Shown: positions 1-64,000 of the stretch, piece by piece | Layout: every line of letters starts with the position of its first letter | Position numbering within the stretch: position 1 is the first letter of the stretch | NCBI GenBank assembly: GCA_965221205.1 | Contig: OZ244870.1 | Location: 1,038,065 to 1,102,064, forward strand | Source: a bacterium | Lineage (GTDB): Bacteria > SM23-31 | Length of the DNA stretch: 64,000 nucleotides | Direction: 5' to 3' | Notes under the pieces: generated by a model | What the model was told of the DNA's origin: nothing | The model's input: only the letters and a program-made list of their open reading frames with translations | Databases searched by the model: none | Program-made: the position numbers and the translations under genes

Positions 1-55
1 AGGATTGAGTGTCTTACTGTGCCGTGATTTGATCTAACGAAAGGTTCAAACGCTG

Positions 56-2674
56 GTGTCGAACACATTACTGTTCAACGACCTCAAACATTCCGTAAGC
101 GGATGGCGGCGGTGCGGGTATCCTTGTGATGATTACCCGCTGATCGGCTCTATACTCGACTACCAAACGGAAAAGCACGAAGAAAAGCACGAAGACCGTT
201 CAACCCAGAAGTTTCTGCGCGATCCCCAGTTCCTTGCCCTTGAAGTGTACTGGTATGTCCGCATTGTGTTGAAAACCCCTCATATCATAGACCTTTACAA
301 ACATTACTACACGGAAGACAAAAAAGGCTTTTTTGATGCGATTGGCGTTTCCATACCAGGAGACGCTTTGGATTATGTGGAAATAGACGGGGTTATTAAA
401 AAAATCAAGGAAAATGAAGATTTTGTAAAAGAGAAGAAAATTCAAGCCCTGCATGAAGCCGCGAAACTGGGTTATCCAAGCTATATCCTCGCCCTGGCGA
501 TGGGCGCGGGTAAGACCGTGCTGATTGGCGCGATTGTTGCCATCGAATTCGCCATGTCCATGCGTTATCCCGAAGGCGAAATCAGGTTTATGAAAAATGC
601 CCTTGTCTTTGCTCCTGGCACAACCATTATCGAAAGCCTGCGGGAACTCAGCGGTATGCCCTACGAGAAGATTTTACCGCCCGACCTGAACCGTGATTTT
701 CTCGCCAATTTGAAGATTGAGTTTCCGGGCAAGGAAAAAGACATACAGGCACAGAGGGGCAGCAGTTATAACCTGATCGTCACGAATACCGAAAAAATCA
801 GTCTGCGCGCCAGACAGCGAAGCAACCAGGCACGACTGGCTTTTGAGCGCGAGGAAGTGCAGGCGAACCTGCTGCTCCAAAAAATCGCGAGTCTGCCGGG
901 TCTCGGAGTGTTTTCGGACGAAGCGCATCACACATACGGCAATACCTTCGACAAGTTAAAGCGAGTGCGGGAAACGATCAACTACATACACGATGAGCAG
1001 CCAATCGTTGCGGTCGTCAACACAACGGGAACGCCTTATTACAAGAAACAGCTCCTGAAAGAGGTGATTCTCTGGTATGGGCTTGGAGACGGCATCAGCG
1101 ATAACATTCTCAAAGACCTCAATAACGGGATTCACCAATACGACATCGGGGAGCAGTCGGAGCAGGGTGTGTTCCAGGATATCATCACGGTGTTTTTTAG
1201 CAGGTACGGTGATGTGTCGCTTCTCAATGGCGCGAAGGCGAAGATTGCTTTTTACTTCAAGACGCAGGAGCATCTGGAAACTTCCCGCGCCTTTATTGGA
1301 AGGGCAATGGCGGAGATGGGCGAGGATGTCTCCCAGATACTTGTGAACACGCAGAAATCCGGTGTCGCCGAGGTTGATGAATTCAGGAGACTGAACAATC
1401 CGACAAACCAGAAGCGGGTTATCCTGCTGATTGGCAAGGGTGTAGAAGGATGGAACTGTCCAAGCCTGTTTGCATGCGCCCTCATCAAGGAGCAGACGTC
1501 AAGCAGCAACTACGTTTTGCAGGCGGCGACACGATGTTTGCGGCAGGTTCCGGCAAACGCGCATTCGGCGAAGATATTCCTGGATTCCGGCAACGCAAAA
1601 ATTCTTGACAGGCAGCTGCAAGACAACTTCCGCACCGACCTTGACCGACTGAGTGCCGAAGCCGGGGAAAAGGAAACGGTCACCCTGCACATCCTCAAGA
1701 CGCAGCTCCCCACACTGGAAATCACCCGCACCGTGAAAAGAGCGGTCAGAAAGGGAACGCCATACGTGAACATTCACCTGGAAAAACCAACAGCGGAGGG
1801 CCCGCCCCCTATATTGCGCGGCATATTCACGCCCGATTTTAGCGGACCGGGAGAAATACTGATGCCCACGGGCGAAATGAAGGAGCTGCCCGCGGGAGAG
1901 CGCATTGTGGATTGTCATTCCGCCGCCTGGAAAATAGCCTCACGATACCATGTGCCGGTTATGCCGGTCCTTGAACAACTCAAACGTCTTTATCCAAACA
2001 GGGAAATGCCCCACGAGCATTTGTACGGGCTGTTCCGGCAGGTGGAAAAACAGGGAGCGAACTACGAAACAGTGGAAGACAAAATAACCGAAGCGATGGC
2101 ATTGATTCGGGTGCGGGATGAGAACGGAAAGGATAGTTTTGAAAAAGAAAACGATGTGTATGTTCACCGCTTGCGGGTGCTGAAACGGACTCATGACCGA
2201 ATGAAAGATAATGGTCTGTTGGCCGAAAGTGAGGAATATGAGGATAAGCACGATGTGAGTTTCCACTACACTCCCTACAACTTTGACAGCGGGCCTGAAC
2301 GTTCCTTCTTTCGGCAGATTTTGTCCGTGCTCAATGCAGCCCCCGATGATGTGGAGGCGTTTTTGTTCACGGGCGGACTCACAGACCAAAAGAAAACCGA
2401 CTTTCATTTTGAGTATCTCGGCGAGGACAAACGCTACCATCGCTATTTTCCCGATTTTGTGATTGTGAAGAAAACGGGCGAGTTTTATATTATCGAGATT
2501 AAGGCGGAGAGTGAGCGGGGAGATAAAACAGTGGAGGCAAAAGCCAAGGCAGTGGAACGGCTGCGAAATTTGCAGCCGGATAAATTCAAATATCAGGTGG
2601 TCTATACATCAACGACCATAACCCCACAGAACATCAAGCCCGTTACGGGCTGGATAAACGTACAGGAGAATTAA
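56..2674 (+). CDS. res: Type III restriction enzyme Res subunit (SF2 helicase with C-terminal nuclease-like region)
   Basis: 872 aa ORF with GTG start after in-frame stop at 35-37; Walker A-like ALAMGAGKT, DEAH-like VFSDEAHH, C-terminal PD-(D/E)xK-like FPDFVIV..EIKAE; homologous in architecture to the second Res at 33598-36411. Confidence 0.8.
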   Translation: MSNTLLFNDLKHSVSGWRRCGYPCDDYPLIGSILDYQTEKHEEKHEDRSTQKFLRDPQFLALEVYWYVRIVLKTPHIIDLYKHYYTEDKKGFFDAIGVSIPGDALDYVEIDGVIKKIKENEDFVKEKKIQALHEAAKLGYPSYILALAMGAGKTVLIGAIVAIEFAMSMRYPEGEIRFMKNALVFAPGTTIIESLRELSGMPYEKILPPDLNRDFLANLKIEFPGKEKDIQAQRGSSYNLIVTNTEKISLRARQRSNQARLAFEREEVQANLLLQKIASLPGLGVFSDEAHHTYGNTFDKLKRVRETINYIHDEQPIVAVVNTTGTPYYKKQLLKEVILWYGLGDGISDNILKDLNNGIHQYDIGEQSEQGVFQDIITVFFSRYGDVSLLNGAKAKIAFYFKTQEHLETSRAFIGRAMAEMGEDVSQILVNTQKSGVAEVDEFRRLNNPTNQKRVILLIGKGVEGWNCPSLFACALIKEQTSSSNYVLQAATRCLRQVPANAHSAKIFLDSGNAKILDRQLQDNFRTDLDRLSAEAGEKETVTLHILKTQLPTLEITRTVKRAVRKGTPYVNIHLEKPTAEGPPPILRGIFTPDFSGPGEILMPTGEMKELPAGERIVDCHSAAWKIASRYHVPVMPVLEQLKRLYPNREMPHEHLYGLFRQVEKQGANYETVEDKITEAMALIRVRDENGKDSFEKENDVYVHRLRVLKRTHDRMKDNGLLAESEEYEDKHDVSFHYTPYNFDSGPERSFFRQILSVLNAAPDDVEAFLFTGGLTDQKKTDFHFEYLGEDKRYHRYFPDFVIVKKTGEFYIIEIKAESERGDKTVEAKAKAVERLRNLQPDKFKYQVVYTSTTITPQNIKPVTGWINVQEN

Positions 2675-2676
2675 AC

Positions 2677-3066
2677 ATGAAAACGTAAAAGTTATTTATC
2701 AGTCATTCTTGGACGTATTCGGACGACTATGAGCGACTTAAGAAGTTACTATAGGAAAGAAGCTACTTTCATTTCAGAAAATACTCTGTGGAAAGTGATG
2801 AACCTAAAAATAATTGGGAAGAGATAGAACGTAATATAAAGTGGTCTACCGTCGTTGTCGTTATTGCAGGTGTGTATGCCAGTTATAGTTCATCAATAAA
2901 AAGAGAAGTGCGGTTGGCTAAACAAAATTCCAAGCCTACACTCGCTATTATTCCCTGGGGGAGTAACAGGACATCAGATATAAAAAATAAATGTGATGTT
3001 GTTGTCGGAGGGTACACCGACAGCATTGTCTCGGCAATAAAGGAATTGGCAAATGGATCAAGATAG
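2677..3066 (+). pseudogene. TIR-like (DUF1863/ThsB-like) domain protein interrupted by two in-frame stop codons
   Basis: Single reading frame from ATG 2677 to TAG 3064-3066 reads MKT*KLFISHSWTYSDDYERLKKLL*ERSYFHF..VVVVIAGVY..LAIIPWG; in-frame TAA at 2686-2688 and TAG at 2752-2754; FISHSW start and later hydrophobic core resemble TIR-like/ThsB architecture. Confidence 0.45.
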
Positions 3067-3508
3067 ACAGGAGCTTTTGGAAATCTATAAGCTTCACGCC
3101 GAACTTGCGGACAGGGTGAGCCAGAGACGGGAGGGGGCAAACAGGCTTTATGTAAGTCTGCTCGCGGGCATTTTTATTCTCCCTGCCGCTTTTCTAAAAT
3201 ATGGGACGGAAACCATTCCTGATTGGGTTATTGTGCTGGTAGCAGCTATTTTAGGCGGTTTTCTTTTTTTGTCGTGGTGTCTTATTATTCGTTCCTATTA
3301 TCGATTGGATAGGAGGAAATGCAAGGTATTGTGCGAGTTGGAAAAAAAACTTGTCTACCCTTTTTTCAAGCGCGAACGGGAGTTACTGGAAGAAGAAAAA
3401 AATATAAATAAATCTTGGGAGCTTATAGAGATTGAACATTTTCTTCCTTTTGGTTTCTTTATGGTTTTGCTGTACTTGTTTGTGTTTGGTGTCATCTATT
3501 TTTTTTAA
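3053..3508 (+). CDS. Small two-TM membrane protein, SLATT-like effector candidate
   Basis: 151 aa; N-terminal charged helix then two hydrophobic helices (LYVSLLAGIFILPAAFL and WVIVLVAAILGGFLFLSWCLII) plus hydrophobic C-terminus; ATG overlaps the end of the TIR-like ORF by 14 nt. Confidence 0.5.
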   Translation: MDQDRQELLEIYKLHAELADRVSQRREGANRLYVSLLAGIFILPAAFLKYGTETIPDWVIVLVAAILGGFLFLSWCLIIRSYYRLDRRKCKVLCELEKKLVYPFFKRERELLEEEKNINKSWELIEIEHFLPFGFFMVLLYLFVFGVIYFF

Positions 3509-3512
3509 TCAA

Positions 3513-5360
3513 ATGAACCCTCCCCTCAAAATAACCCCAGTAAAAGGCCGTCCGATGCTTCATTGGGTTGGCAAGAAGCCGCTCGATGTTGTCCGGCATT
3601 ATCCCGCGCAGTTGTGTGAAAGTGTTGGCGTTGAGAATCCACCTGTTGAGCCGTCTTATGCGGAATTCATCGAGAGCAACGCCAACCTGCTTTTTCACGG
3701 CGACAACAAGGAAATCCTGTCGTCTCTTTTGATCGCAGGGTTTCGGGGAAAGGTGGATTTAATCTACATCGACCCGCCGTTTGATTCCGGTGCGGATTAT
3801 GTCCGCAAGGTGAGGCTGCGCGGAGAGTCCGAAAGACTCGACGGTCAGGGCCACACTTTTCTGGAACAGGTGCAATACGAGGACATCTGGGCGAACGATA
3901 ACTATCTGCAATTCATGTATGAACGTCTGATTTTGATGCGGGAATTGCTGAGTGACACAGGAAACATCTTTCTGCAAGCTGATGACAAGAAAGGACACTA
4001 CTTGAAGATTCTTCTCGATGAAGTTATGGGAGAGAAAAATTACATCAATGACATTATTTGGCGCAAAGGAAGAGAAGGAGGCGGAGGCACGAAAGTTAAT
4101 CCTCCTCTGCCAACAGAATACCAAAACATCTATCTGTATGCCAAAAAACGCGACTCTCGAAAGTGGAACGCTCCACGCGGTCCCTATAACAAAAGCACTC
4201 TAAGTTCTTTGAAGAAAGATGAGAAGGGATGGTTTTATATGCGCGGTCGGATGGGACGACAGCCAAGACAATGGGAAATTGAAGCAGGCGTTGCGAGAAA
4301 AACTTATGTTAGTGAAAATCAGAACGAGTCAAGAGAGTCAGTTATACAAAGATTAACAACATTGGGAGGAAAGTTTGTCCTAATCGGGGACGTTTGGGAT
4401 TCTTATCTTATCAAAAATTCAACAAAAACCAATTACCCTACAGAGAAACCTGAGGCGTTGCTTGAGATTGCCATAAAATCGGGTACTGATGAAGGTGGAA
4501 TTGTTTTGGACTGCTTTTGCGGTTCCGGCACCACCGCTGCCGTTGCCGAGAAACTGGACCGCCGCTGGATCATGGCGGACATGAACAAGGGAGCGATTCA
4601 GACAACCATCAAAAGGTTGCAGGGTGTTATGGAGAAGAAAAGCAGCGACCTTGTAGAGAAAAACGGGCGCGGGCTTATTCACTATCGGGTGAACAACTAC
4701 GATTACGATGCCGCTGACCAGAATGAACTCAAGAAAATTATCGTTTCCAAATACGGCGTTCAGACAGACCGCAAGGATCTGTTTTTTGACGGAGTGGTTG
4801 GCGACGGGCAACTGGCGAAAATTGTTGACCTGGACAAACCGCTGACGCAACTGGACATTCAGATTATCAAGGATGAAATCGCACAGAACCGACCGGATGA
4901 GATGCGGGATATTACGGTTTTTTGCAACGGCTCGGAACTGGGAATTATGGGAGAACTTGCCAGGGAGAAAAACCCAATCAATACAATCACCGTCCGCGAC
5001 ATTCAACAGGATGGAATGATCACAAACCAGCCCGCCGAGGCAGAGGTTGAGATCAGCAAAAGCGGCGAAAGGGTGAAGGTGAAAATTGTCGATTACATCA
5101 GCCCCGCCATACAGGCCCGGCTGGAGAGTGACCGCACCATTTTTGATGAACGGATTGACGACTTCCGGGCGCAGATTGACTGCGTGCTCATCGACACCGA
5201 TTACAACGGTGAACATTTCAGAATAGTGGAAAGCGACCTGCCGGAGAAAAAAACCGATTTCATCAGGGCTAAGTATGAATTCACGCTGCCCCGTGCTGGC
5301 GCGAAAGTGGCGGTGAAAATCGTGGATATGCTCGGTGAGGAAGTTTTGACGGTCAAATGA
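3513..5360 (+). CDS. mod: Type III DNA methyltransferase Mod (beta-class N6-adenine type)
   Basis: Motif IV IYIDPPFDSGADY precedes motif I LDCFCGSGTT; start taken at ATG 3513 (MNPPLK) just after the stop of the upstream ORF at 3506-3508, rather than the ORF-track start 3432. Confidence 0.8.
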   Translation: MNPPLKITPVKGRPMLHWVGKKPLDVVRHYPAQLCESVGVENPPVEPSYAEFIESNANLLFHGDNKEILSSLLIAGFRGKVDLIYIDPPFDSGADYVRKVRLRGESERLDGQGHTFLEQVQYEDIWANDNYLQFMYERLILMRELLSDTGNIFLQADDKKGHYLKILLDEVMGEKNYINDIIWRKGREGGGGTKVNPPLPTEYQNIYLYAKKRDSRKWNAPRGPYNKSTLSSLKKDEKGWFYMRGRMGRQPRQWEIEAGVARKTYVSENQNESRESVIQRLTTLGGKFVLIGDVWDSYLIKNSTKTNYPTEKPEALLEIAIKSGTDEGGIVLDCFCGSGTTAAVAEKLDRRWIMADMNKGAIQTTIKRLQGVMEKKSSDLVEKNGRGLIHYRVNNYDYDAADQNELKKIIVSKYGVQTDRKDLFFDGVVGDGQLAKIVDLDKPLTQLDIQIIKDEIAQNRPDEMRDITVFCNGSELGIMGELAREKNPINTITVRDIQQDGMITNQPAEAEVEISKSGERVKVKIVDYISPAIQARLESDRTIFDERIDDFRAQIDCVLIDTDYNGEHFRIVESDLPEKKTDFIRAKYEFTLPRAGAKVAVKIVDMLGEEVLTVK

Positions 5361-5834
5361 TTCGGCTCTGTATAGAGATGCCCTAAAACGGTATATGAGA
5401 TATGAATGAAGAAGTTACGAATCACCATGTCTATTGGACATTGTTCTGGTGAAGTGAAAGCACATGCAGGAAAAAAGGTATTCCACACGGTATGCGATCC
5501 AACGAAAAGAAATAAGATATTCATGGAAGGTGAAAATGGGGATAGGATTTTTAATCTTAAATTGAATAGATTTTTAGAAGATAATCTCCAAGATTTTTGT
5601 ACGGAAGCGATTGACTGGCGGGGGGCATGCGGAATTTTGGCTCCATAGTTATACGACTGAATTTTTATTTATCTATATAATTCCCATTTAAATTCAGGGT
5701 AACATTTGTACACATTTAGTCTTTTGGGTCGAATAAGAAAACATTTGATCCGATGTTTTATTCGGGAAATTGGTCACCACATTGGCAGGCAGGAATGAGT
5801 TTAAAAAGCCTGTCCTCACTTTCCATACATAGTC

Positions 5835-6113
5835 TTAATAATTTTTCAATTGAGATCTTCGATAAGTCACGACTAAGCAGTTCTTCTCTAACTTTTTTTT
5901 AAGCAGCGCCAAATAATATTCAATCCGTGCTTTTCTATCTTCGTGATGAGCTTTCAGAATGTTTTGATAATTCATTCGTTGAGCAGTCAAGCTGATTTCT
6001 CTTACCTGAATCTCTTTACTCCAGTTAATCAGTATTTGTTGTGAGACTTTCAGAGTCTTTGCGATCGTATCAAAGGTTTCACCCGCTGTTCTCAGTTCAA
6101 ACGAATGTATCTT
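5835..6113 (-). mobile_element. Degenerate transposase-like HTH ORF fragment (no ATG start)
   Basis: Minus-strand open frame reads KIHSFELRTAGETFDTIAKTLKVSQQILINWSKE..; pattern resembles transposase N-terminal helix-turn-helix; lies in an AT-rich gap between Mod and the next gene. Confidence 0.2.
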
Positions 6114-6302
6114 TCACTTCCTGCTTATTCATCATCACGTTCTATACAATTCAATACCAGGAGGAGAATATATGAGTTGAGTATGGATGGTTGCTTTTTT
6201 GAATTCAGATCAGGCAAATCTTCATCTTCAACCTCAGGGGACACACAGAAAAAAGGTCTTCTTGAAATGTCAAACCCTAAAGTGTAACATTGCAAATAAT
6301 CA

Positions 6303-9014
6303 TCAATACGAAAACCAGTGGTTAAATTTCACGAGAAAGACATTCGTCGGGTAGAGGTCGAACAAGTCACGGACATCGTCATTAAATGCGAAGGTGCCCG
6401 GCCGGCCGTCGCCAGTCCTGCCCTGTGACCAGACGAGAAACAGCGTCGATCCCGGATTGTACTCCCACCTGACAACGAGATTCGACCGGAACTGAAGAAA
6501 ATTGAATTCGGGATTCTCGAAGGAATACACAGCCCCATCATCGACAGTATACTCATCACTCGCAGCATCATAGGTAATTTCACCATCGGTAAAATTCCGG
6601 AACCGATCGGTGTAATTATCCGCCCGCTGATTGGTGGTTTTCTTGAAATTGCTGTATTGGCCGTTGGAGATAAAAGGCTGGCCGTAATACTCAATAGTAA
6701 ATGTCGGTGTAATGCTGTAACTTGCACGAGTCACAATCCCAAGCGTTTCCTGATTCAATTCACCAAAGACATAACGCCGCGGCCCGCCGTTTGATTCAAA
6801 CGTGTCAACATATTGGAGGTTCATCGAATGTTTCGTAAAAGTCGGATTGATATTAAACGAAAATGAACTGCTCGGGCGAAACGTCGTTGTTACCTGATGC
6901 TGCTTCATATACGATTTATCGTCATCCCAGATATCCCATGTGTATCTGTACGAAACCTGTATATTTCTCCGCGTATCAGAACTGATGTTGGTATGCGAAT
7001 GCCAGATTCCGGGGTTGATAAAATATGGGCCGCCGCGAAGAACAGTTTTAGTCAGGCCTTCATCATACCGGTGAGAACCTATGCCGAATCTTCCATAATT
7101 TTTAAGAATACTGTCAAAATGTAAATCCACACCCGATTTAATGTCATCAGCAAACGCAATCTTTTTCCCGTCAAAATCCCATACACTGTTCTGCTTGAAT
7201 TTTAAGGTAAAACTTCTGAAGAGCCAACTCGGATTATACGACCAGTACTCCAATGCCGCAACTTCACCGACAAAATCCGCTTCTTTCAGGAATCCGATAT
7301 CGTTCAATTCCAGTCCCGGTGACCGCCATGTCGTCAAGAGGCTGTACTTGATATGCCCCTGACCAGCTTTCCCTATCGTAAATGTTCCGCCGTGCCCGGA
7401 AAGTGATGTGGCTGTCGAATCGACTTCCACATGGTTGGCATCGGAACGTTGAAAGTAGCGGGATGAAGCGGTCTGAGCGCGGAGCATCGCCTCGCTGTTG
7501 CCCCGGATATGACTGAATACCGACATAAATGACAGAAAATAGTTTCTGTTATCCCAGGTATGAGAAAAATCAATTCCGCCGGTATAAGCCGCTTCATTCA
7601 GAAATTTGAGATGACTATCCTGAAGGTTCCGGTTCGTCGCTGTCACAATCCCACCCAGTCTTGTGTCGCCGCTTCTGAAATCTTGCTGTACCCGTCCGGC
7701 GAAATAGTTTGTCATCGGCTCAACGGTTGTTGATCCCCGTACCCCTAAGTTAAGAAAATCGGCTTTTTCCTCTACCGTGACTGCCTCGATGATGCCGATT
7801 GAAAGACCATTCTGTGTTTTGCCCGACAGTTTTGCTGCCGCCGCTATGCTCGATTGCAGTACAGGTTCTACATAATCGATATCGCCATCTTCTGGCGAAT
7901 ACTGCGGCGCTCTCCCGATCCGGCGGGAATAAAAAAGGTTGTCCTGCGAACTAAACCGTTGAAACCGCAAGGCATTTTGGGGACTACCGCTTCTCTGGAT
8001 ATTTTGAGACAAATTTTGTTTAATCTGATAATTAAAAATGTTCTTTCCTTCGGTAAAGAACGGCCGTTTTTCAGCGAAAAACGACTCAAAAGCCGTTAGA
8101 TTGACTTCGGAAGGATCGGCCTCAACCTGCCCGAAGTCGGGATTCACAGTCAGATCAAGAGTAATATCACTTGTCACGCCGATTTTAGCATCCACTCCGG
8201 CATGAAAATTGTTGTCCTGTCCGGATGCAAAAGGATTTCCGGCTTCTTCAAGCGATCTCTCCATACTGCTGAGGGTATAGGGCAATATCTCAATCCGGCG
8301 CGTTGTTCCGATATCTTGGATACCGCGCAGTTCTCCAAAGTGGCTGACCGTCCCGGCAGCGTCCCGGAAGAAAAACTGCCAGAATGAACGTTCCTCTTTT
8401 CTATAGAGTCTCCGCTCGATCTGCAGTCCCCAGACCTGTTCTTTCTGGTCGGAATACCGGAGCTGGCTGAACGGTATGCGCATCTCGGCAGTCCATCCCG
8501 ATTCATTGTGGGCAACGTCTGCGTACCAGACAGGATCCCACGTAATATCCTGTGTTTTTCCATCATTCGAAATAAACGTGTCACCTTTCACACCCGCAGC
8601 TGTAACCGTAAAATTGAACGCAGTTCGCCTGTCAAAATAGCTGTCGATACTGATGCTCACCCAGTCGCCGTCATTCACATCGCGGCGGGATCCGCGCCGT
8701 TCGATTTTTCCAGACTCATTATCATTCATACGGAAAGCAATACAAATATTTTCTTCGTCATAAATAATTTTAAAAGCAGTCGTTTGACTCGGCTCTGTCC
8801 CTTCATATGGCTGCCGCTGGGTAAATCCGCCTCCCCATTCAGCATACTGCCATGCCTCATCGTCCAGAATCCCGTCGATAACCGGACTGTTTGCGTCAAA
8901 AAGCTCTGCGGTATAGACTTTGTTTTCAACAAATCGGCCATTTTCCGTACCACTGTTCTGCGAATAGAGGGCAACCGGATAGAGCAGCATGAGCGTTATA
9001 ATAACGTTTTTCAT
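6303..9014 (-). CDS. Large secreted protein, DUF5916/CBM9-like family candidate
   Basis: 903 aa with N-terminal signal peptide (MKNVIITLMLLYPVALYSQ) and C-terminus ending in aromatic residues (HWFSY); family assignment from memory only. Confidence 0.55.
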   Translation of the reverse strand: MKNVIITLMLLYPVALYSQNSGTENGRFVENKVYTAELFDANSPVIDGILDDEAWQYAEWGGGFTQRQPYEGTEPSQTTAFKIIYDEENICIAFRMNDNESGKIERRGSRRDVNDGDWVSISIDSYFDRRTAFNFTVTAAGVKGDTFISNDGKTQDITWDPVWYADVAHNESGWTAEMRIPFSQLRYSDQKEQVWGLQIERRLYRKEERSFWQFFFRDAAGTVSHFGELRGIQDIGTTRRIEILPYTLSSMERSLEEAGNPFASGQDNNFHAGVDAKIGVTSDITLDLTVNPDFGQVEADPSEVNLTAFESFFAEKRPFFTEGKNIFNYQIKQNLSQNIQRSGSPQNALRFQRFSSQDNLFYSRRIGRAPQYSPEDGDIDYVEPVLQSSIAAAAKLSGKTQNGLSIGIIEAVTVEEKADFLNLGVRGSTTVEPMTNYFAGRVQQDFRSGDTRLGGIVTATNRNLQDSHLKFLNEAAYTGGIDFSHTWDNRNYFLSFMSVFSHIRGNSEAMLRAQTASSRYFQRSDANHVEVDSTATSLSGHGGTFTIGKAGQGHIKYSLLTTWRSPGLELNDIGFLKEADFVGEVAALEYWSYNPSWLFRSFTLKFKQNSVWDFDGKKIAFADDIKSGVDLHFDSILKNYGRFGIGSHRYDEGLTKTVLRGGPYFINPGIWHSHTNISSDTRRNIQVSYRYTWDIWDDDKSYMKQHQVTTTFRPSSSFSFNINPTFTKHSMNLQYVDTFESNGGPRRYVFGELNQETLGIVTRASYSITPTFTIEYYGQPFISNGQYSNFKKTTNQRADNYTDRFRNFTDGEITYDAASDEYTVDDGAVYSFENPEFNFLQFRSNLVVRWEYNPGSTLFLVWSQGRTGDGRPGTFAFNDDVRDLFDLYPTNVFLVKFNHWFSY

Positions 9015-9226
9015 AATTCTAGTTCTTCATTACAGTGTTTCTTGCTCAATTTAACTAATTTCTGATATTAGTACAATCAGAATTACAGATTTTTCAAGAA
9101 AAAACGGGTTTTTTCAGCAAAATACCATCGAATTTATACGCATATAGACTCGACAAAAACTCCTTAATACAACTTGTGCATATTTAGGTGGTTATTTGTG
9201 GGAACTGGGATCATTGCAAGTGTTTC

Positions 9227-10559
9227 TCACACGTATATTATAACGAAGGAAGGCTGCAATTTATATATGGTATTACTATCAGTATTTTTATACATATTTC
9301 TCGTATCAAAGATGCACGTGCTGTTTGCCTCCAGGTAACCGTAGTCGATTTTCTCGTGGGCAGTCACAACCACCACACAATTATACGATTGTAACAACTT
9401 TTTATCATCAAGATCGATAGAATTATAGGTCGTTCCATTCAGATGTTCAAATGTGTCTACATACGGATCATGATAATCAGCATAACACCCGAACTCTTTC
9501 AGCAGTTCGATTAATTCAAGCCCCGGAGGATTCCCGCAGGTCGTTCACGTTTTCTTTATAAGGGATACCCATTAATAGAATTTTCGCATCTTTCAGGGAA
9601 ATCCCCTTCTCATTGACAATTCGCAGCAGCTTATTAATAACAAACCGGGGCATATTACCGTTAATGTCAGTCGCAAGATCGATGGATCGGTTGTAAAAAT
9701 TGAAACTGCGCGCCTTGTAGGTAAGGTACATAGGATCGAGTGGGATACAATGTCCGCCTAATCCGGGGCCGGGCAAAAATTTCATGAATCCAAATGGCTT
9801 CGTCCCGGCAGCTTCTATTACCTGCCAAATATCGATCCCCAGCCTGTCGCACAGAATCGCCATTTCGTTGACAAGGCCGATAGTAACCGCACGAAACGTG
9901 TTCTCAAGCAGTTTCACCATTTCCGCTTCTTCTGACGTAGTGACAGGGTGAATTTCTGAGATAATATGTTCATAGAGCAGTTGTGCAATCTCTCTGCGTG
10001 CAAGTGTAATACCCACGATCACCTTGGGAATGTTCTTCGTGGTATATTTCTTATTACCAGGATCAACACGCTCAGGAGAAAAAGCGATATAAAGGTCTTT
10101 GCCGATTACAAATCCCATTTTTTCAAACTCATAAGCAAGAAGCTCGCGCGCTGCTCACAGGATAAGGTGTGCTTTCCAGAACGATGAGCATGCCTTTACG
10201 AACATGCTTTTTTACCCCATCAACAGCAATCTTAATGTACGAGAGATCAGGCTCCTTCGATTTGTTGAGTGGCGTTGGAACGGTTATGCAGATACAATCC
10301 GCATCGTTCAACTGCAAATAATCGGTGTAAACTTCAAAATGGCCGTTTTTTGCCGTTATTGACAGCATTGCTGACTTCCCGGTCTAATATACGATGTCCC
10401 GCTTTTGAGCTGTGAAATTTTCTCTTTGGCACTATCGATGCCCACCACACGGTAACCGGCCCGAACAAATTCGAGGCTTAACGGCAGCCCAACATAGCCG
10501 AGACCGATGACCCCGATTCGGGCGCTTTTGGCGTTGATCTTTTTACGTATCTGTTCCAT
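9227..10559 (-). pseudogene. Nucleotide-sugar dehydrogenase (UDP-glucose/GDP-mannose dehydrogenase family), multiply frameshifted
   Basis: Three ORF-track pieces in different frames: 10356-10559 (Rossmann GLGYVGLP), 10129-10368 and 9516-10118 (GGHCIPLDP catalytic region); a fourth C-terminal piece without ATG (ELIELLKEFGCYADYHDPYV..) runs to a TGA at about 9227. Confidence 0.7.
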
Positions 10560-11025
10560 AGTATAAATTTTCTTTTATCTAATGTGAATTAATTAAATTG
10601 TTTCAAAGTTAATTTTATTAAGTACTTTCTGCGCCTATATCAAATTCCTCAGAAATTTGTCTCTCGCGAAAACCAGGGCTGTAACCTGCTTTGTATTTTT
10701 GAGTTCCGATGATTTGAGATTCCTCACAAAGACAAATTGTATGTTGCAAACTTACAATCTCAAATCAGATTATAATCACTTCGCATTTATTTTTCTCTAC
10801 AATATCATCTACACCAGTAGTATATTAACACAATGACCGGATGAGGATTTTTCGAAGGACATCGTGTATTGCAATGTATTAAATTTATTTGATTTTCCAT
10901 TCATCGGGTTTGTTGAGTGTTTTCTGGATACAATTCTTAAATAAAATCCATTTATTCTGCAACATGTGTGGTAAAGTCTTCGTCATTACTATTAAACGAC
11001 CAGGCCCGGTAACCGGTAAGGAAGT

Positions 11026-11607
11026 ATGGTTTTAGAAGAAATCGATCTCGTACGAAGAGTACAAAATGAAAGAGACATGGCTGCTTTTCAGCGGCTGGTG
11101 TGTGAACATCAGGAGCGGATATACTATCTTGTCAGGAGAATGGTCGGTAACCACGAGGATGCCCAGGACCTTGTGCAGGATACGTTCATAAAATCGCTGA
11201 CAAAGATAGGGCAGATTAAGGATGGCAGTAAATTCGGTGGCTGGATCAGTAATATAGCTGTTAATACGGTATTGGATTTTTTCAGGAAAAAGAATAATAA
11301 TGGAAAAATATCACTTTCCGATGAGGTGTCGCCGGAAGTGATCTCAGAGAAGCTCATACAGAAGAATGAGGAATCGAAAAACGGTGCCTATGAACAGGAA
11401 ACGAAGAAACACATCAGCAGAGCACTTATGAAACTGCCGCTGAACCATCGTGAGGCGTTTCTATTGTTCCATTATCAAAAATTACCGGTTAAGATTGTCG
11501 CCGACCACATGGGGTGTCCCGAAGCAACCGTTCGTTCATATGTGTTTCGGGCTGTCAAAAAATTGAGAGTATATCTTCAGGACTATAAAGAATTAACGAA
11601 AGGGTAG
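11026..11607 (+). CDS. RNA polymerase sigma-70 factor, ECF subfamily
   Basis: 193 aa; region 2 (DAQDLVQDTFIK) and region 4 HTH (EATVRSYVFRAVKKLR) patterns. Confidence 0.85.
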   Translation: MVLEEIDLVRRVQNERDMAAFQRLVCEHQERIYYLVRRMVGNHEDAQDLVQDTFIKSLTKIGQIKDGSKFGGWISNIAVNTVLDFFRKKNNNGKISLSDEVSPEVISEKLIQKNEESKNGAYEQETKKHISRALMKLPLNHREAFLLFHYQKLPVKIVADHMGCPEATVRSYVFRAVKKLRVYLQDYKELTKG

Positions 11608-11610
11608 CAC

Positions 11611-12240
11611 ATGGATTGCAGTGAAATAAAGCTCCTTTTGCCGGAATTTACCGCAGACAGACTGAATGAGCTGGACTGTGACCTCGTCCGGAAACATATT
11701 GCATCCTGTAAATCGTGTGCAAACGCGCTGCAGGATTGTACCGAACTGTTTGAAATAGTTGTGCCGGAGAAAAAAAGCATCATTACGCCTCCGGATGGAT
11801 ATTTCGATGAGGTGTGGCCTCAATTACACACAACTATTCAGAAGGAAGGACTGCATAAAGCGCCCTTTTCAAAACCGAAATGGCTGACAATGCCGCTCCA
11901 TTCGTTAAAACGCGCACCCTATTTCGCAATTTCGGCTGCGGCTGCGGTTATTCTCGCTGTAGTGATAACGCTTTACGATAATCCGGCAGAGGAATCGGGA
12001 TCAGATATAACGCAGCCGGCCATACGTGTGGAGAACGATTCTGAGCAGAACGATAATCCTGTTTCCGGAACAACACAGAGCACACCCGGCATAACCAGTG
12101 TGGTCAACTCCGGAATACAAAAACTAAATTTGCCCACGACTGCTGGTGTAAAGGGCTATCTGGATCCGAAAAAACGTGAAGATGCATACGACTCCTTTAC
12201 AACATATCTCGCAAATGTGATCGTCAATATGCAGGACTGA
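11611..12240 (+). CDS. Anti-sigma factor (zf-HC2 type) with transmembrane segment
   Basis: Starts 4 nt after the sigma factor stop; N-terminal H-x3-C-x2-C (HIASCKSC); hydrophobic helix FAISAAAAVILAVVITL. Confidence 0.6.
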   Translation: MDCSEIKLLLPEFTADRLNELDCDLVRKHIASCKSCANALQDCTELFEIVVPEKKSIITPPDGYFDEVWPQLHTTIQKEGLHKAPFSKPKWLTMPLHSLKRAPYFAISAAAAVILAVVITLYDNPAEESGSDITQPAIRVENDSEQNDNPVSGTTQSTPGITSVVNSGIQKLNLPTTAGVKGYLDPKKREDAYDSFTTYLANVIVNMQD

Positions 12241-12294
12241 TTCAAATGAGACTATTATTCGATAATCATAAATTTATCATGAGAATGATTACTC

Positions 12295-13362
12295 ATGCAA
12301 TGTAGGGAAGTATTCATGACACTTCGAGTGAAAACGATTTTCCGCAAATATGGTACGGCTGCTCTTGTTTTAATGGCTGCGGGCATTCAATTGGGTCCTT
12401 CAGATCTTTTCGGGCAGGATGAATTGCTATTAAGCAGGATTCCGGACGGAGATTTTGCGGTTTTCTCATTTTCCCCGGGCGATATCATTGAATCTGAGTT
12501 CCTGAATTATTTTATTGAGGGCGATTCTGCAGCGCAGGCAATTCGTGAACACGGATTGGCGGCCTTTGAGGGGATATCAGGTGTCAGAATAGACGGCATT
12601 AACAATGTCATGGTGTTTGTTTCCGATTTCCATAGCGCAATTCCTACTATTGGTGCACTGGCATCGGGAGATTTCAGTGGTCTGAATTACGATATAATTC
12701 TGAGAGCACTTAGTGTGCCATCAAATATTGAACATCTCATAAAGGTGAATGGCTATAATGTTCACGTATATTCTATTCAGGGGGAGAACGATGAGGAAGA
12801 AAATGAAATAGATATTGACGTTGAACCCCATCTGTATTTTGATGACGAAGAAATTCTCATAGCCGGTTCCCGTGAGTTTATTGAACAATTACTTTGGCTC
12901 AAAAATGGCCGGGGTTCCAATCTCCATGATAACAATGAATTTGTGGATCAATTTGAACATATCCGTGACAATGAAAGTTTTTGGTTTGTGATCCCGACGA
13001 CGAAGATCATGGACGATGTTATGGAAAAAGTACTTACAGAGACAGAAGGTTTGTTCAGCGGGGAGCGGTTGGATATTACGGGTGTAGTAGGAGGGTTTAC
13101 TTTTTCTGATACGTTCGATATGGTGCTTCAGCTCCATAATAAAAACAAAGATCAGATAGAACATTTATATAATTTAGTGAACGGTCTCCGGAGTTTTGCG
13201 ATACTGGGTGTTATGGGAGTGCCGGAGATGAAAGAATTGACCAACTATATCAATTCTATTGAATTGACAAAAGAAAGTGGATTTCTTCAGCTTCGTTTAG
13301 AGTTAACTATCAAGCAGATTGAGGAATTAATTACTCATTTGGAAGAGGCGGGAATTGATTAA
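12295..13362 (+). CDS. Hypothetical secreted protein (paralog A, ABC-transporter associated)
   Basis: 355 aa with signal peptide; clear paralog of 15237-16307 (shared LSRIPDGDFAV, SGDFSGLNYDI, FDDEEIL blocks). Confidence 0.5.
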   Translation: MQCREVFMTLRVKTIFRKYGTAALVLMAAGIQLGPSDLFGQDELLLSRIPDGDFAVFSFSPGDIIESEFLNYFIEGDSAAQAIREHGLAAFEGISGVRIDGINNVMVFVSDFHSAIPTIGALASGDFSGLNYDIILRALSVPSNIEHLIKVNGYNVHVYSIQGENDEEENEIDIDVEPHLYFDDEEILIAGSREFIEQLLWLKNGRGSNLHDNNEFVDQFEHIRDNESFWFVIPTTKIMDDVMEKVLTETEGLFSGERLDITGVVGGFTFSDTFDMVLQLHNKNKDQIEHLYNLVNGLRSFAILGVMGVPEMKELTNYINSIELTKESGFLQLRLELTIKQIEELITHLEEAGID

Positions 13363-13440
13363 TATTGAGAGAATTATTGGAATATATGAACAACGAATGC
13401 TGATTTTCAATGTATAAAAAATAAGAGTTGAGATGAATAA

Positions 13441-14376
13441 GTGATAATTATTGACTGCAAGGGAATCACCAAGACATTTCGCACAGGCTTGGTAAAAAAT
13501 AGATTTACCGCTCTCGACAATGTTGAGCTTGAGATACAGCAGGGCGAAATTTTCGGCATTCTCGGCCCGAACGGTGCCGGAAAAACCACACTCCTGAAAA
13601 TAATTCTTGGTCTTATCTATCCTGACGAGGGTGCGGTGACGATATTCAGTAAGGATGTAAAGGATCATACATCACGGAGTAAAGTCGGATACCTGCCTGA
13701 AGCACCCAATTTGCCTCCATATTTGACAGCAAAGCAGACGCTTGAATTATTTGGAAAACTGTCTGGTGTTCCATCAGAAGAAATAAAAACGAGAACTGCC
13801 GAAATTCTGACGGAAGTGAAAATGGACAAATGGGCGGACAAAAAGACATCGACTTTTTCCAAAGGAATGGCCCAACGTCTCGGTCTTGCACAGGCACTGG
13901 TCAGTGAACCTGATTTGATTTTCCTGGACGAGCCAACCGACGGTGTCGACCCAATTGGACGGAAAGAAATCCGTGACATTCTTCAGCGTTTGAAACAACA
14001 GGGGAAGACAATTTTTCTCAACTCCCATCTCCTGAGCGAGACAGAGATGATATGTGACCGGGTAGCAATCGTGGATAAAGGAAAAATCGTGGCAGTGGGT
14101 GGAATCGAAGATATGACATTATCTCTGAATAGTTACCGGATAAAGTGCAAAGAACTGCCGAACGGTATTGCAGACAAATTACAAGGTATTGCACGGGTGA
14201 AAACAGTGGAGAATGGCACGATTAACGCACTTGTTGAAAATCTGGAAGGACTAAATCGGGTGATTGATGTGCTGAGAAGCGAAAATATCATCATTGAGTC
14301 AATCTCCCAGAACAGACAGAGCCTTGAATCGTATTTTGTCGACCTGATAACCGACTTACGCGGAGAGGAGGCCTGA
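13441..14376 (+). CDS. ABC transporter ATP-binding protein
   Basis: Walker A GPNGAGKTT, signature-like FSKGMAQRLGLAQAL, Walker B IFLDEPTDGVD; GTG start. Confidence 0.85.
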   Translation: MIIIDCKGITKTFRTGLVKNRFTALDNVELEIQQGEIFGILGPNGAGKTTLLKIILGLIYPDEGAVTIFSKDVKDHTSRSKVGYLPEAPNLPPYLTAKQTLELFGKLSGVPSEEIKTRTAEILTEVKMDKWADKKTSTFSKGMAQRLGLAQALVSEPDLIFLDEPTDGVDPIGRKEIRDILQRLKQQGKTIFLNSHLLSETEMICDRVAIVDKGKIVAVGGIEDMTLSLNSYRIKCKELPNGIADKLQGIARVKTVENGTINALVENLEGLNRVIDVLRSENIIIESISQNRQSLESYFVDLITDLRGEEA

Positions 14377-14378
14377 TC

Positions 14379-15212
14379 ATGGGTATTGCAGCGATAATTC
14401 AGGATACACTCCGCGAGTGTATGGCGAAGAAGATTATTTTCCTGTTTCTGCTCATTGGCACGATAGGTATATTCGGACTATATCTGCTCCTCGATCTGGA
14501 TATTCTGGAAAACGGTGTCGTTCTGTCATTCATATTTGATACAAACGATGCAGAATTCATGAGTCTTAACCAATTCAATGATGTCGTGAAAAAGGTGTTA
14601 TCCGTGTTGGCAGTTTCTCTTGTGAACATCGTTTTCTTTCTTTCTGTATTTGCAACAGCAGACCTGATTCCGAGCCTCATGACAAAGGGGCGGCTTGACC
14701 TTTATCTTGCACGGCCGGTGTCACGGGCACAGCTTTTGATTGGAAAATATCTCGGTGCCTTATCTGTTGTCGCTCTGAACATTATTTACATAATCTTCGG
14801 TTTATGGTTGGTTATCGGAATAAAAACGGGTATATGGGATTTCAATTTTCTCTATACCATTGCGGGCACGCTGTTTATGTTTGCGGCGTTCTATCCGTTC
14901 ATTATTATTACCGGTCTCCATTTTAAAAACACACCTATCATCCTTATCGTGGCGTTAATGATATATACGCTTAGCCAGCCACTTGCCTTTCGGGAATTTG
15001 GCATTGCTTTTTTTAATAATAAACTGTTTGAATATCCGGTTGAAGCACTTTACTGGATACTGCCTAAGTCTTATGAATTAAGCTTTTTAGTTATACGAAA
15101 TCTGGCCGAAGGATCCGCAGTCGAGAGCTGGACACCGGTTACCAGCACCATTATCAGCACACTTGGTATATTCATGGTCGGTATTTTCTTTTTTTCACGA
15201 AAAAACTGCTGA
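14379..15212 (+). CDS. ABC-2 type transporter permease
   Basis: 277 aa polytopic membrane protein starting 3 nt after the ATPase gene. Confidence 0.7.
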   Translation: MGIAAIIQDTLRECMAKKIIFLFLLIGTIGIFGLYLLLDLDILENGVVLSFIFDTNDAEFMSLNQFNDVVKKVLSVLAVSLVNIVFFLSVFATADLIPSLMTKGRLDLYLARPVSRAQLLIGKYLGALSVVALNIIYIIFGLWLVIGIKTGIWDFNFLYTIAGTLFMFAAFYPFIIITGLHFKNTPIILIVALMIYTLSQPLAFREFGIAFFNNKLFEYPVEALYWILPKSYELSFLVIRNLAEGSAVESWTPVTSTIISTLGIFMVGIFFFSRKNC

Positions 15213-15236
15213 GAAATAAATGAAGAGGATAGTATC

Positions 15237-16307
15237 ATGCTAAAAGAAGTGATTTATATAAAACAGTTGTTAAGTATGACCACTGCAATTCTGCTTTTTC
15301 TGGGAGTCCTGCTCAATAGTGGTGAGCTTAACGCTCAGGATAGGTCATTACTGGACAGAATTCCGGAAGAAGCGTTTGCGGTTGCATCGCTCAACCCGAA
15401 CAGCATTGTCGAATCGGCAATGCTGAACTATCTCATTGAAGGAGATTCGACGTTGGAGGAGATGTACGAACACGCCATCAATGCATTCGAAGGTCTATCC
15501 GGTGTAAAGATGGATGAGTTGAACAGCATCACCTTTTTTGTTGCCAGAGTCGGGAGTGAAAACAGAAATATAGACTGGAATATCGGAGCAATCGCTTCTG
15601 GAAATTTCAGTGGTTTGAATTACAATATTCTCATGAGCACCCATACTGTTCCTAAACAAGTCGTAGAGATAAACGGATATGAGGTGCATGCACTGTCTGC
15701 ACCAGATAGAAATAAAAATCACGATGACGATTCAGACGAAACACACGGAAGTGCTATGGATAGTGATGATGAAGATAAAGTAGTCTATGTGTTTTTTGAT
15801 GATGAAGAAGTTCTTGCAGCTAACTCCCGCGAATTAATGGAACAGCTTCTCCGGCTCAAACGCGGAAACGGCTCCAGTTTCCGGAATAACAGCAAATTTA
15901 CTGACCGCTTTAATACAACTCGGAATAATGCGAGTTTCTCGGTCATCGTTCCCGATGGTAAAGTTGTTGACGAATTCATCAATGAACACAGAGATGATGA
16001 TACAAACATTGCTTCTCCGCTGTTTGCGAATACGAGTCTTATTGGTAGTGCGGATATTTCGGAGAATATCGATTTGAATCTGCAGGTCCATAACTCTGAT
16101 GGTGAGAAGCTCGATCATATGTTCAATTTTGCTAACGGCATAAAGAGCCTTGCACTGCTGGGTACGATGCAAGAACCGGAACTAAAAGACCTGATCGCTC
16201 TGGTTGGTCTGAACAAGCGGTCCGGCTATATCGAACTCGATGCGCAATTGACCCTTGAAGATATCAAAAGGTTGAAAGACTTACACAAAGATTCGAACAG
16301 AAATTAA
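15237..16307 (+). CDS. Hypothetical secreted protein (paralog B)
   Basis: 356 aa with signal peptide; paralog of 12295-13362. Confidence 0.5.
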   Translation: MLKEVIYIKQLLSMTTAILLFLGVLLNSGELNAQDRSLLDRIPEEAFAVASLNPNSIVESAMLNYLIEGDSTLEEMYEHAINAFEGLSGVKMDELNSITFFVARVGSENRNIDWNIGAIASGNFSGLNYNILMSTHTVPKQVVEINGYEVHALSAPDRNKNHDDDSDETHGSAMDSDDEDKVVYVFFDDEEVLAANSRELMEQLLRLKRGNGSSFRNNSKFTDRFNTTRNNASFSVIVPDGKVVDEFINEHRDDDTNIASPLFANTSLIGSADISENIDLNLQVHNSDGEKLDHMFNFANGIKSLALLGTMQEPELKDLIALVGLNKRSGYIELDAQLTLEDIKRLKDLHKDSNRN

Positions 16308-16368
16308 AGTAAACCCATACCAGATTAAATAACCTGTCTCCTTGATACAGTTCCATCATTGTATCACC

Positions 16369-16411
16369 AGCCTCCACGATATATTGTTCATGATATATTG
16401 TTATGGAGGCT
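16369..16411. repeat. Inverted repeat (8 bp stem AGCCTCCA/TGGAGGCT) enclosing two direct GATATATTGTT repeats
   Basis: Read directly: stem 16369-16376 pairs with 16404-16411; 27 nt loop contains GATATATTGTT twice; sits between the ABC operon and the low-GC Type II R-M cassette. Confidence 0.4.
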
Positions 16412-16540
16412 ACAAGAGTTCTGATTTTCAATTAATGTTAATAAATATTGATTGACTTATCAAAAATGTTTAGTAATTTTAGAAGAATCCGAGTTTACTG
16501 TTATTTCATTAAATATAGGATGTAATTTTGGAGTAAAATA

Positions 16541-17494
16541 GTGAATCAAGAGATATTAGATATTAAACAAGACATATTTCAATCGCACTATGAAATAGTA
16601 TTAGGTGATACTCTTGGAAATTTGCGCAAGACAGAATCGGAAAAATTTAATTTAATTATTACTTCACCTCCATACAACATTGGGAAAAATTATGAAACAA
16701 AACAACCTATTGAAACTTACCTAAGTCAGCAAGAAGAAGTTATTGATGAATTGGTGAGAATAATTTCCAATCAAGGAAGTATATGTTGGCAAATTGGAAA
16801 TTATGTAAATAATGGTGAAGTTTTTCCATTGGATATATACTATTATCAAATTTTTAAAAAGCATAATTTATTTTTAAGAAATAGAATAATATGGCATTTT
16901 GGACATGGTTTACATGCTTCTAATAGATTTTCAGGAAGATATGAAACAATATTATGGTTTACAAAAAGCAATGATTATATTTTTAATTTAGACGAAGTTA
17001 GGGTGCCATCAAAATATCCGGGCAAAAAGCATTTTAAGGGTCCAAAAAAAGGAAAGTTTTCTGGTAATCCTAAAGGTAAAAATCCAACTGACATATGGGA
17101 GGTTTTACTGAGTGATTGGGAAAAGGAAATATGGAATATCCCAAATGTGAAATCTAATCATCCTGAAAAAACAATACATCCCTGCCAATTTCCAATAGAG
17201 TTAGTTGAAAGATTTATTTTAGCGCTTACTAATATAGGAGGTTGGATTCTTGATCCATATGCTGGTGTAGGTTCTTCAATTATTGCCGCTATAAAAAACA
17301 ATAGAAATGTAATTGGAATAGAAAAAGAAATTGATTATGTCGATATAGCAAAGGATAGAATAAAAAAACTGTTTGAAGGTAATTTAAAGCTCAGACCTAT
17401 GACAAAGCCTATCCACCAACCTTCACCAAAAGATAAAATTGCTAAAATTCCTGAAGATTGGCTGTTTGATAATAGAGAAGGTAATACTCAATGA
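16541..17494 (+). CDS. DNA methyltransferase, beta-class (N4-cytosine or N6-adenine)
   Basis: Motif IV TSPPY precedes motif I LDPYAGVGSS; GTG start; stop overlaps the next gene start (ATGA). Confidence 0.8.
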   Translation: MNQEILDIKQDIFQSHYEIVLGDTLGNLRKTESEKFNLIITSPPYNIGKNYETKQPIETYLSQQEEVIDELVRIISNQGSICWQIGNYVNNGEVFPLDIYYYQIFKKHNLFLRNRIIWHFGHGLHASNRFSGRYETILWFTKSNDYIFNLDEVRVPSKYPGKKHFKGPKKGKFSGNPKGKNPTDIWEVLLSDWEKEIWNIPNVKSNHPEKTIHPCQFPIELVERFILALTNIGGWILDPYAGVGSSIIAAIKNNRNVIGIEKEIDYVDIAKDRIKKLFEGNLKLRPMTKPIHQPSPKDKIAKIPEDWLFDNREGNTQ

Positions 17495-18105
17495 AAATTG
17501 CACAAAAATATTCACATTTAAATGGAGAAGAATACTTGATAGTTCACCATAATAAGTTATACTCTGAGATTAAGAGAATTATTCAAAGTATCGATGCGGA
17601 TAATTTTAAAACAAAAATTAGTAAAGAGAAAACTAAAAAAGGTTTAAAGCTTTATAGCCCAATAGGATTGAATAAAGTATTTGATAAGTTGTTTTCAGAG
17701 AACAATTGGAAGGAAAGTAGATATCAGTACTATATTACACTCAATAGGGAATTAATGGAAAAAAGCATTTTACTTCCGGCTAAAGAACAAAAGGATTTTT
17801 TAGTTTCATCAGGTGAAAAAGAGCCATTATTTTCATACAACCAAACAGATTTTGTAAAAGAAAAGATTGCAGTTGAGATGCAATTTGGTAAATACTCATT
17901 TGTTGCATATGATTTGTTCGTAAAGCATATGTTGTTTTACTCAGGTGGTATTATAAATCTAGGGATAGAAATATTACCTACTAAAAAGATGCAATCTCAA
18001 ATGTCGTCTGGAATTGCATATTTTGAAGGAGAGGTTTATAACGTTATGCGGCATGGAAGAAATAACCCACCAATTCCTTTGCTAATAATTGGTATTGAAC
18101 CATGA
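17491..18105 (+). CDS. Type II restriction endonuclease, BglII/BamHI family
   Basis: 204 aa; block VEMQFGKYSFVAYDLFVKHMLF closely parallels BglII TLVEVQFSNYPFLLNNTVRSELF (recalled from memory); 4 nt overlap with the methyltransferase. Confidence 0.65.
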   Translation: MKIAQKYSHLNGEEYLIVHHNKLYSEIKRIIQSIDADNFKTKISKEKTKKGLKLYSPIGLNKVFDKLFSENNWKESRYQYYITLNRELMEKSILLPAKEQKDFLVSSGEKEPLFSYNQTDFVKEKIAVEMQFGKYSFVAYDLFVKHMLFYSGGIINLGIEILPTKKMQSQMSSGIAYFEGEVYNVMRHGRNNPPIPLLIIGIEP

Positions 18106-18326
18106 GTGATAATCGCTCAAACGTCTTGAACGGGTGATTATTTGAATCAATTATATAAATCATTGGAAATCTACAGTACCTTAATACTGTATTAAGATAT
18201 TTTATAGCATACCTGCTTCTCCGTCATTAAATTTAATTAATCAAAATTTTCTGAACAATTATTTTGAAACAGCTGCATCTCATATATTTATTAAATTAAT
18301 GGACCTTTATAAGAAGGGAGAAAAAC

Positions 18327-20384
18327 ATGCATAAAATAAACCACTCTCTTATTCCTCTTATTATTTCCTTGCTGATACCTTTTTCATTACTTGCACAAAC
18401 GAACACCAATCCCAACCGGTTTAACCAGCTCGATGTGTTTGAGCTTGAGTATGGGTCGGATCCGCAGATTTCGCCGGATGGGCGGCACGTGGTCTATGTC
18501 CGGAATTTCATGGATATCATGGCTGACCGGATGCGGTCAAATCTCTGGATCGTCAATTTTGACGGATCGGAGCACCGGCCTCTGACATCGGGGAATAACA
18601 ACTACTCGTCTCCTCGCTGGTCGCCGGACGGAGAACGTCTCCTCTACAGCTCGAACGCCGACGGACCATCCCAACTTTACATGCGGTGGATGGATACCGG
18701 ACACGCAGCTAAAATTACGAACTTTACTAAATCCGCCGGAAGTGTTACCTGGTCACCCGACGGCAAGTCGATCGCTTTCACGATGTTTGTCGATGAAAAG
18801 CCTGCCCAGTTCGCAAAAATGCCCCCGAAACCGGAAGGAGCAGAATGGGCAAAACCGGCAATATACATCGATAAGCTGGTCTACCGTGCCGATGGTGCGG
18901 GGTACCTTGATCCTGGTTATCGACACATTTTTGTCGTTCCGTCCGAAGGCGGCTCTCCACGGCAGCTCACGTTCGGAGACTTCAACCACAACGGGCCGCT
19001 CGCATGGACACCCGACAGCAGATTGATCATTTTTTCAGCCAACCGGCACAGCGATTGGGAATACAACAACAACAATTCTGAAATCTACCGGGTATCGCTC
19101 GATGACGGCGAAATCGATGTCTTAACCGACCGGAATGGCCCCGATTCGAGTCCGGTCCTTTCGCCCGACGGATCAAAAATCGCCTATCTCGGATTCGATG
19201 ACCAGCTCCACGGCTATCATGTGACAAAATTATACTTCATGAACGTCGACAGCAGAAGGAGTTTTGTTGTCACCGGGGATTTCGACCGGGATGTGCAGGA
19301 ACCCTATTGGAACAGCGGCAGTGACGGCCTCTATTTCCGGTACGACACCGAAGGAAATACAAAAATTGCTCATGTCGACCTGAATGGCAACGTCGAGACC
19401 CTTGCCGGCGATGTCGGTGGGCTCTCGCTCGGCCGTCCCTATTCCGGCGGTACATATTCAGTCACACCGGACGGACGGTTTGCTTTTACCCATTCACGTC
19501 CCGATCATCCTGCCGATATCGCAGTGGGACAAAGCGATTCAGACGATATTCGTATCATAACTGCGCTGAACGAAGACCTCTTGGGCCATAAAAAACTCAG
19601 TGAAACGGAAGAAATCTGGTACCACTCAACATTTGATAACAGAATGATTCAGGGGTGGGTTGTCAAACCGGCCGATTTCGATCCTGAAAAAGAGTATCCC
19701 CTCATTCTTGAAATTCACGGCGGCCCGTTTGCCAATTATGGCGACCGGTTCTCTGCCGAAGTTCAGCTCTATGCCTCAGCCGGCTATGCAGTGCTCTACA
19801 CCAATCCCCGCGGCAGCACAAGTTACGGTAAACAGTTCGGCAACCTCATTCACCACAATTATCCCGGTGAAGATTATGATGACCTGATGTCGGGTGTCAA
19901 CGCAGCCCTCGATCTGGGCTATATCGATGAAGACAACCTCTTTGTCACCGGTGGAAGCGGTGGAGGTGTTCTGTCGGCATGGATCGTCGGGAAATCTGAC
20001 CGGTTTGCAGCGGCGGTCGTCGCTAAACCGGTCATCAACTGGTACAGTTTTGTTCTCACGTCGGACAGTTATCCCTTTTTCTATAAGTACTGGTTTCCCG
20101 GTTTTCCGTGGGACCATCAGGACCACTACATGAAACGGTCACCGCTCTCTCTTGTCGGCAATGTATCAACACCGACAATGCTTCTGACCGGGGAGGCTGA
20201 CCACCGGACGCCGATATCCGAATCGGAACAGTTTTATCAGGCGCTCAAACTGAGGCAAGTCGATGCCGCAATGGTCCGGATTCCCGACGCATCGCACGGA
20301 ATTACCGCGCGTCCGAGCAATCTCATTAAAAAAGTTACCCATGTCCTTGCATGGTTTGAGAAATATCGGCAGCAAAACAAATAA
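18327..20384 (+). CDS. S9 family serine peptidase (prolyl oligopeptidase/acylaminoacyl-peptidase type) with N-terminal beta-propeller
   Basis: 685 aa; signal peptide; repeated SPDG/WSPDG propeller motifs; catalytic GGSGGG serine motif, downstream Asp and His. Confidence 0.85.
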   Translation: MHKINHSLIPLIISLLIPFSLLAQTNTNPNRFNQLDVFELEYGSDPQISPDGRHVVYVRNFMDIMADRMRSNLWIVNFDGSEHRPLTSGNNNYSSPRWSPDGERLLYSSNADGPSQLYMRWMDTGHAAKITNFTKSAGSVTWSPDGKSIAFTMFVDEKPAQFAKMPPKPEGAEWAKPAIYIDKLVYRADGAGYLDPGYRHIFVVPSEGGSPRQLTFGDFNHNGPLAWTPDSRLIIFSANRHSDWEYNNNNSEIYRVSLDDGEIDVLTDRNGPDSSPVLSPDGSKIAYLGFDDQLHGYHVTKLYFMNVDSRRSFVVTGDFDRDVQEPYWNSGSDGLYFRYDTEGNTKIAHVDLNGNVETLAGDVGGLSLGRPYSGGTYSVTPDGRFAFTHSRPDHPADIAVGQSDSDDIRIITALNEDLLGHKKLSETEEIWYHSTFDNRMIQGWVVKPADFDPEKEYPLILEIHGGPFANYGDRFSAEVQLYASAGYAVLYTNPRGSTSYGKQFGNLIHHNYPGEDYDDLMSGVNAALDLGYIDEDNLFVTGGSGGGVLSAWIVGKSDRFAAAVVAKPVINWYSFVLTSDSYPFFYKYWFPGFPWDHQDHYMKRSPLSLVGNVSTPTMLLTGEADHRTPISESEQFYQALKLRQVDAAMVRIPDASHGITARPSNLIKKVTHVLAWFEKYRQQNK

Positions 20385-20427
20385 TTAAGATACAGTTTAA
20401 AAATGAACATACACCAGTGGAGAAATC

Positions 20428-20802
20428 ATGGGAAAAACATACATCCCGAATCCCGAAAAATTTCCTGATGTACCGTTTAGCGGTGCTGTCGTTAGCGGAA
20501 ACACCTGTTACTGCTCTGGCAGTCTGGGGCTCGATGTAACGACAATGGAGATGGCTGAGGGCATTGAAGAACAGACGGTGAAAGCAATGGAGAATATAAA
20601 TGACACACTCTCACGTGCCGGATTTGAAATGGACGACATTGTTACGGCTACGATCTACCTGAAAAATCTCGATGATTTTAAGGTTATGAATGAGGTTTAT
20701 GCCCGCTACTTTCCCGGGAATAAGCCGTCCCGGACAACCGTCGGAGTTGCCGACCTCTTGATGGGTGCCCTCGTCGAAATCACATGTTTGGCAGAGAAAT
20801 AA
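20428..20802 (+). CDS. RidA family protein (YjgF/endoribonuclease L-PSP fold)
   Basis: 124 aa with typical RidA length and C-terminal TTVGVADLLMGALVEI pattern. Confidence 0.8.
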   Translation: MGKTYIPNPEKFPDVPFSGAVVSGNTCYCSGSLGLDVTTMEMAEGIEEQTVKAMENINDTLSRAGFEMDDIVTATIYLKNLDDFKVMNEVYARYFPGNKPSRTTVGVADLLMGALVEITCLAEK

Positions 20803-20975
20803 AAGTAAATCTCCAAAAAGGCAAAACATCCAACTTTTTATAAAGTTGAAGTTATGAGCTGAAATATGCGGTTTATTAAACCGATGGTGTATTGTCTTCA
20901 TTCCTTTCTCTTATCCTCTGTGATGATGATCTCCTCAATCGACTTCGGGCCGGTGACGTCAATCGTTTGCTGCTT

Positions 20976-21200
20976 TCAATCCGGTATCAGCTTCTTTAAT
21001 ACAGTTGATATTGCCTTTGCATTGCCGCTCAGTGCCATTTTGACAATCTCTTCGTACACATTTTTGCCCGTGTCCTCTATCTCGCTACGTAATGTTGTAG
21101 CGTTCCGATCAATAAATCGTTTGAGAAAAAATCCTGAGAGGAATCCTCCAGCGAATGATAACCAGAGTGCGATTATTATACTTATTGTTGTAATAGCCAT
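20976..21200 (-). CDS. Small hypothetical membrane-anchored protein
   Basis: 74 aa with N-terminal hydrophobic helix (IIIALWLSFAGGFLSGFF); chosen over the overlapping plus-strand ORF 20866-21249 on protein-likeness only. Confidence 0.3.
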   Translation of the reverse strand: MAITTISIIIALWLSFAGGFLSGFFLKRFIDRNATTLRSEIEDTGKNVYEEIVKMALSGNAKAISTVLKKLIPD

Positions 21201-21894
21201 ATTTGGAATGATAATGAGTGTAAATGGTTATGCAAGTTGTTTTTATTGACTGCACAACTGTTAGCAAGGTTAAAACATTGTGGTATATGGAGTTACGAAG
21301 ATGATTCGGATTGTTGCTAACGCTTGCTGACGTTCTAACTTCTTATATTTGTATATAGTTATATAGTATATAGTATAGTATGTCAGCAACATTTAATATT
21401 TATATACCTCATACGCGAGAGTATTACTCTGTATGTGTGATTTTTGTATAAATATTTATTTAAATAATAATATATATCTATCTAATTTTGAAGACATGCT
21501 GACAAGCGGTTTTTTTGGGACTTAAACATTATAGTAAACAAATAATTTGAAGGTGTTAGCAAAGATGTTAGCAAACTGGCAAAAATGGGTGAAAAATGGG
21601 GGTTTGTCAGCAACTTTTTGATGTTTTTAATAAAAATTATTATTGTTAAAATTTGTAAGCAAATGGCAGGAAATGGAGTAAAAACTAAAAAGTTTTAAAA
21701 AATTTATTGCAAAAAAAGTTTAATAAATGTGCTACAATGTGTTCGATTGTGTTCAGGAGAGCTGAATTTGTCCGTTATAACAACGCGGTGAATTATTGAC
21801 GGATAAGTTCTATGGTGGTGCTCTGATTTTATAAAGAAATAGTTTGGAAATTTTTTTATTGTTGTTTATATTTAACATTCGAACCTCCTTTGAG

Positions 21895-21969
21895 TGGTGG
21901 AGCTGTGGGGAATTGAACCCCAGCCGTCGGGTGCAAACCCCGATGTCCTCACGCCATGAGAACGGCCCC
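21895..21969 (-). tRNA. tRNA-like element (75 nt) with canonical T-arm and Ala/tmRNA-type 3' end CAGCUCCACCA but atypical D-arm
   Basis: Minus strand reads GGGGCCGTTCTCATGGCGTGAGGACATCGGGGTTTGCACCCGACGGCTGGGGTTCAATTCCCCACAGCTCCACCA; T-stem TGGGG/CCCCA with loop TTCAATT; acceptor has a G3-U pair and one C-A mismatch; anticodon-like loop GTTTGCA; 4 nt D-to-anticodon linker is non-canonical. Confidence 0.35.
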
Positions 21970-22276
21970 GCTTCACAAAAGGTATGGGGAAGTGGAATGT
22001 GTATTGTCTGCTAACAATTGCGTCTCCACTTCCCTTTTATTTTTAGATCTCAGTCAGATTCTTCTATGTCTCCGGCACCTTTTACACCTTTTACCATGAA
22101 AATGACTGGAGGGTCTCTGCAGAAAGAAATAATTTTCTTGACAAAATAATCAAAAAATCCTACATTAAAATGGCACATGGGTACACCTTTTACCTTTCTT
22201 AAGGTGTTCTTATGTCGTTGATTATAAGAGTGGTGCAAGTCTTAGCCCGACAGTGCCACTCTTTTTTTCTAACGGA

Positions 22277-22675
22277 TTAATTTTCGATACTTCTTCGATA
22301 CTTCGTATTTAAGCCAGAACCAGTTTTGTTAACATATCCATTCAGAACAAGTTTCTGCAAAGGTGAATTTACAGAAGCAAGTAAATCTTTTGCTTTAGAT
22401 TTTAATAATCCTTTATCTTTCATTTTTTTAAGTTCATCTCTGAGAGCAGGAGGAGTCCAATCTACTTTGGAGTATTCATCAAATATGTTCTTTATAACAG
22501 CAGAAGTGCCTAATTGCACTCCAGGATCTCCCTTAACATTTGTTGAGGTCTCTTCTGTTGAGGTCTCTTCCAAATTTTCCGTTAAAATTTCTATTGCTTT
22601 TCGAATTGTCTCAGCTTTTTCATTTAACTTTTTCTCTTGTTGTTGCAAGGCTTCGATTATTTCATTATGGCTCAT
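22277..22675 (-). CDS. Hypothetical protein (coiled-coil N-terminus)
   Basis: 132 aa ORF; its ATG lies at the first bases of the 75 bp tandem repeat. Confidence 0.4.
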   Translation of the reverse strand: MSHNEIIEALQQQEKKLNEKAETIRKAIEILTENLEETSTEETSTNVKGDPGVQLGTSAVIKNIFDEYSKVDWTPPALRDELKKMKDKGLLKSKAKDLLASVNSPLQKLVLNGYVNKTGSGLNTKYRRSIEN

Positions 22676-22822
22676 GTCTTTTTGTCCTCTCTTGCTTTTC
22701 TACTTTGTAAATATAATCAATAACTTCTCCATGTCAAGAGTTTTCTTCATGTCTTTTTGTCTTCTCTTGCTTTTCTACTTTGTAAATATAATCAATAACT
22801 TCTCCATGTCAAGAGTTTTCTT
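22673..22822. repeat. Tandem direct duplication, 2 x 75 bp, one mismatch
   Basis: Copy 1 22673-22747 and copy 2 22748-22822 (CATGTCTTTTTGTC[C/T]TCTCTTGC..GAGTTTTCTT); each copy carries on the minus strand a TTGACA-16nt-TATATT promoter-like element and an ATG. Confidence 0.8.
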
Positions 22823-23993
22823 GTTATTTTTAAAACAATAATAAGTATGCTTTGTTTTTGCTATTTGGAATTAGGTGTGTGAATGATAGAAAAATAAAAG
22901 TGGATAAACTCCAGTAAAAATACTACGTATTATTGCTGCAGTCTTATCAATTGTTGTCGGTATTAGTCTTTTAGCTAATAATTCCAATCCAGTATATCCG
23001 CTAATCTGTGGAATATTATTCTTAATTTTTGCAATACCCCATATTAAAAAAATCAGTTTTGGGCAAGAATTAACATATATAACATCCCAATATTACTTTA
23101 CATAGCAATACTGGTGAAGAAGTATCATTTAAAGAAGAGTCAAAAATGAAGTTTTTAGTAGATAAGAAATTTGAAGAGGTGGACACCTGGTGCACAGGAA
23201 CAGTTACAGGATTTAAATCAAATTTAGGAGAAATAACTGAACAAGGTTATGATTTAGATGGTAAGTTACCCTTGCGATTGAATTATGATATAGTCCAGAG
23301 AAAAACGACCAGTAACTAAACCAACTGATTTTCTTAGCATTACTGTTATTTTCCCAGATAATAGAAAATGGAAAGGTTATAAAGGTAGATATGAAGGTAA
23401 AAATACAAAAATCAAACTTCATGAAATCCAGCCTCAACCCTCTAAAATGGATGAAAAAGATTGTTTAATATGGGAAATTGATAAACCTAAATTAAATCAC
23501 AAATATAAACTTGAATGGACATGGTATATTGTCATACAGTCTCTTGAATGCGTTTTTTTCGCCTCTCCCTGAGCGCTTCGATCAATAACATTTCAACTGT
23601 ATTTGAAAACATCCGGTTGTCACGTTCGGGTCGGCGTAGTGATTCGACTTCGTTATTTACTCGCTCTTCAAGACGGATTGTTCTGTGTATTTTAGTCATT
23701 GTACTCGCCTTCTATTCTTCACCAAATATGTATTGTACAGGTATGCCTACGGCACGAGTCGACATGCCAGGTTCAAAGCGTATTAATTTCACACTTTTAG
23801 TTCCATCGATGCGCAGCAGCACGTTCTTCCAGCCAGTATGCCAGGCTGTGTCCTTGAGCAGCTTCCGTTCGACCACCAGCTCTATATTCTTTACTCATCC
23901 GGTATAAAAGGGACTCCTAAATGTATCGTTCATAATGCCGGCGGAACACTCCTTCAACATTTTAAAAAAGTCGCTCTCTATACAATTATTGTA

Positions 23994-24610
23994 TTATTCA
24001 CCCTCTTCATATACCGGTGGAGGTGTGAAAAACAGGTGGCACTGGAAGCAGTCTTTCTTATCCTCGTCTTCCACATCGGTCAATGTTTTATTAAAGCGAG
24101 GATTAAACTGACCGTTATGGCAGACACCGCAGTCATTAAACATAAAAGGCCAATTGGTTTTATATTTGCCGACAAATTCGGGATCACCGTGTGTGATTCC
24201 GCGATGGTATTCAACACATTCGATTTTTTCGCGCTCGACATGGGTCCGATGTGCCATGATGAGTCCTTGTCCCTTAAGAGTATTATCAGGTAGATCGTAC
24301 CAGCCCATTTCATTAAAATAAAGAATGGAGTTGTGGCAGCCCATACAGTTTTCCGTAGAAATCGGAAGCGGTTCCTCGTGGGGACTCAGTTCGTTACCTC
24401 GGATAATTGCCACCATAAAGGTCGTGTACTCCCATAACCTGCGTCTTGAGTGCGCCTTTGATTCCCGGTTCGATATGACCAGTCTACACAGTTGATGTTT
24501 TGATGGGTTCCTTTTGCCCAGGTTACTTTCTGATCAACATGGCATGAACTGCAGACCATATTTGTTTTAAAAAATATTTTTTTGCAGGAATTTTCATGGT
24601 CTTGCTGCAC
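23994..24610 (-). pseudogene. Multiheme cytochrome c (NapC/NirT/NrfH-like), frameshifted
   Basis: Heme motifs CSSCH, CMGCH, CGVCH, CFQCH split across ORFs 24386-24610 and 23994-24416; a third frame restores the expected CVDCH at the junction. Confidence 0.5.
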
Positions 24611-24705
24611 CTGTATATAATTGGGGGAAAGCAGGATCAGTACCTTCTCCCAATTAAAGAGTGTTTTGAGTCGACCGACTCAAGCAAAATACCTGAATTG
24701 CCGTT

Positions 24706-25415
24706 TTATTGAGCGTCGATCAATTCATCGAGTTTCTTCTCGAGACCAATCGGACCGGACCATGGCTGAAAGAGTGCCGCTTTTCCTTCTCTGTCGATGA
24801 GGAGCATGCTGTTCGGAGCACCGCCTCCCAGCGTATTCTGGAAGGTTGTCCTTTGCAAAACCGTCAATGATAATCGGGCGTTTCAGGCCGTGATCCTCAA
24901 CAAGAATCTTGGCATAATTGACCCGGTCATCGACTGTTTTGGTCTGTTTCCGGTCTGAAAAGTCGTAACTCCGCATCTTCTCTCCGGTATGAGGCTCCTG
25001 TGTGTAAACTGTATAGAACTCGACATCTTTATCCTTGTATTTTTCGTACAGAGCATCCATATCAGGTATTTTCCCTAAGTAGAGCGGTTAAGTACAGGCT
25101 CCCATCTCGAGAACGAGGATTTTTCCCCGTTTGTCTGAAAGCTTGAAACTATCACCCTCATACGTTATGCACTCAAAATCTCCGATAACAGAACCGTTAT
25201 CAGGCCCTTTCCAGAAACTCCAGTCGGCTTGCATCCGCTGTCTCATATTTTTGCGCTGACCCAATATCAAAGACGGTCATAGTCCATACTGCACACAAGA
25301 AGCTGATAATGAGTAGTTTTCTTATATCTGACCTCCTGATTACAGATTGGTGGATTGTTACTAATGAATAAAAATAAAATTTATTGTAATAGTTACAAAC
25401 ATTTTTCTTATACAA
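24706..25415 (-). pseudogene. Thioredoxin-fold redoxin (TlpA-like), disrupted by in-frame TAA and frameshifts
   Basis: Pieces 25200-25415 (signal-peptide-like LLIISFLCAVW), 25088-25270 (..KRGKILVLEMGACT then TAA) and 24725-25060 in the same frame, plus a frame-shifted C-terminus ending ..LDELIDAQ at 24706. Confidence 0.5.
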
Positions 25416-25624
25416 TAGTATCCCAAAAAATATTTTTTTGATGAAAACAGTAATCTGGTTGTATTACATTTTTGCACGACGTGCAATTTGCACTTATATA
25501 TTTATACGAATTAATTTATTCAATATCTGTAAAATATATATTTTGATTGCTAATTATTTCTTCATTATAATAATGCATTCCAACCATCCCATAAGTACAC
25601 AATTCTCACATATAAGAATCGAAA

Positions 25625-27415
25625 ATGAAAATGTACCTATCGCATAACTACTCGAACAGCATCAAGTCTGAAGAGCGGTTGTCTTTAAAGTACACAGTTT
25701 TTGTACAGTCTTTAAGCATTGCAATGATACTCGCATTGTTCCTGTCTCTGATTATATCCGATGTTCAAGCATATGCTCCATTTGAAAAAAAGAACCAAAT
25801 ACAGTCTGTGATCGGAAAATTAGCGGTTCTGCCGCTTGAAAACCGGGGGATGCAGTCCGACGACTATTTAGCAACCGGTATGACAAATGAATTAATCGAC
25901 CTGTTGTCATATGTAGGCAGTCTGCAGGTTATCGGCAGAACAAGCTCATCCCATTTTCAAGGGCAAACCAGATCGTTGGCCGATGCAAAATCAAAACTCG
26001 ATGCGGACTATCTTGTTCTTGGAAGCGTGAAGCGCGCTTTGGGTGGTTCCATAGCGGTCGAGTGGCAGCTAATAGAAACAGCCAGAGGTGTTCCGCTTGT
26101 AACCACACGGTTTACTGAAGACACGGAAGAGGTATTTATACTTCTGGCCAGAATTGTTGAAAGAGTTGCAGAAGAGTTATCAATTGAATTGTCTAACGCA
26201 GAACAGAGGGCTATAAGGGAAAACCCAACCCAAAGCAGCAGAGCATTTGATTTGTATCTGAAAGGGATGCATGCACTTGTTACGGGAGAGAGCGAACGAG
26301 CAATCGGAACTGCTCTCTGGAATTTCAAAACTGCGTCTGAACTCGATCCCAATTTTGTAAAAATGCAGGGCACCTTATCTGTATTGATAGCACAGGAGTA
26401 CTACAACGGTGATGGATGGTTCGATGCATTTCTCGAATCGGAGGAAGCATTAAGACGAGCTATGGAGAGTGCACCTTCGCATATTTCCACACAAATTGCA
26501 AAAGGGTATAATTACTATTACGGCTATAGCAATTTCGATGATGCAATTGACCTGTTTTATGAGGCACTGGCAGTCAAACCGAGTAATCCTGAACTCCTAA
26601 TCGATGTCGGTGACATTTTCCGGCGACAGGGTAAATGGGATGAGGCGCTGCAATCCTATCACTTGGCAAAAATACTTGATCCGCTCAATGACAGGCTCCT
26701 CGGTTTGGGGCTCGGCCAGACGGCGCTTCTCATGCGCAGATATCAAGACGCAGAGCAGTATTATTCCAGAGCTATCGAACTTGCGCCTGAGAATCCTGAA
26801 TATTACCGACAAAAGGCTCGACTCTATCTGAACTGGGAAGGATCGACAGAAAAAGCCCGCAATGTTGTAAACGATGCACTTCAGCACATGGAGCAAGATG
26901 AACTTGCCTTTATCGCTGCGAAAATTGAAATGATCGAAAAAAAATACAGAAGAGCACTGCAATTACTTGAGACGATGGAAGGATCATCCGGGTATTTTCT
27001 CGACAGTGCGCTGATATATAGCTTGATGGGTGAAATAGAACGGGCGGAAGAATTGTATGATGCTGCACGGATCGGTCTCTTGCCTATGCTTCAGACTTTC
27101 CCGGCCGAACCTGATTATCATGCACTGATCGGCATTACTTACGCAGGTATGGGACTCACCGACAAAGCGCGCGGCGAAGCAAACCTGGCGTATGAACTCC
27201 TTTCGATAGACGATGATGCCTACAAAGGAGCGGTAAATCTTGAGAATTGTGCGGTCATTTATACAATTGCGGGGGATCATGATTCAGCGCTTGATTTATT
27301 GGAAGAACTCCTCGCAATCCCGTCATGGATTTCGGTTCAGCTCTTGCAAACCGATCCACTCTGGGCACCGCTGAGAGATAATGTTCGCTTCAAAACACTT
27401 ATAGCTCAAAATTAG
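25625..27415 (+). CDS. TPR-repeat protein with N-terminal TolB-like domain
   Basis: 596 aa; N-terminal TM helix; repeated TPR-like helical pairs in the C-terminal two thirds. Confidence 0.6.
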   Translation: MKMYLSHNYSNSIKSEERLSLKYTVFVQSLSIAMILALFLSLIISDVQAYAPFEKKNQIQSVIGKLAVLPLENRGMQSDDYLATGMTNELIDLLSYVGSLQVIGRTSSSHFQGQTRSLADAKSKLDADYLVLGSVKRALGGSIAVEWQLIETARGVPLVTTRFTEDTEEVFILLARIVERVAEELSIELSNAEQRAIRENPTQSSRAFDLYLKGMHALVTGESERAIGTALWNFKTASELDPNFVKMQGTLSVLIAQEYYNGDGWFDAFLESEEALRRAMESAPSHISTQIAKGYNYYYGYSNFDDAIDLFYEALAVKPSNPELLIDVGDIFRRQGKWDEALQSYHLAKILDPLNDRLLGLGLGQTALLMRRYQDAEQYYSRAIELAPENPEYYRQKARLYLNWEGSTEKARNVVNDALQHMEQDELAFIAAKIEMIEKKYRRALQLLETMEGSSGYFLDSALIYSLMGEIERAEELYDAARIGLLPMLQTFPAEPDYHALIGITYAGMGLTDKARGEANLAYELLSIDDDAYKGAVNLENCAVIYTIAGDHDSALDLLEELLAIPSWISVQLLQTDPLWAPLRDNVRFKTLIAQN

Positions 27416-27558
27416 GTGAGCTATTATTTAAAATAACAATACGTTACAGTGTTGCTGCAAGTTTCTCGGATTATAAGAGATGTGTAATCTCTGGACTGCC
27501 ATCTCCACATTACATACATAAAAATGTAAATATTCTCCAATTGAAATAAGGAGGAAAA

Positions 27559-29037
27559 ATGGTTCAAATGAGCAGACACCGTGCACATTCGATCCTCAAC
27601 GTAATACTCTTAGGTTTGAGCATACTTTTAACCTACCTCAACCTTTTTGGGCAGGACCTGTATGAGCAAGTTTCATCAACTGACAAACTGATCATCCAGT
27701 ATCCAACAGTTTATGCAATAACAAACGCCCGGATTGTTACCGGGACCGGGCAGACAATCGGAAATGGTTCACTGGTACTCAAAGACGGCCTCATTGAATC
27801 CGTCGGGTCATCTATCGATGTTCCTGCCGAAGCGGAGGTGATCAATGCTGACGGTATGACGGTCTATCCGGGATTTATCGATGTGCATACTGCTCTGGGT
27901 TTTCATCCTCCCGAAAAAAGAGGCAGTGAATCAAATCGGGAAGGTCAGCAGGAAGAAAATGACGCCTATCAACCGAAATCCGTGGAGTATGACAGAAACC
28001 TCAGGCCTGATAAGACTGCACTGGCAGACATCGACTTTAACGACAGATTTTTAAATGCTGCCCGCGAGTCTGGTATCACAACTGTACTTTCGGTGAACCG
28101 TCAGGGCATCTTTCCGGGAAAAGGTTCTGTAATCACAACCTTCTCCGATGAACTGATCCAAAGTCTCATAAAGTCTTCATCTTATCAGTTTATTCAGTAC
28201 TCCGCCGTCCGCGGAGGCTACCCGAATACACCCATGGGGGTCATAGCATTTCAGCGACAGACTCTCACCGATGCGTCCTACTATGCCGAACTTGTAGATC
28301 GGTTCAACCGAAATGGCACGGGAATGCGTAGTCCTGTATTTGATCCGGTTTTGAGCAGCTTGTTTCCTGTTGTACGAGGTGATGAAACGATCATAATTCC
28401 TGTCAACACGGAAAATGAGATCAAAAAAGCGGTTCAGATTGCACAGAATTTCAATCTGAATGTTATTTTAAGCGGTGTTGTTGAAGGTTATCGGGTTGTC
28501 AATTTGCTGAAACAGGCTAATGTTCAGGTCATTGTAAGTGTGAATTTTCCCGACCCGAAGGACGTAACTGGATATTCGTTCACAATGCCAATAAAACCAT
28601 TTGAGGTACCGCCGCCACCTGATAAGGAAAAAAAGAATGATGATGACCCACCGCTCAAAGATCTCGATGACCGAATAAAAGCACAATTATACGGCAATGC
28701 TGCTGCGCTTAATCGAGCTGATATTTCATTTGTTCTTTCCGCCGGCGGAGCATTTGAAGATTCAACATCGGTTTATGAAAAATTTTTAGCAAATGTCCGG
28801 CACGCTATCGACGCAGGTTTGCCGGAAAGTAGTGCTCTGGCGGCAATGACCATAGGGCCTGCCGAGATGCTCGGCCTTGACAATACACTCGGAACTGTGG
28901 AATCAGGCAAAATGGCAAGTCTGGTGATTACCGATGGTGATTTGTTTGATGAAGATTCGAAAATCCGCTATGTGTTCATCGATGGTAAAATTATTGATTT
29001 AAGTCACAACAGTTCGCAATCGGCGGAAAAAAAATAA
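27559..29037 (+). CDS. Amidohydrolase family protein (secreted)
   Basis: Signal peptide; ITNARIVTGTG..VINADGMTVYPGFIDVHT pattern of the metal-dependent amidohydrolase fold; only one His in the HxH position. Confidence 0.7.
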   Translation: MVQMSRHRAHSILNVILLGLSILLTYLNLFGQDLYEQVSSTDKLIIQYPTVYAITNARIVTGTGQTIGNGSLVLKDGLIESVGSSIDVPAEAEVINADGMTVYPGFIDVHTALGFHPPEKRGSESNREGQQEENDAYQPKSVEYDRNLRPDKTALADIDFNDRFLNAARESGITTVLSVNRQGIFPGKGSVITTFSDELIQSLIKSSSYQFIQYSAVRGGYPNTPMGVIAFQRQTLTDASYYAELVDRFNRNGTGMRSPVFDPVLSSLFPVVRGDETIIIPVNTENEIKKAVQIAQNFNLNVILSGVVEGYRVVNLLKQANVQVIVSVNFPDPKDVTGYSFTMPIKPFEVPPPPDKEKKNDDDPPLKDLDDRIKAQLYGNAAALNRADISFVLSAGGAFEDSTSVYEKFLANVRHAIDAGLPESSALAAMTIGPAEMLGLDNTLGTVESGKMASLVITDGDLFDEDSKIRYVFIDGKIIDLSHNSSQSAEKK

Positions 29038-29049
29038 CAGGAGTTTCGT

Positions 29050-30396
29050 ATGCTAATGAGAAATCAGTCTATACTATTAATAGCCGCTGTTGTATGCATT
29101 CTTTGTACTGGAATAGTTCCTAATGCGTATGGTCAAGGCGACTTATATATAAACAATGCCACAATTATTACCGGTACCGGAGAAACAATAAACAACGGCT
29201 CGATCCTTATCCGTTCCGGTAAAATCGCCCGGATCGGCACTGGTTTCAGTGTCCCGGCAGGAGTTCGGGTAATTGATGCAGCAGGTCTCTATGCAATGCC
29301 GGGAATCATTGACCACCATTCCCATATTGCGGCTAACGGGTTGAATGAAGCAACTTCGCAAAATTCTGCTATGGTGGATGCGTCGGATGTCATCCAGCAC
29401 GATTCTTACAGTATTTATGCCTCTCTGACCGGCGGCACGACGACAATCCATGTTCTACATGGAAGCGCAAATAATATCGGCGGCAAAGACGAAGTTCTCA
29501 AACTGAAATGGGGACAGCCGTGGGAAGCGATGATTGTCCCGGATAAGATGGAGGGAGTTAAGTTTGCGCTCGGTGAAAATCCTATCAGGAGAGAGACCCG
29601 CTATCCCAACTCACGTATGGGACAGGAATTTCAGATCAGAAGTTACCTGATGCAGGGACTCGATTACAAAGCGAAATGGGATATGTACGAAGCAAAACTC
29701 GCAGGAGATCGGCCGCCGGCAAACGAGTATGAGCGGATAAACGGACCGGTACCGCCCAGAAAAGACCTCCGGCTCGAAACAGTAAAAGGTGTCCTGGAAG
29801 GTACAATTCGTGTTCACAGCCACGGCTACAGTAATTCCGAATTATCGATGCTTCTGCGTTTGCTCAAAGAGTTCGGCATTGCCCCACACAGCCTTGAACA
29901 TGCGCACGAAGCCTATATGCTCGCAGATGAAATTGCCGAAGCAGAGACGGTTGTATCGATGTTTATTGATTTCTGGAATTACAAAGTTGAATCTTCCCAG
30001 GGGTCGTTTTTTGCGGCATCATTGCTGACCGAACGAGGTGTAAAGGTAGCATTAAACTCCGACGATGTTGGTTCCGCTGAGCGTGCCCGGCGGTTGAATC
30101 TTGAAGCCGCAAAATCGATGCGGTATGGCGATGCAATGACGGAAACAGAAGCAATCAAAGCTATCACCTACAATCCCGCATACGGATTAAAACTTCACAA
30201 CAGGATTGGAACACTCGAAGTCGGCAAGGACGGCGATGTCGGATTGTGGGACGGTCATCCACTCTCTGTCTACAGCAAATGTGTCAAAACAATTATTGAA
30301 GGGGATGTCTATTTCGACAGAGATACAGCACTAACGACCGAGAAGTGGTTGAAGGGGGAAAAACCGGACTGGAAAGCTATGGGAGGTGGCCAATGA
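29050..30396 (+). CDS. Amidohydrolase family protein (secreted)
   Basis: Signal peptide; canonical metal-binding PGIIDHHSHIA motif. Confidence 0.75.
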   Translation: MLMRNQSILLIAAVVCILCTGIVPNAYGQGDLYINNATIITGTGETINNGSILIRSGKIARIGTGFSVPAGVRVIDAAGLYAMPGIIDHHSHIAANGLNEATSQNSAMVDASDVIQHDSYSIYASLTGGTTTIHVLHGSANNIGGKDEVLKLKWGQPWEAMIVPDKMEGVKFALGENPIRRETRYPNSRMGQEFQIRSYLMQGLDYKAKWDMYEAKLAGDRPPANEYERINGPVPPRKDLRLETVKGVLEGTIRVHSHGYSNSELSMLLRLLKEFGIAPHSLEHAHEAYMLADEIAEAETVVSMFIDFWNYKVESSQGSFFAASLLTERGVKVALNSDDVGSAERARRLNLEAAKSMRYGDAMTETEAIKAITYNPAYGLKLHNRIGTLEVGKDGDVGLWDGHPLSVYSKCVKTIIEGDVYFDRDTALTTEKWLKGEKPDWKAMGGGQ

Positions 30397-31718
30397 AGAA
30401 AGGATATCAGGGAATTATCACATTTGCAAGTATGTTCATGTTAGCCACTGCGGCATTCGGACAATATGCTGTAACAAAGGCAACGATCGTTACGGTGTCG
30501 GGAGGTACCATAACGAATGGAACAATCGTGATTGAAGGAGACCGAATCGCCGTTCTTGGGACAGATATTGTGCTTCCGCAGGGAATCGAAGTTATTGATG
30601 CTACAGATTTGTATGTCTATCCCGGAATGATCGGTACAAACACCAATCTTGGCCTTACAGAACTGGGTGGTGTGACGCAAACTCAAGACCAAAGAGAAAT
30701 TGGAACCTTCAATACCTTTATCCGTGCATCGCAGGGAGTCAATCCACATACAATATTGAAAGGTATTGCCCGCTGGAATGGCGTAACGTCTGCAATTACT
30801 GTTCCCCGAACAGAGAAACAGGGAGTCTTTGCAGGACATGAAGTGCTTCTGAATTTAGACGGATGGAGTGTTGATGAAATGACGGTACAGGACCCGGTAG
30901 CGATGCAGATGACATTTCCGGACTTTAACCGGAATTCAGGTGGTAATAATGGAGAAGATCTTCCCCGACAGCTGGAAGCCCGCGGCGGCAGAAAGAACAG
31001 GCGTAATCGTGCCGAAAAAGTCCTGTCGGACGTTAAAGAATTGTTCGAAAAAACACGGCGCTATTCCCAGGCTCAGGCCGATTTTGAAGCACGAATACGC
31101 TCGTCATATCCGGTTACCGATCTGACGTTGGAAGGTTTGAAACCGGTTGTGCGGAAAGAAGTTCCGTTAACGATTACCGTGAATGGTGTCGAAAACATCC
31201 GTAAAGCGATCACATTTGTAAAGGAGACAGGAATCCGTGCGGTTTTTGCAGGTGCACAAGACGCCTACAAAATAGCAGAAGAAATCGCCGAAGCTGAAAT
31301 ACCGGTTCTCTATTCAGGTCTGCTCACTAAGGCTGATCAATATAATCCCTACGACCTCCATTTGACGGTCCCGTCAGTACTCCATAAAGCCGGAGTCACA
31401 ATTGCAATGTCGATAGCAAATGCATCTGATTTACAGAATCTCCCGTTTATGGCAGGAATGGCAGCCGCATACGGACTGCCGAAAGATGTTGCTTTGAAAA
31501 CAGTGACGCTTTATCCTGCTGAAATATACGGAGTGGATGATAAGCTTGGCAGCATCGAGGTGGGAAAAATGGCAAACATAGTTATTGCAGATGGTGACCT
31601 GCTCGAGCCACGCACAAAGGTCATTCATGAATTTATCCGTGGTCAGAAAGTCGACCTGTCAGATAATTACCAGTTTCAGCTCTACGAAAAACACCGAAAA
31701 CGCCCGGCTAAACATTGA
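30393..31718 (+). CDS. Amidohydrolase family protein, likely non-catalytic paralog
   Basis: Start taken at ATG 30393 (MKKGYQG), overlapping the upstream stop by 4 nt; PGMIGTNTNLG replaces the HxH metal-binding motif. Confidence 0.7.
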   Translation: MKKGYQGIITFASMFMLATAAFGQYAVTKATIVTVSGGTITNGTIVIEGDRIAVLGTDIVLPQGIEVIDATDLYVYPGMIGTNTNLGLTELGGVTQTQDQREIGTFNTFIRASQGVNPHTILKGIARWNGVTSAITVPRTEKQGVFAGHEVLLNLDGWSVDEMTVQDPVAMQMTFPDFNRNSGGNNGEDLPRQLEARGGRKNRRNRAEKVLSDVKELFEKTRRYSQAQADFEARIRSSYPVTDLTLEGLKPVVRKEVPLTITVNGVENIRKAITFVKETGIRAVFAGAQDAYKIAEEIAEAEIPVLYSGLLTKADQYNPYDLHLTVPSVLHKAGVTIAMSIANASDLQNLPFMAGMAAAYGLPKDVALKTVTLYPAEIYGVDDKLGSIEVGKMANIVIADGDLLEPRTKVIHEFIRGQKVDLSDNYQFQLYEKHRKRPAKH

Positions 31719-33597
31719 AACTTATTTATTACATAGTACGACAACAAATAATCGATGATACCAGAATTAAATTCCTTGTGGGGCAAAGATAAATTTTATA
31801 AATTTGAATATTGTGTAGAATCTATTGAGTAACTTATTGGCAAGCTACATATCAATTATGACAAGGAATACTTTATGACGAACGAGCTCACTTTTAGACT
31901 TCGTTGTCTCTGGGCAGTTTGCGCACTAAAATGGTGGTGACATTTAATTTTTCCTAAAAGCATCACAATTTCTGATATACCATGGAAACCATTGGAAGGC
32001 TATTCCAAATTCTAAGCGAAAAAATAGTAAATTCCCTTTTAACGGTAGTTACCCTCATAAAATGATCCACTGATTAACGTTATACAATATTGACCATAGT
32101 TGCCGGGAGTATGTACATTAAATTTGGCATCACAGAATAGCAACAATATCTTAATACATTTAAATCATATCTATTTTTCTCAAAGAACCTCAGAGTTTTC
32201 ATACTACAAAGAGAGATCAATAAATTGAATATCGTTTTTTCAATTTTACATAGAACAATTGGGAGGATATATCATATAAATCATCTCTTTTTTCGCAGTC
32301 AAGACCCCGTTCATAGGCAGTTTCCGAATCATACGTATAAAGCGATTTGAAATGATACCTGTTACTCCGTATCCGAAATAGTATCTTAATTCTTTTTTTG
32401 TCTGCTTCGCTCTTCAGAAACCGGATCGATTATCCCATGCTTTTCACAAAAAATAGAAAATGAGAGTACTGCTGCAAGAACGAGACTCCTCCCGATACTG
32501 CCAATTTTTTTAAAGTAACCTATGGACTGTTTCAAAAGGTCCTGAGCGAAGAAGACCGTGACCGCCTCAAGCAGGACCAGGTTCCCAATCGTCATGCCGC
32601 CATACACGGCTTGGTGGTCTATTCCTCACCGCAGAACAGTTTGAATGCGATTTTCATAGCCGATTACATTTTTCGGATTGTTACTCCCGCCATGTTCCCT
32701 CCATCACCTCGGCAATGATGCTCCCGCACCGATCAGCATTGCATAAAGATATCGCCAATCGAATCTCTCCTGCAATACCGATTTGCAACTCCTGAACCCT
32801 TGAAAGCCTGTCCGGGGCTGGAGGGTTGCGTAACCGCTCCTTTGTGCAACCCCTCCCCGGACGGGAAGCAAAACTGAGGTAATCTGTAAGGCCATGAAGA
32901 ATCCGGGATGTTATCACCACTTGCGCGTGGACTGGGTAGGAAAGTCGTCCACCCAGTCGATCGCGCTGTGCGGCGTCGAGGGTGAAGACATCGGGGCAGG
33001 ACAGGCACTCTGCCCCGACTGCTGTGGGTTGGGACCGGAGAGCCTACGCGAGTTATTTGACAAGCTCCGGGTGACAGCCCTTCCGCGGTAAAAGCGAAGA
33101 TGGAGGTGCTTCGAAGTCTGGGGGTGCAGGTGGATATGCAGGATCGGTCGCAATTCAACTAAAAGAGTGTCTCTACGGCCCTAGGAGGCCCTGCTTACCT
33201 CCTAAAAGCCCCTCTTTTTCTGTGTTTCCGATTTCTCTGGTTTCTACTTCCTGTTCTTCCACAGAAGTAGTCGAGGTTTTGCGCGAGTTGAAGAAGATTA
33301 AGCTGGCCTGGCCGAAGCTGAACTACGCGACGGCTTCGGGCGTCTTGATTCTGCATCCCTTGACACCGATCATCGCGCCGTTAGATCAAGGCCAGCTAGG
33401 CCGGCGGCCGCTCATCTCCCCGTTTTCAACGCAGGGATCGCCCCTGACGCCTCCGTACCCGATTCATCTTTAGATGATTTCGGCCGGCATCGTCACGAAA
33501 TTCTTCTCGGTATATCGGGATACAGGGCATGGACCTATGTCGTTGCGATCGAACCACATCGCGTTCTGCAACCATACTGTCGTCGACCGCTCGGCTT

Positions 33598-36411
33598 TCA
33601 AGCGCCGCCAATGCCCGCGTGGCGTGAAAGAATGCTCTGAATATCACCGGGGGCTCTCGATATATCCCCTGCCCAGCGGCCAAAGCCGCCATGCGCGTTG
33701 ACGGCGGTGATCCATTCGTCGAGAAACCGGCGTTTGGTTCGGTCCTGTTCGCTGTCCTGTCCCTTGGTTTCCAACACGAGTATGTCGCCGGACCTGAACC
33801 GGATGAGGAAGTCGGGACGGTACTTCCGCACCACGCCGCGATGGACGTAGAACACTTCGAAGCCCAGGTGATCGTTTTTCACCCAGGCGGCGACCTCGGG
33901 GGCGTGATCGAGGGCAAAGGCTTCCGACGATTCCCAGGTGCTGTCATAGACGCAGAAATTGATATGGCTGCGCGCCGTGGGCTCGCAGGGCCTGCCGGTG
34001 TACCATGTCCCCATGTCGCCGGTTGAACGGATGGGCCGGTCCCGGTCGAACACCGGCTCCAGACTCTCGGTGTTCTCGAAGCGGATGGCTTCCCAGATAT
34101 GCTGGACCACCTTGGTCATGTTGAGCGTGATGATGAGACGGCGCTTGAGATCGTCGCGGAGGAATAGTGCAGGCGTGATGCTGATTCTGTCCGAACGGAT
34201 GAATTGATCGACCAGCCGTACCAGTTGGGCCAGCAGGAATGCTTTGCCTCCCCGCCAGTTCTTTTGCATTTGGTCGTAAACGTCCCGCGCGGTCTCAAAG
34301 ATAATCCGCTGTGTCCGAAACTCCCGCGCCAGATTCTCCAAGTCTATAGCCTCGATCTTCGTCACGTCCGGTTTGCCGGCGACGATTGGGGCAAGCTCCG
34401 CGATTCTTACGGTCCTGCCAACATCGAGTTCCAGGCTTGCCACCTTGTTCCAATCCAGGGAGAGCTGCGGTCGGTATACGTGGTCGATGCGGATCACGTT
34501 CGGCCAAGAGATTTCGAAAGCCGCTTTGCCCGTTACCGGCTCAATAGCGGTCTTTGGCGTTGGCGGCGGTGGAGGGCCGCTCTCTCCACCTTCGTGGGGC
34601 AGAAAAGTGAAGGGCACGCCGAAAATATTGACGTACTCCGGCTCGAACAAACCGTTGTTCGGGTTCACATCGTAAGATGTGCGGCGCAGGCCGCGTCCGA
34701 CGACCTGTTCACAGAGAAGCTGGCTGGTGAACGCGCGGAGGCCCATGATGTGTGTCACGGTCTTGGCGTCCCATCCCTCGGAAAGCATCCCGACGGAGAT
34801 CACATTCTGGATCAGCTCGCCCGTTTTCCCAGGTTGGCCCACGGTGTTCACCTGCGAGCGCAGCAGCTCGGCTTGCTGTTTTTTGGTTAGCTTGCGTGAG
34901 GGGCCGCCGTTCGCAGCTTCTTCGCTCTCGCCAGCGCCGATCTCCGCGATCGGCTCCTCGGCGGCCTCGGCCGCGTCAAGTACCCTTGAGTCGATATGAA
35001 GGGTTCGCGCCGGGTCGCAAAGCTCGCTGATACGGACTCTGCTGTGGTCGAATGCGTACTTGATCCGGGCTGCGGTCTCGGTGCGATTGGCGACGGTGAT
35101 CATCACTGGCGGGGTTTTGGACCCGTCCTTTCTCCATTGCTTAGATGTCTCGCGCCAGTCGAAGCCGAGAAGGCAGTAGCCATTGACCACCAGGTCCGGC
35201 AGCGGTTCTTCGGGCTTGGCCCGCCGGTTTAAGTCGTCCTTGACCTCGGCATCGTTGTAGATGTGGTAGAGGCGGGATTTGTAGGTCGTGACGTCAGGTA
35301 CCGCATCGTCGCGAATCACGACGCGTGGGGTCTTGACCAAACCGGACTCGATGGCGTCGTTCAGGCCGAAGTCGCTCACGATCCAGCCGAACAGCGCCTC
35401 CTCGGAACTCCGTTTACCCGATGGCGCGAAGGGCGTGGCGGAGAAGTCGCAGCAAGCGAGAATGCCCCGCGCCCTGTCGATCCGATCCAGGCCGCCAACC
35501 CACTTGGTCGCTTCCTCGATTTCATCCCTGGCAACACCTTTGACCTTGGATTCGGCGGGAACGCGCCAGGCGTGATGCGCTTCGTCATTGATGACAAGAA
35601 TGTTCCGGGCGTTCGCCAAGTCGCCCAGAACCTCGCGGACATAGGCTTCGTCGCTCTTGGATCTCCGTTTATCTACGCTGCGTTTTCCGGCAATCCTCTC
35701 ATCGGTCTCCCAATTGAGTGCGTGCCAGTTGCGGACCACGACCTTGCCTTGGCGCAGCTTGTCGAACAGGGACGACGGAACGACGTGGAAAGCTTTGTAG
35801 TAGTTCTCCGCATGAGACGGTTCCAAGACGGCCAGACGGTTCTTGACCGTGAGTCCCGGAGCGATAACCAGCACGTTTCGGGCGAATCGCGCATCCTGGG
35901 AATAGGTGACCTTGTTCAGGATATGCCAGGCGATGACCATGGCCATGACGACGGTCTTGCCCGAGCCGGTCGCCATCTTTGCGCACAACCGCCCAATCGG
36001 CCCGCCATCGGAAGGGATGTCAACGCCAATTTTCTCGGCCGCTGACGCTTCGGCAAGCCAGATCAGCGTCTCGACAGCCTCCAGTTGGCAGAAGAAAAAT
36101 CGACGGTTATCGAACTCCTCCGGGTTCGTCCAGTGCTCCAACAGCCGCTTCGTAATTCCCGTGACACCCGGATACCCGGCTCCACGCCACGCCCGTACAC
36201 GCGGACGAATCCGGTTGACCAGGGGAATCTCGACGAAATGGCCCGGATCATCGAACGATCGGGAGCCCTCCGAGGCAATGACGTATCCGGCCGGCCGGCG
36301 GCCTTGCGCACGGTCGAAAAGGCGCGTCTGGCGGTCGTAGCTCCAGTGTTGGCCCGGCTCCTCGTAGGGAGAGTTGATAATCAGGCGATCGATGGTTGTT
36401 TGCGCCATCAT
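33598..36411 (-). CDS. res: Type III restriction enzyme Res subunit
   Basis: Walker A ATGSGKTVV, DEAH box VINDEAHH, helicase C-terminal motifs; start ATG 36411 (MMAQTTIDRLIINSPYEEP) overlaps the hepT stop (ATGA); inside the GC-rich island. Confidence 0.85.
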   Translation of the reverse strand: MMAQTTIDRLIINSPYEEPGQHWSYDRQTRLFDRAQGRRPAGYVIASEGSRSFDDPGHFVEIPLVNRIRPRVRAWRGAGYPGVTGITKRLLEHWTNPEEFDNRRFFFCQLEAVETLIWLAEASAAEKIGVDIPSDGGPIGRLCAKMATGSGKTVVMAMVIAWHILNKVTYSQDARFARNVLVIAPGLTVKNRLAVLEPSHAENYYKAFHVVPSSLFDKLRQGKVVVRNWHALNWETDERIAGKRSVDKRRSKSDEAYVREVLGDLANARNILVINDEAHHAWRVPAESKVKGVARDEIEEATKWVGGLDRIDRARGILACCDFSATPFAPSGKRSSEEALFGWIVSDFGLNDAIESGLVKTPRVVIRDDAVPDVTTYKSRLYHIYNDAEVKDDLNRRAKPEEPLPDLVVNGYCLLGFDWRETSKQWRKDGSKTPPVMITVANRTETAARIKYAFDHSRVRISELCDPARTLHIDSRVLDAAEAAEEPIAEIGAGESEEAANGGPSRKLTKKQQAELLRSQVNTVGQPGKTGELIQNVISVGMLSEGWDAKTVTHIMGLRAFTSQLLCEQVVGRGLRRTSYDVNPNNGLFEPEYVNIFGVPFTFLPHEGGESGPPPPPTPKTAIEPVTGKAAFEISWPNVIRIDHVYRPQLSLDWNKVASLELDVGRTVRIAELAPIVAGKPDVTKIEAIDLENLAREFRTQRIIFETARDVYDQMQKNWRGGKAFLLAQLVRLVDQFIRSDRISITPALFLRDDLKRRLIITLNMTKVVQHIWEAIRFENTESLEPVFDRDRPIRSTGDMGTWYTGRPCEPTARSHINFCVYDSTWESSEAFALDHAPEVAAWVKNDHLGFEVFYVHRGVVRKYRPDFLIRFRSGDILVLETKGQDSEQDRTKRRFLDEWITAVNAHGGFGRWAGDISRAPGDIQSILSRHAGIGGA

Positions 36412-36602
36412 GCAGTCTCCGGTAGCACCAGCGGTTCGATGAGGTTGATGAGACGGGGAATGTCCTGTTGTGCGGTCTTCCACACATGCTTCAGGTCAAC
36501 CTCGAAATAGGCGTGTACGAGGCGATGTCGCATCCCAGCGAACTCCACCGCACCCCGCGCTGCCAGCAGCATGTCGAGCAGACAGGCATCGTCATGCCGC
36601 AT
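36408..36602 (-). CDS. HEPN-domain toxin (HepT/DUF86-like), short form
   Basis: R-x4-H-x-Y motif in GMRHRLVHAYFEVDLKHVW; start overlaps the mntA stop. Confidence 0.55.
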   Translation of the reverse strand: MRHDDACLLDMLLAARGAVEFAGMRHRLVHAYFEVDLKHVWKTAQQDIPRLINLIEPLVLPETA

Positions 36603-36903
36603 AGATCGTCTCGGCGGATTGGAGGATTGCGGCACGGCGAATGTAGTTTCGGCTCTGTTCGACCGCCGTGCGTTCGAACAGGTCTACCTCCCGGCCGAGT
36701 ATCCGAGCCAGATCGGCCTGCATTCGCGCCATGTCCAGAAGTGTGTGGCGCGCTTGTTGCTCGAAACGCACCAGTACATCCACATCGCTTTCCGGTCCGA
36801 AGTCGTCCCGTAGCACGGAACCGAACAGCGACAGTTCGACGATCCGCCAGCGTTTACAAAAGTCGGCTATCTCGTCTCGCGGTGTGTCGATATGTACACT
36901 CAT
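36592..36903 (-). CDS. Nucleotidyltransferase (MntA-type antitoxin)
   Basis: GS-x9-DxD motif LFGSVLRDDFGPESDVDVLV; start taken at internal ATG 36903 immediately after the upstream stop at 36906-36908. Confidence 0.7.
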   Translation of the reverse strand: MSVHIDTPRDEIADFCKRWRIVELSLFGSVLRDDFGPESDVDVLVRFEQQARHTLLDMARMQADLARILGREVDLFERTAVEQSRNYIRRAAILQSAETIYAA

Positions 36904-36905
36904 GC

Positions 36906-37748
36906 CTATAACACTTGGTTCGCGTCGACATTGAAGCCGACACTCTTTAGCTCCCGAATAAGTCTTAGCTTCCAACCATCCGAGCCGTCCAACGGAATGT
37001 AAATGACTCCATCATAGTCCGAGGGCGTCTCTACGTTACCTTTCACCAAAGTGCAGACTCGCTCTCGACCGAGTTTGCCAATGAAGTACCCGAATTCGAA
37101 AATCACGTTCTGTCTCGCCCGTGGCTTTTGATTCTTCTTGTCGTCCGCAAGCGCGCCCACGTCGTCCGGGGTCAGCAGGACCACCGCGAACCCAACTTGC
37201 GCATGTTCCTCAAACTTCTCGATGATCGTGCGGCCCTTATTCGGTTGTTCGTGCAGGATTACCGGTTCAAGATCCAGCCTTTCTAGGAATCTTGCAACCG
37301 TTCTCCGAGCAGATTCGTCGTGGCCATGGATGACGAAAACTCTGTTACTGCTCGATCGTTTGTCGATTCGTTCCGAGTCAAGCGCTGAAATGTCACTTTG
37401 ATCTATGGGTTGCGTTGGCGTCTGGTTTTCATCAGACCAATACTCCTCGATCTCCTCGATCATGGATTCGAGTACTGCGGCCGCTGATTCCAAGCCTTTC
37501 ACATAAACTTCCTGGCGTTCTGACTCAGGCGGCTCAAAGTAGGCAGGGGCAGGAGAAAAACGGATATTTTTGAAGTCTCCAATGTGGGCCGACTTGCTCT
37601 CAAACGTGTTGGTGATAGCGACCTCTGTGTTTCTTTGCCACTTATCAAACTCAGGTGAGCGGTACTTTAGGTTTTTTAATTTGGGTATTGCATCCAATGC
37701 TCTCCGCAGGCGCTCCAGACCCTTGGCTTTTATTGGTCGCGCCATCAC
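36906..37748 (-). CDS. TIR-like nucleotide-binding protein (COG4271/PF10137-like C-terminal domain) with unknown N-terminal domain
   Basis: C-terminal block RVFVIHGHD..FAVVLLTPDD..ARQNVIFEFGYFIGKLGRERV..PSDYDGVIY matches the TIR-like family pattern recalled from memory; start overlaps the Mod stop. Confidence 0.6.
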   Translation of the reverse strand: MMARPIKAKGLERLRRALDAIPKLKNLKYRSPEFDKWQRNTEVAITNTFESKSAHIGDFKNIRFSPAPAYFEPPESERQEVYVKGLESAAAVLESMIEEIEEYWSDENQTPTQPIDQSDISALDSERIDKRSSSNRVFVIHGHDESARRTVARFLERLDLEPVILHEQPNKGRTIIEKFEEHAQVGFAVVLLTPDDVGALADDKKNQKPRARQNVIFEFGYFIGKLGRERVCTLVKGNVETPSDYDGVIYIPLDGSDGWKLRLIRELKSVGFNVDANQVL

Positions 37749-40133
37749 TCCACCTCCACCACTTTTAAGCTCTCGATGCCGCGGTCGTCGACGATCTTGA
37801 CGGTGATGCGCCGGTGTCCGCCGACTTCGAAGGGGAGGGAGGACGTCCCGCGATAGGCCTCAACCAGGTCTGTGTCGATCTCGGCCTTGAGATTCCGGGC
37901 GAGTTTTGCCCAGCCGTCCCTGCTGCCCGCCATGGGAAAAAACACCTGGCGGGGAAACAGGCTGCGCCCGTCATAGTCCGGATCGAGCATCCACATAGCG
38001 ATCTTGTCCGAGCCGCCCGATTCCACGTTGCCGGTCTTGGTGTTGTAATAGTCGAATCCTTGGACCGAGACGCGGAACTTGCCCTGGTCTTCGCCTTCCT
38101 TGATCCGCTCGACTTCCATGTCCGGCTGGCCGATCAGCCAGAAGCTCTCGTTGCTTGTCCGCTTCTTCTTGAGGTCGTCGGTCAGCAAATCGGCGTTCAT
38201 CTGCACTTTTAACAAGGTGGCGCCAGGCCAGCGGGTTTCGTCGATGTCCTTGGGACGCTTCGGGATCGAACTGGAAGGCCGCAAAGACGATAACCTTGGG
38301 TCGTGGGGCAAGACTTTGTGCCTCCTCGATGGCGCGTGCCACCTGCCGCTGCTCCAGCGGTGCATGATCCGGCCCAAACGAGACCACGAGCCGTTCCGGA
38401 TTGCGGGTGGTAGCGGGGTCTTGAAAGCCGTCCGTCCCCGCATCGCCGGGCCGCGTCTCGCCCTCGGCGTGCAGCCATCGGGTTGCGGGCAGCGGTTCCA
38501 GCCGAGCAAATGAGATTCGCTGCCCGTCCTTGCCGCGAATGCCGGTCTTGAACAACTCGTCGCGCCAGTCGCCTTGGCGCACGGTCGGTCCAGTACGCGC
38601 CACGGAGGTGTCTGCCGGCAGTGCCTCGGACTCTTCGATGTCGTCCAGGGGCTTCACCGTTGGCGCGGGAACCGCTTCCACGGTGAACGGTCCGGTGACA
38701 CGGGCTTTGCGCCGGTTGATCTCCGGTTGATCGTAGAGCGTGGTCTCGTTGGGCGGTTCGTCATAGCCCAAAGTCTTCGCCGATACGGTGGCGACGCTGT
38801 GGTAACGAAAACCGGCCCCAACTCCTTCGTCAGGATGGGCCAGTTTGTAGTAGTGATAGTTCGCCGTCATGAGGCGCTGCTTGGCCAAGACTGTCGCGAC
38901 GCGCGATGTGTCGCAGGTGATCCATCTTCTGCCCCATTGCTCGGCGACGTGGGCAGTGGTACCGCTGCCGCAGGTTGGGTCAAAGACCAAATCGCCCGGA
39001 TCGGTGGTCATCAGGATGCAGCGCTGAATCGCCTTGTTAGCGGTCTGGACCACATAGTGCTTGGCACTGGGCGACATTGGTGCTGCCCAGATGTTGTTGA
39101 TTGGTCTCCCCGGAACCTCATCTTCATACCGTTTCCACATCAGTGACGTCTGGTTCCCCAGGGCTTCCAACCGACCTAGTTCGGCGAGTCGGTCTATTCC
39201 CTCTTTGGAAATGCGCCATTGGCTGTCCCTGCTACAACGAAAGACGCGACCGTCATATTCATAGGGTTCGGAGCGCGCAACCGTGGAAACACCCTGCGAT
39301 TCAAGGGGCATACGGCGATAAATGCGCCCGCCCTCCGGCAAGTGCTTGTCTGGGTCGAAGCGTTCTTCGGGGGTGGGTTTACGGCACTGGCCGTCAGGCA
39401 GTTCGACACTCACATATGAACTGAAAAACTCGATCACCTCGGCCCGCGTGAGCGACTCATACAATTGCCGGTATTTCACAAGCCCTCGGTCTCTGGCATA
39501 CCACAACAGATAATCCGCAACTTGGGGCAAGGTCTTAGCAGGACTGTTGCCGGTGGTCGCGTAGGAAATGGTTGCCATCCGGTTCTCTGCGCCGAAGATG
39601 TCGTCCATGACTAGGCCGACGCGGTGGATATTTTCGTCGCCGATCTGCACGAAGACACTGCCGCTCTCATGCAGCAGCTCGCGCGCCAACAGCAGGCGGT
39701 CGCGCAGATAGGCGAGATACGAATGGATGCCGAGTTCCCAGGTATCGCGGAAGGCGCGGATCGTCTCCGGCTCCTGGGTCAGGTCCTCGTCCCTGCCGTC
39801 GGTCACGGTGCGCTGGTTGACGAATGGTTGGAAGTTCGAGCCGTAGCGGATGCCGTAGGGCGGGTCGATGCGCTCATGGACGTGCAGGGATACGGTGGGG
39901 ACTTCGAACGAGGTGTGCTCGTCCTTCCCGGCCCAGACGAGCTGCGGATCCAGGTGCGGATCGTAAGCGTAGGTTGTCTTGCCCGCATCCTTGTCGGTCT
40001 CCGGTGTCACCAATCCGACAGGCGGGTTGTTCACACGCTCCTTGCCAGTGTGCGTGTAGTTTTCAACCTCACGCTTTTTTCTGTTCTTCGGTCCCGCTAT
40101 GTCGTTCCCCTTAACTTCGGTCTCTGTCTCCAA
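37745..40133 (-). pseudogene. mod: Type III DNA methyltransferase Mod, apparent +1 frameshift near 38252
   Basis: ORF 37971-40133 carries DPPY, NIWAAP and FDPTCGSGTT motifs, then turns into Arg-rich nonsense after ..FQFDPEA; ORF 37745-38509 continues in another frame with a Mod-like C-terminus; junction at a GGG run (plus 38252-38254). Confidence 0.7.
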
Positions 40134-40172
40134 GAGAGTGGAGTGATTTCAACCTCACGTAATATATCTGCC

Positions 40173-40490
40173 TCAACTTTTGAGGGCACGGTCAGCATCA
40201 AGGTTTGTTATTTTTTTCATACGTCCACTCTCATCAAAGAATTTTCCAATATCATACGTAAGTGAGTTTTTCATTACCTTCAATACATCATCAGCCTGAA
40301 GTTCAACTCGTTCTTTTCGTTCCTCCGGAGCATTCGAAATGAAAGTTTGAATCAGAGATTTTCTCAGGTTTTCATAATCTATTTCACAAGAAGTTTTTTG
40401 CTATACCGAGAAGGCACGGCCGCTGCAGATGCATTAAGATCAACAAGACACTCTTTCACATTCACACACTGGACAATATACGTAGAATAA
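40173..40490 (-). pseudogene. Phage terminase small subunit (TerS-like) remnant, frameshifted
   Basis: Minus-strand frames read ..LVDLNASAAAVPSRYSKK then TSCEIDYENLRK..NAPEERKERVELQADDVLKVM..; frame switch at a T6 run (plus 40394-40399). Confidence 0.4.
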
Positions 40491-40595
40491 TTAAGTAAAT
40501 GAGGAAAATCAAGTAATTTATATTAATGTTGTATAGAGGGTTTATAATATTACTTAATTAAGTCAATGGTACTTAATTATTTGTTTAGATAAGTT

Positions 40596-42017
40596 CTAAA
40601 TCTTTCCACATATTTTCCACATATATTTATTATCTGTTTTGGGTAATGGTTTTTCATATCCTCTTTCCTGCAGCAATTTGTTGAGTGTTCTTTTTGTCAC
40701 TGAGTACTCATTGTTTTCATCACACCAATGTTTGTACTTTTCATAGACCATTTTAACCGGTGTCATTACACATGCAACATTTTTGCAACAGTCACTTAAA
40801 AAACTACCAATAACATCAGAATCTGAACGATATTCTTTTGTTGCATTTTCAACGGATGCTGGAATTATCACCTTCCACATATATAATAATCCCGGAATCC
40901 AGTTATCGCCCAATTCAGGATTCCAGGCAGCTCATTTCTGAATATGTTGAGCAATTCTGATTTAGGTCTTCGATTATTTTTTCGGAATTCCAACGGTAAA
41001 CGGGAGCTTACGCATTCTACGCCAGAAACCCTCAGTCGGTTGCGTGTACCCGTGGTTCATCATTTCCAAACATCCACAATTTATGTACTGGCTTAAATTC
41101 GAAAGTATATCGTTCCAAATGTGCCATTTCTTTGAACTATGGTTGTACCGTATTTGGTCGCCGAAATTGAATGCAAGAAAATCAGCGCTCCAAGTGTCAG
41201 TTGGTGAAAACTTGTCAGAATCATTCGTGGGTTTCAACGGCCGACCATTTTTCTTATCTTCAGGTTCTGGCTTCGGCTTATCGGACGGTTTCCAGAATGG
41301 AGTATCTCTGACGAGTTCGGTCAGCTGGTCTTTGGTATCACCTGCTTTTATCCAATCTGTGATGTCCTGCTTCGGCTGGCAGGTCCGGGAGTCTCAAAAT
41401 TATTATGTCTGCGGCAGATCTATGAAGTTTTAAGGCGATATCTTCGGAACGCAATCGTCCAGGGTCATCGTTATCCGGAATAATAACAACGTTAGCTTTA
41501 TGCAGCCAGGTAGAAAAGGCGGATTCCCAATTTCCGGCGCCACTGGAATTCGCCGCCGCGAACCCGAGAGATTCGAGCGTGTGTACATCCTTCTCGCCTT
41601 CGACTATGAATATAGACCTGCCTTTTTTAACAGCTTCCAATATCTGGGGGAGTCGGTATATAACATGCTTAACACCACGGATATTCCAGATCAACCCTCC
41701 GGGGCCATCAGGTTTTCTCAGTCTGAATTGTTTATCTTTCAGGCGGCACGCCTGGTACAATAAAGCGCCGTTTTCATCGATGTAATCATATGGTTTCTAT
41801 GATATTTGACTTTCTACATGTTCAGACCTATGGACTTAACTATATCTTCCGCAGGACAGCCTGCATGACAGCGCATGAGAACCTTACCTTCTTTGTCGGC
41901 AACGGATAAAGAGGGGGTCTTATCGTCATGGTATGGACAATGTGCTTGATAAGATCCGTTTGATTGTTGTTTTGGGTTTTTTAAGTGAGATAGTACATGG
42001 TCAATACACGCAGTCAT
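40596..42017 (-). pseudogene. Phage/plasmid DNA primase (CHC2 zinc finger + Toprim + C-terminal domain), fragmented
   Basis: Four ORF-track pieces: 41814-42017 (CPYHDDKTPSLSV..CHAGC), 41338-41760 (Toprim IFIVEGEKDV..VVIIPDNDDPG), 40974-41237 and 40596-40913, in frames 2/0/2/2. Confidence 0.6.
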
Positions 42018-42241
42018 TATTCCTAGTCCTTATTTTTATGTAAGTTTCGATCTATTTGTTGAGATACATATCACCTTGCAATAAGCTGCTGTATAAACAT
42101 TCTTGCATAATCATCCCTGTTTTGCTATATTACGGCGTAATTCAGCACCTCAGCATATCGCTTTGTAAAGTGTTGTTTTTATAAGTATATAGTGAATGTT
42201 ATAAGGCTGGATTTTACTACTTCATAACGGAGGATATATTC

Positions 42242-43630
42242 ATGAATCGGTTTATGGTTATATTGATCGTATTGGTGGTGCTGATTGTCGGTGTGGTTGA
42301 AATGGCAGTCTCACAATCCGCACATGAAATTATCCCTGAGCGTGAGCGGGTACAGATTATGGACAGTTGGCTGAAGTGGAAATTTGAACATGTGCTGCCC
42401 GGAATCATGCGGGGTGAAGACATCGATTTGTGGATTGTGCGCAACAACGAAGGGCCGGTGTATCTCTCGCTGCTTTCAACAGATTACGAGGGATTAGTTC
42501 TCAGCACACCTTCATTTCTTATTTTACACAATCAGGGTCCTGGTAAGGGGGTCGAGCGGCTGGAAGGAAACTATGCTGACCTTCCCGAGATTATCGAAGA
42601 GCGGAATCCGTCAGCAATCGGCATCAATATTTCAGATGAAGGCTGGCATCGTGGGGATGGATTTTTTCCCGCCGATGTAGAGGATTTTAAAAATGATCTT
42701 GGACGTAAATATGCTTCAAAAATAGTATCGGCAGCGAATCTCAGTATTGAATGGCTTACGACAAAATCTCCTCAGGAACTCAATACATACCGGTATGCTG
42801 TCCGTGTGGCACGTTCGATCATTGCAAAAGCTTTTTCGAACGATGTCATCATACCCGATGTTACCACCACAGCCGACTTGAACTGGTGGTTGATACAAGC
42901 CTATCTTGATAATGATTTTCTCGTTGTCGATCACCCCTCAGTTTCAATAATCCGGAGTAAAGACGAAATCCCGAAATATTCCGAATCTGCTCACTATTTC
43001 GAAGGTCGGAGCAGAATTGGCAATGGAGTCGATATAATTGTCAGACGGGGGGACCTTGTTGGGTGCGATTCCGGTATAAAATACATGGGGATCAATACCG
43101 ATACCAAGGCGTATGCCTATGTTTTGAAGGATGGTGAAACCGACGCTCCTGAAGGATTAAAACAGGGACTGCGGAATGGCAATAGGGTGCAGGATATTTT
43201 CACAGAAGAATGGAGAGCAGGACAGACCGGAGATGAAATCGCCCGGAGAGCTGCAAAGAAAGCTGTTGGTGAAAATCTGCGTTCGAGAATTTACAGCCAT
43301 CCAATCAGCTACTTTCTCAAACGATACGGCAGGAGTGGTTTATACTTTACCCGCGAACATTTTTTTCCCGGAACGTCATTCAATTCGGAAAGCAGGAATA
43401 CCGGTACTCAGGATCCGCACGATGTTCGAGGCAGGTCGTATTACTCTATAAGAAGCGGCGATTATCCGCTCCATTATAACACAATAACCTCACTCGAGCT
43501 TAGTAATACAACATACATTCCCGAATGGGGCAGGGATATAGAATACAGGCTTGAAGAGAATGTGATGTTTACCGAGCGGGGTGTCGAATATCTCGATGCT
43601 CGCCAGAGTGAACTTCACCTGATACGCTGA
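42242..43630 (+). CDS. M24 family metallopeptidase (Xaa-Pro peptidase/creatinase fold), secreted
   Basis: 462 aa with signal peptide; paralog of 43802-45223. Confidence 0.65.
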   Translation: MNRFMVILIVLVVLIVGVVEMAVSQSAHEIIPERERVQIMDSWLKWKFEHVLPGIMRGEDIDLWIVRNNEGPVYLSLLSTDYEGLVLSTPSFLILHNQGPGKGVERLEGNYADLPEIIEERNPSAIGINISDEGWHRGDGFFPADVEDFKNDLGRKYASKIVSAANLSIEWLTTKSPQELNTYRYAVRVARSIIAKAFSNDVIIPDVTTTADLNWWLIQAYLDNDFLVVDHPSVSIIRSKDEIPKYSESAHYFEGRSRIGNGVDIIVRRGDLVGCDSGIKYMGINTDTKAYAYVLKDGETDAPEGLKQGLRNGNRVQDIFTEEWRAGQTGDEIARRAAKKAVGENLRSRIYSHPISYFLKRYGRSGLYFTREHFFPGTSFNSESRNTGTQDPHDVRGRSYYSIRSGDYPLHYNTITSLELSNTTYIPEWGRDIEYRLEENVMFTERGVEYLDARQSELHLIR

Positions 43631-43801
43631 TAGGTTACTCATATATAGTAAACATATTGATTTCTTTTCATTAATAATTGCGAATAGTCCTGTAGCCTCT
43701 GGACGACGTGGCATCCTCTGATATGAGAATCCTGATTTCTATGTTTTGTTATATATGGTGAGACAATCAGAGATAAATGATTTATTAACGTTAAGGAGTA
43801 C

Positions 43802-45223
43802 GTGATGAAAAAACTTAGAATTATCGGTGTTGCACTGCTTATCGCACAGCTGTTTGCTGGATGCGATACTTCGAAATACGATGAGATTCATTCAACTGAT
43901 AACTTCAGCAACATCCTGCCGCAGCGTGCAGGCATTGAATTGATTGAAGATTGGCTCCAGTGGAAGATCAATAATTTTTTGCCTGAACTCATGGAGCGGG
44001 AAGGTATTGAAATGTGGATTATCACAGAAGATGACACGAGACTCTATCCGTTTTTGATTCCTGCAAACAGCGACGGTTTTGTCGGCCGGAACAGCTTCTA
44101 TATTGCTATTGCTCATAAAGCGGGCCAGGAAGGGGTAGAGCGGCACATGATCGGCAATTCGGACAGTTTCCGCGAGTGGGGGCCGATGTTCCCGGATCAG
44201 GTGTTTACACAGTCAGGCAGCCTCGAAAAACTCTCAGGAATCGTGACCGAATTAAGACCGGCAAAAATTGCGGCAGGTGCTGCATGGAATAACGACCTCG
44301 AAGCAGCGCTCGGTCCCACACTCTCAAACAGACTCGTATCTGCCGACCGGCTAGCAAATCTTTGGATGGAATACCGAACACCGCAGCAACTGGAGGCGTA
44401 CAAAACCGTTATCGATATTACCCATGATCTTATTGCAGGTGGTTTCTCGAGCGACGTTGTGACGCCCGATGTCACAACATCGAATGACATCAACTGGTGG
44501 GTAAAACAGCAGGCTTCCGACCTTGGAATTGATGTAAATTTCGGACCGACAGTCATGGTGTGGAGAAGCTTTGAAGAAAATAAAAAGTACAGTGACCAGG
44601 AAGAAAAATTCCGGATCGATGTTCCGCCGCATAACCTCTACGAAACGGTTATCAGGCGCGGTGATGTGCTTTCATGCGATATCGGAATCCGGTATCTCGG
44701 TCTCTCGACTGATATTCAGCAGGTTGCCTACGTGCTGAAAGAAGGTGAATCGGATGTCCCGGAAGGACTCATGGAAGCGCTACGCCGCGGCAACAGGCTG
44801 CAGGATATCCTCATCGAAGAATTCAAAGAAGGGCTCACCGGGAATGAAATTCTCTTTGCCACGCTTGACCGGGCAAAAGCAGAAGAACTCAGACCCGAAG
44901 TCTACTGTCACACGATGGGATCGTACATCCACCGGTACGGATTTAAAGGGGGTATCATGCCGAAAACCTATGCAGGTTTCGGTCCGTCGGTCGGTTCCGA
45001 GGGACATTTTGACGAAAATGGTAACCAGCTGCCAACACGGAATGGCGAACGGTCGGTCAATACGAACACAATCTATTCAATGGAACTCGACATCACGTAT
45101 GCCGTGCCTGAATGGAACGGTCAGGATATCCGGATCGTTCTTGAAGAAGATGTTGCCTTTACGTCTCAGGACGGGCTCTTTTTTCCCGGAGGCCGCCAGA
45201 CCGAATGGCTTGTGATCCGGTAA
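43802..45223 (+). CDS. M24 family metallopeptidase, lipoprotein-like
   Basis: 473 aa with signal peptide and Cys (LFAGCDT); candidate metal ligands in VLSCDIGIRYLGLSTD, CHTMGSYIH, YSMELD, VLEEDV. Confidence 0.7.
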   Translation: MMKKLRIIGVALLIAQLFAGCDTSKYDEIHSTDNFSNILPQRAGIELIEDWLQWKINNFLPELMEREGIEMWIITEDDTRLYPFLIPANSDGFVGRNSFYIAIAHKAGQEGVERHMIGNSDSFREWGPMFPDQVFTQSGSLEKLSGIVTELRPAKIAAGAAWNNDLEAALGPTLSNRLVSADRLANLWMEYRTPQQLEAYKTVIDITHDLIAGGFSSDVVTPDVTTSNDINWWVKQQASDLGIDVNFGPTVMVWRSFEENKKYSDQEEKFRIDVPPHNLYETVIRRGDVLSCDIGIRYLGLSTDIQQVAYVLKEGESDVPEGLMEALRRGNRLQDILIEEFKEGLTGNEILFATLDRAKAEELRPEVYCHTMGSYIHRYGFKGGIMPKTYAGFGPSVGSEGHFDENGNQLPTRNGERSVNTNTIYSMELDITYAVPEWNGQDIRIVLEEDVAFTSQDGLFFPGGRQTEWLVIR

Positions 45224-45321
45224 TGAATCCCGTCAATCGTAATACCGGTTTTTTGTGTTATTATCCGGTTTTGACCGGTTGTTATCATGGCTCACGTAAT
45301 ATCCAGATAACCAAAAGGAAT

Positions 45322-46893
45322 ATGTTCATGCGCTTTTTTTTGATACACTTTATCCTGTTGATAACAATAACGTCAACACTGTCTCATGCTCAGCCAATGC
45401 ATCAAGAGAATTCTCCATCAGAACAGGAGATCAGAGCATTAGTCCGTGAATACCGGACACAGCATCAGCATGCAATTATAGATGGATATATCGATCTGCT
45501 CTCACTGCCGAACCATTCATATAACAGCGAAGACATTCTTAGAAATGCAGACTTCATTGTTGATTTAATGGAAAAGAGGGATATAAAGACAAAAGTGTAT
45601 GACGGCGGGCATGAGAATCCGAAAAATCCGGTCATTTACGGTGAACGAATTGTGCCGAATGCTGAACGGACACTCCTATTTTATGCCCACTACGATGGGC
45701 AGCGTGTCATTCCTGAACGGTGGACAGATTCAACCCCTTTTTCACCGGTGCTTCGCCCCGGAAAACTTGAAGCGGGTACCAGTGAACCCAAACCGATTCA
45801 ATTTCCCGATAAAATGACACCGTACGAAGATGACTGGCGGATTTATGCCAGATCGGCGAGCGATGACAAGGCTCCTTTTATTGCAATACTGACGGCTATC
45901 GATGCCTTGATAGATGGAGGAATTGAACTGAATAATTCGGTAAAATTCGTTTTTGACGGTGCCGAAGAAGAAGGTTCCACACATCTGATCGATTTTATCG
46001 AATCGAATTCCGAACTGCTTACCTCCGATGTCGTATTCATCTGTGACGGTCCGCTCTATCTGACCGGACAGCCGACACTCTATTTTGGTAATAGGGGAAT
46101 TCAGAGTTTGACCCTTACTGTGTACGGTCCAAATACAAATCTCCACAGCGGCCATTACGGGAACTGGGCCCCAAATCCGGCTTATAAATTGGCGCGGCTC
46201 CTCACAAGTTTCAAAGATAAAAATGGCACTGTTGTTGTAAAAAGCTTCTACGACACGGTCACACCGCTCAACAACCGCGAACTCCGAGCATTGAAAGAGC
46301 TTCCGAAACTCGATGAACAGTTAAGAAATCAGTACGAATTTGCTGTTCCCGAAGGTTTGGGTATAAGTCTCAACGAACTGATAAATCGCCCCTCACTGAA
46401 TGTCAGAATGCTCGAAAGCGGTATGAACCGTACCATTATTCCTCATCAGGCCAGTGCTCTGATGGACATACGTCTTGTCAAAGGGACCGACGGAACCGAT
46501 CTGGTAGCAAAGCTTACAAAACATATTGAAAATCAGGGATATCTTATAGTCGATGACGACCCCGGTCATGAAATCAGAATGACCAACCCAAACATTGCAA
46601 AAATCACTGCCGGCACACCCACACCGGCATCCAGGACGTCGATGGAACTACCCGTTTCCCTCGGTATTATTGCAACCATGACAAAAACATTCGATGGCGA
46701 TGTGGCGCTTATACCGTCACTTGGCGGAACGATTCCGGCCTATATGTTTACCGATCTACTCGATTTACCTGCAATCGGTGTCCCGATTGCAAACCCCGAC
46801 AATAATCAGCACCAGTATGATGAGAACATCCGAATAGGTAATCTCTGGCGTGGAATTGAGATAATGGCTGCTCTGCTTATGGCGAGCTGGTAA
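45322..46893 (+). CDS. M20 family metallopeptidase (dipeptidase-like)
   Basis: Start taken at ATG 45322 (MFMRFFLIHF, signal peptide); ARSASDDKAPF and DGAEEEGS motifs. Confidence 0.7.
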   Translation: MFMRFFLIHFILLITITSTLSHAQPMHQENSPSEQEIRALVREYRTQHQHAIIDGYIDLLSLPNHSYNSEDILRNADFIVDLMEKRDIKTKVYDGGHENPKNPVIYGERIVPNAERTLLFYAHYDGQRVIPERWTDSTPFSPVLRPGKLEAGTSEPKPIQFPDKMTPYEDDWRIYARSASDDKAPFIAILTAIDALIDGGIELNNSVKFVFDGAEEEGSTHLIDFIESNSELLTSDVVFICDGPLYLTGQPTLYFGNRGIQSLTLTVYGPNTNLHSGHYGNWAPNPAYKLARLLTSFKDKNGTVVVKSFYDTVTPLNNRELRALKELPKLDEQLRNQYEFAVPEGLGISLNELINRPSLNVRMLESGMNRTIIPHQASALMDIRLVKGTDGTDLVAKLTKHIENQGYLIVDDDPGHEIRMTNPNIAKITAGTPTPASRTSMELPVSLGIIATMTKTFDGDVALIPSLGGTIPAYMFTDLLDLPAIGVPIANPDNNQHQYDENIRIGNLWRGIEIMAALLMASW

Positions 46894-47118
46894 AAAACAA
46901 CAGGGAATATTGCAAATAACTATTTGATTTTGGTAAAAATATTCGTATTATTACGCTGGAAATTATCTTCCAGTTGCTGTCTTGGTTTGTGGTTTGTGCA
47001 TTCCTCAGTTCACTCAATTATCATGTAACGCGCGAATTTTTCTCACTTCCGGAACGTAAAGTATACTTGGATTGTTTTAGATTCGCGTATCAGGGGAATT
47101 TCGCCCAACGATGGATAA

Positions 47119-47862
47119 ATGACTATGAAAACACAAACACGACGGGAATTTTTAAAAAAGAGTGCCTCCGCCGGAGGCGTTGTAGCGGGTGGGATATTGA
47201 TAGGGACCCTGCCGGCATTATCATGCAATTCAACAACACCAAGTTATAGAAAAGAGGAGCAACACATGGCACATGAATTACCACCTTTACCATATGCATA
47301 TGACGCATTTACCGAAGTAATCGATGAACAGACGATGCGTCTTCACCATGATAAACATCATCAGGGCTATGTAAACGGCCTCAATAAAGCAGAGGAGATG
47401 CTTGCTGCGGCAAGGGATAACGGCGATTTCGGGCTTGTAAAATATTGGGAAAAAGAGCTTGCATTTCACGGTTCGGGACATGCTCTGCACACGATATTCT
47501 GGAATAATCTCTCCCCGAATGGCGGCGGAACACCTTCGGGTGATCTAGGCAGTGCAATCGACAGGGATTTCAGCAGCTTTGACAAATTCAACGCACATTT
47601 TCTGGCTTCGACCAATGGCGTCGAAGGAAGCGGCTGGGGCATTCTTGCCTACCATAAAGCATGGGACAAACTCAACGTGCTTCAAGTCGAAAAACACCAC
47701 GACGTAACTGTCTTCGGCGCGGTTCCGCTTTTAGTGGTCGATGTATGGGAACATGCATATTACCTGAAATACCAGAACAAGCGTCCCGAATATACAAAAA
47801 ACATTTTCAATATCTTCAATTGGGAAGATGTTGCACAGCGGTATGCAGATGCACGCGGCTAA
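47119..47862 (+). CDS. Fe/Mn superoxide dismutase with Tat signal peptide
   Basis: Twin-arginine RREFLKK; LHHDKHHQGYVNGLN and DVWEHAYYL metal-binding motifs. Confidence 0.9.
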   Translation: MTMKTQTRREFLKKSASAGGVVAGGILIGTLPALSCNSTTPSYRKEEQHMAHELPPLPYAYDAFTEVIDEQTMRLHHDKHHQGYVNGLNKAEEMLAAARDNGDFGLVKYWEKELAFHGSGHALHTIFWNNLSPNGGGTPSGDLGSAIDRDFSSFDKFNAHFLASTNGVEGSGWGILAYHKAWDKLNVLQVEKHHDVTVFGAVPLLVVDVWEHAYYLKYQNKRPEYTKNIFNIFNWEDVAQRYADARG

Positions 47863-47907
47863 CCCGTGCATGCAATGGTAAAAAGATAATTTTCGGGATG
47901 AAAATTC

Positions 47908-47942
47908 GAGCCGGTTTCGTATCATACGAGACCGGCTTTTTT
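47908..47942 (+). terminator. Rho-independent terminator downstream of the superoxide dismutase gene
   Basis: 12 bp stem AGCCGGTTTCGT/ACGAGACCGGCT (one mismatch), loop ATCAT, followed by TTTTT. Confidence 0.6.
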
Positions 47943-48108
47943 GTGTCTATTCTTTTTATTTTAACCCAATAAAAATATTTTTAGATAAGACTAAAAATAA
48001 TATTTGCATGTCCTCATTTGTTTTTGTATACTATAACTTATTAGAATTGATCCATAGAAATATTGTTACAATTCAAACTATAAATGTTATGAGAAACAAC
48101 ACAATATT

Positions 48109-49320
48109 ATGCACAAAAATACATTTTCAATCGATAGATATTGCTGTAGCAATCCGGCAAAAACCGTATTCGCTTTTTTTCTTTTCGGACTGTTCGCCTG
48201 TGGTGAACTCCTGACAGAAGCACCCACCGGGGGAGATACTCTCGACGGAACACTTTCCGGAATTTCATCCGAGTTAAATGCATCGTTTGTTCGTGGAGAC
48301 GAAGCATTCGAGAAGGTTTTTACTGTATCATCTGGACTGGGTCCCATTTTCAACCAGCCGAGCTGTGAAACGTGCCATCAGGGTGACGGCAGAGGAACAC
48401 CCGAGACAATTCTGATCCGTTTCAGCAGAGGGGCCGACTTCATAGAAAATGAGGGTGGTGGACAGTTGCAGGATAAAAGTATCACAGCTGTACCGCAAGA
48501 GATTCTTCCATCCGGTGTCGATACATCGCCGAGAATGGCACCTCCGGTGTTCGGAATGGGGCTCATCGAAGGGATTCCGGATGAAACACTCCTTGCACTC
48601 GAAGACCCGGATGATCTCGATGGGAACGGTATTTCAGGCAGAGTGAACAGAGTACCTTCTATCGAAACCGGCACCATGAAAATTGGTCGGTTCGGCAGAA
48701 AAGCAAACACTGCCACGCTTGTTGATCAGGTCTCGCTTGCCTATCATCAGGATATCGGCATTACAACCGACGTAATTCCTGACGAAAATCGACATCCGCA
48801 AGCGGGGAATGTTGCGCTGGGCGATGTTGTACCCGATCCGGAACTTTCGATTTCAACCGTTTTTGATGTGGTGATGTATATCAGATTGCTTGCCCCGCCA
48901 GACAAGGGTTCTGAAACAGCCGAAACGGAACGGGGAAAAACAATTTTCAATGCAATAGAATGTTCTGCATGCCATGTTCCGTCACTGCAGACCGGTCAGA
49001 ATGTGATACCGCAGCTGGACCGTGTTGCTGCCGAACTTTATTCCGATCTGCTGCTCCACGATATGGGATCAGAACTGGCAGACAATAGGCCTGACTATGA
49101 GGCGACGGGTACGGAATGGCGGACACCGCCACTCTGGGGTCTCCGTGTTGCGGGCAATGCACTCGGTGGAAATGTTACGTACCTCCATGATGGCAGAACA
49201 TCCGACTTGTCAGAAGCGATTAGGCTTCACGGTGGAGAAGCAGAAATTGTACGGAATAGATTTAGCGACCTTTCCGAAGAAGACCGGAACGCATTAATTG
49301 CGTTTCTCTTATCATTATAA
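48109..49320 (+). CDS. Di-heme cytochrome c oxidoreductase (DUF1111/thiol oxidoreductase-like)
   Basis: Two CxxCH motifs (CETCH, CSACH); GLGPIFNQPSCETCH block; signal peptide. Confidence 0.6.
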   Translation: MHKNTFSIDRYCCSNPAKTVFAFFLFGLFACGELLTEAPTGGDTLDGTLSGISSELNASFVRGDEAFEKVFTVSSGLGPIFNQPSCETCHQGDGRGTPETILIRFSRGADFIENEGGGQLQDKSITAVPQEILPSGVDTSPRMAPPVFGMGLIEGIPDETLLALEDPDDLDGNGISGRVNRVPSIETGTMKIGRFGRKANTATLVDQVSLAYHQDIGITTDVIPDENRHPQAGNVALGDVVPDPELSISTVFDVVMYIRLLAPPDKGSETAETERGKTIFNAIECSACHVPSLQTGQNVIPQLDRVAAELYSDLLLHDMGSELADNRPDYEATGTEWRTPPLWGLRVAGNALGGNVTYLHDGRTSDLSEAIRLHGGEAEIVRNRFSDLSEEDRNALIAFLLSL

Positions 49321-49331
49321 TGTAAGTAATC

Positions 49332-49784
49332 ATGAGATCACTTGATAAGAGCATAACACGGAGAAAATTTATCAAACAGTCAACCAATTCCGTCGTTGCT
49401 GCAGGTTGTGCAGCATACGGACTTTCTGGTTGTGCGATAACTCAGACTTACAAAGGTACCGCCCGAGATGGAATGTTTACCGGTGTTATTGCAGAATATC
49501 CGGAGCTTTCGACAGCAGGAGGAGCGATCATTCTCGAAGCTGAAGGACTGACAGAACCGGTTGCAGTAATCAATATTGACGGGGCTGAAATCAGAGCGTT
49601 TTCCGCACTGTGCGCGCATATGGGCTGCACCGTCGGCGTATCGCAGAATTTTTTCCTCTGTCCCTGTCACGGTTCGACCTATGACCTTACCGGTTCGGTC
49701 GTCCGTGGTCCGGCACAAAAAGGGCTGAAACGGTTTCCGGTTACAGTAGACAGTGGTTCGTTTGCTATCGATCTCAGTAGATAA
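49332..49784 (+). CDS. Rieske [2Fe-2S] domain protein with Tat signal
   Basis: RRKFIK twin-arginine; Rieske boxes CAHMGC and CPCHGS. Confidence 0.75.
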   Translation: MRSLDKSITRRKFIKQSTNSVVAAGCAAYGLSGCAITQTYKGTARDGMFTGVIAEYPELSTAGGAIILEAEGLTEPVAVINIDGAEIRAFSALCAHMGCTVGVSQNFFLCPCHGSTYDLTGSVVRGPAQKGLKRFPVTVDSGSFAIDLSR

Positions 49785-49797
49785 AGGATTCAATTAC

Positions 49798-50973
49798 ATG
49801 AAACGAAATAGATTACTTTTGTTCTCATTTTTGTTCACACTTGTCGCTGCTCAACATCTGTGGGCATTTCAGGACATACGCGACGTACCATTTATCCGGG
49901 GCGGAGCGTATGATAAACCTTATCTCTATAAAATTGCATCTGGTAGAGCCGCACTCGGCGGGTACGCCGAGACTCATTTCAGATTTGAACGGGAAGAAGG
50001 AGTAACCGAAGAGTTGACCTTCGTTCCGAAACGGTTCAATCTCTTTATGCATGCAAATGTTTCTCAGCGAGTGCAGATGGCAGCCGAACTCGAATTCGAA
50101 GAAGGAACAGAAGAGATTCTCCTTGAACTCGCCGTTCTCGATTTCAGACTCCACCATACACTGACCTTCAGGGGCGGTATGCTCCTGTCGCCGCTTGGGA
50201 AGTTCAATCTGGCACATGACAGCCCGGCAAATAAAATGACTGACCGGCCGCTCGTCAGTACACAAATCATCCCGACAGCACTATCTGAGCCCGGCATGGG
50301 AATTCTCGGATCGTTTTATCCGTCTGCACAATCCCGATTAACATATGAACTCTATGCAGTAAATGGATTCACCTCCGATATCATAGACGAAAGTCCCGAC
50401 GGGACGCGTATTTCGAAGGGGAAACACAATATCGAAGATAATAACAATTCACCGGCGTTTGTCGGGCGGATCGGATACAGCCCAATACCGGAAACCGATC
50501 TCGGTTTTTCATGGCATTCCGGAAAATATAATGTTACCGAATTAGATGGACTCACTATCGATGAAGACAGGAATTTGACGATTCTTGCACTCGACGGGGA
50601 AGTGAGACGAGGCAGGTATGAACTGCTTGGCGAATATGCTCATGCATCGATCGATATTCCGACAAATCTTACGGGGACAATATACGCATCAGGACAGCAG
50701 GGGTTCTACTTGCAAGCTAGTGCGGCATTCCTGAACGGGATAATCGCGACGATCCCGGAATCATATTTTGAAGGGGTTGTCCGGTACGATAGGGTTGATT
50801 TTGATACAGATGTTGATGGTGACACCGATACACGGCTGACACTCGGATTAAATTTCCGGCCGTCAGCCGATTCAGTACTCAAATTCAACTATGCCTACAA
50901 CTGGATGCGTAATGGGCTCAATGTTGAAACGAACAGCGCAGGTATCCTTTTCAGTTTTGCAACATATTTTTGA
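49798..50973 (+). CDS. Outer-membrane beta-barrel (porin-like) protein
   Basis: Start taken at ATG 49798 (MKRNRLLLFSFLFTLVAA signal peptide); alternating amphipathic strands; C-terminal FSFATYF. Confidence 0.5.
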   Translation: MKRNRLLLFSFLFTLVAAQHLWAFQDIRDVPFIRGGAYDKPYLYKIASGRAALGGYAETHFRFEREEGVTEELTFVPKRFNLFMHANVSQRVQMAAELEFEEGTEEILLELAVLDFRLHHTLTFRGGMLLSPLGKFNLAHDSPANKMTDRPLVSTQIIPTALSEPGMGILGSFYPSAQSRLTYELYAVNGFTSDIIDESPDGTRISKGKHNIEDNNNSPAFVGRIGYSPIPETDLGFSWHSGKYNVTELDGLTIDEDRNLTILALDGEVRRGRYELLGEYAHASIDIPTNLTGTIYASGQQGFYLQASAAFLNGIIATIPESYFEGVVRYDRVDFDTDVDGDTDTRLTLGLNFRPSADSVLKFNYAYNWMRNGLNVETNSAGILFSFATYF

Positions 50974-51078
50974 TGAGCCGCTTTAATCGAACAACAGAAA
51001 ATTAGAAATATTTTACTGGAACATTTGAATTAAAATGCATATAATTTTATCAATTGTGGAACACAGGAAGATGATACT

Positions 51079-51426
51079 ATGGCTGATATTAAATGGTACT
51101 ACCACCGCACTGGCTGAACTTCCTGCAAACGGTCGCAGGAGTTCCTTGCGGATAATGCTTTAGAATTTGAAACACTCGAAAGCACATCAAAAAAGAAGTA
51201 CACAGCGGACGATATACCCGGACTGCTCAAAGATATTGATGAGATCTATGTTGGGAAGGGGACAAATGTTGTCCATTTCGATCTACAGAAAGATAAACCG
51301 ACCGCTGACGAATTGAACAGTGTCCTTCTGGGACGGTCGGGTACACTCCGGGCACCTTCAATGAAGGCAGAGAAAACGCTCATCGTCGGATTCAACGAGG
51401 AGATGTACCGAAACGTGTTCGGGTAA
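51079..51426 (+). CDS. ArsC/Spx-family thioredoxin-fold protein with in-frame UGA in a U-x-x-C motif (candidate selenoprotein)
   Basis: One frame from ATG 51079 to TAA 51424-51426 reads MADIKWYYHRTG-[TGA 51115-51117]-TSCKRSQEFLADNALEF..; the UGA sits where Spx has the first Cys of CTSC and ArsC its catalytic Cys; hairpin with 7 bp stem and loop AAACGGUC starts 3 nt after the UGA. Confidence 0.5.
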
Positions 51427-51606
51427 AAAATGCTTGTTAATCAAAGGGTCTGCAAAGCAGGCCTTTTTTATTGCAGCAGCCTCTATTTTTCCAACACTGT
51501 CTTGACTTTGTGGAAGGTTTTACCTATTTTTACTACGAATATAACTCGTTCTTAAAGACACTCTCATCAAATATTATATCCATTCACTATTCAAATTATT
51601 TGATAG

Positions 51607-52500
51607 ATGGCAGACAGTATTCAGGATATTCTCAGCAAGAAATTCGAAGTTCTTAAAAACGGATTTGTGGTACTTGTCGATGTAATGGGTGACGATTCCT
51701 CCATTGTACAGGCCGCACGTGTCAGTTACGGCAAAGGGACAAAAAAAGTGAGCCAGGACCGGGGGCTGATCAGGTATCTCATGCGTCACCGCCACACGAC
51801 TCCGTTCGAAATGGTCGAATTTAAATTTCTCGTCAAGCTTCCGATCTTTGTTGCTCGGCAGTGGATTCGCCACAGGACGGCAAACGTCAATGAATACTCT
51901 GCCCGCTATTCGGTCCTTGAAGATGAGTTTTATATTCCAGAGACCGGTTTTCTTGCAGGACAATCGACCTCGAACAGACAGGGTAGAGAAACCGCGGTCC
52001 CGCTGGAAGAATCCGAACAGGTCCGCTCATCGATTATTGAACACAGCGAAAAGTCATATAGTCTCTATGAATACCTCCTGAATGAAGAGGGTGAAAACGA
52101 AGATACCCAACGGAGCAAACTTGCACGCGAGCTTGCCCGAATTGTCATTCCTACCAATGTATATACCCAGTGGTACTGGAAAATTGACCTCCACAATCTC
52201 TTCCATTTTTTGTCCCTCAGAATGGACAGCCACGCCCAGTATGAAATACGCGAATATGCGAATGTCATGGCCGACATGGTCAAGGCTGCTGTTCCCGTCG
52301 CGCATGAAGCCTTCGAAGATTACATGCTGAATGCAATGCGTTTAACAGGTTTAGAGATAGATATTCTCGGTCCGATTTTGCAAAAAGCCGGGATCACTGA
52401 ACAGCAGCTTGACGACGCCTGTGAAGCTGCCGGATTATCGAATAAACGGGAAAAACAGGAGTTTCTCGACAAGATGAAACGCCTCTCGAACAGTAAATAG
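51607..52500 (+). CDS. thyX: FAD-dependent thymidylate synthase ThyX
   Basis: ThyX signature RHRTANVNEYSARYS; 297 aa. Confidence 0.9.
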   Translation: MADSIQDILSKKFEVLKNGFVVLVDVMGDDSSIVQAARVSYGKGTKKVSQDRGLIRYLMRHRHTTPFEMVEFKFLVKLPIFVARQWIRHRTANVNEYSARYSVLEDEFYIPETGFLAGQSTSNRQGRETAVPLEESEQVRSSIIEHSEKSYSLYEYLLNEEGENEDTQRSKLARELARIVIPTNVYTQWYWKIDLHNLFHFLSLRMDSHAQYEIREYANVMADMVKAAVPVAHEAFEDYMLNAMRLTGLEIDILGPILQKAGITEQQLDDACEAAGLSNKREKQEFLDKMKRLSNSK

Positions 52501-52748
52501 CTGTTGTCATTATCCTGTTTTGTTTGATTAGTGTTACGGATCTAACTTTTGTAAAAATCAGCACTACATAAAATCATTATAAATCTTCCATATAGATAAT
52601 AGTTTTTTGACCGGAGTGCTGATTTATAATCGGCTCGTAGCTGAGAAATCTCGGGCCTTATTATAATAATAATGTATGTTTTAAATACACACTGACCTCA
52701 TCCGGCCGTTCAGAAGACACTGACCGGAACAAAGGTGTCACACAGATA

Positions 52749-53450
52749 ATGAAACTACTCGATTTGACCGGTGTGAACGGGAAACAGGTCATGCTGAAGC
52801 CCAATTTCAATTCGGCCGACATTACACCGGGTTCGACCCATAACGACACCCTCTTACAGTTTGTTTATGAGTTGCATGAGTGGGGTGCGCGCGGAATAAC
52901 GCTCGGAGAATCGAGTGGACCGACCAATACAAAACGCGTTATGGAGAACAAAGGGATTTTTGACATGGCGGACGAGCTCGATTTTGGCATCGTCAACTAT
53001 GATGATATTTCTGATAAAGAGTGGATAAATTATCCGAGAGAGGGCACACACTGGCCGGGAGGTTACTACCTGCCGGAGCATGGTGTCAAAGCAGAATATA
53101 ACGTTTCGACGTGCTGTTTGAAAACACACCAGTATGGCGGTGTGTTTACAATGTCACTCAAATTGTCGGTTGGTCTTACACGGAAATCGATTCGCAGTAC
53201 CGACCCGAGACGGACAATGCACCGGTCATCTGATATGAGACGTATGATTGCGGAACTGAATGAAGGCTACAGCCCGCAGTTAATAGTGCTCAACGGAATC
53301 GATGCATTTGTCGACGGTGGCCCATCAGAAGGTGAACTAAAAAAAGCCGATGTCGTAATTGCCGGTCCCGGACAGATTGAAATAGTAACGCCCGACGATG
53401 AGAGCCGGGCGTATGCAAATGTGTTGAAACCTATACTTGCGCAGGGATAA
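52749..53450 (+). CDS. DUF362 domain protein
   Basis: VMLKPNFNSAD..TLGESSGPT pattern; start may lie upstream because the frame is open before 52749. Confidence 0.5.
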   Translation: MKLLDLTGVNGKQVMLKPNFNSADITPGSTHNDTLLQFVYELHEWGARGITLGESSGPTNTKRVMENKGIFDMADELDFGIVNYDDISDKEWINYPREGTHWPGGYYLPEHGVKAEYNVSTCCLKTHQYGGVFTMSLKLSVGLTRKSIRSTDPRRTMHRSSDMRRMIAELNEGYSPQLIVLNGIDAFVDGGPSEGELKKADVVIAGPGQIEIVTPDDESRAYANVLKPILAQG

Positions 53451-53471
53451 TTGTGGAATTTGCCCTGATGC

Positions 53472-54140
53472 CTAATCCTGCATCTGAAGGGCGGCTTTTT
53501 TCAATTTTTCGTTTGCATAGACAGCGATCTCAACCCGCCGGTTGAACTGCCGGCCTGCATTGGTCTCATTTGTTGCTACTGGAATATCGGGACCGTGTCC
53601 GACAACATTAATGCGCTGAATTTCAACACCATGTGTGACTGAATAATTAGCGACCGATTCCGCACGTTTTTCGGACAAGTCCATATTGAAATCGTATGAA
53701 CCCGTTGCATCTGTATGACCTTCGATCAGGATATTTGTATCGGGGTATTTTAAGAGAATTTCAGACAATTTCTCAACATTTTTCTTCGCCTCGAATTGCA
53801 GTTCCGAACTGCTCACCTCAAAAAGAATTCCGGAATCGAATGTGATTTTGATCCCTTCACCGATCCGCTCGACTTTTGCGCCTTCGAGGTCACGCTGCAT
53901 CTCTTCAGCCTGCTTATCCATCTGTCTGCCGATATAGGCGCCTGCCGCACCGCCGATTGCTGCACCCAGAAGTACTCCTACTGCGGTATTGTCGTTATTT
54001 TTGCCGATAATTCCGCCGAGTATTGCGCCTGCGCTCGCCCCGATTGTCGCCCCTCTTGTCTGGCTGCTCGCCGAACAACCGCCCAGCAGTGACCCGATGA
54101 GTAAGAATGTAATTGTATAATGAATAATTCGCCTGTCCAT
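53472..54140 (-). CDS. OmpA family lipoprotein
   Basis: Start taken at internal ATG 54140 (MDRRIIHYTITFLLIGSLLGGCS lipobox); glycine-zipper region; OmpA-like C-terminus TDATGSYDFNMDLSEKRAESV. Confidence 0.75.
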   Translation of the reverse strand: MDRRIIHYTITFLLIGSLLGGCSASSQTRGATIGASAGAILGGIIGKNNDNTAVGVLLGAAIGGAAGAYIGRQMDKQAEEMQRDLEGAKVERIGEGIKITFDSGILFEVSSSELQFEAKKNVEKLSEILLKYPDTNILIEGHTDATGSYDFNMDLSEKRAESVANYSVTHGVEIQRINVVGHGPDIPVATNETNAGRQFNRRVEIAVYANEKLKKAALQMQD

Positions 54141-54323
54141 CCGTACCTCCATTATGTGGTTGTGCTACTGGAAATATATAAAAAAAGTTCAATACCGGAA
54201 AGTAAATTTCTATGCAGAGCGCAATAAAAATTGACATTGCCCCCGTTCTGCATTATATTTTCATACAACCGAAATGGCTTGTCTGTTCCATATGAATTAA
54301 ATTATTCTAAAATAAGAAATACA

Positions 54324-54794
54324 ATGAGCGAACAGGTAAAAAAAGCGGTGACTGAAAGGCTCGACAGTAATAAAGATTATTACTACCGACTGCGGAAAAA
54401 AATCGAATCCTGGCTGGCGGAAAAAGGCACAGCGAAAAAAGCAGCTGATGTGATCATGCTTGCACCCGATATGTTCTATCTGCTCTGGAAACTCTCCATC
54501 GATAACGAAGTTTCTCTCAAGTCACGGGGAATTCTTGCCGCCGCGGTTGTCTATTTTGTTTCGCCACTCGATCTTATGCCAGAACTGATATTCGGACCGA
54601 TGGGATTCCTCGATGATATCGCACTTGGCGCCTATGTCCTGAATCTGATCATCAACGATACTCCTCCGCAGATAATCAAGAAATACTGGGTAGGAGAGAA
54701 CGATCTCCTCATGGTTGTCAAAAGCATTCTCATCAACGCTGATCGCCTCCTCGGAAAAGGCCTCTGGAACCGTCTGAAGCGGCGGTTAAAATAA
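54324..54794 (+). CDS. DUF1232 (YkvA-like) domain protein
   Basis: PLDLMPELIFGPMGFLDDIALGAYVL motif; start taken at ATG 54324 (MSEQVKK). Confidence 0.6.
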   Translation: MSEQVKKAVTERLDSNKDYYYRLRKKIESWLAEKGTAKKAADVIMLAPDMFYLLWKLSIDNEVSLKSRGILAAAVVYFVSPLDLMPELIFGPMGFLDDIALGAYVLNLIINDTPPQIIKKYWVGENDLLMVVKSILINADRLLGKGLWNRLKRRLK

Positions 54795-54858
54795 CAAAAA
54801 ATGATTTTGAATATCGAATTATTTTCTTAAATAATATATCTTTAAATATTCAATATGA

Positions 54859-55723
54859 ATGCAACTTATGAAAGAAATTGTATCGGACATAATATTAGGT
54901 GACTGCTTACAAGAACTTAATAATTTTAAATCAGAAAAATTTGATTTAATTATAACATCTCCTCCTTATGCTGATAGTAGGATGAGTACTTATGGAGGAA
55001 TCAAACCGGATAAATATGTCGAGTGGTTTTTAAAAAGATCATTAGAATTTTATAGGGTGCTTGATGAAAAGGGAACATTTATATTAAATATAAAAGAAAG
55101 AGTTGATAAAGGCGAACGTCATACTTATGTGATAGAATTGATTTTAGAACTAAAGAAACAAGGCTGGTTATGGACTGAGGAGTTTATATGGCACAAAAAA
55201 CTCTTATCCCGGAAAATGGCCGAATCGATTTCGAGATTCTTGGGAAAGATGTTTACAATTTAACAAAAGTAAAAAATTTAATATGTATCAGGATGCAGTA
55301 ATGGTACCAATGGGAAGTTGGGCTGAATCGAGATTAAAAAAATTAAGTGAAACTGATAAAACACGTGATAATTCTAAAGCGGGGAGCGGTTTTGGGAAAA
55401 ATGTATCCAATTGGATTGGAAGGGATATGGTCTATCCAACTAATGTATTACATTTAGCAACAGAAACTGGTAATAAAAATCACAGTGCAGTATTTCCTAA
55501 AACGCTACCTTCTTGGTTTCTAAAATTATTTACTAAAGAAAACGATTTGGTTTTGGATCCATTTGTTGGATCTGGTACAACTTGTAGAGTTACCAGTAAA
55601 TTATTAAGAAATTCGGTAGGTATAGAATTAAATCCAGAATATTACAATATGGCGAAGGGAAAAGTACCATCTTCAAATCTATTATTGCTTGAGAAAAAAG
55701 GTGAATATGGGAGAAATAAATAG
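54859..55723 (+). pseudogene. Beta-class DNA methyltransferase split by a frameshift in an A6 tract
   Basis: ORF 54859-55263 has motif IV ITSPPYA; ORF 55283-55723 has motif I LDPFVGSGTT; the second frame is open back to 55154 and reads ..GTKKNSYPGKWPNRFRDSWE.., so one extra A in the A6 run at 55195-55200 would fuse them. Confidence 0.7.
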
Positions 55724-55740
55724 AGTTGCGTTGACAGAAT

Positions 55741-56436
55741 TTGTTTAAGGCTAAGAATATTAATGAAGGAAGTATATTAGTTAAAGATGATTTAGATGCA
55801 TATTTATCTTCGAGGGAAGAAGGGATATTTGGTACGTTTTTAGAAGGGCTTGCAATTTATACATGTAATAATGTGTATAATGGAAGAAAATCATCAGCAG
55901 AGGGAATAGATTTAGAATTTGAAAGAGAAAATGTTTATTGTATTGTTACTATAAAATCAGGTCCAAATTGGGGTAATAATCAACAAATTAAAAGAATGAA
56001 ATCAAATTTTTCAAAAGCAAAAAAGATTTTACGCTCCAATAGAGGGAGCATAAATATTTCGGCAATTAATGGTTGCTGTTATGGTAAAGATAATAATCCC
56101 GACAAAGGTGAATATTTTAAATATTGCGGTGAAAGATTTCGGACATTTATTTCTGGTGAAAATGCATTGTATTTGGATATAATAGAACCACTTGGCTATA
56201 AAGCTAAAATTAAAAATGATAATTATCTCAAAGAATATTCAAATAGTGTCCATAGAATCACTAAAGAGTTTATAAATGACTTCTGTGACGCATCAGGTCA
56301 AATTCTCTTTGGAATAAACTTGTTCATTTTAATTCAGGTAAAAATAACCCTTAACCATTTACTCCATCAATTTATCAACACTCAGCATATCTTTTTCTCT
56401 CGGCACAATTATAACAAATGTAAGCAACACCAGTAA
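55741..56436 (+). CDS. Putative Type II restriction endonuclease (PD-(D/E)xK-like), cognate to the adjacent methyltransferase
   Basis: TTG start right after the methyltransferase; GIDLEFERENVYCIVTIKSG resembles a D..E-x-K core; the C-terminal 25 codons overlap the convergent membrane gene and may be spurious. Confidence 0.35.
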   Translation: MFKAKNINEGSILVKDDLDAYLSSREEGIFGTFLEGLAIYTCNNVYNGRKSSAEGIDLEFERENVYCIVTIKSGPNWGNNQQIKRMKSNFSKAKKILRSNRGSINISAINGCCYGKDNNPDKGEYFKYCGERFRTFISGENALYLDIIEPLGYKAKIKNDNYLKEYSNSVHRITKEFINDFCDASGQILFGINLFILIQVKITLNHLLHQFINTQHIFFSRHNYNKCKQHQ

Positions 56437-56784
56437 CGGGAAGTTATCGCCTGACATATCGAAGAAGGGCTCTTTAAGGAGGTTGCCATAGGTCACGATG
56501 ACTAATTTCGAGCCAAGAACTGCACAGCTTTCCTTCACTCTGAATCCGAGACATAACGGCCCACCCGCAAAAAATTCCAGATACGGCACTAAAAATCCAA
56601 GCGTCCAAAGCATCCAAACCGGAATCCATGTATCCTGATATCTGCCGACAAAATTTTCGCGGGCAAATGCAACTGCACCGATTGAGAACGATTTGAAAAA
56701 TCCCCGCATCAGAAACATCAGTCCTAAAATCCGCCGGGCAAAAAACAGTGCCAACGCACTACCGTCTATTGTTGGTTTTCTCAT
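56359..56784 (-). CDS. DoxX-like small membrane protein
   Basis: 141 aa with several hydrophobic helices in a DoxX-like arrangement. Confidence 0.35.
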   Translation of the reverse strand: MRKPTIDGSALALFFARRILGLMFLMRGFFKSFSIGAVAFARENFVGRYQDTWIPVWMLWTLGFLVPYLEFFAGGPLCLGFRVKESCAVLGSKLVIVTYGNLLKEPFFDMSGDNFPLLVLLTFVIIVPREKDMLSVDKLME

Positions 56785-56994
56785 GATTTTTCCCTATGTA
56801 GTGTATTTTAAATTAAACTGTGTAAAATTACTAAATGGATGTATTATGATAAAGAACTCTCTTTAAAATACGCTTTTTGTGCACATTGATCCCCAGTGAC
56901 TCCACCAATTCTTTTGACATTGTCACTGCTCTGTTCTATATTGCCACCTTGCACATTGATAGAACCGTTTAATAAGCATATAATGGATTGAATA

Positions 56995-58862
56995 ATGAAA
57001 AGTCTGTGGAACGAACAGGTAGAAAAACTATGTGCACGATCCACTGCAGATGTGCGTTTACACATCGCGACTTATCGGGCAGGACGCAGCATCACTCGTG
57101 CTGCATAGCGGCGGAAACACTTCCGTAAAAGCATCGGTGACCGGATATTTTGATGAAACACTTGAAGTGCTGTATGTCAAAGGAAGCGGCTGGGACCTCG
57201 TAGCCATCGAAGCGGAAGGATTTGCCCCGGTCAGGCTCGAAACGCTAAAGAAAATGGCTGAGTTCAAATCGCTCAGCGATACACTGATATGGTTCTCGCC
57301 CAGTGGGCTGCAATGGACCGACCAACAGGCACCTAATCCCTCTGTAGAAGCTATATTGCATGCCATCATCCCCTTTGCATACGTTGACCATACCCACACC
57401 GATGCCGTTGTTGCGGTCACCAATACCGACAATGGTGAAGAAAAAATACGCGAAATTTACGGCGATAGGGCGCTTGTCATTCCGTATGTCATGCCAGGAT
57501 TTGAGCTTGCACGCTATATCTACGAAAAAACACGGGGCATTGACTGGAACACCATCGACGGGATGGTGCTGCTGCATCACGGAATTTTCACCTTTCATGA
57601 CGACGCACAAACAAGTTACGAGATGATGATTGAACTCGTATCGCTTGCGGAAGATTATCTTTCACAGAAAGGCGCTATTCAGGCAGTAATAAAAACTGCC
57701 GATAGTACTCCAGATATTCCCTTGTACACTATTGCTCATCTCCGGAAGGAATTGTCAAAATCCGCCGGATTTCCCATGATTGTGCAGCTCAACACCAGGG
57801 AAGAAGAGCGTGGTTTTGCAGGCAGGCCTATTTTAAGAGACATTCCAGCAGTGAACTGACAATGGTCGACCCGGCGCCGCGCTGGATCGTCTGGCCGAAG
57901 ATAGAGACTGCGTCCTGCTGGCAAAAACCTGAAAGCGATTCGGATCACGAATGATATTGTGCGCCACACTATAACTGCTATTCAGTGGTGTGAAGCTCTC
58001 GGTGGTTGGAATGCACTGCCGGAGAAAGACATATGCGATATCGAGTATTGGGAGCTTGAGCAGGCAAAAGTTAAAGAAAAGCAGTGGGAAATCCTTGCAG
58101 TTTGAGGGTAAAATTGCCCTCGTTACCGGAGCAGCAAGCGGAATTGGCAAAGCGTGTATCGAGGCACTGCTCGCTGAAGGTGCTGTCGCTGTAGTTCTCG
58201 ACATCAATCCCGATTTGAAGAAAATCTTTTCCGACAGCCGGGTTCTTCCGATCGTCTGCGATGTGACGGATGAAAACAGTATCGAAAACGCCTTCGGGCA
58301 GATTGTTCTCCGCTTTGGCGGGCTCGATATTCTCATCAGCAATGCCGGTGTTTTTACAAAAAGCAGCGGTTTCGACGAAATGAAACCGGACATCTGGGAA
58401 AAAAGCCTTGCTCTCAACCTTACTTTGCATCAGCGGTTTCTAAAAGCGGCGATTCCCTTTCTGAAGCACGGTATCGATTCCGCTGTTGTGTATATCGGTT
58501 CCAAGAATGTTCCGGCGACGGAACCCGATGCAGGTGCCTACTCAGTTGCGAAGGCCGGCCTGACACAGCTCAGCCGGGTGGCCGCGCTTGAATTGGGACA
58601 ATTCGGAATCCATGTCAATATTATCCATCCGAATATGGTGTTCGATACAGCTATCTGGACTGACGAGGTATTACAGGAGCGGGCTGCGCGCTACAACATG
58701 AGTGTCGAGGAGTACAAAACGGATAACCTGCTGAAAACCGAAGTCACATCTTGGAATGTTACGGAACTTACTGTATCGATGGTGTGGGCGCAGCGTTTGC
58801 TAAAACTACAGGCGCACAGGTCTCCGTTAATGGGGGAAATGAACGTGTCGTTTGAGCGATAA
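56995..58862 (+). pseudogene. Bifunctional class II aldolase/short-chain dehydrogenase (rhamnulose-1-phosphate aldolase-SDR fusion type), disrupted by several frameshifts
   Basis: N-terminus MKSLWNEQVEK (ATG 56995) shifts frame at an A5 run (57023-57027) into the aldolase frame (..SLVLHSGGNTSVK); the linker is spread over three frames (..DIEYWELEQAKVKEKQWE); SDR part from 58107 (GKIALVTGAASGIGK). Confidence 0.6.
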
Positions 58863-58874
58863 TGCGGCCGGTAT

Positions 58875-60548
58875 TTATTGTTCGTGTCTGATAACGATAC
58901 CGGGACGCGCTCCGGTCATATGTCCATTTTCGATTACAAATTTTCCATTGACGAGCATATAATCAATCCCCTCTGCATATCTCAGAGGATCAGTAAATGT
59001 CGCCCGGTCCTGAATCGTCTCCGGATCAAATATAACGATATCAGCCGCGTATCCGGGATTGATTTGCCCGCGGTCTGCCAATTTAAGAATCTCTGCCGGA
59101 AGCGAGGTCATTTTTCTAACAGCTTCCTTAAGGCTGATGATCTGTTTTTCCCGGACATAGTGAGCAAGTATTCTTGGGAACGCTCCAAATGCGCGTGGAT
59201 GTGCACTTGCTGTTGATTCGGGATTGATCGGAGAAGCATCGTTATCGAAGCATATAAAATCAGCCCGCAACGCAAGGTGTTTCTGTTCCTCATTCATGCT
59301 TACCGGTGCTACACTTGTCCCGGCAATGACAAGGTCAAAAAACATATCCCAGACATTAACACCCTTTTTAGCGGCCGCTTCTTCAATCGATAATCCGACC
59401 AGGCTTTCAAACTGCTCATCATTAACCCCGGTAATCAGAACTTTATACCAGTTGCTGCCTGTCTGCCGGTAGAAATTCTCCCAGTCCGCTATGGTTTCGA
59501 TTTCCCGTCTGAGTTCCTGCCGGAAATTCGGTTCATTTAATTGACCGAACAGTGCGTCCTCTCCGTGTGCGAACCGGTTGGGGTGGATAAATGCACTGAG
59601 TCCGAGTCTGCTCCTAATATAAGGATAGATATCTGCGGTAATATCAAGACCGTCTCGCCGGGCATCGGAAATTTTCTGCAGCGCCTGTTCCATGAGCGGC
59701 CAGTTATCCTGCCCTGCTGCTTTCAGATGAAAAATATGACTTGGCAATCCTGCTACACTGCTGATACGAATTACCTCATCGACAGCTTCAAGCAAGCTGC
59801 CGCTTTCGTTCCGAATGTGGGATAAATATATCCCACCATGCTCAGCGGCTGTGCGTGCAAGCTCGGTAATTTCTTCAGTTGAAGCGAATGCGCCGGGGGG
59901 ATAAATCAACGCGGTTGAAAGCCCCACGGCACCGTCATGAATTGCCTCGGAAACAAGCTCTTTCATCTTCTCCAACTCGCCGGGAGTCGGTGCCCGGTCT
60001 TTTTCACCAACCACGATCCGACGGACTTGGCTTGAACCGACCGTATGGAGCACATTCAGTGCAATGCCTTTCTTCTCAAGCAGCGGAAAATATTCTGAAT
60101 ACGTTGACCAGGTTTCGTCGACACTGCGGTACTCGCTATTCGTACTTGCTTCGGAGCGGGGTGCAACGGTTGTACCTTCACCGACAAGCATCGTCGTTAT
60201 CCCTTGGCGGAGTTTACTCTCAGCGGTGACCGGGTCACTGAGGAGCGGCACACTGCTGCCGCCCATCATATCGATAAAACCGGGTGTGACAACCCTGCCG
60301 TTAGCATCGATTACCATTCCGGCAATTTCGTTGGGAAGCATGCCGATTTCTCTAATTATCCCATCCTTGACTGCAATATCGGCTGTATAACCTGCTGCTC
60401 CTGTTCCGTCGATTACGAGTGCATTTTTGATGATAACGTCAAAATCATATGACGATGAGCAGTTGAAAAACAATCTGCCAATCAGAATGAGCATGAGAAA
60501 TGATGTTGAAGAAGATGGTATTTTTCTTCTAATATTCATTCGATTCAT
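58875..60548 (-). CDS. Amidohydrolase family protein (N-acyl-D-amino-acid deacylase-like)
   Basis: About 558 aa from the internal ATG at 60548; GTGAAGYTADIAVKDGII..PGFIDMMGG pattern; the HxH motif is replaced. Confidence 0.65.
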   Translation of the reverse strand: MNRMNIRRKIPSSSTSFLMLILIGRLFFNCSSSYDFDVIIKNALVIDGTGAAGYTADIAVKDGIIREIGMLPNEIAGMVIDANGRVVTPGFIDMMGGSSVPLLSDPVTAESKLRQGITTMLVGEGTTVAPRSEASTNSEYRSVDETWSTYSEYFPLLEKKGIALNVLHTVGSSQVRRIVVGEKDRAPTPGELEKMKELVSEAIHDGAVGLSTALIYPPGAFASTEEITELARTAAEHGGIYLSHIRNESGSLLEAVDEVIRISSVAGLPSHIFHLKAAGQDNWPLMEQALQKISDARRDGLDITADIYPYIRSRLGLSAFIHPNRFAHGEDALFGQLNEPNFRQELRREIETIADWENFYRQTGSNWYKVLITGVNDEQFESLVGLSIEEAAAKKGVNVWDMFFDLVIAGTSVAPVSMNEEQKHLALRADFICFDNDASPINPESTASAHPRAFGAFPRILAHYVREKQIISLKEAVRKMTSLPAEILKLADRGQINPGYAADIVIFDPETIQDRATFTDPLRYAEGIDYMLVNGKFVIENGHMTGARPGIVIRHEQ

Positions 60549-60734
60549 TTTTTCCCTGTGTGTCAATTGTGTCAATTGTAGATATGTCATGAGAACAGTG
60601 AAACAAAAGATATACTTTGCAGTATATGATAGCAAGACAATTATAAACTCCTTGCTATAATGATACGTCTGCTCTATCTTTCTAATAACTTCTTTTGACA
60701 AAATGTATTTTCATAGATAATATCGGTGGATTAA

Positions 60735-61034
60735 ATGAAATTTAAAATAGGACAGCTTGTTCACCACAAATTATTCGGATACAGAGGGGTTATTTTCGGA
60801 GTCGATCCCAAATTCAAGGGAGACGAAGCCTGGTACGATTTTATGGCGCGAACACGCCCCCCGAAAGACAAGCCGTGGTATAATGTACTTGTGGATGGCG
60901 AAGATTATACGACGTACGTCGCGGAGCGGAATCTGGAATACGATACAACAAATGAAGAAATTCACCATCCGCTGCTGCCGGTTTATTTTAATGAATTCAA
61001 AGGTGGTGAATATTGTTTGGGATCCACTAACTGA
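60735..61034 (+). CDS. hspQ: Heat shock protein HspQ (YccV-like hemimethylated-DNA-binding domain)
   Basis: FKIGQLVHHKLFGYRGVIFGVDP..PWYNVLVDGEDYTTYVAE parallels E. coli HspQ recalled from memory. Confidence 0.75.
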   Translation: MKFKIGQLVHHKLFGYRGVIFGVDPKFKGDEAWYDFMARTRPPKDKPWYNVLVDGEDYTTYVAERNLEYDTTNEEIHHPLLPVYFNEFKGGEYCLGSTN

Positions 61035-61076
61035 GATTATGTAATCTGCCTCAATTCTTGAAGGAATTATACAGTA

Positions 61077-61775
61077 GTGATCGAGTTTAGACAATATGGC
61101 ATCATAACCTTCGACTGCTACGGAACGTTGATCGACTGGGAAAGCGGAATCCTGAATGCACTGAACAGAGTACTTAGACGGCACAGTATAAATGCCGAGA
61201 ACCGGATATTGCTCGAATTGTATGCGAAGTATGAGTCGGCTGCTGAGTCAGGTCCATACATCCCATACCGGGAGGTATTGCGGTCGGTAATGTGGCAGTT
61301 TGGGAAGCAGTTTTCTTTTGTTCCATGGCAGGAAGACGATTATGCACTTGCCGAATCGATACAGGAGTGGCAACCGTTCGATGATACGGTTGAATCGCTC
61401 CAAAAGCTTAAGCAACAATATAAACTTGCGGTTCTGTCGAATGTCGACGACGAACTTTTTGCAACTTCTGCGGAAAAGCTTAAGGTCGACTTTGATTTTG
61501 TCATAACTGCACAGCAACTTGGCTGCTATAAACCTTCCGAATCATTTTTCAGGCAGGTAATTGAGCTAATGGAGTTACCAAAAAATAAAATTCTCCACAC
61601 TGCACAGAGCCTTTTCCATGATATTGCGCCGGCACAAAGACTCGGGCTGTCGACCGTCTGGATAAATCGGCGCTCACAAAGTACAGGATTTGGCGCGACT
61701 CCCGAATCGCACGTCATTCCCGATTACGAAATCCAAGATTTGAAGTCTTTTGTGAATAGTACTGGAATTCTGTAG
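61077..61775 (+). CDS. HAD-superfamily hydrolase (2-haloacid dehalogenase-like)
   Basis: Motif I ITFDCYGTLIDWESG; GTG start. Confidence 0.75.
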   Translation: MIEFRQYGIITFDCYGTLIDWESGILNALNRVLRRHSINAENRILLELYAKYESAAESGPYIPYREVLRSVMWQFGKQFSFVPWQEDDYALAESIQEWQPFDDTVESLQKLKQQYKLAVLSNVDDELFATSAEKLKVDFDFVITAQQLGCYKPSESFFRQVIELMELPKNKILHTAQSLFHDIAPAQRLGLSTVWINRRSQSTGFGATPESHVIPDYEIQDLKSFVNSTGIL

Positions 61776-62050
61776 CTTTTTTAATCGAGTCTACACGAAT
61801 CCTTTCTCGACGAGCGTACTGCCCTTGGACGTGACGACATGCTTCTGACCGGAGCCGTCTACTATACGACACCAGCTCTCCGATACCAGCTCTCCGATAC
61901 CAGCTCGGCTTCGACACCAACGCGCTCAAGGCGAAAGGAAAATCCGCCATACATTCCCGGCACCGGGAACCACATTTCAGGTCTGTCCAATTCCAGCAAC
62001 GGTTCCAGGACCGGGAGTCGCAGCTGATTCTGATCTACCAGCTTTCCCGC

Positions 62051-62530
62051 TCACTCACGAATGACCTCATGGAAATGAGCCTGAATTGTGAGAAGCACTC
62101 CGACCAGCACGTGCCGTTGATACTGCGGCTTGAGCTTGGGCAGAAGAGGTTGATGGCCCTGCTTCCTCGCGATGTCGACGGGTCGTTCACCGCGCGCGTT
62201 CCGAAGCGTGCGCCAAGCACCCAACTCAATCAAACGATCGATGACGTCCATCGGTGCCCCGCCGTGAGCCGCTTGATGCAACGGCGTATACAAAGATGGC
62301 CCGGATGGCCGAGTCGCGTTCACCAACATTTCATGCTCGGAGAGTAACTCAAGCATCCGTGGCCAGTTGTAGTCCCTTGAAACGTCCGCAAGCGTGTGTC
62401 GAAGCTGTACATCCAGTATGGACTCCGTCTTTGTTATACCGTCCCAAATGGCAGCCATGGCCTTTTTTGGCTCCTTCCTACGCCCCGGCCTGGAGAGGGC
62501 GGCGTTGCACGAGCGGCTGAAGGGCGCCAC
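62051..62530 (-). CDS. Ankyrin-repeat-like hypothetical protein in a GC-rich patch
   Basis: LYTPLHQAAHGGAPMDVIDRLIELGA ankyrin-like motif; same frame stays open for about 60 codons past the TGA at 62051. Confidence 0.35.
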   Translation of the reverse strand: MAPFSRSCNAALSRPGRRKEPKKAMAAIWDGITKTESILDVQLRHTLADVSRDYNWPRMLELLSEHEMLVNATRPSGPSLYTPLHQAAHGGAPMDVIDRLIELGAWRTLRNARGERPVDIARKQGHQPLLPKLKPQYQRHVLVGVLLTIQAHFHEVIRE

Positions 62531-62942
62531 CGGCGAGTGTACCGCGCGACACTCAATAAGTTTTTAAGTTTATTTGACACTATGCTATAAAGAATAGAAC
62601 TATATACACAACAGACAAATACTATTGTGTTTGCCAATCCGATTTTTGAAATAATATAATCCATGATAATTCCTCACACAGAATTGTATCAAAATGAATC
62701 AGGGTACTCCCTAATATACGCCTTATGCTTTACTTCCCATTCATCATTTAATCTCTTTATAAGCTCTTTATCTATTATGTTAACCTTCAAATACGAGTCA
62801 TTCGCCCTCTCAGGAAATTCAAGCAGCTTGTTTATACATCACAAAACTGCGTCGCCCTGGTATATCAGAGCGGCGCAGTTTTATTAAAATTAAACACCTT
62901 TGTCTATCGTGAATGTACATTGCTTGATGTACAGAATAACAT

Positions 62943-64000
62943 CTACTCGTACGCAACTTCTCCGTGCAACACATCATCAACACCAATCTCTTCTTCTTCT
63001 TTTGAAACTTTGACAGGTGTAATGAAATTGATCACTTTCAGCATGATATACGTGAAGGCAAAACAGTAAATGCCGACAACAAGCACCGCAACGGTTTCAG
63101 TTATGAAAAAGCCGAATCCGCCACCAGTAAAAAGCCCGTTTGTCTCAACAACCGGATTCACGGCGTTTGATGCAAACATACCAAGCATAATAATTCCGAG
63201 CGTACCGCCGACACCGTGAACTCCCCATACATCGAGGGCATCATCCCATTGCAATTTATTCTTGAGAGCTACCGCAAAATAGCAGATACCGCCGGCTGCA
63301 ATTCCAATGATTGCCGCGCTGCTGACAGACACAAATCCTGCGGCAGGTGTGATTGTTGCCAGCCCGGCAATTGCTCCGGTAAGAAGTCCGACAAATTTGG
63401 GCTTATTCTCAAGAAACCATGAAAAAATAAGCCACGTTATAGCGGCAAACGAGGCAGCGACATCGGTATTAATGAATGCTATTGCAGTGATATTGTCGAC
63501 TTGGAGCTGACTCCCCGCATTAAAACCGTACCACCCGAACCAGAGCAGACCGGTACCAAGAGCGACCAGAGGAATGCTGTGGGGACCTCGATCTTTAACT
63601 TTTCTTCTGCCAACATAAAAGACCGATGCGAGCGCTGCCATACCAGCGCTTGCATGCACAACAATGCCACCCGCAAAATCAAGGACTCCCATTTTGGCAA
63701 GGAGACCGCCGCCCCATACCATATGTACGAGCGGGAAATATACAAACAACAGCCATAGAGTCAGAAACAGCATATATGCAGGAAATCGGACACGGTTCGT
63801 GAAAGCACCGGTAATCAACGCAGGAGTGATAATGGCAAACATCATCTGGTACGCAACGAAAACATACAGTGGTATGGCATTATTTCCGGTAAAAACATCA
63901 TTTACCGATGTCCCCGCCAGAAATGCAAGATCCAAATTGCCGATTAATCCGCCTTCACCACCGCTGAAACAGAGCGAGTACCCGCAGACAAACCACAATA
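62943..64000 (-). CDS. Ammonium transporter (Amt family), 5' end beyond the window
   Basis: Polytopic membrane protein with FAGGIVVHASAGMAALAS and GTLGIIMLGMFAS Amt-like motifs; frame is open to the window edge. Confidence 0.85.
   Translation of the reverse strand, partial: LWFVCGYSLCFSGGEGGLIGNLDLAFLAGTSVNDVFTGNNAIPLYVFVAYQMMFAIITPALITGAFTNRVRFPAYMLFLTLWLLFVYFPLVHMVWGGGLLAKMGVLDFAGGIVVHASAGMAALASVFYVGRRKVKDRGPHSIPLVALGTGLLWFGWYGFNAGSQLQVDNITAIAFINTDVAASFAAITWLIFSWFLENKPKFVGLLTGAIAGLATITPAAGFVSVSSAAIIGIAAGGICYFAVALKNKLQWDDALDVWGVHGVGGTLGIIMLGMFASNAVNPVVETNGLFTGGGFGFFITETVAVLVVGIYCFAFTYIMLKVINFITPVKVSKEEEEIGVDDVLHGEVAYE

Follow-up and report, generated by a model that had tools for sequence, protein, structure and literature searches.

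The window, by which we mean the whole stretch of 64,000 nucleotides analysed here, carries between a RidA gene and a TPR gene a strain-variable insertion that includes a 75-nt, tRNA-shaped gene on the minus strand. ARAGORN, whose use an earlier note on this sequence had proposed, calls the gene at exactly 21895-21969 as tRNA-Gln(ttg), with anticodon UUG, and makes no other tRNA call in the 64 kb. The call is far beyond chance, because none was made across 60 dinucleotide-preserving shuffles of the window. The features of the locus are these:

20870-23855, no strand assigned: larger insertion, variable between strains, that separates the RidA and TPR genes (absent in L312 and L326)
21765-22914, minus strand: strain-specific segment of 1150 bp (BLASTN against syntenic loci)
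22102-22914, minus strand: left part of a two-gene insertion sequence, IS (homology to the full IS in L172-L176)
21765-22101, minus strand: orphan stretch of 337 bp with motif, hairpin, tRNA-like gene and small ORF (homology breaks)
22060-22079, minus strand: motif GGUGCCGGAGACAUAGAAGA (pattern likeness)
21987-22034, minus strand: hairpin GGGAAGUGGA-28 nt-UCCACUUCCC (direct reading)
21895-21969, minus strand: tRNA-like gene of 75 nt, CCA encoded (direct reading and ARAGORN)
21810-21890, minus strand: Shine-Dalgarno sequence AAGGAGG (21890-21884) and 22-codon ORF (21878-21810, MLNINNNKKISKLFLYKIRAPP and stop)
21765-21778, minus strand: candidate degenerate right inverted repeat, ..CGGACAAAUUCAG (hand alignment)

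Within the tRNA-like gene, direct reading gives the following parts, in 5' to 3' order:

21969-21963, minus strand: acceptor 5' strand GGGGCCG, followed by UU
21960-21948, minus strand: D hairpin, CUCA UGGCG UGAG
21947-21944, minus strand: linker GACA
21943-21927, minus strand: anticodon-like arm, with UCGGG and CCCGA as its stem
21938-21932, minus strand: loop of that arm, GUUUGCA
21926-21923, minus strand: CGGC
21922-21906, minus strand: T arm
21905-21899, minus strand: acceptor 3' strand CAGCUCC
21898, minus strand: discriminator A73
21897-21895, minus strand: CCA

All four stems form, with 20 of 21 pairs intact, and direct reading bears out every structural feature that the earlier note had listed for this 75-nt minus-strand sequence. 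The acceptor stem is paired at six of its seven positions (G1-C72, G2-C71, G3-U70, G4-C69, C5-G68 and G7-C66), the seventh being the C6-A67 mismatch that the note had pointed out, and the Ala/tmRNA-type end with G3-U70 that it described is present together with A73 and an encoded CCA. The T arm, there called textbook, is perfect, with a 5-bp stem (UGGGG/CCCCA) and the loop UUCAAUU. The short D-loop and 4-nt linker of the note are likewise there: a 4-bp hairpin with a 5-nt loop is followed by GACA, and its stem lies at 10-13/19-22 (the sole 4-bp option) as against the canonical 10-13/22-25 with one nucleotide at 26. The anticodon-like stem has 5 bp and a 7-nt loop, G32-U33-UUG-C37-A38, in which C37 is the pyrimidine that the note had placed at this position. 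UUUGCA is shifted in this loop by one position 3' of the normal tRNA register, so that UGC falls at 35-37 and not at 34-36. The folding energy of the element is not distinctive (z = -1.66).

These features bear on whether the RNA could read codons. It is conceivable that it is a decoder whose UUG reads CAA/CAG and which is charged with glutamine or, through G3-U70, with alanine as a deliberate mistranslator; ARAGORN gives tRNA-Gln(ttg) both for the window element and for its one specific relative, L218, the loop has 7 nt and U33, and EF-Tu and the ribosome would accommodate the acceptor stem and T arm. We nevertheless regard a decoder as very unlikely. Decoding tRNAs very rarely have C at 37 or G at 32, the D stem lies out of register and has four linker nucleotides in place of one, and the loop-closing pair of L218 is an A-A mismatch. 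GlnRS identity depends on a weak 1-72 pair, G73 and G10, and the window element, with G1-C72, A73 and C10, has none of this set. By the marks of a tRNA, the element has the acceptor stem (6/7 pairs), a 5-bp T stem with a UUCRANY loop and the 3' CCA; it fails on a canonical D arm and a Y32-U33-NNN-R37 anticodon loop, and the NGC anticodon at 34-36 that would mark a tRNA-Ala is absent in its sole stable stem register. The AlaRS identity elements G3-U70 and A73, in contrast, are read directly. The displaced D hairpin, 4-nt linker, G32 and C37 together make normal codon reading unlikely, and thus point to a non-decoding, alanine-accepting mimic comparable to the tRNA-like domain (TLD) of tmRNA. 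For annotation, the lesson is that the ARAGORN label "tRNA-Gln" is misleading for this element.

Covariance models were a further check proposed in the note. At the Rfam gathering scores (29 bits for tRNA, RF00005; 47 bits for tmRNA, RF00023) nothing in the window matched, and this includes the tRNA model, a further point against a decoder. In E-value mode, where the output gives the best match of a clan and omits lower-scoring overlapping ones, the best match was tmRNA, below its cut-off at 33.6 bits (E = 1.1e-11). That match is a global alignment in which 36 nt stand for 328 internal model positions, and the model fits the element through its acceptor stem and T arm alone. Nor is the element the 3' part of a larger known RNA, an outcome that the note had named as refuting: the stretch from the acceptor strand to the T arm measures only 36 nt, and no tmRNA call was made by ARAGORN in the window. 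The suggestion in the note of an unusual tRNA or pseudo-tRNA is borne out in part: the gene is tRNA-shaped, yet it stays below the curated tRNA and tmRNA thresholds, and it lies in mobile-element debris.

The element resembles several known kinds of RNA without coinciding with any of them. With tRNA-Ala(UGC) it shares G3-U70, A73, G2-C71, G4-C69, the T arm, the overall length and UUUGCA, but it differs in the shifted loop register, C37, the shifted D stem with its 5-nt loop, the 4-nt linker and a score below the Rfam cut-off. With tmRNA (ssrA) it shares the acceptor and T arm, the acceptor being the common GGGGCUG...CAGCUCCACCA save for U6 changed to C, whereas its 75 nt compare with about 350 and it has no mRNA-like domain, pseudoknots or resume codon. 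The TLD-only RNAs (mycobacteriophage DS6A and plastid forms of about 65 bp without a coding sequence) are, like the window element, short and carried on mobile or reduced genomes, and the two have in common the acceptor GGGGCnG/CnGCUCC, G3-U70, ACCA, the T arm and the absence of a tag ORF. However, the phage TLD-only RNAs that we collected have one hairpin flanked by GGUUUCGAC and GGAC and no D stem, while the window element has two hairpins (D-like and anticodon-like), is without their GGAUUCGAC...GGAC motifs and scores below the tmRNA cut-off that L218 reaches. Like phage tRNAs and pseudo-tRNAs, the gene is tRNA-shaped and lies on horizontally acquired DNA; unlike the phage tRNA-Ala genes of our scans, which are canonical and usually clustered (e.g. 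L219, L201 and L327), it is solitary and non-canonical.

Three aspects of the gene lay beyond the view of the earlier note, namely its strain specificity, its setting in IS debris and its relative on an IS1595-family transposon. The 1150-bp segment is found in one of five strains and is absent from all four sister strains examined; L171 and L313 carry an unrelated sequence of about 264 bp in its place, and L312 and L326 are without the larger stretch 20870-23855. By synteny the gene is missing in two related species as well, and an identical copy of the segment was found in Logan contig L001 alone. As to relatedness, the closest named homologues of an S9 peptidase, at about 70%, come from MAGs of Calditrichota, KSB1 and Gemmatimonadota. 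We note that this exact RNA is known from one copy plus an identical contig, so that conservation of its sequence is not measurable.

The left portion of the segment (812 bp) derives from a two-gene IS. The full IS has 2443 bp, encodes orfA and a DDE_Tnp_1 transposase, is bounded by 23-bp inverted repeats and 7-8-bp target duplications, and occurs in at least three different contexts of one related genome (L172-L176). The remnant in the window retains the inverted repeat CTGGAGTTTATCCAC (22914-22900), a promoter region present as a tandem duplication (22821-22672) and orfA (22675-22277, 132 aa), with about 175 nt of conserved sequence downstream of it; it lacks the transposase gene. Pfam and PHROGs gave no match for orfA or its neighbours, and by BLASTP orfA does not align to the proteins upstream of the alphaproteobacterial RNAs discussed below. 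Homology to the two-gene IS ends at 22102 and sister-strain homology restarts at 21764, and the 337 bp between these borders had no BLAST match in the phage or plasmid collections and no homologue that we could find. At its far end CGGACAAAUUCAG agrees with the reverse complement of the left repeat at 10 of the first 12 positions, with one gap and with transitions as the sole mismatches; the likeness has an estimated chance of 0.01-0.03 and comes with no target duplication, and 21765-21778 is a possible right inverted repeat at the right edge of the segment.

The earlier note had also suggested a tRNA-derived attachment site, and we considered more broadly whether a tRNA- or tmRNA-derived sequence had been left, or used, by an integrating element. 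The 3' ends of tmRNA and tRNA genes are classic sites of island integration, as described in PMC11915505. The RidA-TPR region is a hot spot of strain-variable insertion with a DUF5681 remnant: the DUF5681 gene is called at this locus in L171 and L313, is broken in the window, and in a related genome adjoins an integrase, with a D5 primase on its other side in L172 and L174. But the 3' 27-mer of the gene, for which the note had proposed a search for direct repeats, has no second copy in the window even at three mismatches, the cloverleaf is complete, and no integrase is among the neighbours. In L218, L314 and L315, moreover, the gene lies inside a transposon whose target is elsewhere (e.g. comM). 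The attachment-site reading is largely refuted, and we give it a very small probability.

The surroundings of the gene on the orphan stretch suggest a further role that would not involve decoding. The hairpin at 21987-22034 ends 17 nt upstream of the 5' end of the gene, and stable hairpins occur 3-16 nt ahead of the tRNA-like genes of L218, L124, L138 and L314 as well; the one in the window may terminate the upstream gene or belong to a precursor. Downstream, a 22-codon ORF with a strong Shine-Dalgarno sequence begins 16 nt past the CCA. At the DNA level it bears a weak resemblance to the start (5' end) of an IS1595 transposase gene from a related genome (L172), in an alignment that 47 of 1000 shuffles equal in score. 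The transposase HMM does not match the ORF, which is possibly a transposase gene stump. Our promoter search found two consensus promoters upstream of orfA and no sigma-70-type promoter of the gene's own, and a weak TAnnTTTG-like motif ends 7 nt upstream of the gene. Its position between orfA and the strongly led ORF, the preceding hairpin in the window and in relatives, and these promoters would suit a processing or stability module, in which RNase P and 3' trimming enzymes would be drawn in by the tRNA shape to separate the orfA transcript from the message downstream (that of the transposase) or to cap a 3' end, and aminoacylation would be irrelevant. We think this improbable, since G3-U70, A73 and CCA are strictly kept in the transposon RNAs and the gene of L218 has its own terminator.

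Further upstream, the motif GGUGCCGGAGACAUAGAAGA resembles the mini-ORF start GGAGGUG-N3-CAUGAGAAGA that precedes the tRNA-like genes of alphaproteobacterial transposons, although its site has no AUG. A GGUG...CAUAGAAGA pattern, which was set after the window had been seen, matches the window twice against 0.02 matches expected from shuffles, and one of the two (13765) is unrelated; the likeness is a weak lead.

The odd shape recurs in L218. This relative sits at 8511-8583 of a metagenome contig, inside a transposon whose inverted repeats measure 28 bp and whose target duplication measures 8 bp, and which retains the remnant of an IS1595-family transposase. The window element and L218 have in common a 4-bp D hairpin with a UGGC loop, a multi-nucleotide linker and the Ala acceptor; of the 74 G3-U70 elements with a TTGCA-type loop in our collection, these two alone show the shifted NUUUGCA register. 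In a hand-made alignment of the two sequences, 95% of cells are paired and there are six compensatory pairs, including all four of the D hairpin. L218 scores 47.3 against the tmRNA cut-off of 47 and has U-A where the window element has C6-A67. The apparent rarity of this type has to be read against the scope of our public scans, which used narrow patterns or covered the matches listed: a pattern scan of a genome collection, which required GTT at 7-9, gave 44 loci and no close relative; L218 was the sole specific relative among the listed matches of a metagenome scan with at least 120 matches; and the matches listed from viral scans included canonical tRNA-Ala genes and many TLD-only RNAs, but neither the exact 3' 27-mer nor an element of the window type.

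It is against this comparison that a dead gene has to be weighed, that is, a decaying pseudogene that derives from tRNA-Ala(UGC), arrived with a phage or transposon and is without present function. Such an origin would fit the presence in one of five strains in a region full of broken mobile DNA, the missing transposase partner, the scores below the Rfam tRNA and tmRNA cut-offs, the unremarkable folding energy and the C-A mismatch where L218 is paired; UUUGCA is the loop sequence of tRNA-Ala(UGC) and points to that ancestry, and in strain L326 this variable region has a different insertion, which holds another degenerate tRNA-like sequence. Random decay, however, should disrupt stems, and here all pairs but one are kept and the T loop and CCA are perfect. 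The shifted loop with C37, the UGGC D hairpin and the long linker are, furthermore, common to the window element and L218 across six compensatory changes, which argues for a selected design rather than independent decay. We consider a dead gene unlikely, while granting it appreciable weight.

We also found alanine-type genes by starting from transposases. In all three alphaproteobacterial IS1595-family transposases tested, a tRNA-like gene lies 330-500 nt upstream. Those of Bosea (L314) and Bradyrhizobium (L315) are of alanine type, with G3-U70 and an ACCA end, and are enclosed by transposon inverted repeats and target duplications, one of the transposons being in comM; the gene of L316 is a canonical-looking tRNA that ends in GCCA. 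The Bosea strain is PAMC 26642 (CP014301), and its transposon spans 2734-6466 of L314. The host elements carry an IS1595-family transposase, an XRE regulator, 8-bp target duplications and CGGnnTT ends, and the alphaproteobacterial copies also have a hairpin and a strongly Shine-Dalgarno-led mini-ORF (AUG AGA AGA stop). The transposon RNAs keep G3-U70, A73 and CCA through compensatory acceptor changes (GCG/CGC, GUA/UAC, CUG/CAG and CCG/CGG), which suggests selection for AlaRS recognition and not for RNase P alone. Two other accounts of these loci were set aside: the tRNA-like 5' end is not itself a transposon terminus of the IS1016 type (GGGgctg), as no matching inverted copy was present in 7 loci, and IS1595 elements do not merely insert beside tRNA-like genes, as repeats and target duplications enclose the gene in L218, L314 and L315. 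Candidate repeats in L138 and L311 are probably due to chance.

Whether the window element belongs with these RNAs depends on what is compared. IS1595-family transporter IS of the ISNha5 type host L218 and the alphaproteobacterial genes, whereas the window has no match to the IS1595-family transposase HMM and no CGGnnTT inverted repeat, so that position does not place it in the family. By RNA architecture it matches L218 (UGGC D loop, NUUUGCA and Ala acceptor, in the two-sequence hand alignment). The middle parts of the alphaproteobacterial RNAs are unlike those of the window element, and Rfam recognises these RNAs barely or not at all; "one family" would be too strong a term for all of them. 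We note that the IS1595 link rests on likeness to a single RNA, L218. We note as well that C6-A67, the sub-threshold model scores and the unremarkable folding energy fit a relic. No paper that we found joins IS1595 with "tRNA-like", and co-mentions of IS1595 and tmRNA look incidental by title and abstract; passenger regulators are described for ISNha5 in PMC11891212, which cites Siguier 2009.

Taken together, we tentatively favour, as a reading almost as probable as its opposite, a mobile-element-borne, alanine-accepting, non-decoding tRNA mimic that is neither a decoder tRNA nor an attachment-site scar. The pair G3-U70 with A73, G2-C71 and G4-C69 is reportedly sufficient for AlaRS, even on minihelices (Hou & Schimmel 1988; Francklyn & Schimmel 1989). 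The RNA would probably arise by read-through from the strong, duplicated promoters of orfA, or else from the weak TAnnTTTG-like motif. Cleavage by RNase P at G1 and trimming of the 3' end down to the encoded CCA would follow, and AlaRS would charge the product with alanine. As to its function, which we infer, such a mimic could by analogy bind and titrate proteins that handle tRNA and tmRNA, among them AlaRS, EF-Tu and SmpB; alternatively, transposon transcripts could use it as a handle for their processing or stability. The phage DS6A sequence comprises little beyond the tRNA-like domain of tmRNA, and a similar molecule is a strong inhibitor of tmRNA in E. coli, perhaps through titration of SmpB, according to PMC4131195 and PMC11915505; the DS6A TLD-only RNA is thought to titrate in a like manner. 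For the window element SmpB binding is doubtful, because its tRNA-like anticodon arm sits where SmpB would. Given C6-A67 and the lost transposase, the window copy may already be decaying.

Lastly, it is a rather unlikely proposition, though one of wider consequence, that IS1595-family transporter IS have alanine-type tRNA mimics among their functional parts and that the window element is a stranded representative of this class. The side result may be of more weight than the window itself, in that the recently transposed, bounded IS1595 elements (L314, L315 and L218) each carry an alanine-type gene, one that Rfam barely recognises. If the proposition is true, the RNA would be a tRNA mimic encoded by a transposon, and we have found no description of such a kind of transposon RNA in the literature. 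Non-decoding mimics that take up an amino acid have precedents in tmRNA and in one TLD-only RNA of a phage, which blocks ribosome rescue, and if the window element and L218 act in this way, ordinary transposons, and not phages alone, would carry them. The alphaproteobacterial RNA may then work jointly with the Shine-Dalgarno-led mini-ORF, the hairpin and the XRE regulator, and the RNA could couple transposase expression, or the quality control of host translation (AlaRS, EF-Tu and SmpB), to the transposon life cycle.

The 75-nt minus-strand element can be read directly as GGGGCCG UU CUCA UGGCG UGAG GACA UCGGG GUUUGCA CCCGA CGGC UGGGG UUCAAUU CCCCA CAGCUCC A CCA (21969-21895). This reading bears out what the earlier note had described: a textbook T arm, an Ala/tmRNA-type acceptor (3' end CAGCUCCACCA, G3-U70 and discriminator A), a C-A acceptor mismatch, which is C6-A67, an odd D arm, with a 4-bp D-like stem and a 5-nt loop followed by 4 nt where tRNA has 1, and a pyrimidine at loop position 37, which is C37, with G at position 32 as well. 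ARAGORN, proposed as a check, calls tRNA-Gln(UUG) at exactly 21895-21969, its sole tRNA call in the 64 kb, and makes none in 60 dinucleotide-preserving shuffles of the whole window; the element is a real feature, its folding energy being unremarkable taken alone (z = -1.66). That it serves as a decoder tRNA is very unlikely: G32, C37 and the out-of-place D arm all speak against normal codon reading. Rfam gives no match for the element at the gathering score. The best match at a permissive threshold, in output from which lower-scoring overlapping matches of the same clan are dropped and hence not identifiable, is tmRNA (RF00023; 33.6 bits against a cut-off of 47, E = 1e-11), and this alignment uses the acceptor stem and T arm only, 36 nt replacing 328 model positions. 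The element is thus neither a standard tRNA nor a tmRNA; formally, it comes closest to the tRNA-like domain (TLD) of tmRNA. It is best filed as a real, non-standard gene that fits the tRNA and tmRNA-TLD mimics found on mobile DNA, a known kind.

The suggestion that the element is a tRNA-derived attachment site did not hold up and is the least probable reading we considered: its 3' 27-mer has no second copy in the window with up to three mismatches allowed, and no integrase lies beside it. We rejected an attachment-site scar, as the element is a full cloverleaf and not a 3' fragment.

Features of the window around the element
20428-20802: RidA gene, one flank of the element
25625-27415: TPR gene, the other flank
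22914-22102, minus: left part of an IS, 812 bp, matching the left part of a 2443-bp IS at about 80% identity
Within 22914-22102, minus: inverted repeat CTGGAGTTTATCCAC
22672-22821: 75-bp tandem duplication, 99% identical, doubling the consensus TTGACA-N16-TATATT promoter of orfA
Within 22914-22102, minus: orfA, 132 aa, then about 175 nt of downstream sequence
22101-21765: remaining 337 bp, with hairpin, tRNA-like gene, strong Shine-Dalgarno and 22-codon ORF
22034-21987, minus: hairpin upstream of the tRNA-like gene

The element is accessory DNA within a hypervariable insertion site. It is absent from the syntenic loci of all four sister strains sampled (S9 peptidase in the same 90%-identity cluster; 99% for L171) and of both related species. 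Two of these strains (L171, L313) lack exactly 21765-22914 and carry an unrelated stretch of about 264 bp in its place; the other two (L312, L326) lack the whole of 20870-23855. An identical copy of the element was found in one Logan contig only. In L171 and L313 the insertion site carries a DUF5681 gene that is broken in the window, and in a related genome this family is flanked by an integrase and a D5 primase. A second tRNA-like relic of the same variable region is found in L326 (10698-10770, minus), a degenerate sequence called tRNA-Glu(ttc) by ARAGORN, with a weak T stem and without CCA, within a different 1.2-kb insertion at the point matching window 25525. Elsewhere in the window, 33598-40133 stands out by its high GC (0.56-0.61 versus about 0.45). 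With genes for a ResIII helicase, a CAP12/Pycsar-type TIR-domain protein and an N6/N4 DNA methylase, this block has the look of a defence island gained by horizontal transfer. At 16541-18105 lies a BglII-type restriction-modification pair of low GC (0.315); its endonuclease is intact (204 aa) in the window and in L313 and fragmented in L171, L312 and L326, where the methylase is intact.

The 1150-bp segment (21765-22914) is IS debris. The reference IS (2443 bp; 9797-12239 of L172, also in L173-L176) is multi-copy in a related genome, where copies often adjoin IS1595-family copies; its inverted repeats measure 23 bp and its target duplications 7-8 bp, and it encodes a 126-aa orfA product and a DDE_Tnp_1 transposase. 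Homology to this IS ends at 22102, and the 337 bp beyond match nothing in the phage collection, the plasmid collection or any fetched locus. The right edge of the segment bears a weak likeness to a degenerate right inverted repeat, and no target duplication of the segment is present. We also note a perfect 15-bp tandem repeat inside orfA (22541-22570) that doubles the peptide EETST.

Four public pattern scans returned at least 258 distinct sequences with a G3-U70 acceptor, T arm and CCA. Among the matches listed, most are canonical tRNA-Ala genes, and the viral ones include many TLD-only RNAs of 78-84 nt (GGUUUCGAC, a single hairpin, GGAC, T arm), whose middle part is unlike that of the element. 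One of those listed stands out, the RNA at 8511-8583 of a 123-kb metagenome contig (L218), which receives the same odd ARAGORN call, tRNA-Gln(UUG). Among the matches listed, 74 collected elements carry a TTGCA-type loop closed by a stem of 4 bp or more, and only in this RNA and the window element is UUUGCA shifted one position 3' relative to the tRNA-Ala register (2/74). In both, the D hairpin has 4 bp and a UGGC(G) loop, the linker is 3-4 nt long, and CGG(A)C comes before the T arm. In a hand-made alignment of these two sequences, fitted to the structure, 95% of cells are paired and 6 of 21 pairs are changed on both sides, all four D-hairpin pairs included; sliding the partners by 1-3 columns reduces pairing to 41-54%. 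The L218 RNA has U6-A67 at the site of the window mismatch, meets the Rfam tmRNA cut-off (47.3 bits), and its gene carries its own terminator. Two sequences are a small sample, but loops that are conserved while the stems covary are the pattern of homologous structured RNAs.

The scans brought up other tRNA-like genes. IMG/VR contigs (L177-L191, L005, L012, L045, L058, L078 and others) hold 78-84-nt TLD-only mini-tmRNAs (GGGGnnG..GGUUUCGAC, hairpin, GGAC, T arm, ACCA), and such viral RNAs appear far to outnumber the single DS6A case cited in the tmRNA literature consulted. A 65-nt element, GGGGCGGTT..GTTCAAAGCC..CATCTCCACCA, recurs in L123, L125, L143, L144, L153 and L154, MAGs labelled Ignavibacteria, Paceibacterota, Vogelbacteria, Alphaproteobacteria and Bacteroidota, a spread over phyla that points to a mobile or phage source. 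An 81-nt tRNA-Ala(GGC)-like gene with an enlarged 5' D region (GTTTACCNGTNAAYTCGGGAGAGC) occurs in MAGs of Acutalibacteraceae and related Clostridia (L133-L163), where it is kept in many species-level MAGs among the matches listed. In L161 (5139-5293) a UUACUAA-loop tRNA-shaped gene (ARAGORN tRNA-Ser(act)) lies directly 3' of the Ala-type element.

A degenerate IS1595-family transposase gene (PF12762) precedes the L218 RNA by 139 nt. By tblastn, such transposase genes adjoin non-canonical G3-U70 elements in eight further loci (L124 Rhodopseudomonas, L138 Devosia, L195, L209, L307, L311, L266, L299), the adjoining element being a near-canonical tRNA in L266 and L299, and none was found in that search beside a standard tRNA-Ala gene. 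An independent test took the transposase as its starting point. The L138 protein and its homologues make up a large family in Alphaproteobacteria, and three of three look-ups gave a tRNA-like gene 330-500 nt upstream of that for the transposase, the two being separated by a divergent XRE gene. The gene at that place is alanine-type in Bosea (L314; CP014301) and Bradyrhizobium (L315); its counterpart in soil contigs (L316) looks like a canonical tRNA and ends in GCCA. This L316 gene, at about 3565-3640 in the corresponding part of the transposon, has an unusual T loop, AUCGUCC. The tRNA-like genes of L315, L314 and L218 lie within transposons, enclosed by 23-28-bp terminal inverted repeats, CGG(C/T)ATTAGGTAGCAAAC(T/G)CACC, with 8-bp target duplications (AGCAACTC, GGATTATC and CAAAACTG). 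The ends of ISNha5 read CGGnnTT.

Transposons carrying tRNA-like genes
L315, 2152-6664: perfect repeats; inserted in comM
L314, 2734-6466: inverted repeats and target duplication
L218, 6549-9444: inverted repeats and target duplication

All three are IS1595-family transporter IS with an alanine-type tRNA-like gene in each; further passengers in L314 and L315 include an XRE regulator and others (a SocA_Panacea protein in Bosea). IS1595-family elements of the ISNha5 type that carry a regulator as a passenger are described (PMC11891212, citing Siguier et al. 2009). We found no paper linking IS1595 and tRNA-like RNA in the literature searched. The middle parts of the alanine-type transposon RNAs differ, and Rfam scarcely detects them. 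Their acceptor stems covary (GCG/CGC, GUA/UAC, CUG/CAG, CCG/CGG) while G3-U70, A73 and CCA are invariant, which points to selection for an end that AlaRS can read. The tRNA-like gene of the alphaproteobacterial transposons is preceded by a very strong Shine-Dalgarno (GGAGGUG) with a mini-ORF of 3-8 codons (AUG AGA AGA UAG; AUG AGA AGA CGU UGA; AUG AUA AUA GCG UGA) and by a hairpin; together these may be a leader or attenuator.

Mini-ORF sites
L124, about 2180-2255
L138, minus strand
L314, about 3430-3525
L315, about 3500-3598

The window itself contains no IS1595 transposase (HMM search) and no IS1595-type inverted repeat. Two weak hints of an IS1595 origin are that the 22-codon ORF, starting 16 nt past CCA, aligns with the 5' end of an IS1595 transposase gene (equalled by 47 of 1000 shuffles), and that a GGUG...CAUAGAAGA motif 90 nt upstream of the element resembles the alphaproteobacterial Shine-Dalgarno-led mini-ORFs, a pattern defined after the fact. 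The link to these transposons therefore rests on the specific resemblance to the L218 RNA.

The fold, the alanine-type end, the strain-specific mobile setting and the existence of a relative borne by a transposon are established; the mechanism is inferred. Our favoured reading, which we hold tentatively, is that the element is a non-decoding, alanine-accepting mimic. It would be transcribed by read-through from the duplicated orfA promoters, as no sigma-70-type promoter was found directly upstream; a TAnnTTTG-like motif ends 7 nt upstream, and would be relevant in a host with promoters of this kind. Cleavage by RNase P and trimming at the 3' side would leave the CCA that the gene encodes. G3-U70 with A73 is sufficient for AlaRS charging even in minihelices, and on this ground AlaRS would charge the RNA, which would then serve as a non-decoding alanine acceptor akin to the tmRNA TLD. 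The sole experimental precedent for such molecules is a TLD-only RNA resembling the one in phage DS6A, which strongly inhibits E. coli tmRNA, perhaps via SmpB titration (PMC4131195; PMC11915505). The element keeps an anticodon-like arm and has no TLD neck motifs, which disfavours the SmpB route. Two serious rivals to the mimic reading remain: that the element is a dead relic in plain decay, which we consider less likely, the single window copy possibly decaying, and that it is a processing or stability handle for IS transcripts, which we consider improbable. More valuable than the window copy are the bounded IS1595-family transposons carrying alanine-type tRNA-like genes, which are directly testable.

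Follow-up and report, generated by a model that had tools for sequence, protein, structure and literature searches.

A recent 75-bp tandem duplication of a promoter-like module ahead of orfA in a truncated insertion-sequence relic

Ahead of a small open reading frame, orfA, in a 64,000-nt stretch of bacterial DNA (the window, by which the whole stretch analysed is meant), a promoter-like element, an SD-like run and a start codon occur twice, in near-identical units lying head to tail. Such an arrangement raises the question whether orfA is equipped with a regulatory device, for example a repeat whose copy number can change, or whether an ordinary mutation has caught a promoter-like sequence by accident. 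The first-pass annotation of this DNA had entertained both, reading the repeat as recent replication slippage that may change expression or as an expandable copy-number switch. The features from which the answer has to be built are the following.

22747 to 22821, no strand assigned: distal copy of the 75-nt unit (upstream relative to orfA), found by TRF, a repeat search and a period-75 comparison
22672 to 22746, no strand assigned: proximal copy of the unit, its end lying 1 nt past the orfA ATG
22785 to 22812, minus strand: distal sigma-70-like site TTGACA-16-TATATT, 11/12 matches, from a promoter scan; function putative
22710 to 22737, minus strand: proximal sigma-70-like site TTGACA-16-TATATT, 11/12 matches, from the same scan; function putative
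22760 to 22765, minus strand: distal SD-like counterpart, AGAAGA
22685 to 22690, minus strand: SD-like AGAGGA ahead of orfA
22700 to 22750, minus strand: upstream open reading frame (uORF) of 16 codons, MKKTLDMEKLLIIFTK, from the distal ATG (22750-22748) to a stop TAG (22702-22700)
22675 to 22673, minus strand: proximal ATG, the start of orfA
22277 to 22675, minus strand: orfA, 132 aa, accessory gene of an IS4-superfamily insertion sequence

The tandem array reported by TRF extends from 22672 to 22822 with a period of 75, 2.0 copies, 98% matches, 0 indels and a score of 295, which is within 1 nt of where the first-pass annotation had placed its two near-identical 75-bp units. Direct comparison at period 75 and a repeat search agree on two head-to-tail 75-nt copies that are 74/75 identical without indels, an identity of adjacent copies that is beyond the reach of chance. 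The identity at period 75 spans 76 positions with a single mismatch: base 22822 extends the homology by 1 nt (junction microhomology) at the edge of the array, and the period-75 comparison revealed no direct repeats flanking the duplication. The sole difference between the copies is at 22687 (C on the plus strand, G on the minus strand) versus 22762 (T on the plus strand, A on the minus strand). Read on the minus strand, the unit is AGAAAACTC-TTGACA-N16-TATATT-N20-AGA(G/A)GA-N9-ATG-A and thus begins 9 nt ahead of the -35-like hexamer and ends one nucleotide after the start codon of orfA; the copies meet at the junction sequence GACATGAAGAAAACTC. An iteron or operator array can be ruled out, there being just two copies and, on reading the sequence, no clear palindrome within the 75-nt unit. 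TRF arrays scoring at least 50 number four in the 64-kb window, two of them inside the 820-bp relic described below; the other two are at 61867-61906 (14 nt x 2.9) and at 170-195 (12 nt x 2.2).

Whether the genome really has two copies was asked of the reads by way of contig ends, following the proposal that a read-level copy-number check should expose an assembly artefact. The Logan assembly of run ERR13605531 uses k=31, so that k-1 = 30, and the positions at which its contigs end serve as the check. One contig (L003), 100% identical to the window across 9,967 nt, ends at window position 22793 and includes just 30 nt (k-1) of the repeated sequence starting at 22822; bases 22822 to 22793 recur at 22747 to 22718, and the node at this end has two incoming edges only if the reads contain the copy-to-copy junction. 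A second contig (L001), 100% identical across 10,441 nt and also encoding the exact 132-aa OrfA, starts at window position 22717, its first 31-mer terminating on the lone variant base 22687, where the path forks into a G and an A version. Since both breaks match the k=31 graph, the junction and both variants are present in the raw reads; since a single-copy locus would yield one unbranched contig path, the breaks speak against a single copy. Were they due to another element in the sample, its region of similarity would need to have both limits precisely at these bases. The 75-bp duplication is therefore genuine and present in raw-read k-mers, and the duplication stands with both breaks at the k-1 borders. 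It should be noted, however, that ERR13605531 may share its sample with the long-read assembly, so that it provides an independent assembler and not necessarily independent DNA, and that the contig ends show at least two copies, a number that does not separate two from more. The exact contig ends of public k-mer assemblies can be used in this manner as a read-level test of repeats.

Each unit carries an 11/12 match to a sigma-70-type promoter, a predicted site at the same relative position as the TTGACA site in the relatives of the insertion sequence. The two sites TTGACA-16-TATATT, each followed by an ATG as the first-pass annotation had described, are the best two consensus matches between 20500 and 24500, the consensus used (TTGACA/TATAAT) being an assumption for the host that may not be that of this uncultured lineage. 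Shuffling of the surrounding 4-kb region gives an expectation of 0.22 sites with at least 11/12 matches per shuffle, and 8 are present in the whole window; the two duplicated matches count as one event, not as independent ones. The single base by which the copies differ (22687 versus 22762) falls within the SD-like run. Both open reading frames that had been assigned to the two ATGs, the proximal one opening orfA and the distal one the 16-codon uORF, are there. The uORF is in frame with orfA because 75 nt are 25 codons, and it is ended by the leader's own TAG; it crosses the proximal promoter-like site and ends just upstream of the orfA SD, its stop lying 24 nt before the orfA ATG. It is absent from the relatives of the insertion sequence and, from its sequence, is nothing other than the orfA start codon joined to upstream sequence, a by-product of the duplication. 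The RNA structure of the leader is not significant (fold z = -0.83), and Rfam finds no family in the 64-kb window at gathering thresholds and none in the leader at E<=10. Two other candidate coding regions were discarded: an N-terminal extension of OrfA is ruled out, the in-frame TAG at 22702-22700 shutting the frame, and an antisense open reading frame of 171 aa (22326-22841, plus strand) is a mere mirror of orfA and the repeat and not a gene.

What OrfA might do has to be asked of its predicted structure. When OrfA was scanned with Pfam, PHROGs, NCBIfam and PADLOC, no family came up to its cut-off or close to it. A word-indexed search returned one homologue (P0002, 126 aa, 65% identity), and an exhaustive HMMER search 85 remote relatives of about 130-150 aa; alignment of OrfA against metagenome contigs gave 0 confirmed matches, as did the back-translated motif DWTPPALRDEL (0 matches in metagenome contigs). 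With 42 sequences AlphaFold2 modelled OrfA at a mean pLDDT of 86.6, a run that replaced an unusable one with two sequences (pLDDT 43.7). The model has a long N-terminal helix (residues 3-42), a disordered linker (43-50) and a C-terminal domain of three helices and a beta-hairpin (H57-67, H75-87, H98-111, E115-118, E125-128), that is, the three-helix bundle and beta-hairpin wing of a winged helix. The top Foldseek matches in the PDB are the winged helices of Fur, Zur, PadR, ArsR and histone H1 with a probability of about 1, at an E of only about 3e-3; a PDB sequence profile search with OrfA returned coiled-coil noise only. The prediction for OrfA is thus a coiled coil combined with a winged helix, and the protein is most likely a dimeric, DNA-binding accessory protein, the fold being predicted from the model and the function deduced from the fold. 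The gene is intact and retains the residues conserved in the family.

Although the first-pass annotation was right about the duplication itself, it missed the context, which is that orfA belongs to a truncated insertion sequence lying in decaying DNA. The remnant comprises the following features.

22096 to 22914, minus strand: truncated insertion-sequence relic (left repeat, leader, orfA and about 180 nt)
22892 to 22914, minus strand: left terminal inverted repeat, CTGGAGTTTATCCACTTTTATTT
22227 to 22262, minus strand: hairpin AGAGTGG-N22-CCACTCT just past the orfA stop, conserved and terminator-like, without a T run

Full-length relatives define what is missing. In two contigs (L004 and L005) an identical segment of 2436 bp (L004 9797-12232) stands in two different surroundings; the insertion sequence proper is 2435 bp long (L004 9797-12231). 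It ends in 23-bp terminal inverted repeats, CTGGAGTTTACCCACATTTATTT and CTTGAGTTTACCCACATTTATTT, that match at 22/23 positions, it is flanked in L004 by a 7-bp target duplication, TATCAAT, and a copy at 97.7% identity is found in a third contig (L007). Only the relatives thus show a target-site duplication and the occurrence of one element in more than one context. The 2435-bp element of L004 and L005 is a bona fide insertion sequence. It holds orfA and a 406-aa transposase of the DDE_Tnp_1 type (Pfam DDE_Tnp_1, 1.1e-16), which falls below the curated cut-offs of the NCBIfam models for IS4, IS1634 and IS701 (best IS4_1, 70 bits versus 115). Since the transposase is under every NCBIfam IS-family cut-off, the assignment to the IS4 superfamily is a loose one and nothing finer is claimed. 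The gene for P0002 occurs in at least 3 genomic contexts, always with a DDE_Tnp_1 transposase gene about 400 nt downstream. In the two remote relatives that have enough downstream DNA (L090 and L098) the next open reading frame matches the N-terminus of the transposase at 73-76% identity, which argues for a conserved two-ORF architecture; three others (P0003, P0007 and P0010) are on contigs of less than 1 kb whose context is uninformative, and one (P0074) adjoins an IS1595 transposase, not DDE_Tnp_1. In L090 (719-979) and L098 (919-1116) this N-terminus is conserved at 73-76% of its amino acids compared with about 29% for OrfA. GGAGG-type SDs precede the genes of the relatives, which suggests that this family of insertion sequences relies on SD-dependent translation. 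The relatives define a previously unnamed, unremarkable group of two-ORF insertion sequences, whose OrfA is without a Pfam family.

The relic is 78% identical to these full-length relatives through the leader ends and orfA. Homology to the 2435-bp elements stops at 22096, about 200 nt ahead of the expected transposase start; tblastn with the relatives' 406-aa protein finds no transposase in the window, and no second inverted repeat occurs in the 64 kb even when 3 mismatches are allowed. Having neither transposase nor right repeat, the copy in the window is an immobile relic and not a functional insertion sequence, and with the right end missing a target-site duplication cannot be expected in the window. 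The non-coding stretch 22096-22276 (minus strand), which begins with the AGAGTGG-N22-CCACTCT hairpin, is 85.6% identical to the relatives, above the 79.8% of orfA; a consensus fold of the spacer between orfA and transposase shows no covariation among three sequences. The left-repeat pattern gave 0 matches in genome contigs, and the searches of genome and metagenome contigs found no other genome or contig carrying the relic.

A RidA gene and a small cytochrome gene flank the AT-rich, variable stretch in which the relic sits. From 20888 to 23990 it measures 3.1 kb in the window and is partly different in another strain (L002, 98.9% identical), while a related species (L009, roughly 90% identical) has 1.1 kb of unrelated sequence in its place; the relic is absent from both. 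In the related species, moreover, 3.4 kb are inserted between S9 peptidase and RidA. A membrane-protein open reading frame of 62 aa that is intact in L002 abuts the outer end of the left repeat in the window, where it remains at 22915-23095 (plus strand) truncated at its 5' side by the end of the insertion sequence; both ATGs have gone together with the first 10 nt, and an in-frame TAA within the inverted repeat stands ahead of it. Another open reading frame, of 150 aa in L002, has lost about 71 bp in the window and is thereby broken into pieces of 57 aa and 41 aa.

23146 to 23572, plus strand: split open reading frame, breakpoint near 23309/23310

Of the DUF5681 gene of L002 only a C-terminal fragment is left in the window, fused to other sequence: the last roughly 32 residues of a 74-aa open reading frame at 20976-21200 (minus strand) are shared with it, and the N-terminal part is a hydrophobic segment. 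Probably this frame is what rearrangement has left of an integrative element; a DUF5681 gene is found beside an integrase and a D5-type primase in L004 and L006. To judge from these sequences, the setting of the relic is decaying, strain-variable and pseudogene-rich mobile DNA.

The same stretch contains a tRNA-like gene at 21895-21969 (minus strand), called tRNA-Gln(UUG) by ARAGORN. Rfam gives nothing there at gathering thresholds; its best sub-threshold match is tmRNA (33.6 bits versus 47), covering the acceptor and T arm only. The gene has a G3:U70 pair (the alanine/tmRNA identity pair), a C6-A67 mismatch, C37, an encoded CCA and an 8-bp hairpin where a normal D arm is expected. It is absent at the same locus of L002 and L009, and its 3' half has 0 matches in viral contigs. 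It could be borne by a mobile element, or be a relic of an att site or of ssrA.

With the relatives at hand the direction of the change at the repeat can be read. All five elements compared (L004, L005, L006, L007 and L008, 78% identical) have a single TTGACA-17-TATCTT unit and none has the 75-nt repeat; their site lies 61 nt before the orfA ATG, the proximal site in the window 62 nt. Because the relatives carry one unit at the same distance, the 75-bp duplication is derived. At the variant position the base of the relatives is G (AAGGA), so that the proximal AGAGGA is ancestral and the distal AGAAGA a new substitution, which would be expected to weaken the SD-like run ahead of the uORF. One change in 75 nt is about the 1.1% by which the window and L002 diverge, from which it follows, with a very wide error, that the event is recent, on a within-species scale. 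The recency that had been proposed for the duplication therefore holds, with one substitution between the copies, and of the comparison with related strains that had been recommended, the related strain and species are without the relic, the derived state being read from the one-unit insertion sequences. The mechanism fares less well: replication slippage can only be deduced, and the 1 nt of microhomology and lack of flanking direct repeats do not indicate slippage of the classical type.

The 75-bp duplication is not the only one in the relic.

22541 to 22570, no strand assigned: second tandem duplication, 15 nt x 2, perfect and in frame (EETST EETST)

It is located inside orfA, 100 nt away, in the predicted disordered linker of OrfA. 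P0002 has one EETST copy, so this duplication is derived, too; the relatives have a 15-nt repeat of their own downstream of orfA. A dN/dS of 0.54 for orfA of the window versus a relative indicates weak constraint on the gene.

Several known systems resemble the locus in part. In the cyp51A promoter of Aspergillus fumigatus, TR34 and TR46 are short tandem duplications upstream of a single gene; they are eukaryotic, duplicate transcription-factor sites and confer azole resistance that has been proven to be selected. The window likewise has a short tandem duplication of promoter-like sequence, but in a bacterium. As in two-ORF insertion sequences of the IS4 superfamily (DDE_Tnp_1), the left end is kept, whereas the transposase and the right repeat of the intact elements are gone. 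With simple-sequence contingency loci the locus shares a repeat near promoter elements that could alter expression by gain or loss of units; such loci, however, are made up of many short units of 1-9 nt, whereas here 75 nt are present twice, and the window contains no long homopolymeric or short-unit tract and no switch of reading frame or spacer length. A short open reading frame in the 5' leader ahead of the main gene is reminiscent of leader-peptide attenuators of the trpL or ermCL type, but the uORF is not conserved and has neither a run of regulatory codons nor alternative RNA hairpins.

The closest parallel is in Mycobacterium tuberculosis, where promoter tandem repeats of 57 bp (dop), 58 bp (lpdA) and 54-56 bp (cysG-efpA) are known, those at dop, lpdA and cysG varying at 10^-2 to 10^-3 per chromosome (PMC12817950). 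Their copy number differs between strains and within cultures, and a second copy of the lpdA promoter repeat leads to more biofilm biomass (PMC12817950); the mechanism of promoter-repeat copy-number variation has so far been documented mainly in this organism. The repeat described here is likewise a head-to-tail unit of 50-80 bp with a promoter-like site directly upstream of a gene, originates from tandem duplication and is easily collapsed or broken by short-read assembly. It differs in having two copies in one genome and in belonging to a gene of an insertion-sequence relic. Mechanistically it appears to be of the same kind as a promoter tandem repeat or duplication, and of the features that define this kind it is the repeat structure, at least two head-to-tail copies of one unit, that is present.

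Taken together, we consider it likely, at a probability of roughly 0.7, that the duplication is real, derived and essentially accidental, with at most a mild quantitative effect. It is a lineage-specific recent mutation of an ordinary kind with no sign of a dedicated function or of a designed regulatory device. Given that orfA is part of a truncated insertion sequence and that its islet is decaying, the default is to read the mutation as neutral or of mild consequence. The 75-bp duplication would have originated when replication or template switching went wrong at 1 nt of microhomology, in DNA that is rich in AT and weakly constrained; this one event has copied the whole module of promoter-like site, SD-like run and ATG of orfA. 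If the host polymerase reads the hexamers, there would be two tandem promoters of the sigma-70 type 75 bp apart, and transcripts from the distal one would carry the 16-codon uORF as a by-product. Since 24 nt separate the uORF stop from the orfA ATG, such transcripts could still yield OrfA. Expression of orfA might rise modestly at most through the added promoter, or change little through promoter interference; the change of expression that the first-pass annotation had suggested is in this sense plausible, as deduced from the arrangement of the predicted sites. The case matters little in itself, but is a clean and datable example of a short tandem duplication in decaying mobile DNA, in which one step would have created a second complete module of promoter, SD and ATG plus a de novo uORF.

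There is something to be said against an accident. The unit spans the whole 66-nt module from promoter to ATG with 9 nt to spare, and a random 75-bp duplication in the 820-bp relic would capture this module about 1% of the time, an estimate that was made post hoc. Capture of the whole module is the pattern expected had higher expression been selected. The intact orfA with its conserved residues may indicate a gene still in use, and the substitution weakening the SD before the uORF could reflect selection, though it is a single event only. One may therefore think of an adaptive promoter tandem repeat, selected for raised or copy-number-variable expression of a useful winged-helix protein, a repeat that would gain and lose units as its copies slip or recombine. 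Such a repeat would be in keeping with a unit that is a complete near-consensus promoter-like site with SD and ATG, with the roughly 1% chance of its capture by random placement, with an intact gene that has conserved family residues and a confident winged-helix model, and with the precedent of the M. tuberculosis promoter repeats (PMC12817950). We nevertheless regard it as unlikely: only two copies are seen, and these in one genome, within an immobile relic of a decaying islet; the dN/dS is 0.54; 100 nt away there is another duplication, one that has no regulatory meaning; and no relative has the 75-nt repeat. The stronger proposal, that the host has kept orfA as a small winged-helix regulator and that the 75-bp unit expands and contracts in the population, is decidedly improbable. 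If it were true, the levels of a regulator in an uncultured, non-pathogenic bacterium would be heritable yet reversible, and if the copy number were variable, phase variation by promoter tandem repeats would extend beyond the mycobacteria.

Still less credence is due to a leader built into the family, in which the uORF would act as an attenuator or the paired units as operators for autoregulation by OrfA. The end of the uORF 24 nt before the orfA ATG could permit coupling, and OrfA as a predicted DNA-binding protein could bind its own leader. However, the uORF and the second unit are missing from all relatives, the uORF is to all appearance the orfA start codon fused to upstream sequence, and the unit has no clear palindrome; with no significant leader structure and a uORF that is not conserved, an attenuator is unlikely. 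Least credible of all is an artefact of assembly in a genome having one copy: mis-assembly of tandem repeats is possible, but two contigs of ERR13605531 end exactly where two copies would make a k=31 graph break, variant base included, and a one-base difference between the copies is unlike simple stutter.

Some observations concern other parts of the window. The closest matches of the S9 peptidase near the islet are in unclassified MAGs (OZ252239.1, 92%; OZ251221.1, 77%), followed at 64-69% by MAGs labelled KSB1, Krumholzibacteriia and Calditrichia, which as a single-protein comparison gives a rough placement. At 16541-18105 (plus strand) a BglII-like restriction-modification pair is found (N6_N4 methyltransferase and Endonuc-BglII), whose GC content of 28-33% beside genes of 50-55% suggests horizontal acquisition. 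A multihaem cytochrome c-like frame at 23994-24610 and a frame at 24725-25270 (both minus strand) each consist of two overlapping or adjacent open reading frames and are possibly frameshifted; L002 has the same gene calls at both places, so that the split is common to the two strains.

What the first reader, a model, noticed from the sequence alone, without database searches (positions are those of the whole stretch)
32700..40140. GC-rich island of about 7.4 kb carrying the second defence locus
Composition changes sharply at about 32700 and 40140; the interval is visibly GC-rich and Arg-rich antisense ORFs fill every frame. The island carries Type III mod and res, a TIR-like protein and a HepT/MntA pair, and abuts phage remnants (40173-42017). 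The first 0.9 kb (32700-33597) has no convincing ORF. This indicates horizontal acquisition from a higher-GC donor.
Basis: partly seen in the sequence, partly recalled or inferred. Interest (0 to 1): 0.75.

Follow-up and report, generated by a model that had tools for sequence, protein, structure and literature searches.

The report
Acquired, partly decayed restriction-modification island
The GC-rich stretch is a real piece of foreign DNA: a widely travelling restriction-modification operon that carries extra defence genes between its two subunits. It was inserted into this bacterium's lineage and is already partly broken, so it is a well-documented but fairly ordinary genomic island.

Summary
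Window 32750-40140 is 58.5% GC against 43.7% for the rest of the window, and island GC3 is about 0.72-0.74 against 0.47 for host genes. Horizontal acquisition is supported: three more distant relatives (L005, L007/L008, L090) have an empty site, and four close strains carry the island. The unit that inserted is larger than the GC block, about w32273-42228, and is flanked by an 11-bp direct repeat. It also includes the primase remnants. The GC-rich core is an operon, mod-TIR-mntA-hepT-res. Its Res belongs to the curated BPTD_3080 family, which is 69-85% identical across more than 15 mostly high-GC phyla. In this window the methylase has lost its ATG, 72 codons and its reading frame, and HepT lacks 49 residues. 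Res, TIR and MntA look intact. The 0.9 kb downstream of Res is non-coding. In 59 of 74 related loci, varied cargo genes sit between mod and res, and close strains of this host carry different cargo. That extends the known 'embedded defence gene' pattern to a Type III-like carrier. Verdict: a real island and a new member of a known kind, of moderate interest.

The parts
32262..32272 (.). Left copy of the 11-bp direct repeat GGAGGATATAT that marks the left edge of the inserted DNA
   Evidence: Empty-site genome L005 has one copy, which is the ribosome-binding region of the M24-like gene. Window homology to L005 stops here and resumes at w42229.
32273..32749 (-). AT-richer left end of the insertion (GC 0.44), containing a conserved 73-aa ORF of unknown function at 32386-32607
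   Evidence: Absent from empty-site genomes. w32356-32749 is present in L004 and L089 at 96-98%. The ORF has no Pfam or NCBIfam hit.
32750..33597 (.). GC-rich non-coding tail downstream of res, probably decayed donor DNA; the first ~85 nt after the res stop are shared with a Bryobacterales locus
   Evidence: No ORF, Pfam or Rfam match and no similar plasmid DNA. Substitutions against L004 are spread evenly over codon phases (10/13/11) and there are indels. w32039-33368 is missing from strain L006. Family-wide homology ends at the res stop.
33598..36411 (-). res: restriction subunit of 937 aa, apparently intact
   Evidence: NCBIfam NF046055 (BPTD_3080 family restriction endonuclease), 1126 bits against a cutoff of 800, covering the full length. 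Pfam ResIII 8.5e-09. dN/dS is 0.23-0.25 against L004 and L006, and the length equals that of the orthologues.
36408..36602 (-). hepT remnant of 64 aa with an in-frame internal deletion of 49 residues
   Evidence: Pfam HepT-like matches only profile positions 82-118 of 120. Alignment to eight intact cargo HepTs shows the gap. The same deletion is present in L004 and L089.
36592..36903 (-). mntA-type nucleotidyltransferase of 103 aa, intact
   Evidence: Pfam NTP_transf_2 2.2e-14 and PADLOC PDC-S09 3.2e-24. NCBIfam MntA scores 41.3 bits, below its cutoff of 60. The gene carries a ~217-bp deletion in L004 and L089.
36906..37745 (-). CAP12-type TIR-domain protein (279-280 aa), intact; this is the cargo gene directly after mod
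   Evidence: Pfam PF10137 2e-42 and PADLOC PDC-S35 2e-91 over the full length. It keeps 72 of the 73 columns that are at least 90% conserved in 23 homologues, including E218.
37745..40100 (-). mod pseudogene (the family norm is about 859 aa): ATG changed to ATA at 40100-40098, a 216-bp in-frame deletion at about 39860, and a +1 C frameshift at 38254-38252
   Evidence: tblastn of the L004 Mod splits across two frames and residues 44-115 are missing. Nucleotide alignments show the deletion lies between two copies of ATCGACCCGC. The independent contig L002 confirms the first two lesions.
40141..42228 (-). AT-rich remnants (GC 0.39) of a primase-helicase gene (Toprim and D5 fragments); part of the same insertion
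   Evidence: Pfam Pox_D5 1.5e-10 and Toprim_2 6e-4. L004 retains additional D5_N and Zn-ribbon fragments. The region is absent from empty-site genomes.
42229..42239 (.). Right copy of the 11-bp direct repeat, now serving as the ribosome-binding region of the M24-like gene (ATG at 42242)

Best explanation
The GC-rich segment is a horizontally acquired Type III-like restriction-modification operon. Its Res belongs to the curated BPTD_3080 family. Its gene order is mod-TIR-mntA-hepT-res, with the three small genes nested as cargo between the two subunits. It lies inside a ~10-kb insertion (w32273-42228) that landed between the ribosome-binding site and the start codon of an M24-like peptidase gene and duplicated 11 bp there. 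The insertion happened after this lineage split from relatives that still have the empty site.

When intact, the system would work as follows (inferred from family knowledge). Mod methylates host DNA. A Mod-Res complex cuts unmethylated DNA. The co-transcribed cargo adds a second line of defence: a TIR effector that probably hydrolyses NAD+, and a MntA/HepT toxin-antitoxin pair.

In this genome the restriction function is most probably dead. Mod has lost its start codon, 72 codons of its catalytic core and its reading frame, and HepT has lost 49 residues. Res, TIR and MntA remain intact. The Mod lesions are recent, because most Mod divergence was accumulated under purifying selection.

The highly conserved mod and res genes appear to act as homology arms, so that cargo and alleles are exchanged by recombination. 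That would explain why near-identical strains carry different cargo.
For: Shown by tool results:
- Composition and codon shift.
- Empty site in L005, L007/L008 and L090; island present in L003/L004, L006 and L089.
- 11-bp direct repeat located exactly at the homology breakpoints.
- Family assignments.
- 552 Res relatives, with the best 80 at 69-85% identity across more than 15 phyla.
- Module GC equals host GC in 66 species (mean difference -0.004), but is +0.166 in this window.
- Family homology runs exactly from the Mod start to the Res stop.
- Mod lesions, two of them confirmed by the independent contig L002.
- HepT deletion.
- Res under purifying selection and TIR conserved.
- Stop/start overlaps between genes, read from the sequence.
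- Slot survey: 59 of 74 loci hold at least 480 bp between mod and res, with recurring cargo families.
- The strain-level cargo swap is bounded at the mod stop and the res start.
- L089's TIR gene is a chimera.
- Mod dS of 0.30-0.32 with omega 0.12-0.18, against host dS of 0.03-0.07.

Inferred, not shown: enzymatic activities, co-transcription, and recombination as the exchange mechanism.
Against: - The +1 C frameshift sits in a CCC run in what may be a long-read assembly. No independent contig covers it, so it could be a sequencing error.
- The reading frame stays open upstream of the lost ATG as far as a TTG at 40133, so loss of the start codon alone need not abolish translation.
- Res matches canonical Type III Res models only weakly (PADLOC 2e-07 over 42 residues) and has no solved-structure match by sequence. 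'Type III' therefore rests mainly on Mod and on gene order.
- No integrase or transposase is present in the window, so how the 10-kb element inserted is unknown.
- No donor above 85% identity was found.
- No expression or activity data exist.
Confidence: 0.8

Rival explanations
1. Assembly artefact: a fragment from a high-GC organism in the same sample was wrongly joined into this genome.
For: The source appears to be a metagenome-derived assembly. The Logan contigs from run ERR13605531 break at w32759, exactly at the GC step, and at w39841. The module is shared by many taxa, which could tangle assembly graphs.
Against: Contig L002 runs uninterrupted from inside the island (w39841) across the right GC boundary into host genes at 100% identity. 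Four other assemblies from different samples (L003, L004, L006, L089) place the island between the same host genes. The insertion has a clean 11-bp duplication relative to the empty sites.
Confidence: 0.03
2. The system is still functional: the frameshift is a sequencing error and the shortened Mod, translated from an alternative start, still methylates DNA, so the locus is an active restriction-modification system with cargo.
For: Res is intact and shows purifying selection (omega 0.23-0.25). The frameshift is a single base in a short homopolymer. An upstream in-frame TTG exists. Pfam still matches most of the methylase domain, profile positions 6-214 of 221.
Against: The 216-bp deletion is confirmed by an independent contig. 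It removes residues 44-115 of the orthologue, and residues 83 onward belong to the core that aligns to the solved Type III Mods EcoP15I and 6K0W. The lost stretch includes the conserved NRLIAGDSLL segment and the strand that leads into DPPY. The purifying-selection signal in Res reflects history shared with other strains, not current function.
Confidence: 0.08
3. The GC-rich block and its AT-rich neighbours arrived separately: an IS-flanked composite transposon delivered the operon into an older, already decayed primase-bearing element.
For: GC differs sharply inside the one insertion: 0.39-0.44 for the ends against 0.585 for the core. In L004, two direct copies of a ~176-bp fragment (~90% identical; the downstream copy overlaps a 48-aa ORF with a weak HTH_Tnp_1 hit, and the upstream peptide looks IS3 OrfA-like from memory) bracket the operon and its tail at L004 9465-9640 and 18250-18424.
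Against: Both IS fragments are absent from the window. No relative with the primase element but without the operon was found. The bracketed segment also includes AT-richer DNA. This idea refines the best explanation rather than replacing it.
Confidence: 0.3
4. The differences between strains reflect in-place decay of one ancestral insertion (deletions only), not repeated recombination with outside alleles.
For: Several differences are plain deletions: MntA in L004 and L089, the HepT core in all strains, 216 bp in the window's mod, and pieces of the primase remnant.
Against: L006 carries 3.5 kb of unrelated cargo (an AAA ATPase, an S8 peptidase and a 219-aa protein) in the same slot. TIR alleles are 45% identical with saturated dS. 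Mod dS (0.30-0.32, omega 0.12-0.18) exceeds even the host dS to the island-free species L005, about 0.2. L089's TIR gene is a chimera of two alleles.
Confidence: 0.05

Closest known systems
Type III restriction-modification systems (EcoP15I type)
   Same: mod lies upstream of res on one strand. Mod has DPPY before the FxGxG-type motif, and its best solved-structure matches are Type III Mods (6K0W at 5.8e-16, EcoP15I 4ZCF at 1.8e-13). PADLOC MTase_III scores 5e-147. Res has a ResIII helicase-like domain and, at its C-terminus, a sequence motif that fits a PD-(D/E)xK nuclease (RPDF...LETKG).
   Different: Mod is about 859 aa, with an extra conserved C-terminal region of about 170 aa. Res is barely recognised by canonical Type III Res models and has no solved-structure match by sequence. 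Most family members carry one to several extra genes between mod and res.
NCBIfam NF046055, BPTD_3080 family restriction endonuclease
   Same: The window's Res scores 1126 bits (cutoff 800) over the whole profile, so it is a member by the curated criterion.
   Different: No difference at sequence level. I found no paper describing this family's biochemistry.
Defence genes embedded within multi-gene defence systems ('guilt-by-embedding', Payne et al., bioRxiv 10.1101/2024.01.29.577857)
   Same: Small defence-type genes, co-oriented with the carrier, are nested between the carrier's subunits. The window's TIR and MntA match PADLOC models from that study (PDC-S35, PDC-S09).
   Different: That study analysed Hma, BREX, DISARM and Type I R-M as carriers. 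Here the carrier is a Type III-like mod/res pair. The slot sits precisely between the mod stop and the res start, and close strains show cassette exchange.
MntA/HepT type VII toxin-antitoxin systems
   Same: An MNT-type nucleotidyltransferase is followed by a HEPN/HepT ORF that overlaps it by 11 nt. The R-x4-H-x-Y end of HepT is retained.
   Different: HepT lacks 49 central residues, and both proteins score below the NCBIfam equivalog cutoffs. The pair is nested in an R-M operon rather than standing alone.
CBASS Cap12 and Pycsar PycTIR effectors
   Same: They share the PF10137 TIR domain (2e-42), including the conserved glutamate in the NVIFE motif.
   Different: No cyclase gene is nearby. Cap12 equivalog scores (35-40 bits) are far below the cutoff of 450. 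The N-terminal ~130 residues are unrelated and of unknown function.

Membership tests
Horizontally acquired genomic island | Composition and codon usage differ from the host | tested here: met
   GC 0.585 against 0.437. GC3 0.72-0.74 against 0.47 +/- 0.05.
Horizontally acquired genomic island | Absent from the orthologous site in related genomes | tested here: met
   L005, L007/L008 and L090 have amidohydrolase, ECF sigma and the M24-like gene with no island.
Horizontally acquired genomic island | Junction signature (direct repeats) and mobility genes | tested here: inconclusive
   The 11-bp direct repeat is present. There is no integrase or transposase in the window, only primase remnants, plus IS-like fragments in L004.
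Type III restriction-modification | mod followed by res in one operon | tested here: met
   Same strand, mod upstream, with overlapping or near-abutting stop and start codons through the cargo. Eleven of 74 family loci have mod and res directly adjacent.
Type III restriction-modification | Mod is a DPPY-type N6-adenine methyltransferase related to known Type III Mods | tested here: met
   Met for the family (L004 allele): PADLOC MTase_III 5e-147, and solved-structure matches 6K0W and 4ZCF. The window's own copy is a pseudogene.
Type III restriction-modification | Res combines an SF2 helicase-like ATPase with a PD-(D/E)xK nuclease related to known Type III Res | tested here: inconclusive
   Pfam ResIII 8.5e-09. 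The nuclease is supported only by a motif read from the sequence and a weak TnsA-like hit (4.6e-06). PADLOC REase_III gives 2e-07 over 42 residues. No solved-structure match at E<=0.01.
Type III restriction-modification | ATP-dependent cleavage that needs Mod for target recognition | not testable with these tools
   This is biochemistry.
BPTD_3080 family restriction endonuclease (NF046055) | Score above the curated equivalog cutoff over the full length | tested here: met
   1126 bits against 800; residues 8-931 match profile positions 2-969 of 970.
MntA/HepT type VII toxin-antitoxin | Full-length HepT (about 115-130 aa) with the HEPN fold | tested here: not met
   Only 64 aa, matching Pfam profile positions 82-118 of 120, with 49 residues missing. 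NCBIfam scores 25.6 against a cutoff of 60.
MntA/HepT type VII toxin-antitoxin | MntA nucleotidyltransferase directly upstream and overlapping HepT | tested here: met
   Pfam NTP_transf_2 at 54 bits, with an 11-nt overlap with hepT. The NCBIfam MntA score of 41.3 is below its cutoff of 60.
CBASS Cap12 / Pycsar TIR effector | TIR domain of the PF10137 type | tested here: met
   2e-42, covering profile positions 1-118 of 119.
CBASS Cap12 / Pycsar TIR effector | Partner cyclase (CD-NTase or Pycsar cyclase) in the operon, and an equivalog-level match | tested here: not met
   No cyclase lies between or beside mod and res. Cap12 equivalog scores are 35-40 bits against a cutoff of 450.
PADLOC candidate PDC-S35 | Full-length match to the candidate's model | tested here: met
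   2e-91, residues 9-279 against profile positions 5-262 of 264. I did not find PDC-S35 named in the main text of the source preprint, so its defence function counts as untested.
Embedded defence genes (guilt-by-embedding) | Co-oriented genes nested between the subunits of a multi-gene defence system, and variable among relatives | tested here: met
   59 of 74 loci hold at least 480 bp between mod and res. Of cargo ORFs of 100 aa or more, 102 of 126 are co-oriented. Four cargo variants occur among strains that are 96-99% identical.

The most novel reading that the evidence does not exclude
The mod/res pair of the BPTD_3080 Res family is a cross-phylum carrier platform for defence genes that has not been described as such. 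It has a dedicated slot, bounded exactly by the mod stop and the res start, which holds interchangeable cassettes: TIR, MntA/HepT, AAA_15/AAA_21 ATPases with partners, DUF2806, a pair of an unannotated 284-aa protein and DUF5131, an AAA ATPase with an S8 peptidase, and an ImmA/IrrE-type peptidase. The unusually conserved mod and res sequences would act as homology arms that allow cassettes to be swapped between unrelated bacteria, somewhat as an integron does but without an integrase.
Probability: 0.45. Interest if true: 0.55.

Novelty: new member of a known kind. Interest (0 to 1): 0.4.

Why it matters
For this genome, the practical point is that the 'second defence locus' should not be scored as a working restriction system. 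It is a recently acquired island that is already decaying, and at most the TIR protein is likely to be active.

More generally, the locus gives a clean natural example, with empty sites and four strain variants, of how defence genes move. A restriction-modification operon that is 69-85% identical across more than 15 phyla usually carries extra defence genes between its two subunits, and closely related strains exchange them.

If the slot behaviour holds up in a systematic survey, 'guilt-by-embedding' would extend to Type III-like carriers. That would supply a new set of candidate defence genes and a testable model for cassette exchange by homologous recombination.

Tried and rejected
1. Structured RNA in the ORF-less 0.9 kb: Rfam at gathering threshold on the whole window, and at E<=1 on w31700-33700, gave nothing. 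Folding w33250-33597 gave z = -2.0 and -0.5. Rejected as unsupported.
2. Decayed gene in the 0.9 kb: Pfam on all ORF fragments found nothing meaningful. Weak translated hits to other loci were low-complexity Arg/Pro strings. Mild third-position GC periodicity exists, but substitutions against L004 show no codon-phase bias, and 4 of the 5 changes in the best frame alter the amino acid. No similar DNA occurs in plasmids. What it once was remains unknown.
3. tRNA or integrase at the junctions: the only tRNA in the window is tRNA-Gln at 21895-21969, and no integrase was found.
4. Direct repeats at the compositional boundaries (32700 and 40140): nothing convincing. The real repeat lies at 32262 and 42229.
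5. Terminator scan downstream of res: none found.
6. Remnant of the ECF sigma gene seen at empty sites: none at this site, only a paralogue at w11086-11685.
7. Wider occurrence of the conserved tail after res: two exact-pattern scans of JGI metagenomes found nothing, and among the fetched loci only L009 shares it.
8. Exact-protein look-ups for the window's Res, TIR and 720-aa Mod ORF returned nothing.
9. Literature on BPTD_3080: no paper found.
10. Naming a donor: the best outside matches are 85% for Res (Bryobacterales) and 83-84% for Mod (unnamed metagenome contigs). That is too distant, and the family too promiscuous, to name a donor.

Full report
OBSERVATION.

A sliding GC profile confirms a sharp plateau. 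GC is 0.29-0.48 at w32100-32700, then 0.54-0.61 from about w32750. It stays at 0.50-0.70 until about w40100 and drops to 0.26-0.40 beyond w40200. Segment w32750-40140 is 58.5% GC against 43.7% for the rest of the window. No 1-kb window outside the insertion exceeds 54.2%, and outside 7.4-kb windows average 0.428 (sd 0.022, maximum 0.471).

Codon usage shifts with it. GC3 is 0.742 for Res and 0.72 for the N-terminal Mod segment, against 0.470 +/- 0.052 for 21 host genes. The TIR gene is intermediate at 0.577. The many overlapping antisense ORFs are the usual by-product of GC-rich coding DNA.

GENE CONTENT. All genes are on the minus strand.
- Res, w33598-36411, 937 aa. It matches Pfam ResIII and is a full-length member of NCBIfam NF046055, 'BPTD_3080 family restriction endonuclease' (1126 bits, cutoff 800).
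- Mod. It matches N6_N4_Mtase and PADLOC MTase_III (5e-147 for the L004 allele). Its best solved-structure relatives are Type III Mods, 6K0W and EcoP15I 4ZCF.
- Between mod and res lie a CAP12-type TIR protein (PF10137 2e-42; PADLOC candidate PDC-S35 2e-91), an MntA-type nucleotidyltransferase (PDC-S09) and a HepT fragment.
- The genes are tightly packed. The mod stop and TIR start overlap by 1 nt. There are 2 nt between TIR and mntA. mntA and hepT overlap by 11 nt. hepT and res share an ATGA (read from the sequence).

STATE OF THE GENES.

Thousands of Mod homologues are 76-91% identical and about 860 aa long, yet only 75% of the window's 720-aa ORF aligns to them. Compared with the orthologue in strain L004, the window's mod has three lesions:
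1. The ancestral ATG is now ATA (w40100-40098).
2. A 216-bp in-frame deletion lies between two copies of ATCGACCCGC (about w39860). It removes residues 44-115, fusing 'HVHERIDP' to 'PYGIRYG'.
3. One extra C in a CCC run (w38254-38252) shifts the last ~170 residues into another frame.

The deleted stretch overlaps the core that aligns to solved Type III Mods, which starts at about residue 83. Lesions 1 and 2 are present in an independently assembled contig, L002, which is 100% identical over w39841-51784. Lesion 3 has no independent cover and could be a sequencing error.

HepT is 64 aa. It lacks 49 central residues compared with eight intact homologues, and it matches only positions 82-118 of the 120-position Pfam profile.

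Res has the same length as its orthologues and evolves under purifying selection (56 of 98 substitutions at third positions; omega 0.23-0.25). TIR aligns end to end with 23 homologues and keeps 72 of 73 strongly conserved columns, including E218.

From what is established for Type III enzymes, Res needs Mod to recognise DNA. Mod can therefore decay without killing the cell, and restriction is lost with it. This step is an inference.

THE 0.9 KB WITHOUT ORFS (w32750-33597).

There is no Pfam, Rfam (E<=1), plasmid or terminator match. Similarity to 80 family loci from other species ends at the res stop. Substitutions against L004 are spread evenly over the three codon phases (10/13/11) and there are indels. 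Strain L006 lacks w32039-33368 altogether. The stretch is non-coding and dispensable, and is most simply read as decayed DNA that arrived with the operon.

WAS IT ACQUIRED?

Searching with a host flank gene (the amidohydrolase at w30393-31718) gave a ladder of relatives.
- Genomes whose flank protein is 88% (L005), 75% (L090) and 68% (L007/L008) identical have amidohydrolase, an ECF sigma factor and then the M24-like peptidase, with no island.
- Four assemblies from other samples at 96-97% (L003/L004, L006, L089) carry the island between the same genes.

At nucleotide level, L005's intergenic DNA is split in the window. L005 12512-12703 matches w32086-32273 and L005 12692 onward matches w42229 onward. 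The 11-mer GGAGGATATAT is present at both w32262-32272 and w42229-42239, but only once in L005, where it is the ribosome-binding region of the M24-like gene.

The inserted DNA is therefore about w32273-42228 (9.96 kb). The GC-rich block is one module within it. On one side is an AT-richer left end with a conserved 73-aa ORF. The ECF sigma gene found at the empty sites has been lost without trace.

In L004, two direct copies of a ~176-bp fragment bracket the operon. The downstream copy overlaps a 48-aa ORF with a weak HTH_Tnp_1 hit, and the upstream peptide resembles an IS3 OrfA from memory (not scanned here). This hints that a composite transposon delivered the GC-rich module into an older element. 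Both copies are deleted in the window.

SOURCE.

A scan of one genome per species found 552 Res relatives. The best 80 are 69-85% identical and come from Bryobacterales, Nitrospirales, Latescibacterota, Alphaproteobacteria, Poribacteria, Chloroflexota, Rhodothermales, Gemmatimonadota and others.

In 66 of these loci the module's GC (mean 0.601) equals that of its flanks (mean difference -0.004, sd 0.041, maximum +0.164). In the window the difference is +0.166. This fits a recent arrival from a ~60% GC background with no amelioration. No specific donor can be named. The host itself appears related to candidate division KSB1, but only from 43-56% identical named hits.

THE CARGO SLOT.

Family-wide similarity runs exactly from the Mod start (about w40044-40090) to the Res stop. 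In 74 loci with mod upstream of res, the two genes are adjacent in 11, separated by 118-384 bp in 4, and separated by 485-7,491 bp in 59.

The slot holds recurring families, mostly co-oriented with the operon:
- the TIR protein (22 loci);
- MntA with HepT;
- TIR with a gap of 1.42-1.50 kb (10 loci), which corresponds to the window's ancestral TIR+MntA+HepT layout;
- a 55-100-aa protein with a 139-aa partner;
- AAA_15/AAA_21 ATPases with partners;
- DUF2806;
- a pair of an unannotated 284-aa protein and DUF5131;
- an AAA ATPase with an S8 peptidase;
- an ImmA/IrrE-type peptidase;
- occasional transposase-sized ORFs, not confirmed by any family scan.

Among near-identical strains of this host the slot differs:
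- window: TIR, MntA and the HepT remnant;
- L004 and L089: a different or chimeric TIR, an MntA remnant and the HepT remnant;
- L006: an AAA ATPase, an S8 peptidase and a 219-aa protein.

The L006 swap is bounded at w36402 and w37741, that is, at the res start and the mod stop.

Divergence is mosaic. Host genes have dS 0.006-0.07 among these strains. Res has dS 0.04-0.09. Mod has dS 0.30-0.32 with omega 0.12-0.18. TIR dS is saturated, and the two TIR proteins are 45% identical. Mod dS even exceeds the host dS to the island-free L005 (about 0.2). The alleles therefore diverged elsewhere under selection and were brought in by recombination. The low omega also means the window's Mod lesions are recent.

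COMPARISON WITH WHAT IS KNOWN.

Nesting of defence genes inside multi-gene defence systems is established for Hma, BREX, DISARM and Type I R-M, and 96.7% of embedded genes are co-oriented with the carrier. The PDC-S models that match the window's TIR and MntA come from that work (bioRxiv 10.1101/2024.01.29.577857). Type III-like carriers were not analysed there, and I found no paper on the BPTD_3080 family.

The window's locus is therefore a new member of known kinds: a genomic island, a Type III-like R-M system, and embedded cargo. The slot behaviour of this particular carrier is a modest extension of the embedding pattern.

RIVALS.
- Misassembly is very unlikely. Four independent assemblies from other samples, a contig spanning the right junction and a clean duplication all argue against it.
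- A still-functional system is unlikely because of the confirmed 72-codon deletion.
- Decay-only evolution is contradicted by the unrelated cargo in L006, the TIR chimera in L089 and the Mod dS.
- Two-step assembly of the insertion (an IS-borne operon entering an older primase element) is plausible and compatible with the main account.

VERDICT.

Horizontal acquisition from a higher-GC source is supported, with four corrections: the boundaries of the insertion, the integrity of Mod and HepT, the nesting of the cargo inside the operon, and the island's distribution among strains. Interest is moderate.

Noticed in passing
window 33514-33597 (minus strand, just after the res stop); L009 12836-12917: About 85 nt after the res stop are better conserved between this genome and a Bryobacterales locus than the last 40 nt of res itself. 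They include a hairpin with one apparent compensatory pair (GCGGTCGA/TCGATCGC against GCGGGCGA/TCGCTCGC). The wider stretch w33250-33597 is only 1.4% diverged from L004, against dS 0.087 in res. Its function is unknown.
   Followed up: partly
window 32759 and 39841: Logan contigs from run ERR13605531 are 100% identical to the window but break exactly at the GC step (the contig covering w22793-32759) and about 20 nt from the mod deletion junction (the contig covering w39841-51784). This suggests branching in the assembly graph, caused either by strain variants or by other taxa in the sample that share the operon.
   Followed up: partly
window 30393-31718: The amidohydrolase gene next to the island has dS 0.112 against strain L006, while its two upstream paralogues have dS 0.006-0.013. 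This looks like a recombination tract reaching from the island into the host flank.
   Followed up: no
L004 17625-20869, L006 11643-14642, L089 2088-5323 (replacing window 32039-32355): Close strains carry an extra ~3.2-kb AT-rich segment with an AIPR-family abortive-infection-type gene (PADLOC MzaE 1.3e-69, AbiU 3e-27). The gene is split in L006 and L089, and L089 also has an HNH gene there. The window has 318 bp instead, including the ancestral intergenic piece and the left repeat.
   Followed up: partly
window 31721-32085: The ECF sigma factor gene and a 70-aa ORF present at all three empty-site lineages are replaced in the window by 365 bp of unrelated AT-rich DNA. The island-bearing clade has therefore lost a regulator at this locus.
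   Followed up: partly
window 16541-18105: A Type II restriction-modification pair (N6_N4 methylase 4.7e-51 and a BglII-family endonuclease 5.2e-27) sits in a low-GC patch (about 0.30-0.32). This is a second compositionally foreign defence locus, of opposite GC bias.
   Followed up: no
window 3432-5360 (and the ORF at 56-2674): A second Type III-like methyltransferase (PADLOC MTase_III 1.5e-57; 26% identical to the island's Mod) lies after an 872-aa ORF that has no PADLOC hit.
   Followed up: no
window 20500-23500: A low-GC stretch (0.31-0.39) surrounds the only tRNA gene in the window (tRNA-Gln, 21895-21969). Strain L006 differs from the window between about w21078 and w22915, so this may be another variable island next to a tRNA.
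   Followed up: no
L003/L004 10055-10067: The 'intact' Mod of strains L003 and L004 carries its own +1 G (GGGG against GGG) near the N-terminus, so it is called at 822 aa. Removing the G restores an 859-aa protein. It could be real or a long-read homopolymer error.
   Followed up: partly
window 54500-56500: Another low-GC patch (0.31-0.36) with strong positive GC skew. Not examined.
   Followed up: no

Follow-up and report, generated by a model that had tools for sequence, protein, structure and literature searches.

Associations of genes for HEPN proteins and other toxins with restriction-modification (R-M) operons of types I and III have been described (Makarova 2012, PMC3506569; Anantharaman 2013, PMC3710099). 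HEPN families that occur with MNT genes appear in these surveys among those clustered with R-M operons, and a layered defence was proposed (PMC3506569, PMC3710099). The usual model for such a second line of defence is PrrC of the type Ic EcoprrI locus (PMC3710099, PMC12707154), an ABC-ATPase/HEPN fusion without antitoxin that is inhibited by the restriction enzyme. The PADLOC families PDC-S35 and PDC-S09 were defined by their nesting in multi-gene defence systems (BREX, DISARM, type I R-M) in RefSeq (Payne et al., bioRxiv 10.1101/2024.01.29.577857) and are putative defence genes with the status of candidates only. Further points of comparison are the HepT/MntA type VII toxin-antitoxin (TA) pair of Shewanella (SO_3166/SO_3165), a type in which MntA neutralizes the HepT toxin by AMPylation, and the TIR effectors Cap12 (TIR-STING, CBASS) and PycTIR (Pycsar).

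The locus studied here lies on the minus strand at positions 33598-40100 of the window (the whole stretch of 64,000 nucleotides that was analysed) and consists, as determined by profile searches and ORF inspection, of mod, a TIR-like gene, mntA, hepT and res, in that order. As in type III R-M systems, mod and res are carried on the same strand in one operon; here they enclose three genes, with gaps of at most 2 nt. As in the EcoprrI locus, putative effector genes are nested in an R-M operon. Unlike PrrC, the present cassette combines a HEPN toxin having its own MntA antitoxin with TIR-like cargo in a type III-like host system. The TIR-like protein and MntA match PDC-S35 and PDC-S09, respectively; the PADLOC candidates, however, do not come from type III-like systems, and TIR-like and MntA/HepT genes between mod and res are absent from that study (bioRxiv 10.1101/2024.01.29.577857). 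The earlier surveys (PMC3506569, PMC3710099) describe neither the cassette, nor the TIR-like partner, nor a slot for varying combinations of cargo in the clade of BPTD_3080 Res proteins. No paper was found on a type III-like system with precisely these five genes in this order, literature searches on PDC-S35, BPTD_3080, COG4271 and 8xMP yielded nothing relevant, and R-M embedding is unmentioned in a recent overview of TIR systems in bacteria. The view of the initial annotation that this gene order was undescribed holds only narrowly, for the exact order of the five genes; the embedding of toxin and defence genes in R-M operons had already been described. Its family assignments were correct for all five genes, as verified by HMM annotation of each ORF using Pfam, PADLOC and NCBIfam profiles.

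The res gene (33598..36411, minus strand) is intact and encodes a 937-aa protein of the BPTD_3080 family with an SF2 helicase and a C-terminal nuclease, as in type III Res subunits. Res scored 1126 bits against NCBIfam NF046055 (BPTD_3080-family restriction endonuclease; cut-off 800) and was matched by Pfam PF04851; a TnsA-like nuclease region was located at residues 803-908.

Likewise intact, mntA (36592..36903, minus strand) encodes a minimal nucleotidyltransferase antitoxin of 103 aa that was matched by PF01909 (54 bits, threshold 21) and by PADLOC PDC-S09 (E 3e-24), and in its translation the GSx10DxD motif typical of MNT antitoxins can be read (GSVLRDDFGPESDVD). The adjoining HEPN RNase toxin gene, hepT (36408..36602, minus strand), is present as a remnant of 64 aa. 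Compared with L006 and L005, it carries a 147-nt internal deletion with its junction between 36538 and 36537, and 49 of approximately 113 codons are absent relative to L006, L085 and L005. Because of this deletion, the match to PF01934 (43.6 bits) is limited to profile positions 82-118 of 120; the RHRLVH motif is retained in the remnant, in which the HEPN domain (Rx4-6H) is incomplete. Scores against the corresponding NCBIfam equivalogs (41.3 for MntA and 25.6 for HepT) were both below the cut-off of 60. The pair shares with its Shewanella counterpart the overlap of the MNT gene with the downstream HEPN gene as well as the GSx10DxD and Rx4H motifs, and differs from it by the codons missing from hepT and by its nesting in an R-M operon.

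The TIR-like gene (36906..37745, minus strand) is intact and encodes 279 aa. The protein was matched by PF10137 (144.4 bits, threshold 24.7) and, over its full length, by PDC-S35 (model PDLC05005, E 2e-91; residues 9-279, model positions 5-262 of 264). In the AlphaFold model, an N-terminal helical bundle, for which Foldseek returned no structural match, precedes a C-terminal PF10137 TIR domain. The fold matches the TIR domain of Cap12 TIR-STING (Foldseek E 1e-5); Cap12 and PycTIR, the best structural matches, have PF10137 and a conserved glutamate motif in common with it. The RxNV-FE-G motif aligns with both proteins, the glutamate of FE(F/L)G corresponding to that of FEFG in Cap12 and LEFG in PycTIR. 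This residue, E218, is invariant in 22 homologues and is presumably catalytic, as in TIR NADases. The protein is predicted to be an NAD+-consuming effector. It differs from Cap12 and PycTIR in having no STING or cyclic-nucleotide-binding domain; its score against the NCBIfam Cap12 model was 39.6 (cut-off 450), and the ORF list of the locus contains no cyclase gene.

The first gene, mod (37745..40100, minus strand), is a pseudogene of a type III-like N6/N4 DNA methyltransferase of approximately 846 aa if intact. The methyltransferase domain with its DPPY motif is recognizable, as matched by PF01555 (94.3 bits, cut-off 26.7) and by PADLOC MTase_III (PDLC03632, E 1.3e-105). Translation of the gene is interrupted by three lesions, all on the minus strand, which were called against four to five homologous cassettes (L084, L085, L006, L005, L002). 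Firstly, the start codon (40098..40100) reads ATA where all comparators have ATG (GAACGACATAGCG in the window versus GAACGCCATGGCG in four comparators). Secondly, an in-frame deletion of 225 nt (75 codons) has taken out the conserved stretch immediately 5′ of the DPPY motif, and the PADLOC Mod profile match begins at position 192 in the window versus 76 in the intact Mod of L006. In intact homologues the segment deleted here is flanked on both sides by the 10-nt direct repeat ATCGACCCGC, of which one copy remains at the junction (39860..39869); the deletion sits exactly between these repeats, as it would after genuine slippage. Thirdly, a CCC run (38252..38254) contains one extra C, resulting in a +1 frameshift (GCGTCCCAAGG in the window versus GCGTC-CAAGG or equivalent in four comparators), and mod is thereby divided between two reading frames, with ORFs at 37971-40133 and 37745-38509 that overlap. 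This single-base change could be an assembly error. Programmed frameshifting was ruled out by the single frame found in all comparators, and phase variation by the length of the run, merely three to four C residues. There is a small chance that a shortened Mod, extending up to the frameshift, is produced from the gene with its in-frame deletion by means of an upstream TTG at 40133. Methylase activity has presumably been lost in this genome.

The four junctions are as tight as initially annotated, and all were seen again in related cassettes. The mod stop codon TGA (37747-37745) overlaps by 4 nt with a GTG of the TIR-like gene at 37748, the start given in the initial annotation, and by 1 nt with an ATG at 37745, which is the start used by homologues and by database entry P0001 (279 aa); the overlap between mod stop and TIR-like start is conserved among related cassettes. 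The TIR-like stop codon TAG (36908-36906) is separated by 2 nt from the mntA ATG at 36903. The hepT ATG (36602) is located 11 nt inside the 3′ end of mntA, the stop codon of which occupies 36594-36592; the antitoxin gene lies 5′ of the toxin gene and overlaps with it, as in type VII TA systems, and the 11-nt overlap is kept in homologues. Finally, hepT and res share an ATGA, in which the start codon of res is at 36411 and the stop codon of hepT occupies 36410-36408.

With stop and start codons overlapping or abutting in this way, ribosomes would be handed on from gene to gene as far as res. Four independent deletions in mntA/hepT (hepT of the window and L084; mntA of L084; L002; L086) each left a continuous ORF running from the TIR-coupled ATG to a stop codon overlapping the res ATG. 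In a fifth event (L029), the mntA stop is placed 1 nt 5′ of the res ATG. Since the four deletions independently keep an open frame into the res start, translational coupling into res is supported by these comparative data; repeated removal of toxin-gene sequence while ribosome flow into res is preserved would amount to evidence for coupling from sequence only. The five genes, initially described as translationally coupled, do form a tight unit for which coupling is backed by the deletions; two of them, mod and hepT, are not intact. A promoter and terminator scan revealed no minus-strand sites within the operon, its overall counts being no better than those for shuffled sequence.

By comparison with homologous loci, the cassette common to other genomes extends over 33598..40160 (minus strand). 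It is contained within a G+C-rich block (approximately 32700-40150; 59% G+C versus a background of 44%), with a decayed primase on one side and amidohydrolase genes on the other. ORFs in the GC-rich tail (32681-33692) had no Pfam match. No tRNA genes were found at the island borders and no direct or inverted repeats marking an insertion were found on the flanks; Rfam searches of the whole window at gathering thresholds, and of 31700-33650 at E ≤ 1, returned no hits. Judged on its composition and position, the cassette was probably acquired horizontally. To judge from the naming of the bins, most of the related contigs may derive from sponge or coral symbionts.

A sibling contig (L084) carries a cassette at the chromosomal site occupied in the window. 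There, mod is intact and encodes 839 aa, and hepT has the same deletion as that of the window. DNA identity between both loci amounts to 97.5% for res versus 77% for the TIR-like gene and 70% for the target-recognition region of mod; by these values the cassette is mosaic relative to L084. The dN/dS ratios of the cassette genes in this comparison were 0.10-0.30 (0.14 for Res, with 98% protein identity). In the hepT remnant every substitution alters the protein (dN 0.051, dS 0).

The mod-res interval was compared in 15 cassettes of the Res clade, which represent five further phyla or classes (contig labels: Nitrospira, Alphaproteobacteria, Bryobacterales, Gammaproteobacteria and Chloroflexi). 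It holds a varying mix of TIR-like genes, MntA/HepT pairs and an AAA ATPase pair. Intact five-gene versions were found in L085, L006 and L005, the TIR-like gene is missing from L088 and the TA pair from L089 and L087, and an ATPase pair is added in L086 and L087. Other cassettes additionally carry DUF2806, further MntA/HepT pairs and an AAA_15/21 ATPase accompanied by a small partner, and module order varies between cassettes. Given these varying combinations, the embedded modules would be independent of each other and not parts of one five-part machine. Their distribution argues for separable accessory modules in the mod-res interval and, as presence and absence are independent, against an obligate guardian link.

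In the reading that we consider likely, the locus is a type III-like R-M cassette gained by horizontal transfer, its mod-res interval is a cargo slot for separable modules, and this copy is decaying. The slot would here hold a stand-alone TIR-like protein with its own N-terminal helical domain and an MntA/HepT pair. Decay would have started with the loss of 49 internal codons from hepT in an ancestor common to the sibling strain, and mod would later have lost its start codon, the 75 codons before DPPY and its reading frame. As a result of the three losses in mod and the deletion in hepT, neither a working methylase nor a working HepT toxin is expected. Type III enzymes methylate one strand and cleave in an ATP-dependent manner, and their Res depends on Mod for DNA recognition, so Res without Mod should be harmless and idle in this genome. 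The TIR-like gene is still intact and may act by itself, and we infer a defence role for the embedded cargo. The initial annotation had suggested an addiction or abortive-infection layer coupled to restriction. The genes are indeed embedded between mod and res; a coupled restriction and HepT layer cannot work here because mod and hepT are disrupted, and the repeated loss of hepT from a cassette that itself persists weakens the case for addiction. The locus in this genome would be a relic, for which annotation as a working restriction system is unwarranted. If the reading as a modular cargo slot is right, the Res clade would be a natural carrier spreading bundles of accessory defence genes over distant phyla, and the mod-res interval a place to seek candidate defence genes (PDC-S35, the AAA ATPase pair, DUF2806).

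Among the alternatives, an integrated guardian survives best, although we regard it as unlikely. The five genes would then form one machine in which the TIR-like protein and/or HepT is silenced by Mod/Res and fires, by NAD+ loss or RNA cleavage, when restriction is blocked. There is precedent in PrrC with EcoprrI and in PARIS (PMC3710099, PMC12707154). None of the 15 cassettes lacked cargo in its mod-res interval. Cassettes retrieved by the TIR-like search are biased to contain a TIR-like gene, and sibling loci were reached by Res homology search, exact look-ups with the window's own TIR-like and Res proteins having given no contig; in the loci found via Res alone (n=6), cargo was present in 6/6 and a TIR-like gene in 5/6, in differing combinations. 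The mod 3′ end still precedes the TIR-like gene in three decayed loci (L007, L012, L021). The presence of cargo in every sampled member of the Res clade, together with the conserved mod/TIR-like overlap, would also be compatible with cargo and restriction enzyme being functionally linked. Against a single machine stand the independent gain and loss of modules and their variable order, and MntA/HepT has its own antitoxin, so that the restriction enzyme is not needed as inhibitor. Elsewhere, the TIR-like family is found mostly outside R-M loci, with mixed neighbours, chiefly housekeeping genes, and between the sibling loci the TIR-like gene has been swapped relative to res (69% versus 98% protein identity). 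In a narrower version, somewhat more doubtful still, the TIR-like protein of intact cassettes of the Res clade would serve solely to guard the type III-like enzyme, proportioned by its coupling to Mod, silenced by Mod/Res and destroying NAD+ when restriction is inhibited by a phage; if true, no TIR-based guardian of an R-M system would have preceded it, and the mod-res slot would be a general docking site for guardians.

Improbable in our view is a reading in which MntA/HepT has no part in phage defence and chiefly stabilizes a mobile cassette through the death of cells from which it is lost. Such behaviour is classic for TA pairs, the mobile cassette has a foreign G+C content, and IS elements or resolvase genes are found on the flanks of the L085 and L002 cassettes. 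However, hepT was independently deleted or truncated at least four times with the cassette retained, L089 and L087 carry no TA pair at all, and the TIR-like gene would be left unexplained.

It is very improbable that the lesions arose as errors of sequencing or assembly and that five intact working genes are truly encoded in the window: the frameshift does sit in a short C run, and some related long-read metagenome contigs are of low coverage with obvious errors (e.g., L003 at 2x), but mod carries three lesions of three kinds next to a separate deletion in hepT, the 225-nt deletion falls exactly between its repeats, the hepT deletion is shared with the separately assembled L084, and an independent Logan assembly shows the identical sequence for a ThsB-like pseudogene elsewhere in the window (2677-3066).

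Profile matches from Pfam, PADLOC and NCBIfam confirmed that all genes named in the initial annotation (mod, TIR-like, mntA, hepT and res) were present on the minus strand at 33598-40133. Mod was recognised by PF01555 and, among the PADLOC models, by the type III methyltransferase PDLC03632 (E 1e-105). Res was recognised by PF04851 and scored 1126 bits (cut-off 800) against NF046055, the NCBIfam equivalog for the 'BPTD_3080 family restriction endonuclease'. The TIR-like gene encoded a 279-aa product with a PF10137 TIR domain (144 bits) and a full-length match (E 2e-91) to the PADLOC candidate family PDC-S35; mntA matched PF01909 and the PADLOC candidate PDC-S09, and hepT matched PF01934. The four junctions, read from the sequence, were also as previously described. 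On the minus strand, the mod stop TGA (37747-37745) overlapped GTG 37748 and ATG 37745, the latter being the TIR-like start used by homologues and by database entry P0001. The TIR-like stop was separated by 2 nt from the mntA ATG (36903), the hepT ATG (36602) was located 11 nt inside mntA, and the hepT stop and res ATG (36411) were combined in ATGA.

The view of the locus as five coupled genes therefore held for gene identities and junctions, but mod and hepT were broken. Lesions were called by aligning the operon with homologous cassettes from other contigs (L006, L005, L002 and L029, later also L084 and L085). In the ORF list of the window, mod was found in two overlapping frames, and three mod lesions (minus strand) were present only in the window among the aligned cassettes. 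At the start codon (40100-40098), ATA was found in the window and ATG in all comparators. At 39869-39860, 225 nt were lost, joining HERIDP to PYG and removing 75 conserved codons directly before the DPPY motif; in intact mod genes, the 10-nt repeat ATCGACCCGC lies on either side of the segment deleted here. The PADLOC profile match began at position 192 for Mod in the window vs. 76 for the intact L006 protein. Finally, one extra C in GCGTCCCAAGG (38254-38252) caused a frameshift. In hepT, 147 nt (49 codons) were missing between 36538 and 36537 (minus strand), leaving 23 N-terminal and 41 C-terminal residues. This remnant covered positions 82-118 of the 120 in the Pfam profile and kept the Rx4H motif, with about the middle two-fifths of the protein lost. 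The res, mntA and TIR-like genes were full length and retained all family-invariant residues. The cassette is widespread, modular and horizontally mobile, and the copy at this locus is decaying.

The block at approximately 32700-40150 had a G+C content of 59% vs. ∼44% in its surroundings, which marks it as foreign DNA. It was flanked by amidohydrolase genes on one side and by broken primase pieces (40596-42017, minus strand) on the other. Four short ORFs made up these pieces of a phage or plasmid primase: three corresponded to CHC2 zinc finger, Toprim and Pox_D5 C-terminal domains, and one was unassigned. They are a decayed mobile-element gene adjoining the cassette. The ∼1.2 kb downstream of res (32356-33597), G+C-rich from ∼32700, contained no convincing ORF, Pfam or Rfam match; this region was common only to the sibling-strain contig L084 (93% identity) and absent from other cassettes.

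Flanks of the L084 cassette were 94-99% identical to those of the cassette in the window, so the two occupy the same site in the chromosomes of close relatives, and Res was 98% identical. The intact mod of L084 (839 aa called) dates the three mod lesions as recent and confines them to the lineage of the window; the 147-nt hepT deletion was common to both and is therefore older. Most of mntA was also lost in L084. DNA identity was 96-97.5% from within mntA through res and 70-84% on the mod side of a recombination breakpoint at window 36655-36873, inside mntA. The TIR-like gene was a different allele (77% DNA and 69% protein identity), and the Mod target-recognition region was only 70% identical at the DNA level. 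This uneven identity indicates that parts of the cassette were exchanged by recombination. For res, dN/dS was 0.14, while the hepT remnant had a dN of 0.051 and a dS of 0, a pattern expected of a sequence released from protein-level constraint, although the numbers are small. Comparison with window 32038-32356 and 40160-40199 identified additional defence-type genes in L084 that were absent from the window: upstream of mod, a 684-aa AAA_15/21 ATPase gene (OLD/AriA/GajA-like), and downstream of res, HNH and AIPR (AbiU/MzaE-like) genes. The chromosomal site is a fast-changing defence island.

The TIR-like family proved very large, with nearly all of 8000 scored candidates at E ≤ 1e-5. A scan using one genome per species returned 80 TIR-like loci. 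Cassettes with the gene order mod, TIR-like, mntA, (hepT), res were found in contigs labelled Nitrospira or Nitrospirales (L004, L009, L011), Alphaproteobacteria (L005), Bryobacterales (L006), Gammaproteobacteria (L027) and Chloroflexi (L029), and in metagenome contigs (L002, L003, L085). All five genes were apparently intact in L085, L006 and L005. Many of the related bins are, going by their names, presumably of sponge or coral origin. L002 held the closest relative of the window's TIR-like gene (75% identity) and a hepT cut to 34 codons. Its mod (7416-10001) was called as two same-frame pieces of 615 and 236 aa, implying an in-frame stop codon; this could reflect decay of a further copy or a fault in the assembly.

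Six loci were retrieved via Res alone, without bias towards the TIR-like gene. Their mod-res intervals contained, in this order, TIR-like, mntA and hepT (L085); TIR-like and a hepT remnant (L084); an AAA_15/21 ATPase, a 182-aa gene and TIR-like, with (L086) or without (L087) a hepT remnant; mntA and hepT (L088); or TIR-like (L089). Cargo was thus present in all six and the TIR-like gene in five. Extra cargo in other cassettes consisted of DUF2806, more MntA/HepT pairs, or the ATPase pair after mntA. Outside the Res clade, full-length TIR-like genes had mixed neighbours: a few type I HsdR, other TIR or ATPase genes, and many housekeeping genes. We read the mod-res interval as a cargo slot for separable modules, and not the operon as a five-part machine. 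In three loci (L007, L012, L021), TIR-like, mntA and an intact hepT occurred without res, and mod was reduced to its last few codons in front of TIR-like; cargo can outlive the restriction system.

Junctions were conserved across cassettes: TGATG for mod/TIR-like, TAG plus two bases or ATGA for TIR-like/mntA, an 11-nt overlap for mntA/hepT, and ATGA or TAATG for hepT/res. Four independent mntA/hepT deletions (hepT, shared by the window and L084; mntA in L084; L002; and an mntA-hepT fusion in L086) each left one unbroken ORF (window 36408-36602, L084 6718-6990, L002 11114-11218 and L086 6849-7001), with its ATG coupled to the preceding stop and its own stop overlapping the res ATG. With an arbitrary deletion preserving the frame 1 time in 3, four out of four has a probability of ∼1%. 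In a fifth event (L029), hepT was wholly gone and the mntA stop lay 1 nt before the res ATG. These patterns suggest that translation flowing into the res start matters for Res synthesis and is kept by selection, and they support the proposed coupling better than the overlaps alone.

In the AlphaFold model of the TIR-like protein (mean pLDDT 73), residues 7-103 formed a confidently predicted N-terminal helical bundle, joined by a disordered linker to a flavodoxin-like TIR fold at residues 136-270. Among structural matches, the TIR domains of Cap12 TIR-STING ranked first (E 1e-5), ahead of SARM1 and SPARTA. In profile alignments, RQNVIFE(F/L)G aligned with RDNVVFEFG of Cap12 and RDNVHLEFG of PycTIR, and glutamate E218 was invariant among homologues. 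Assignment to Cap12 or PycTIR was rejected, as the protein lacked a STING or nucleotide-binding domain and a cyclase partner and scored far below NCBIfam cut-offs. By analogy with known TIR enzymes, it would be an NAD+-consuming effector, its trigger probably sensed by the unmatched N-terminal domain. Intact MntA/HepT, judged by domain content and gene overlap, is a standard type VII pair. That the TIR-like protein acts as a guardian tied to the restriction enzyme is improbable given the modular pattern of the cargo. Since a type III Res relies on Mod for site finding, an intact res beside a dead mod is tolerable.

Type I and III R-M operons have been reported to contain toxin genes, among them many HEPN families and MNT-associated HEPN, and layered defence on the PrrC model was proposed (Makarova et al. 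2012, PMC3506569; Anantharaman et al. 2013, PMC3710099). PDC-S35 and PDC-S09 stem from the work of Payne et al. (bioRxiv 10.1101/2024.01.29.577857), who screened Hma, BREX, DISARM and type I R-M loci on a 'guilt-by-embedding' principle, and the R-M guardians PrrC and PARIS are listed in a 2025 review (PMC12707154). The general phenomenon is already known and the cassette is a variant of it; a literature search found no description of this cassette or of the BPTD_3080 Res clade cargo slot.

A second type III-like R-M system was located at window 56-5360 (plus strand), in the order res (56-2674), a ThsB-type TIR gene (2677-3066) starting 2 nt past the res stop, an 8xMP membrane protein gene (3053-3508, PF24838) and mod (ending at 5360). 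Two in-frame stops (TAA 2686-2688 and TAG 2752-2754) interrupted the TIR gene, and an independent Logan assembly (L090) was 100% identical across window 1-5330. Thus, twice in this genome, TIR-family modules have become embedded in a type III-like system and decay has followed. An intact four-gene version of the second locus was found in contig L093, and the TIR/8xMP pair also occurred away from R-M genes in contig L092, beside a TIR/SLATT pair.
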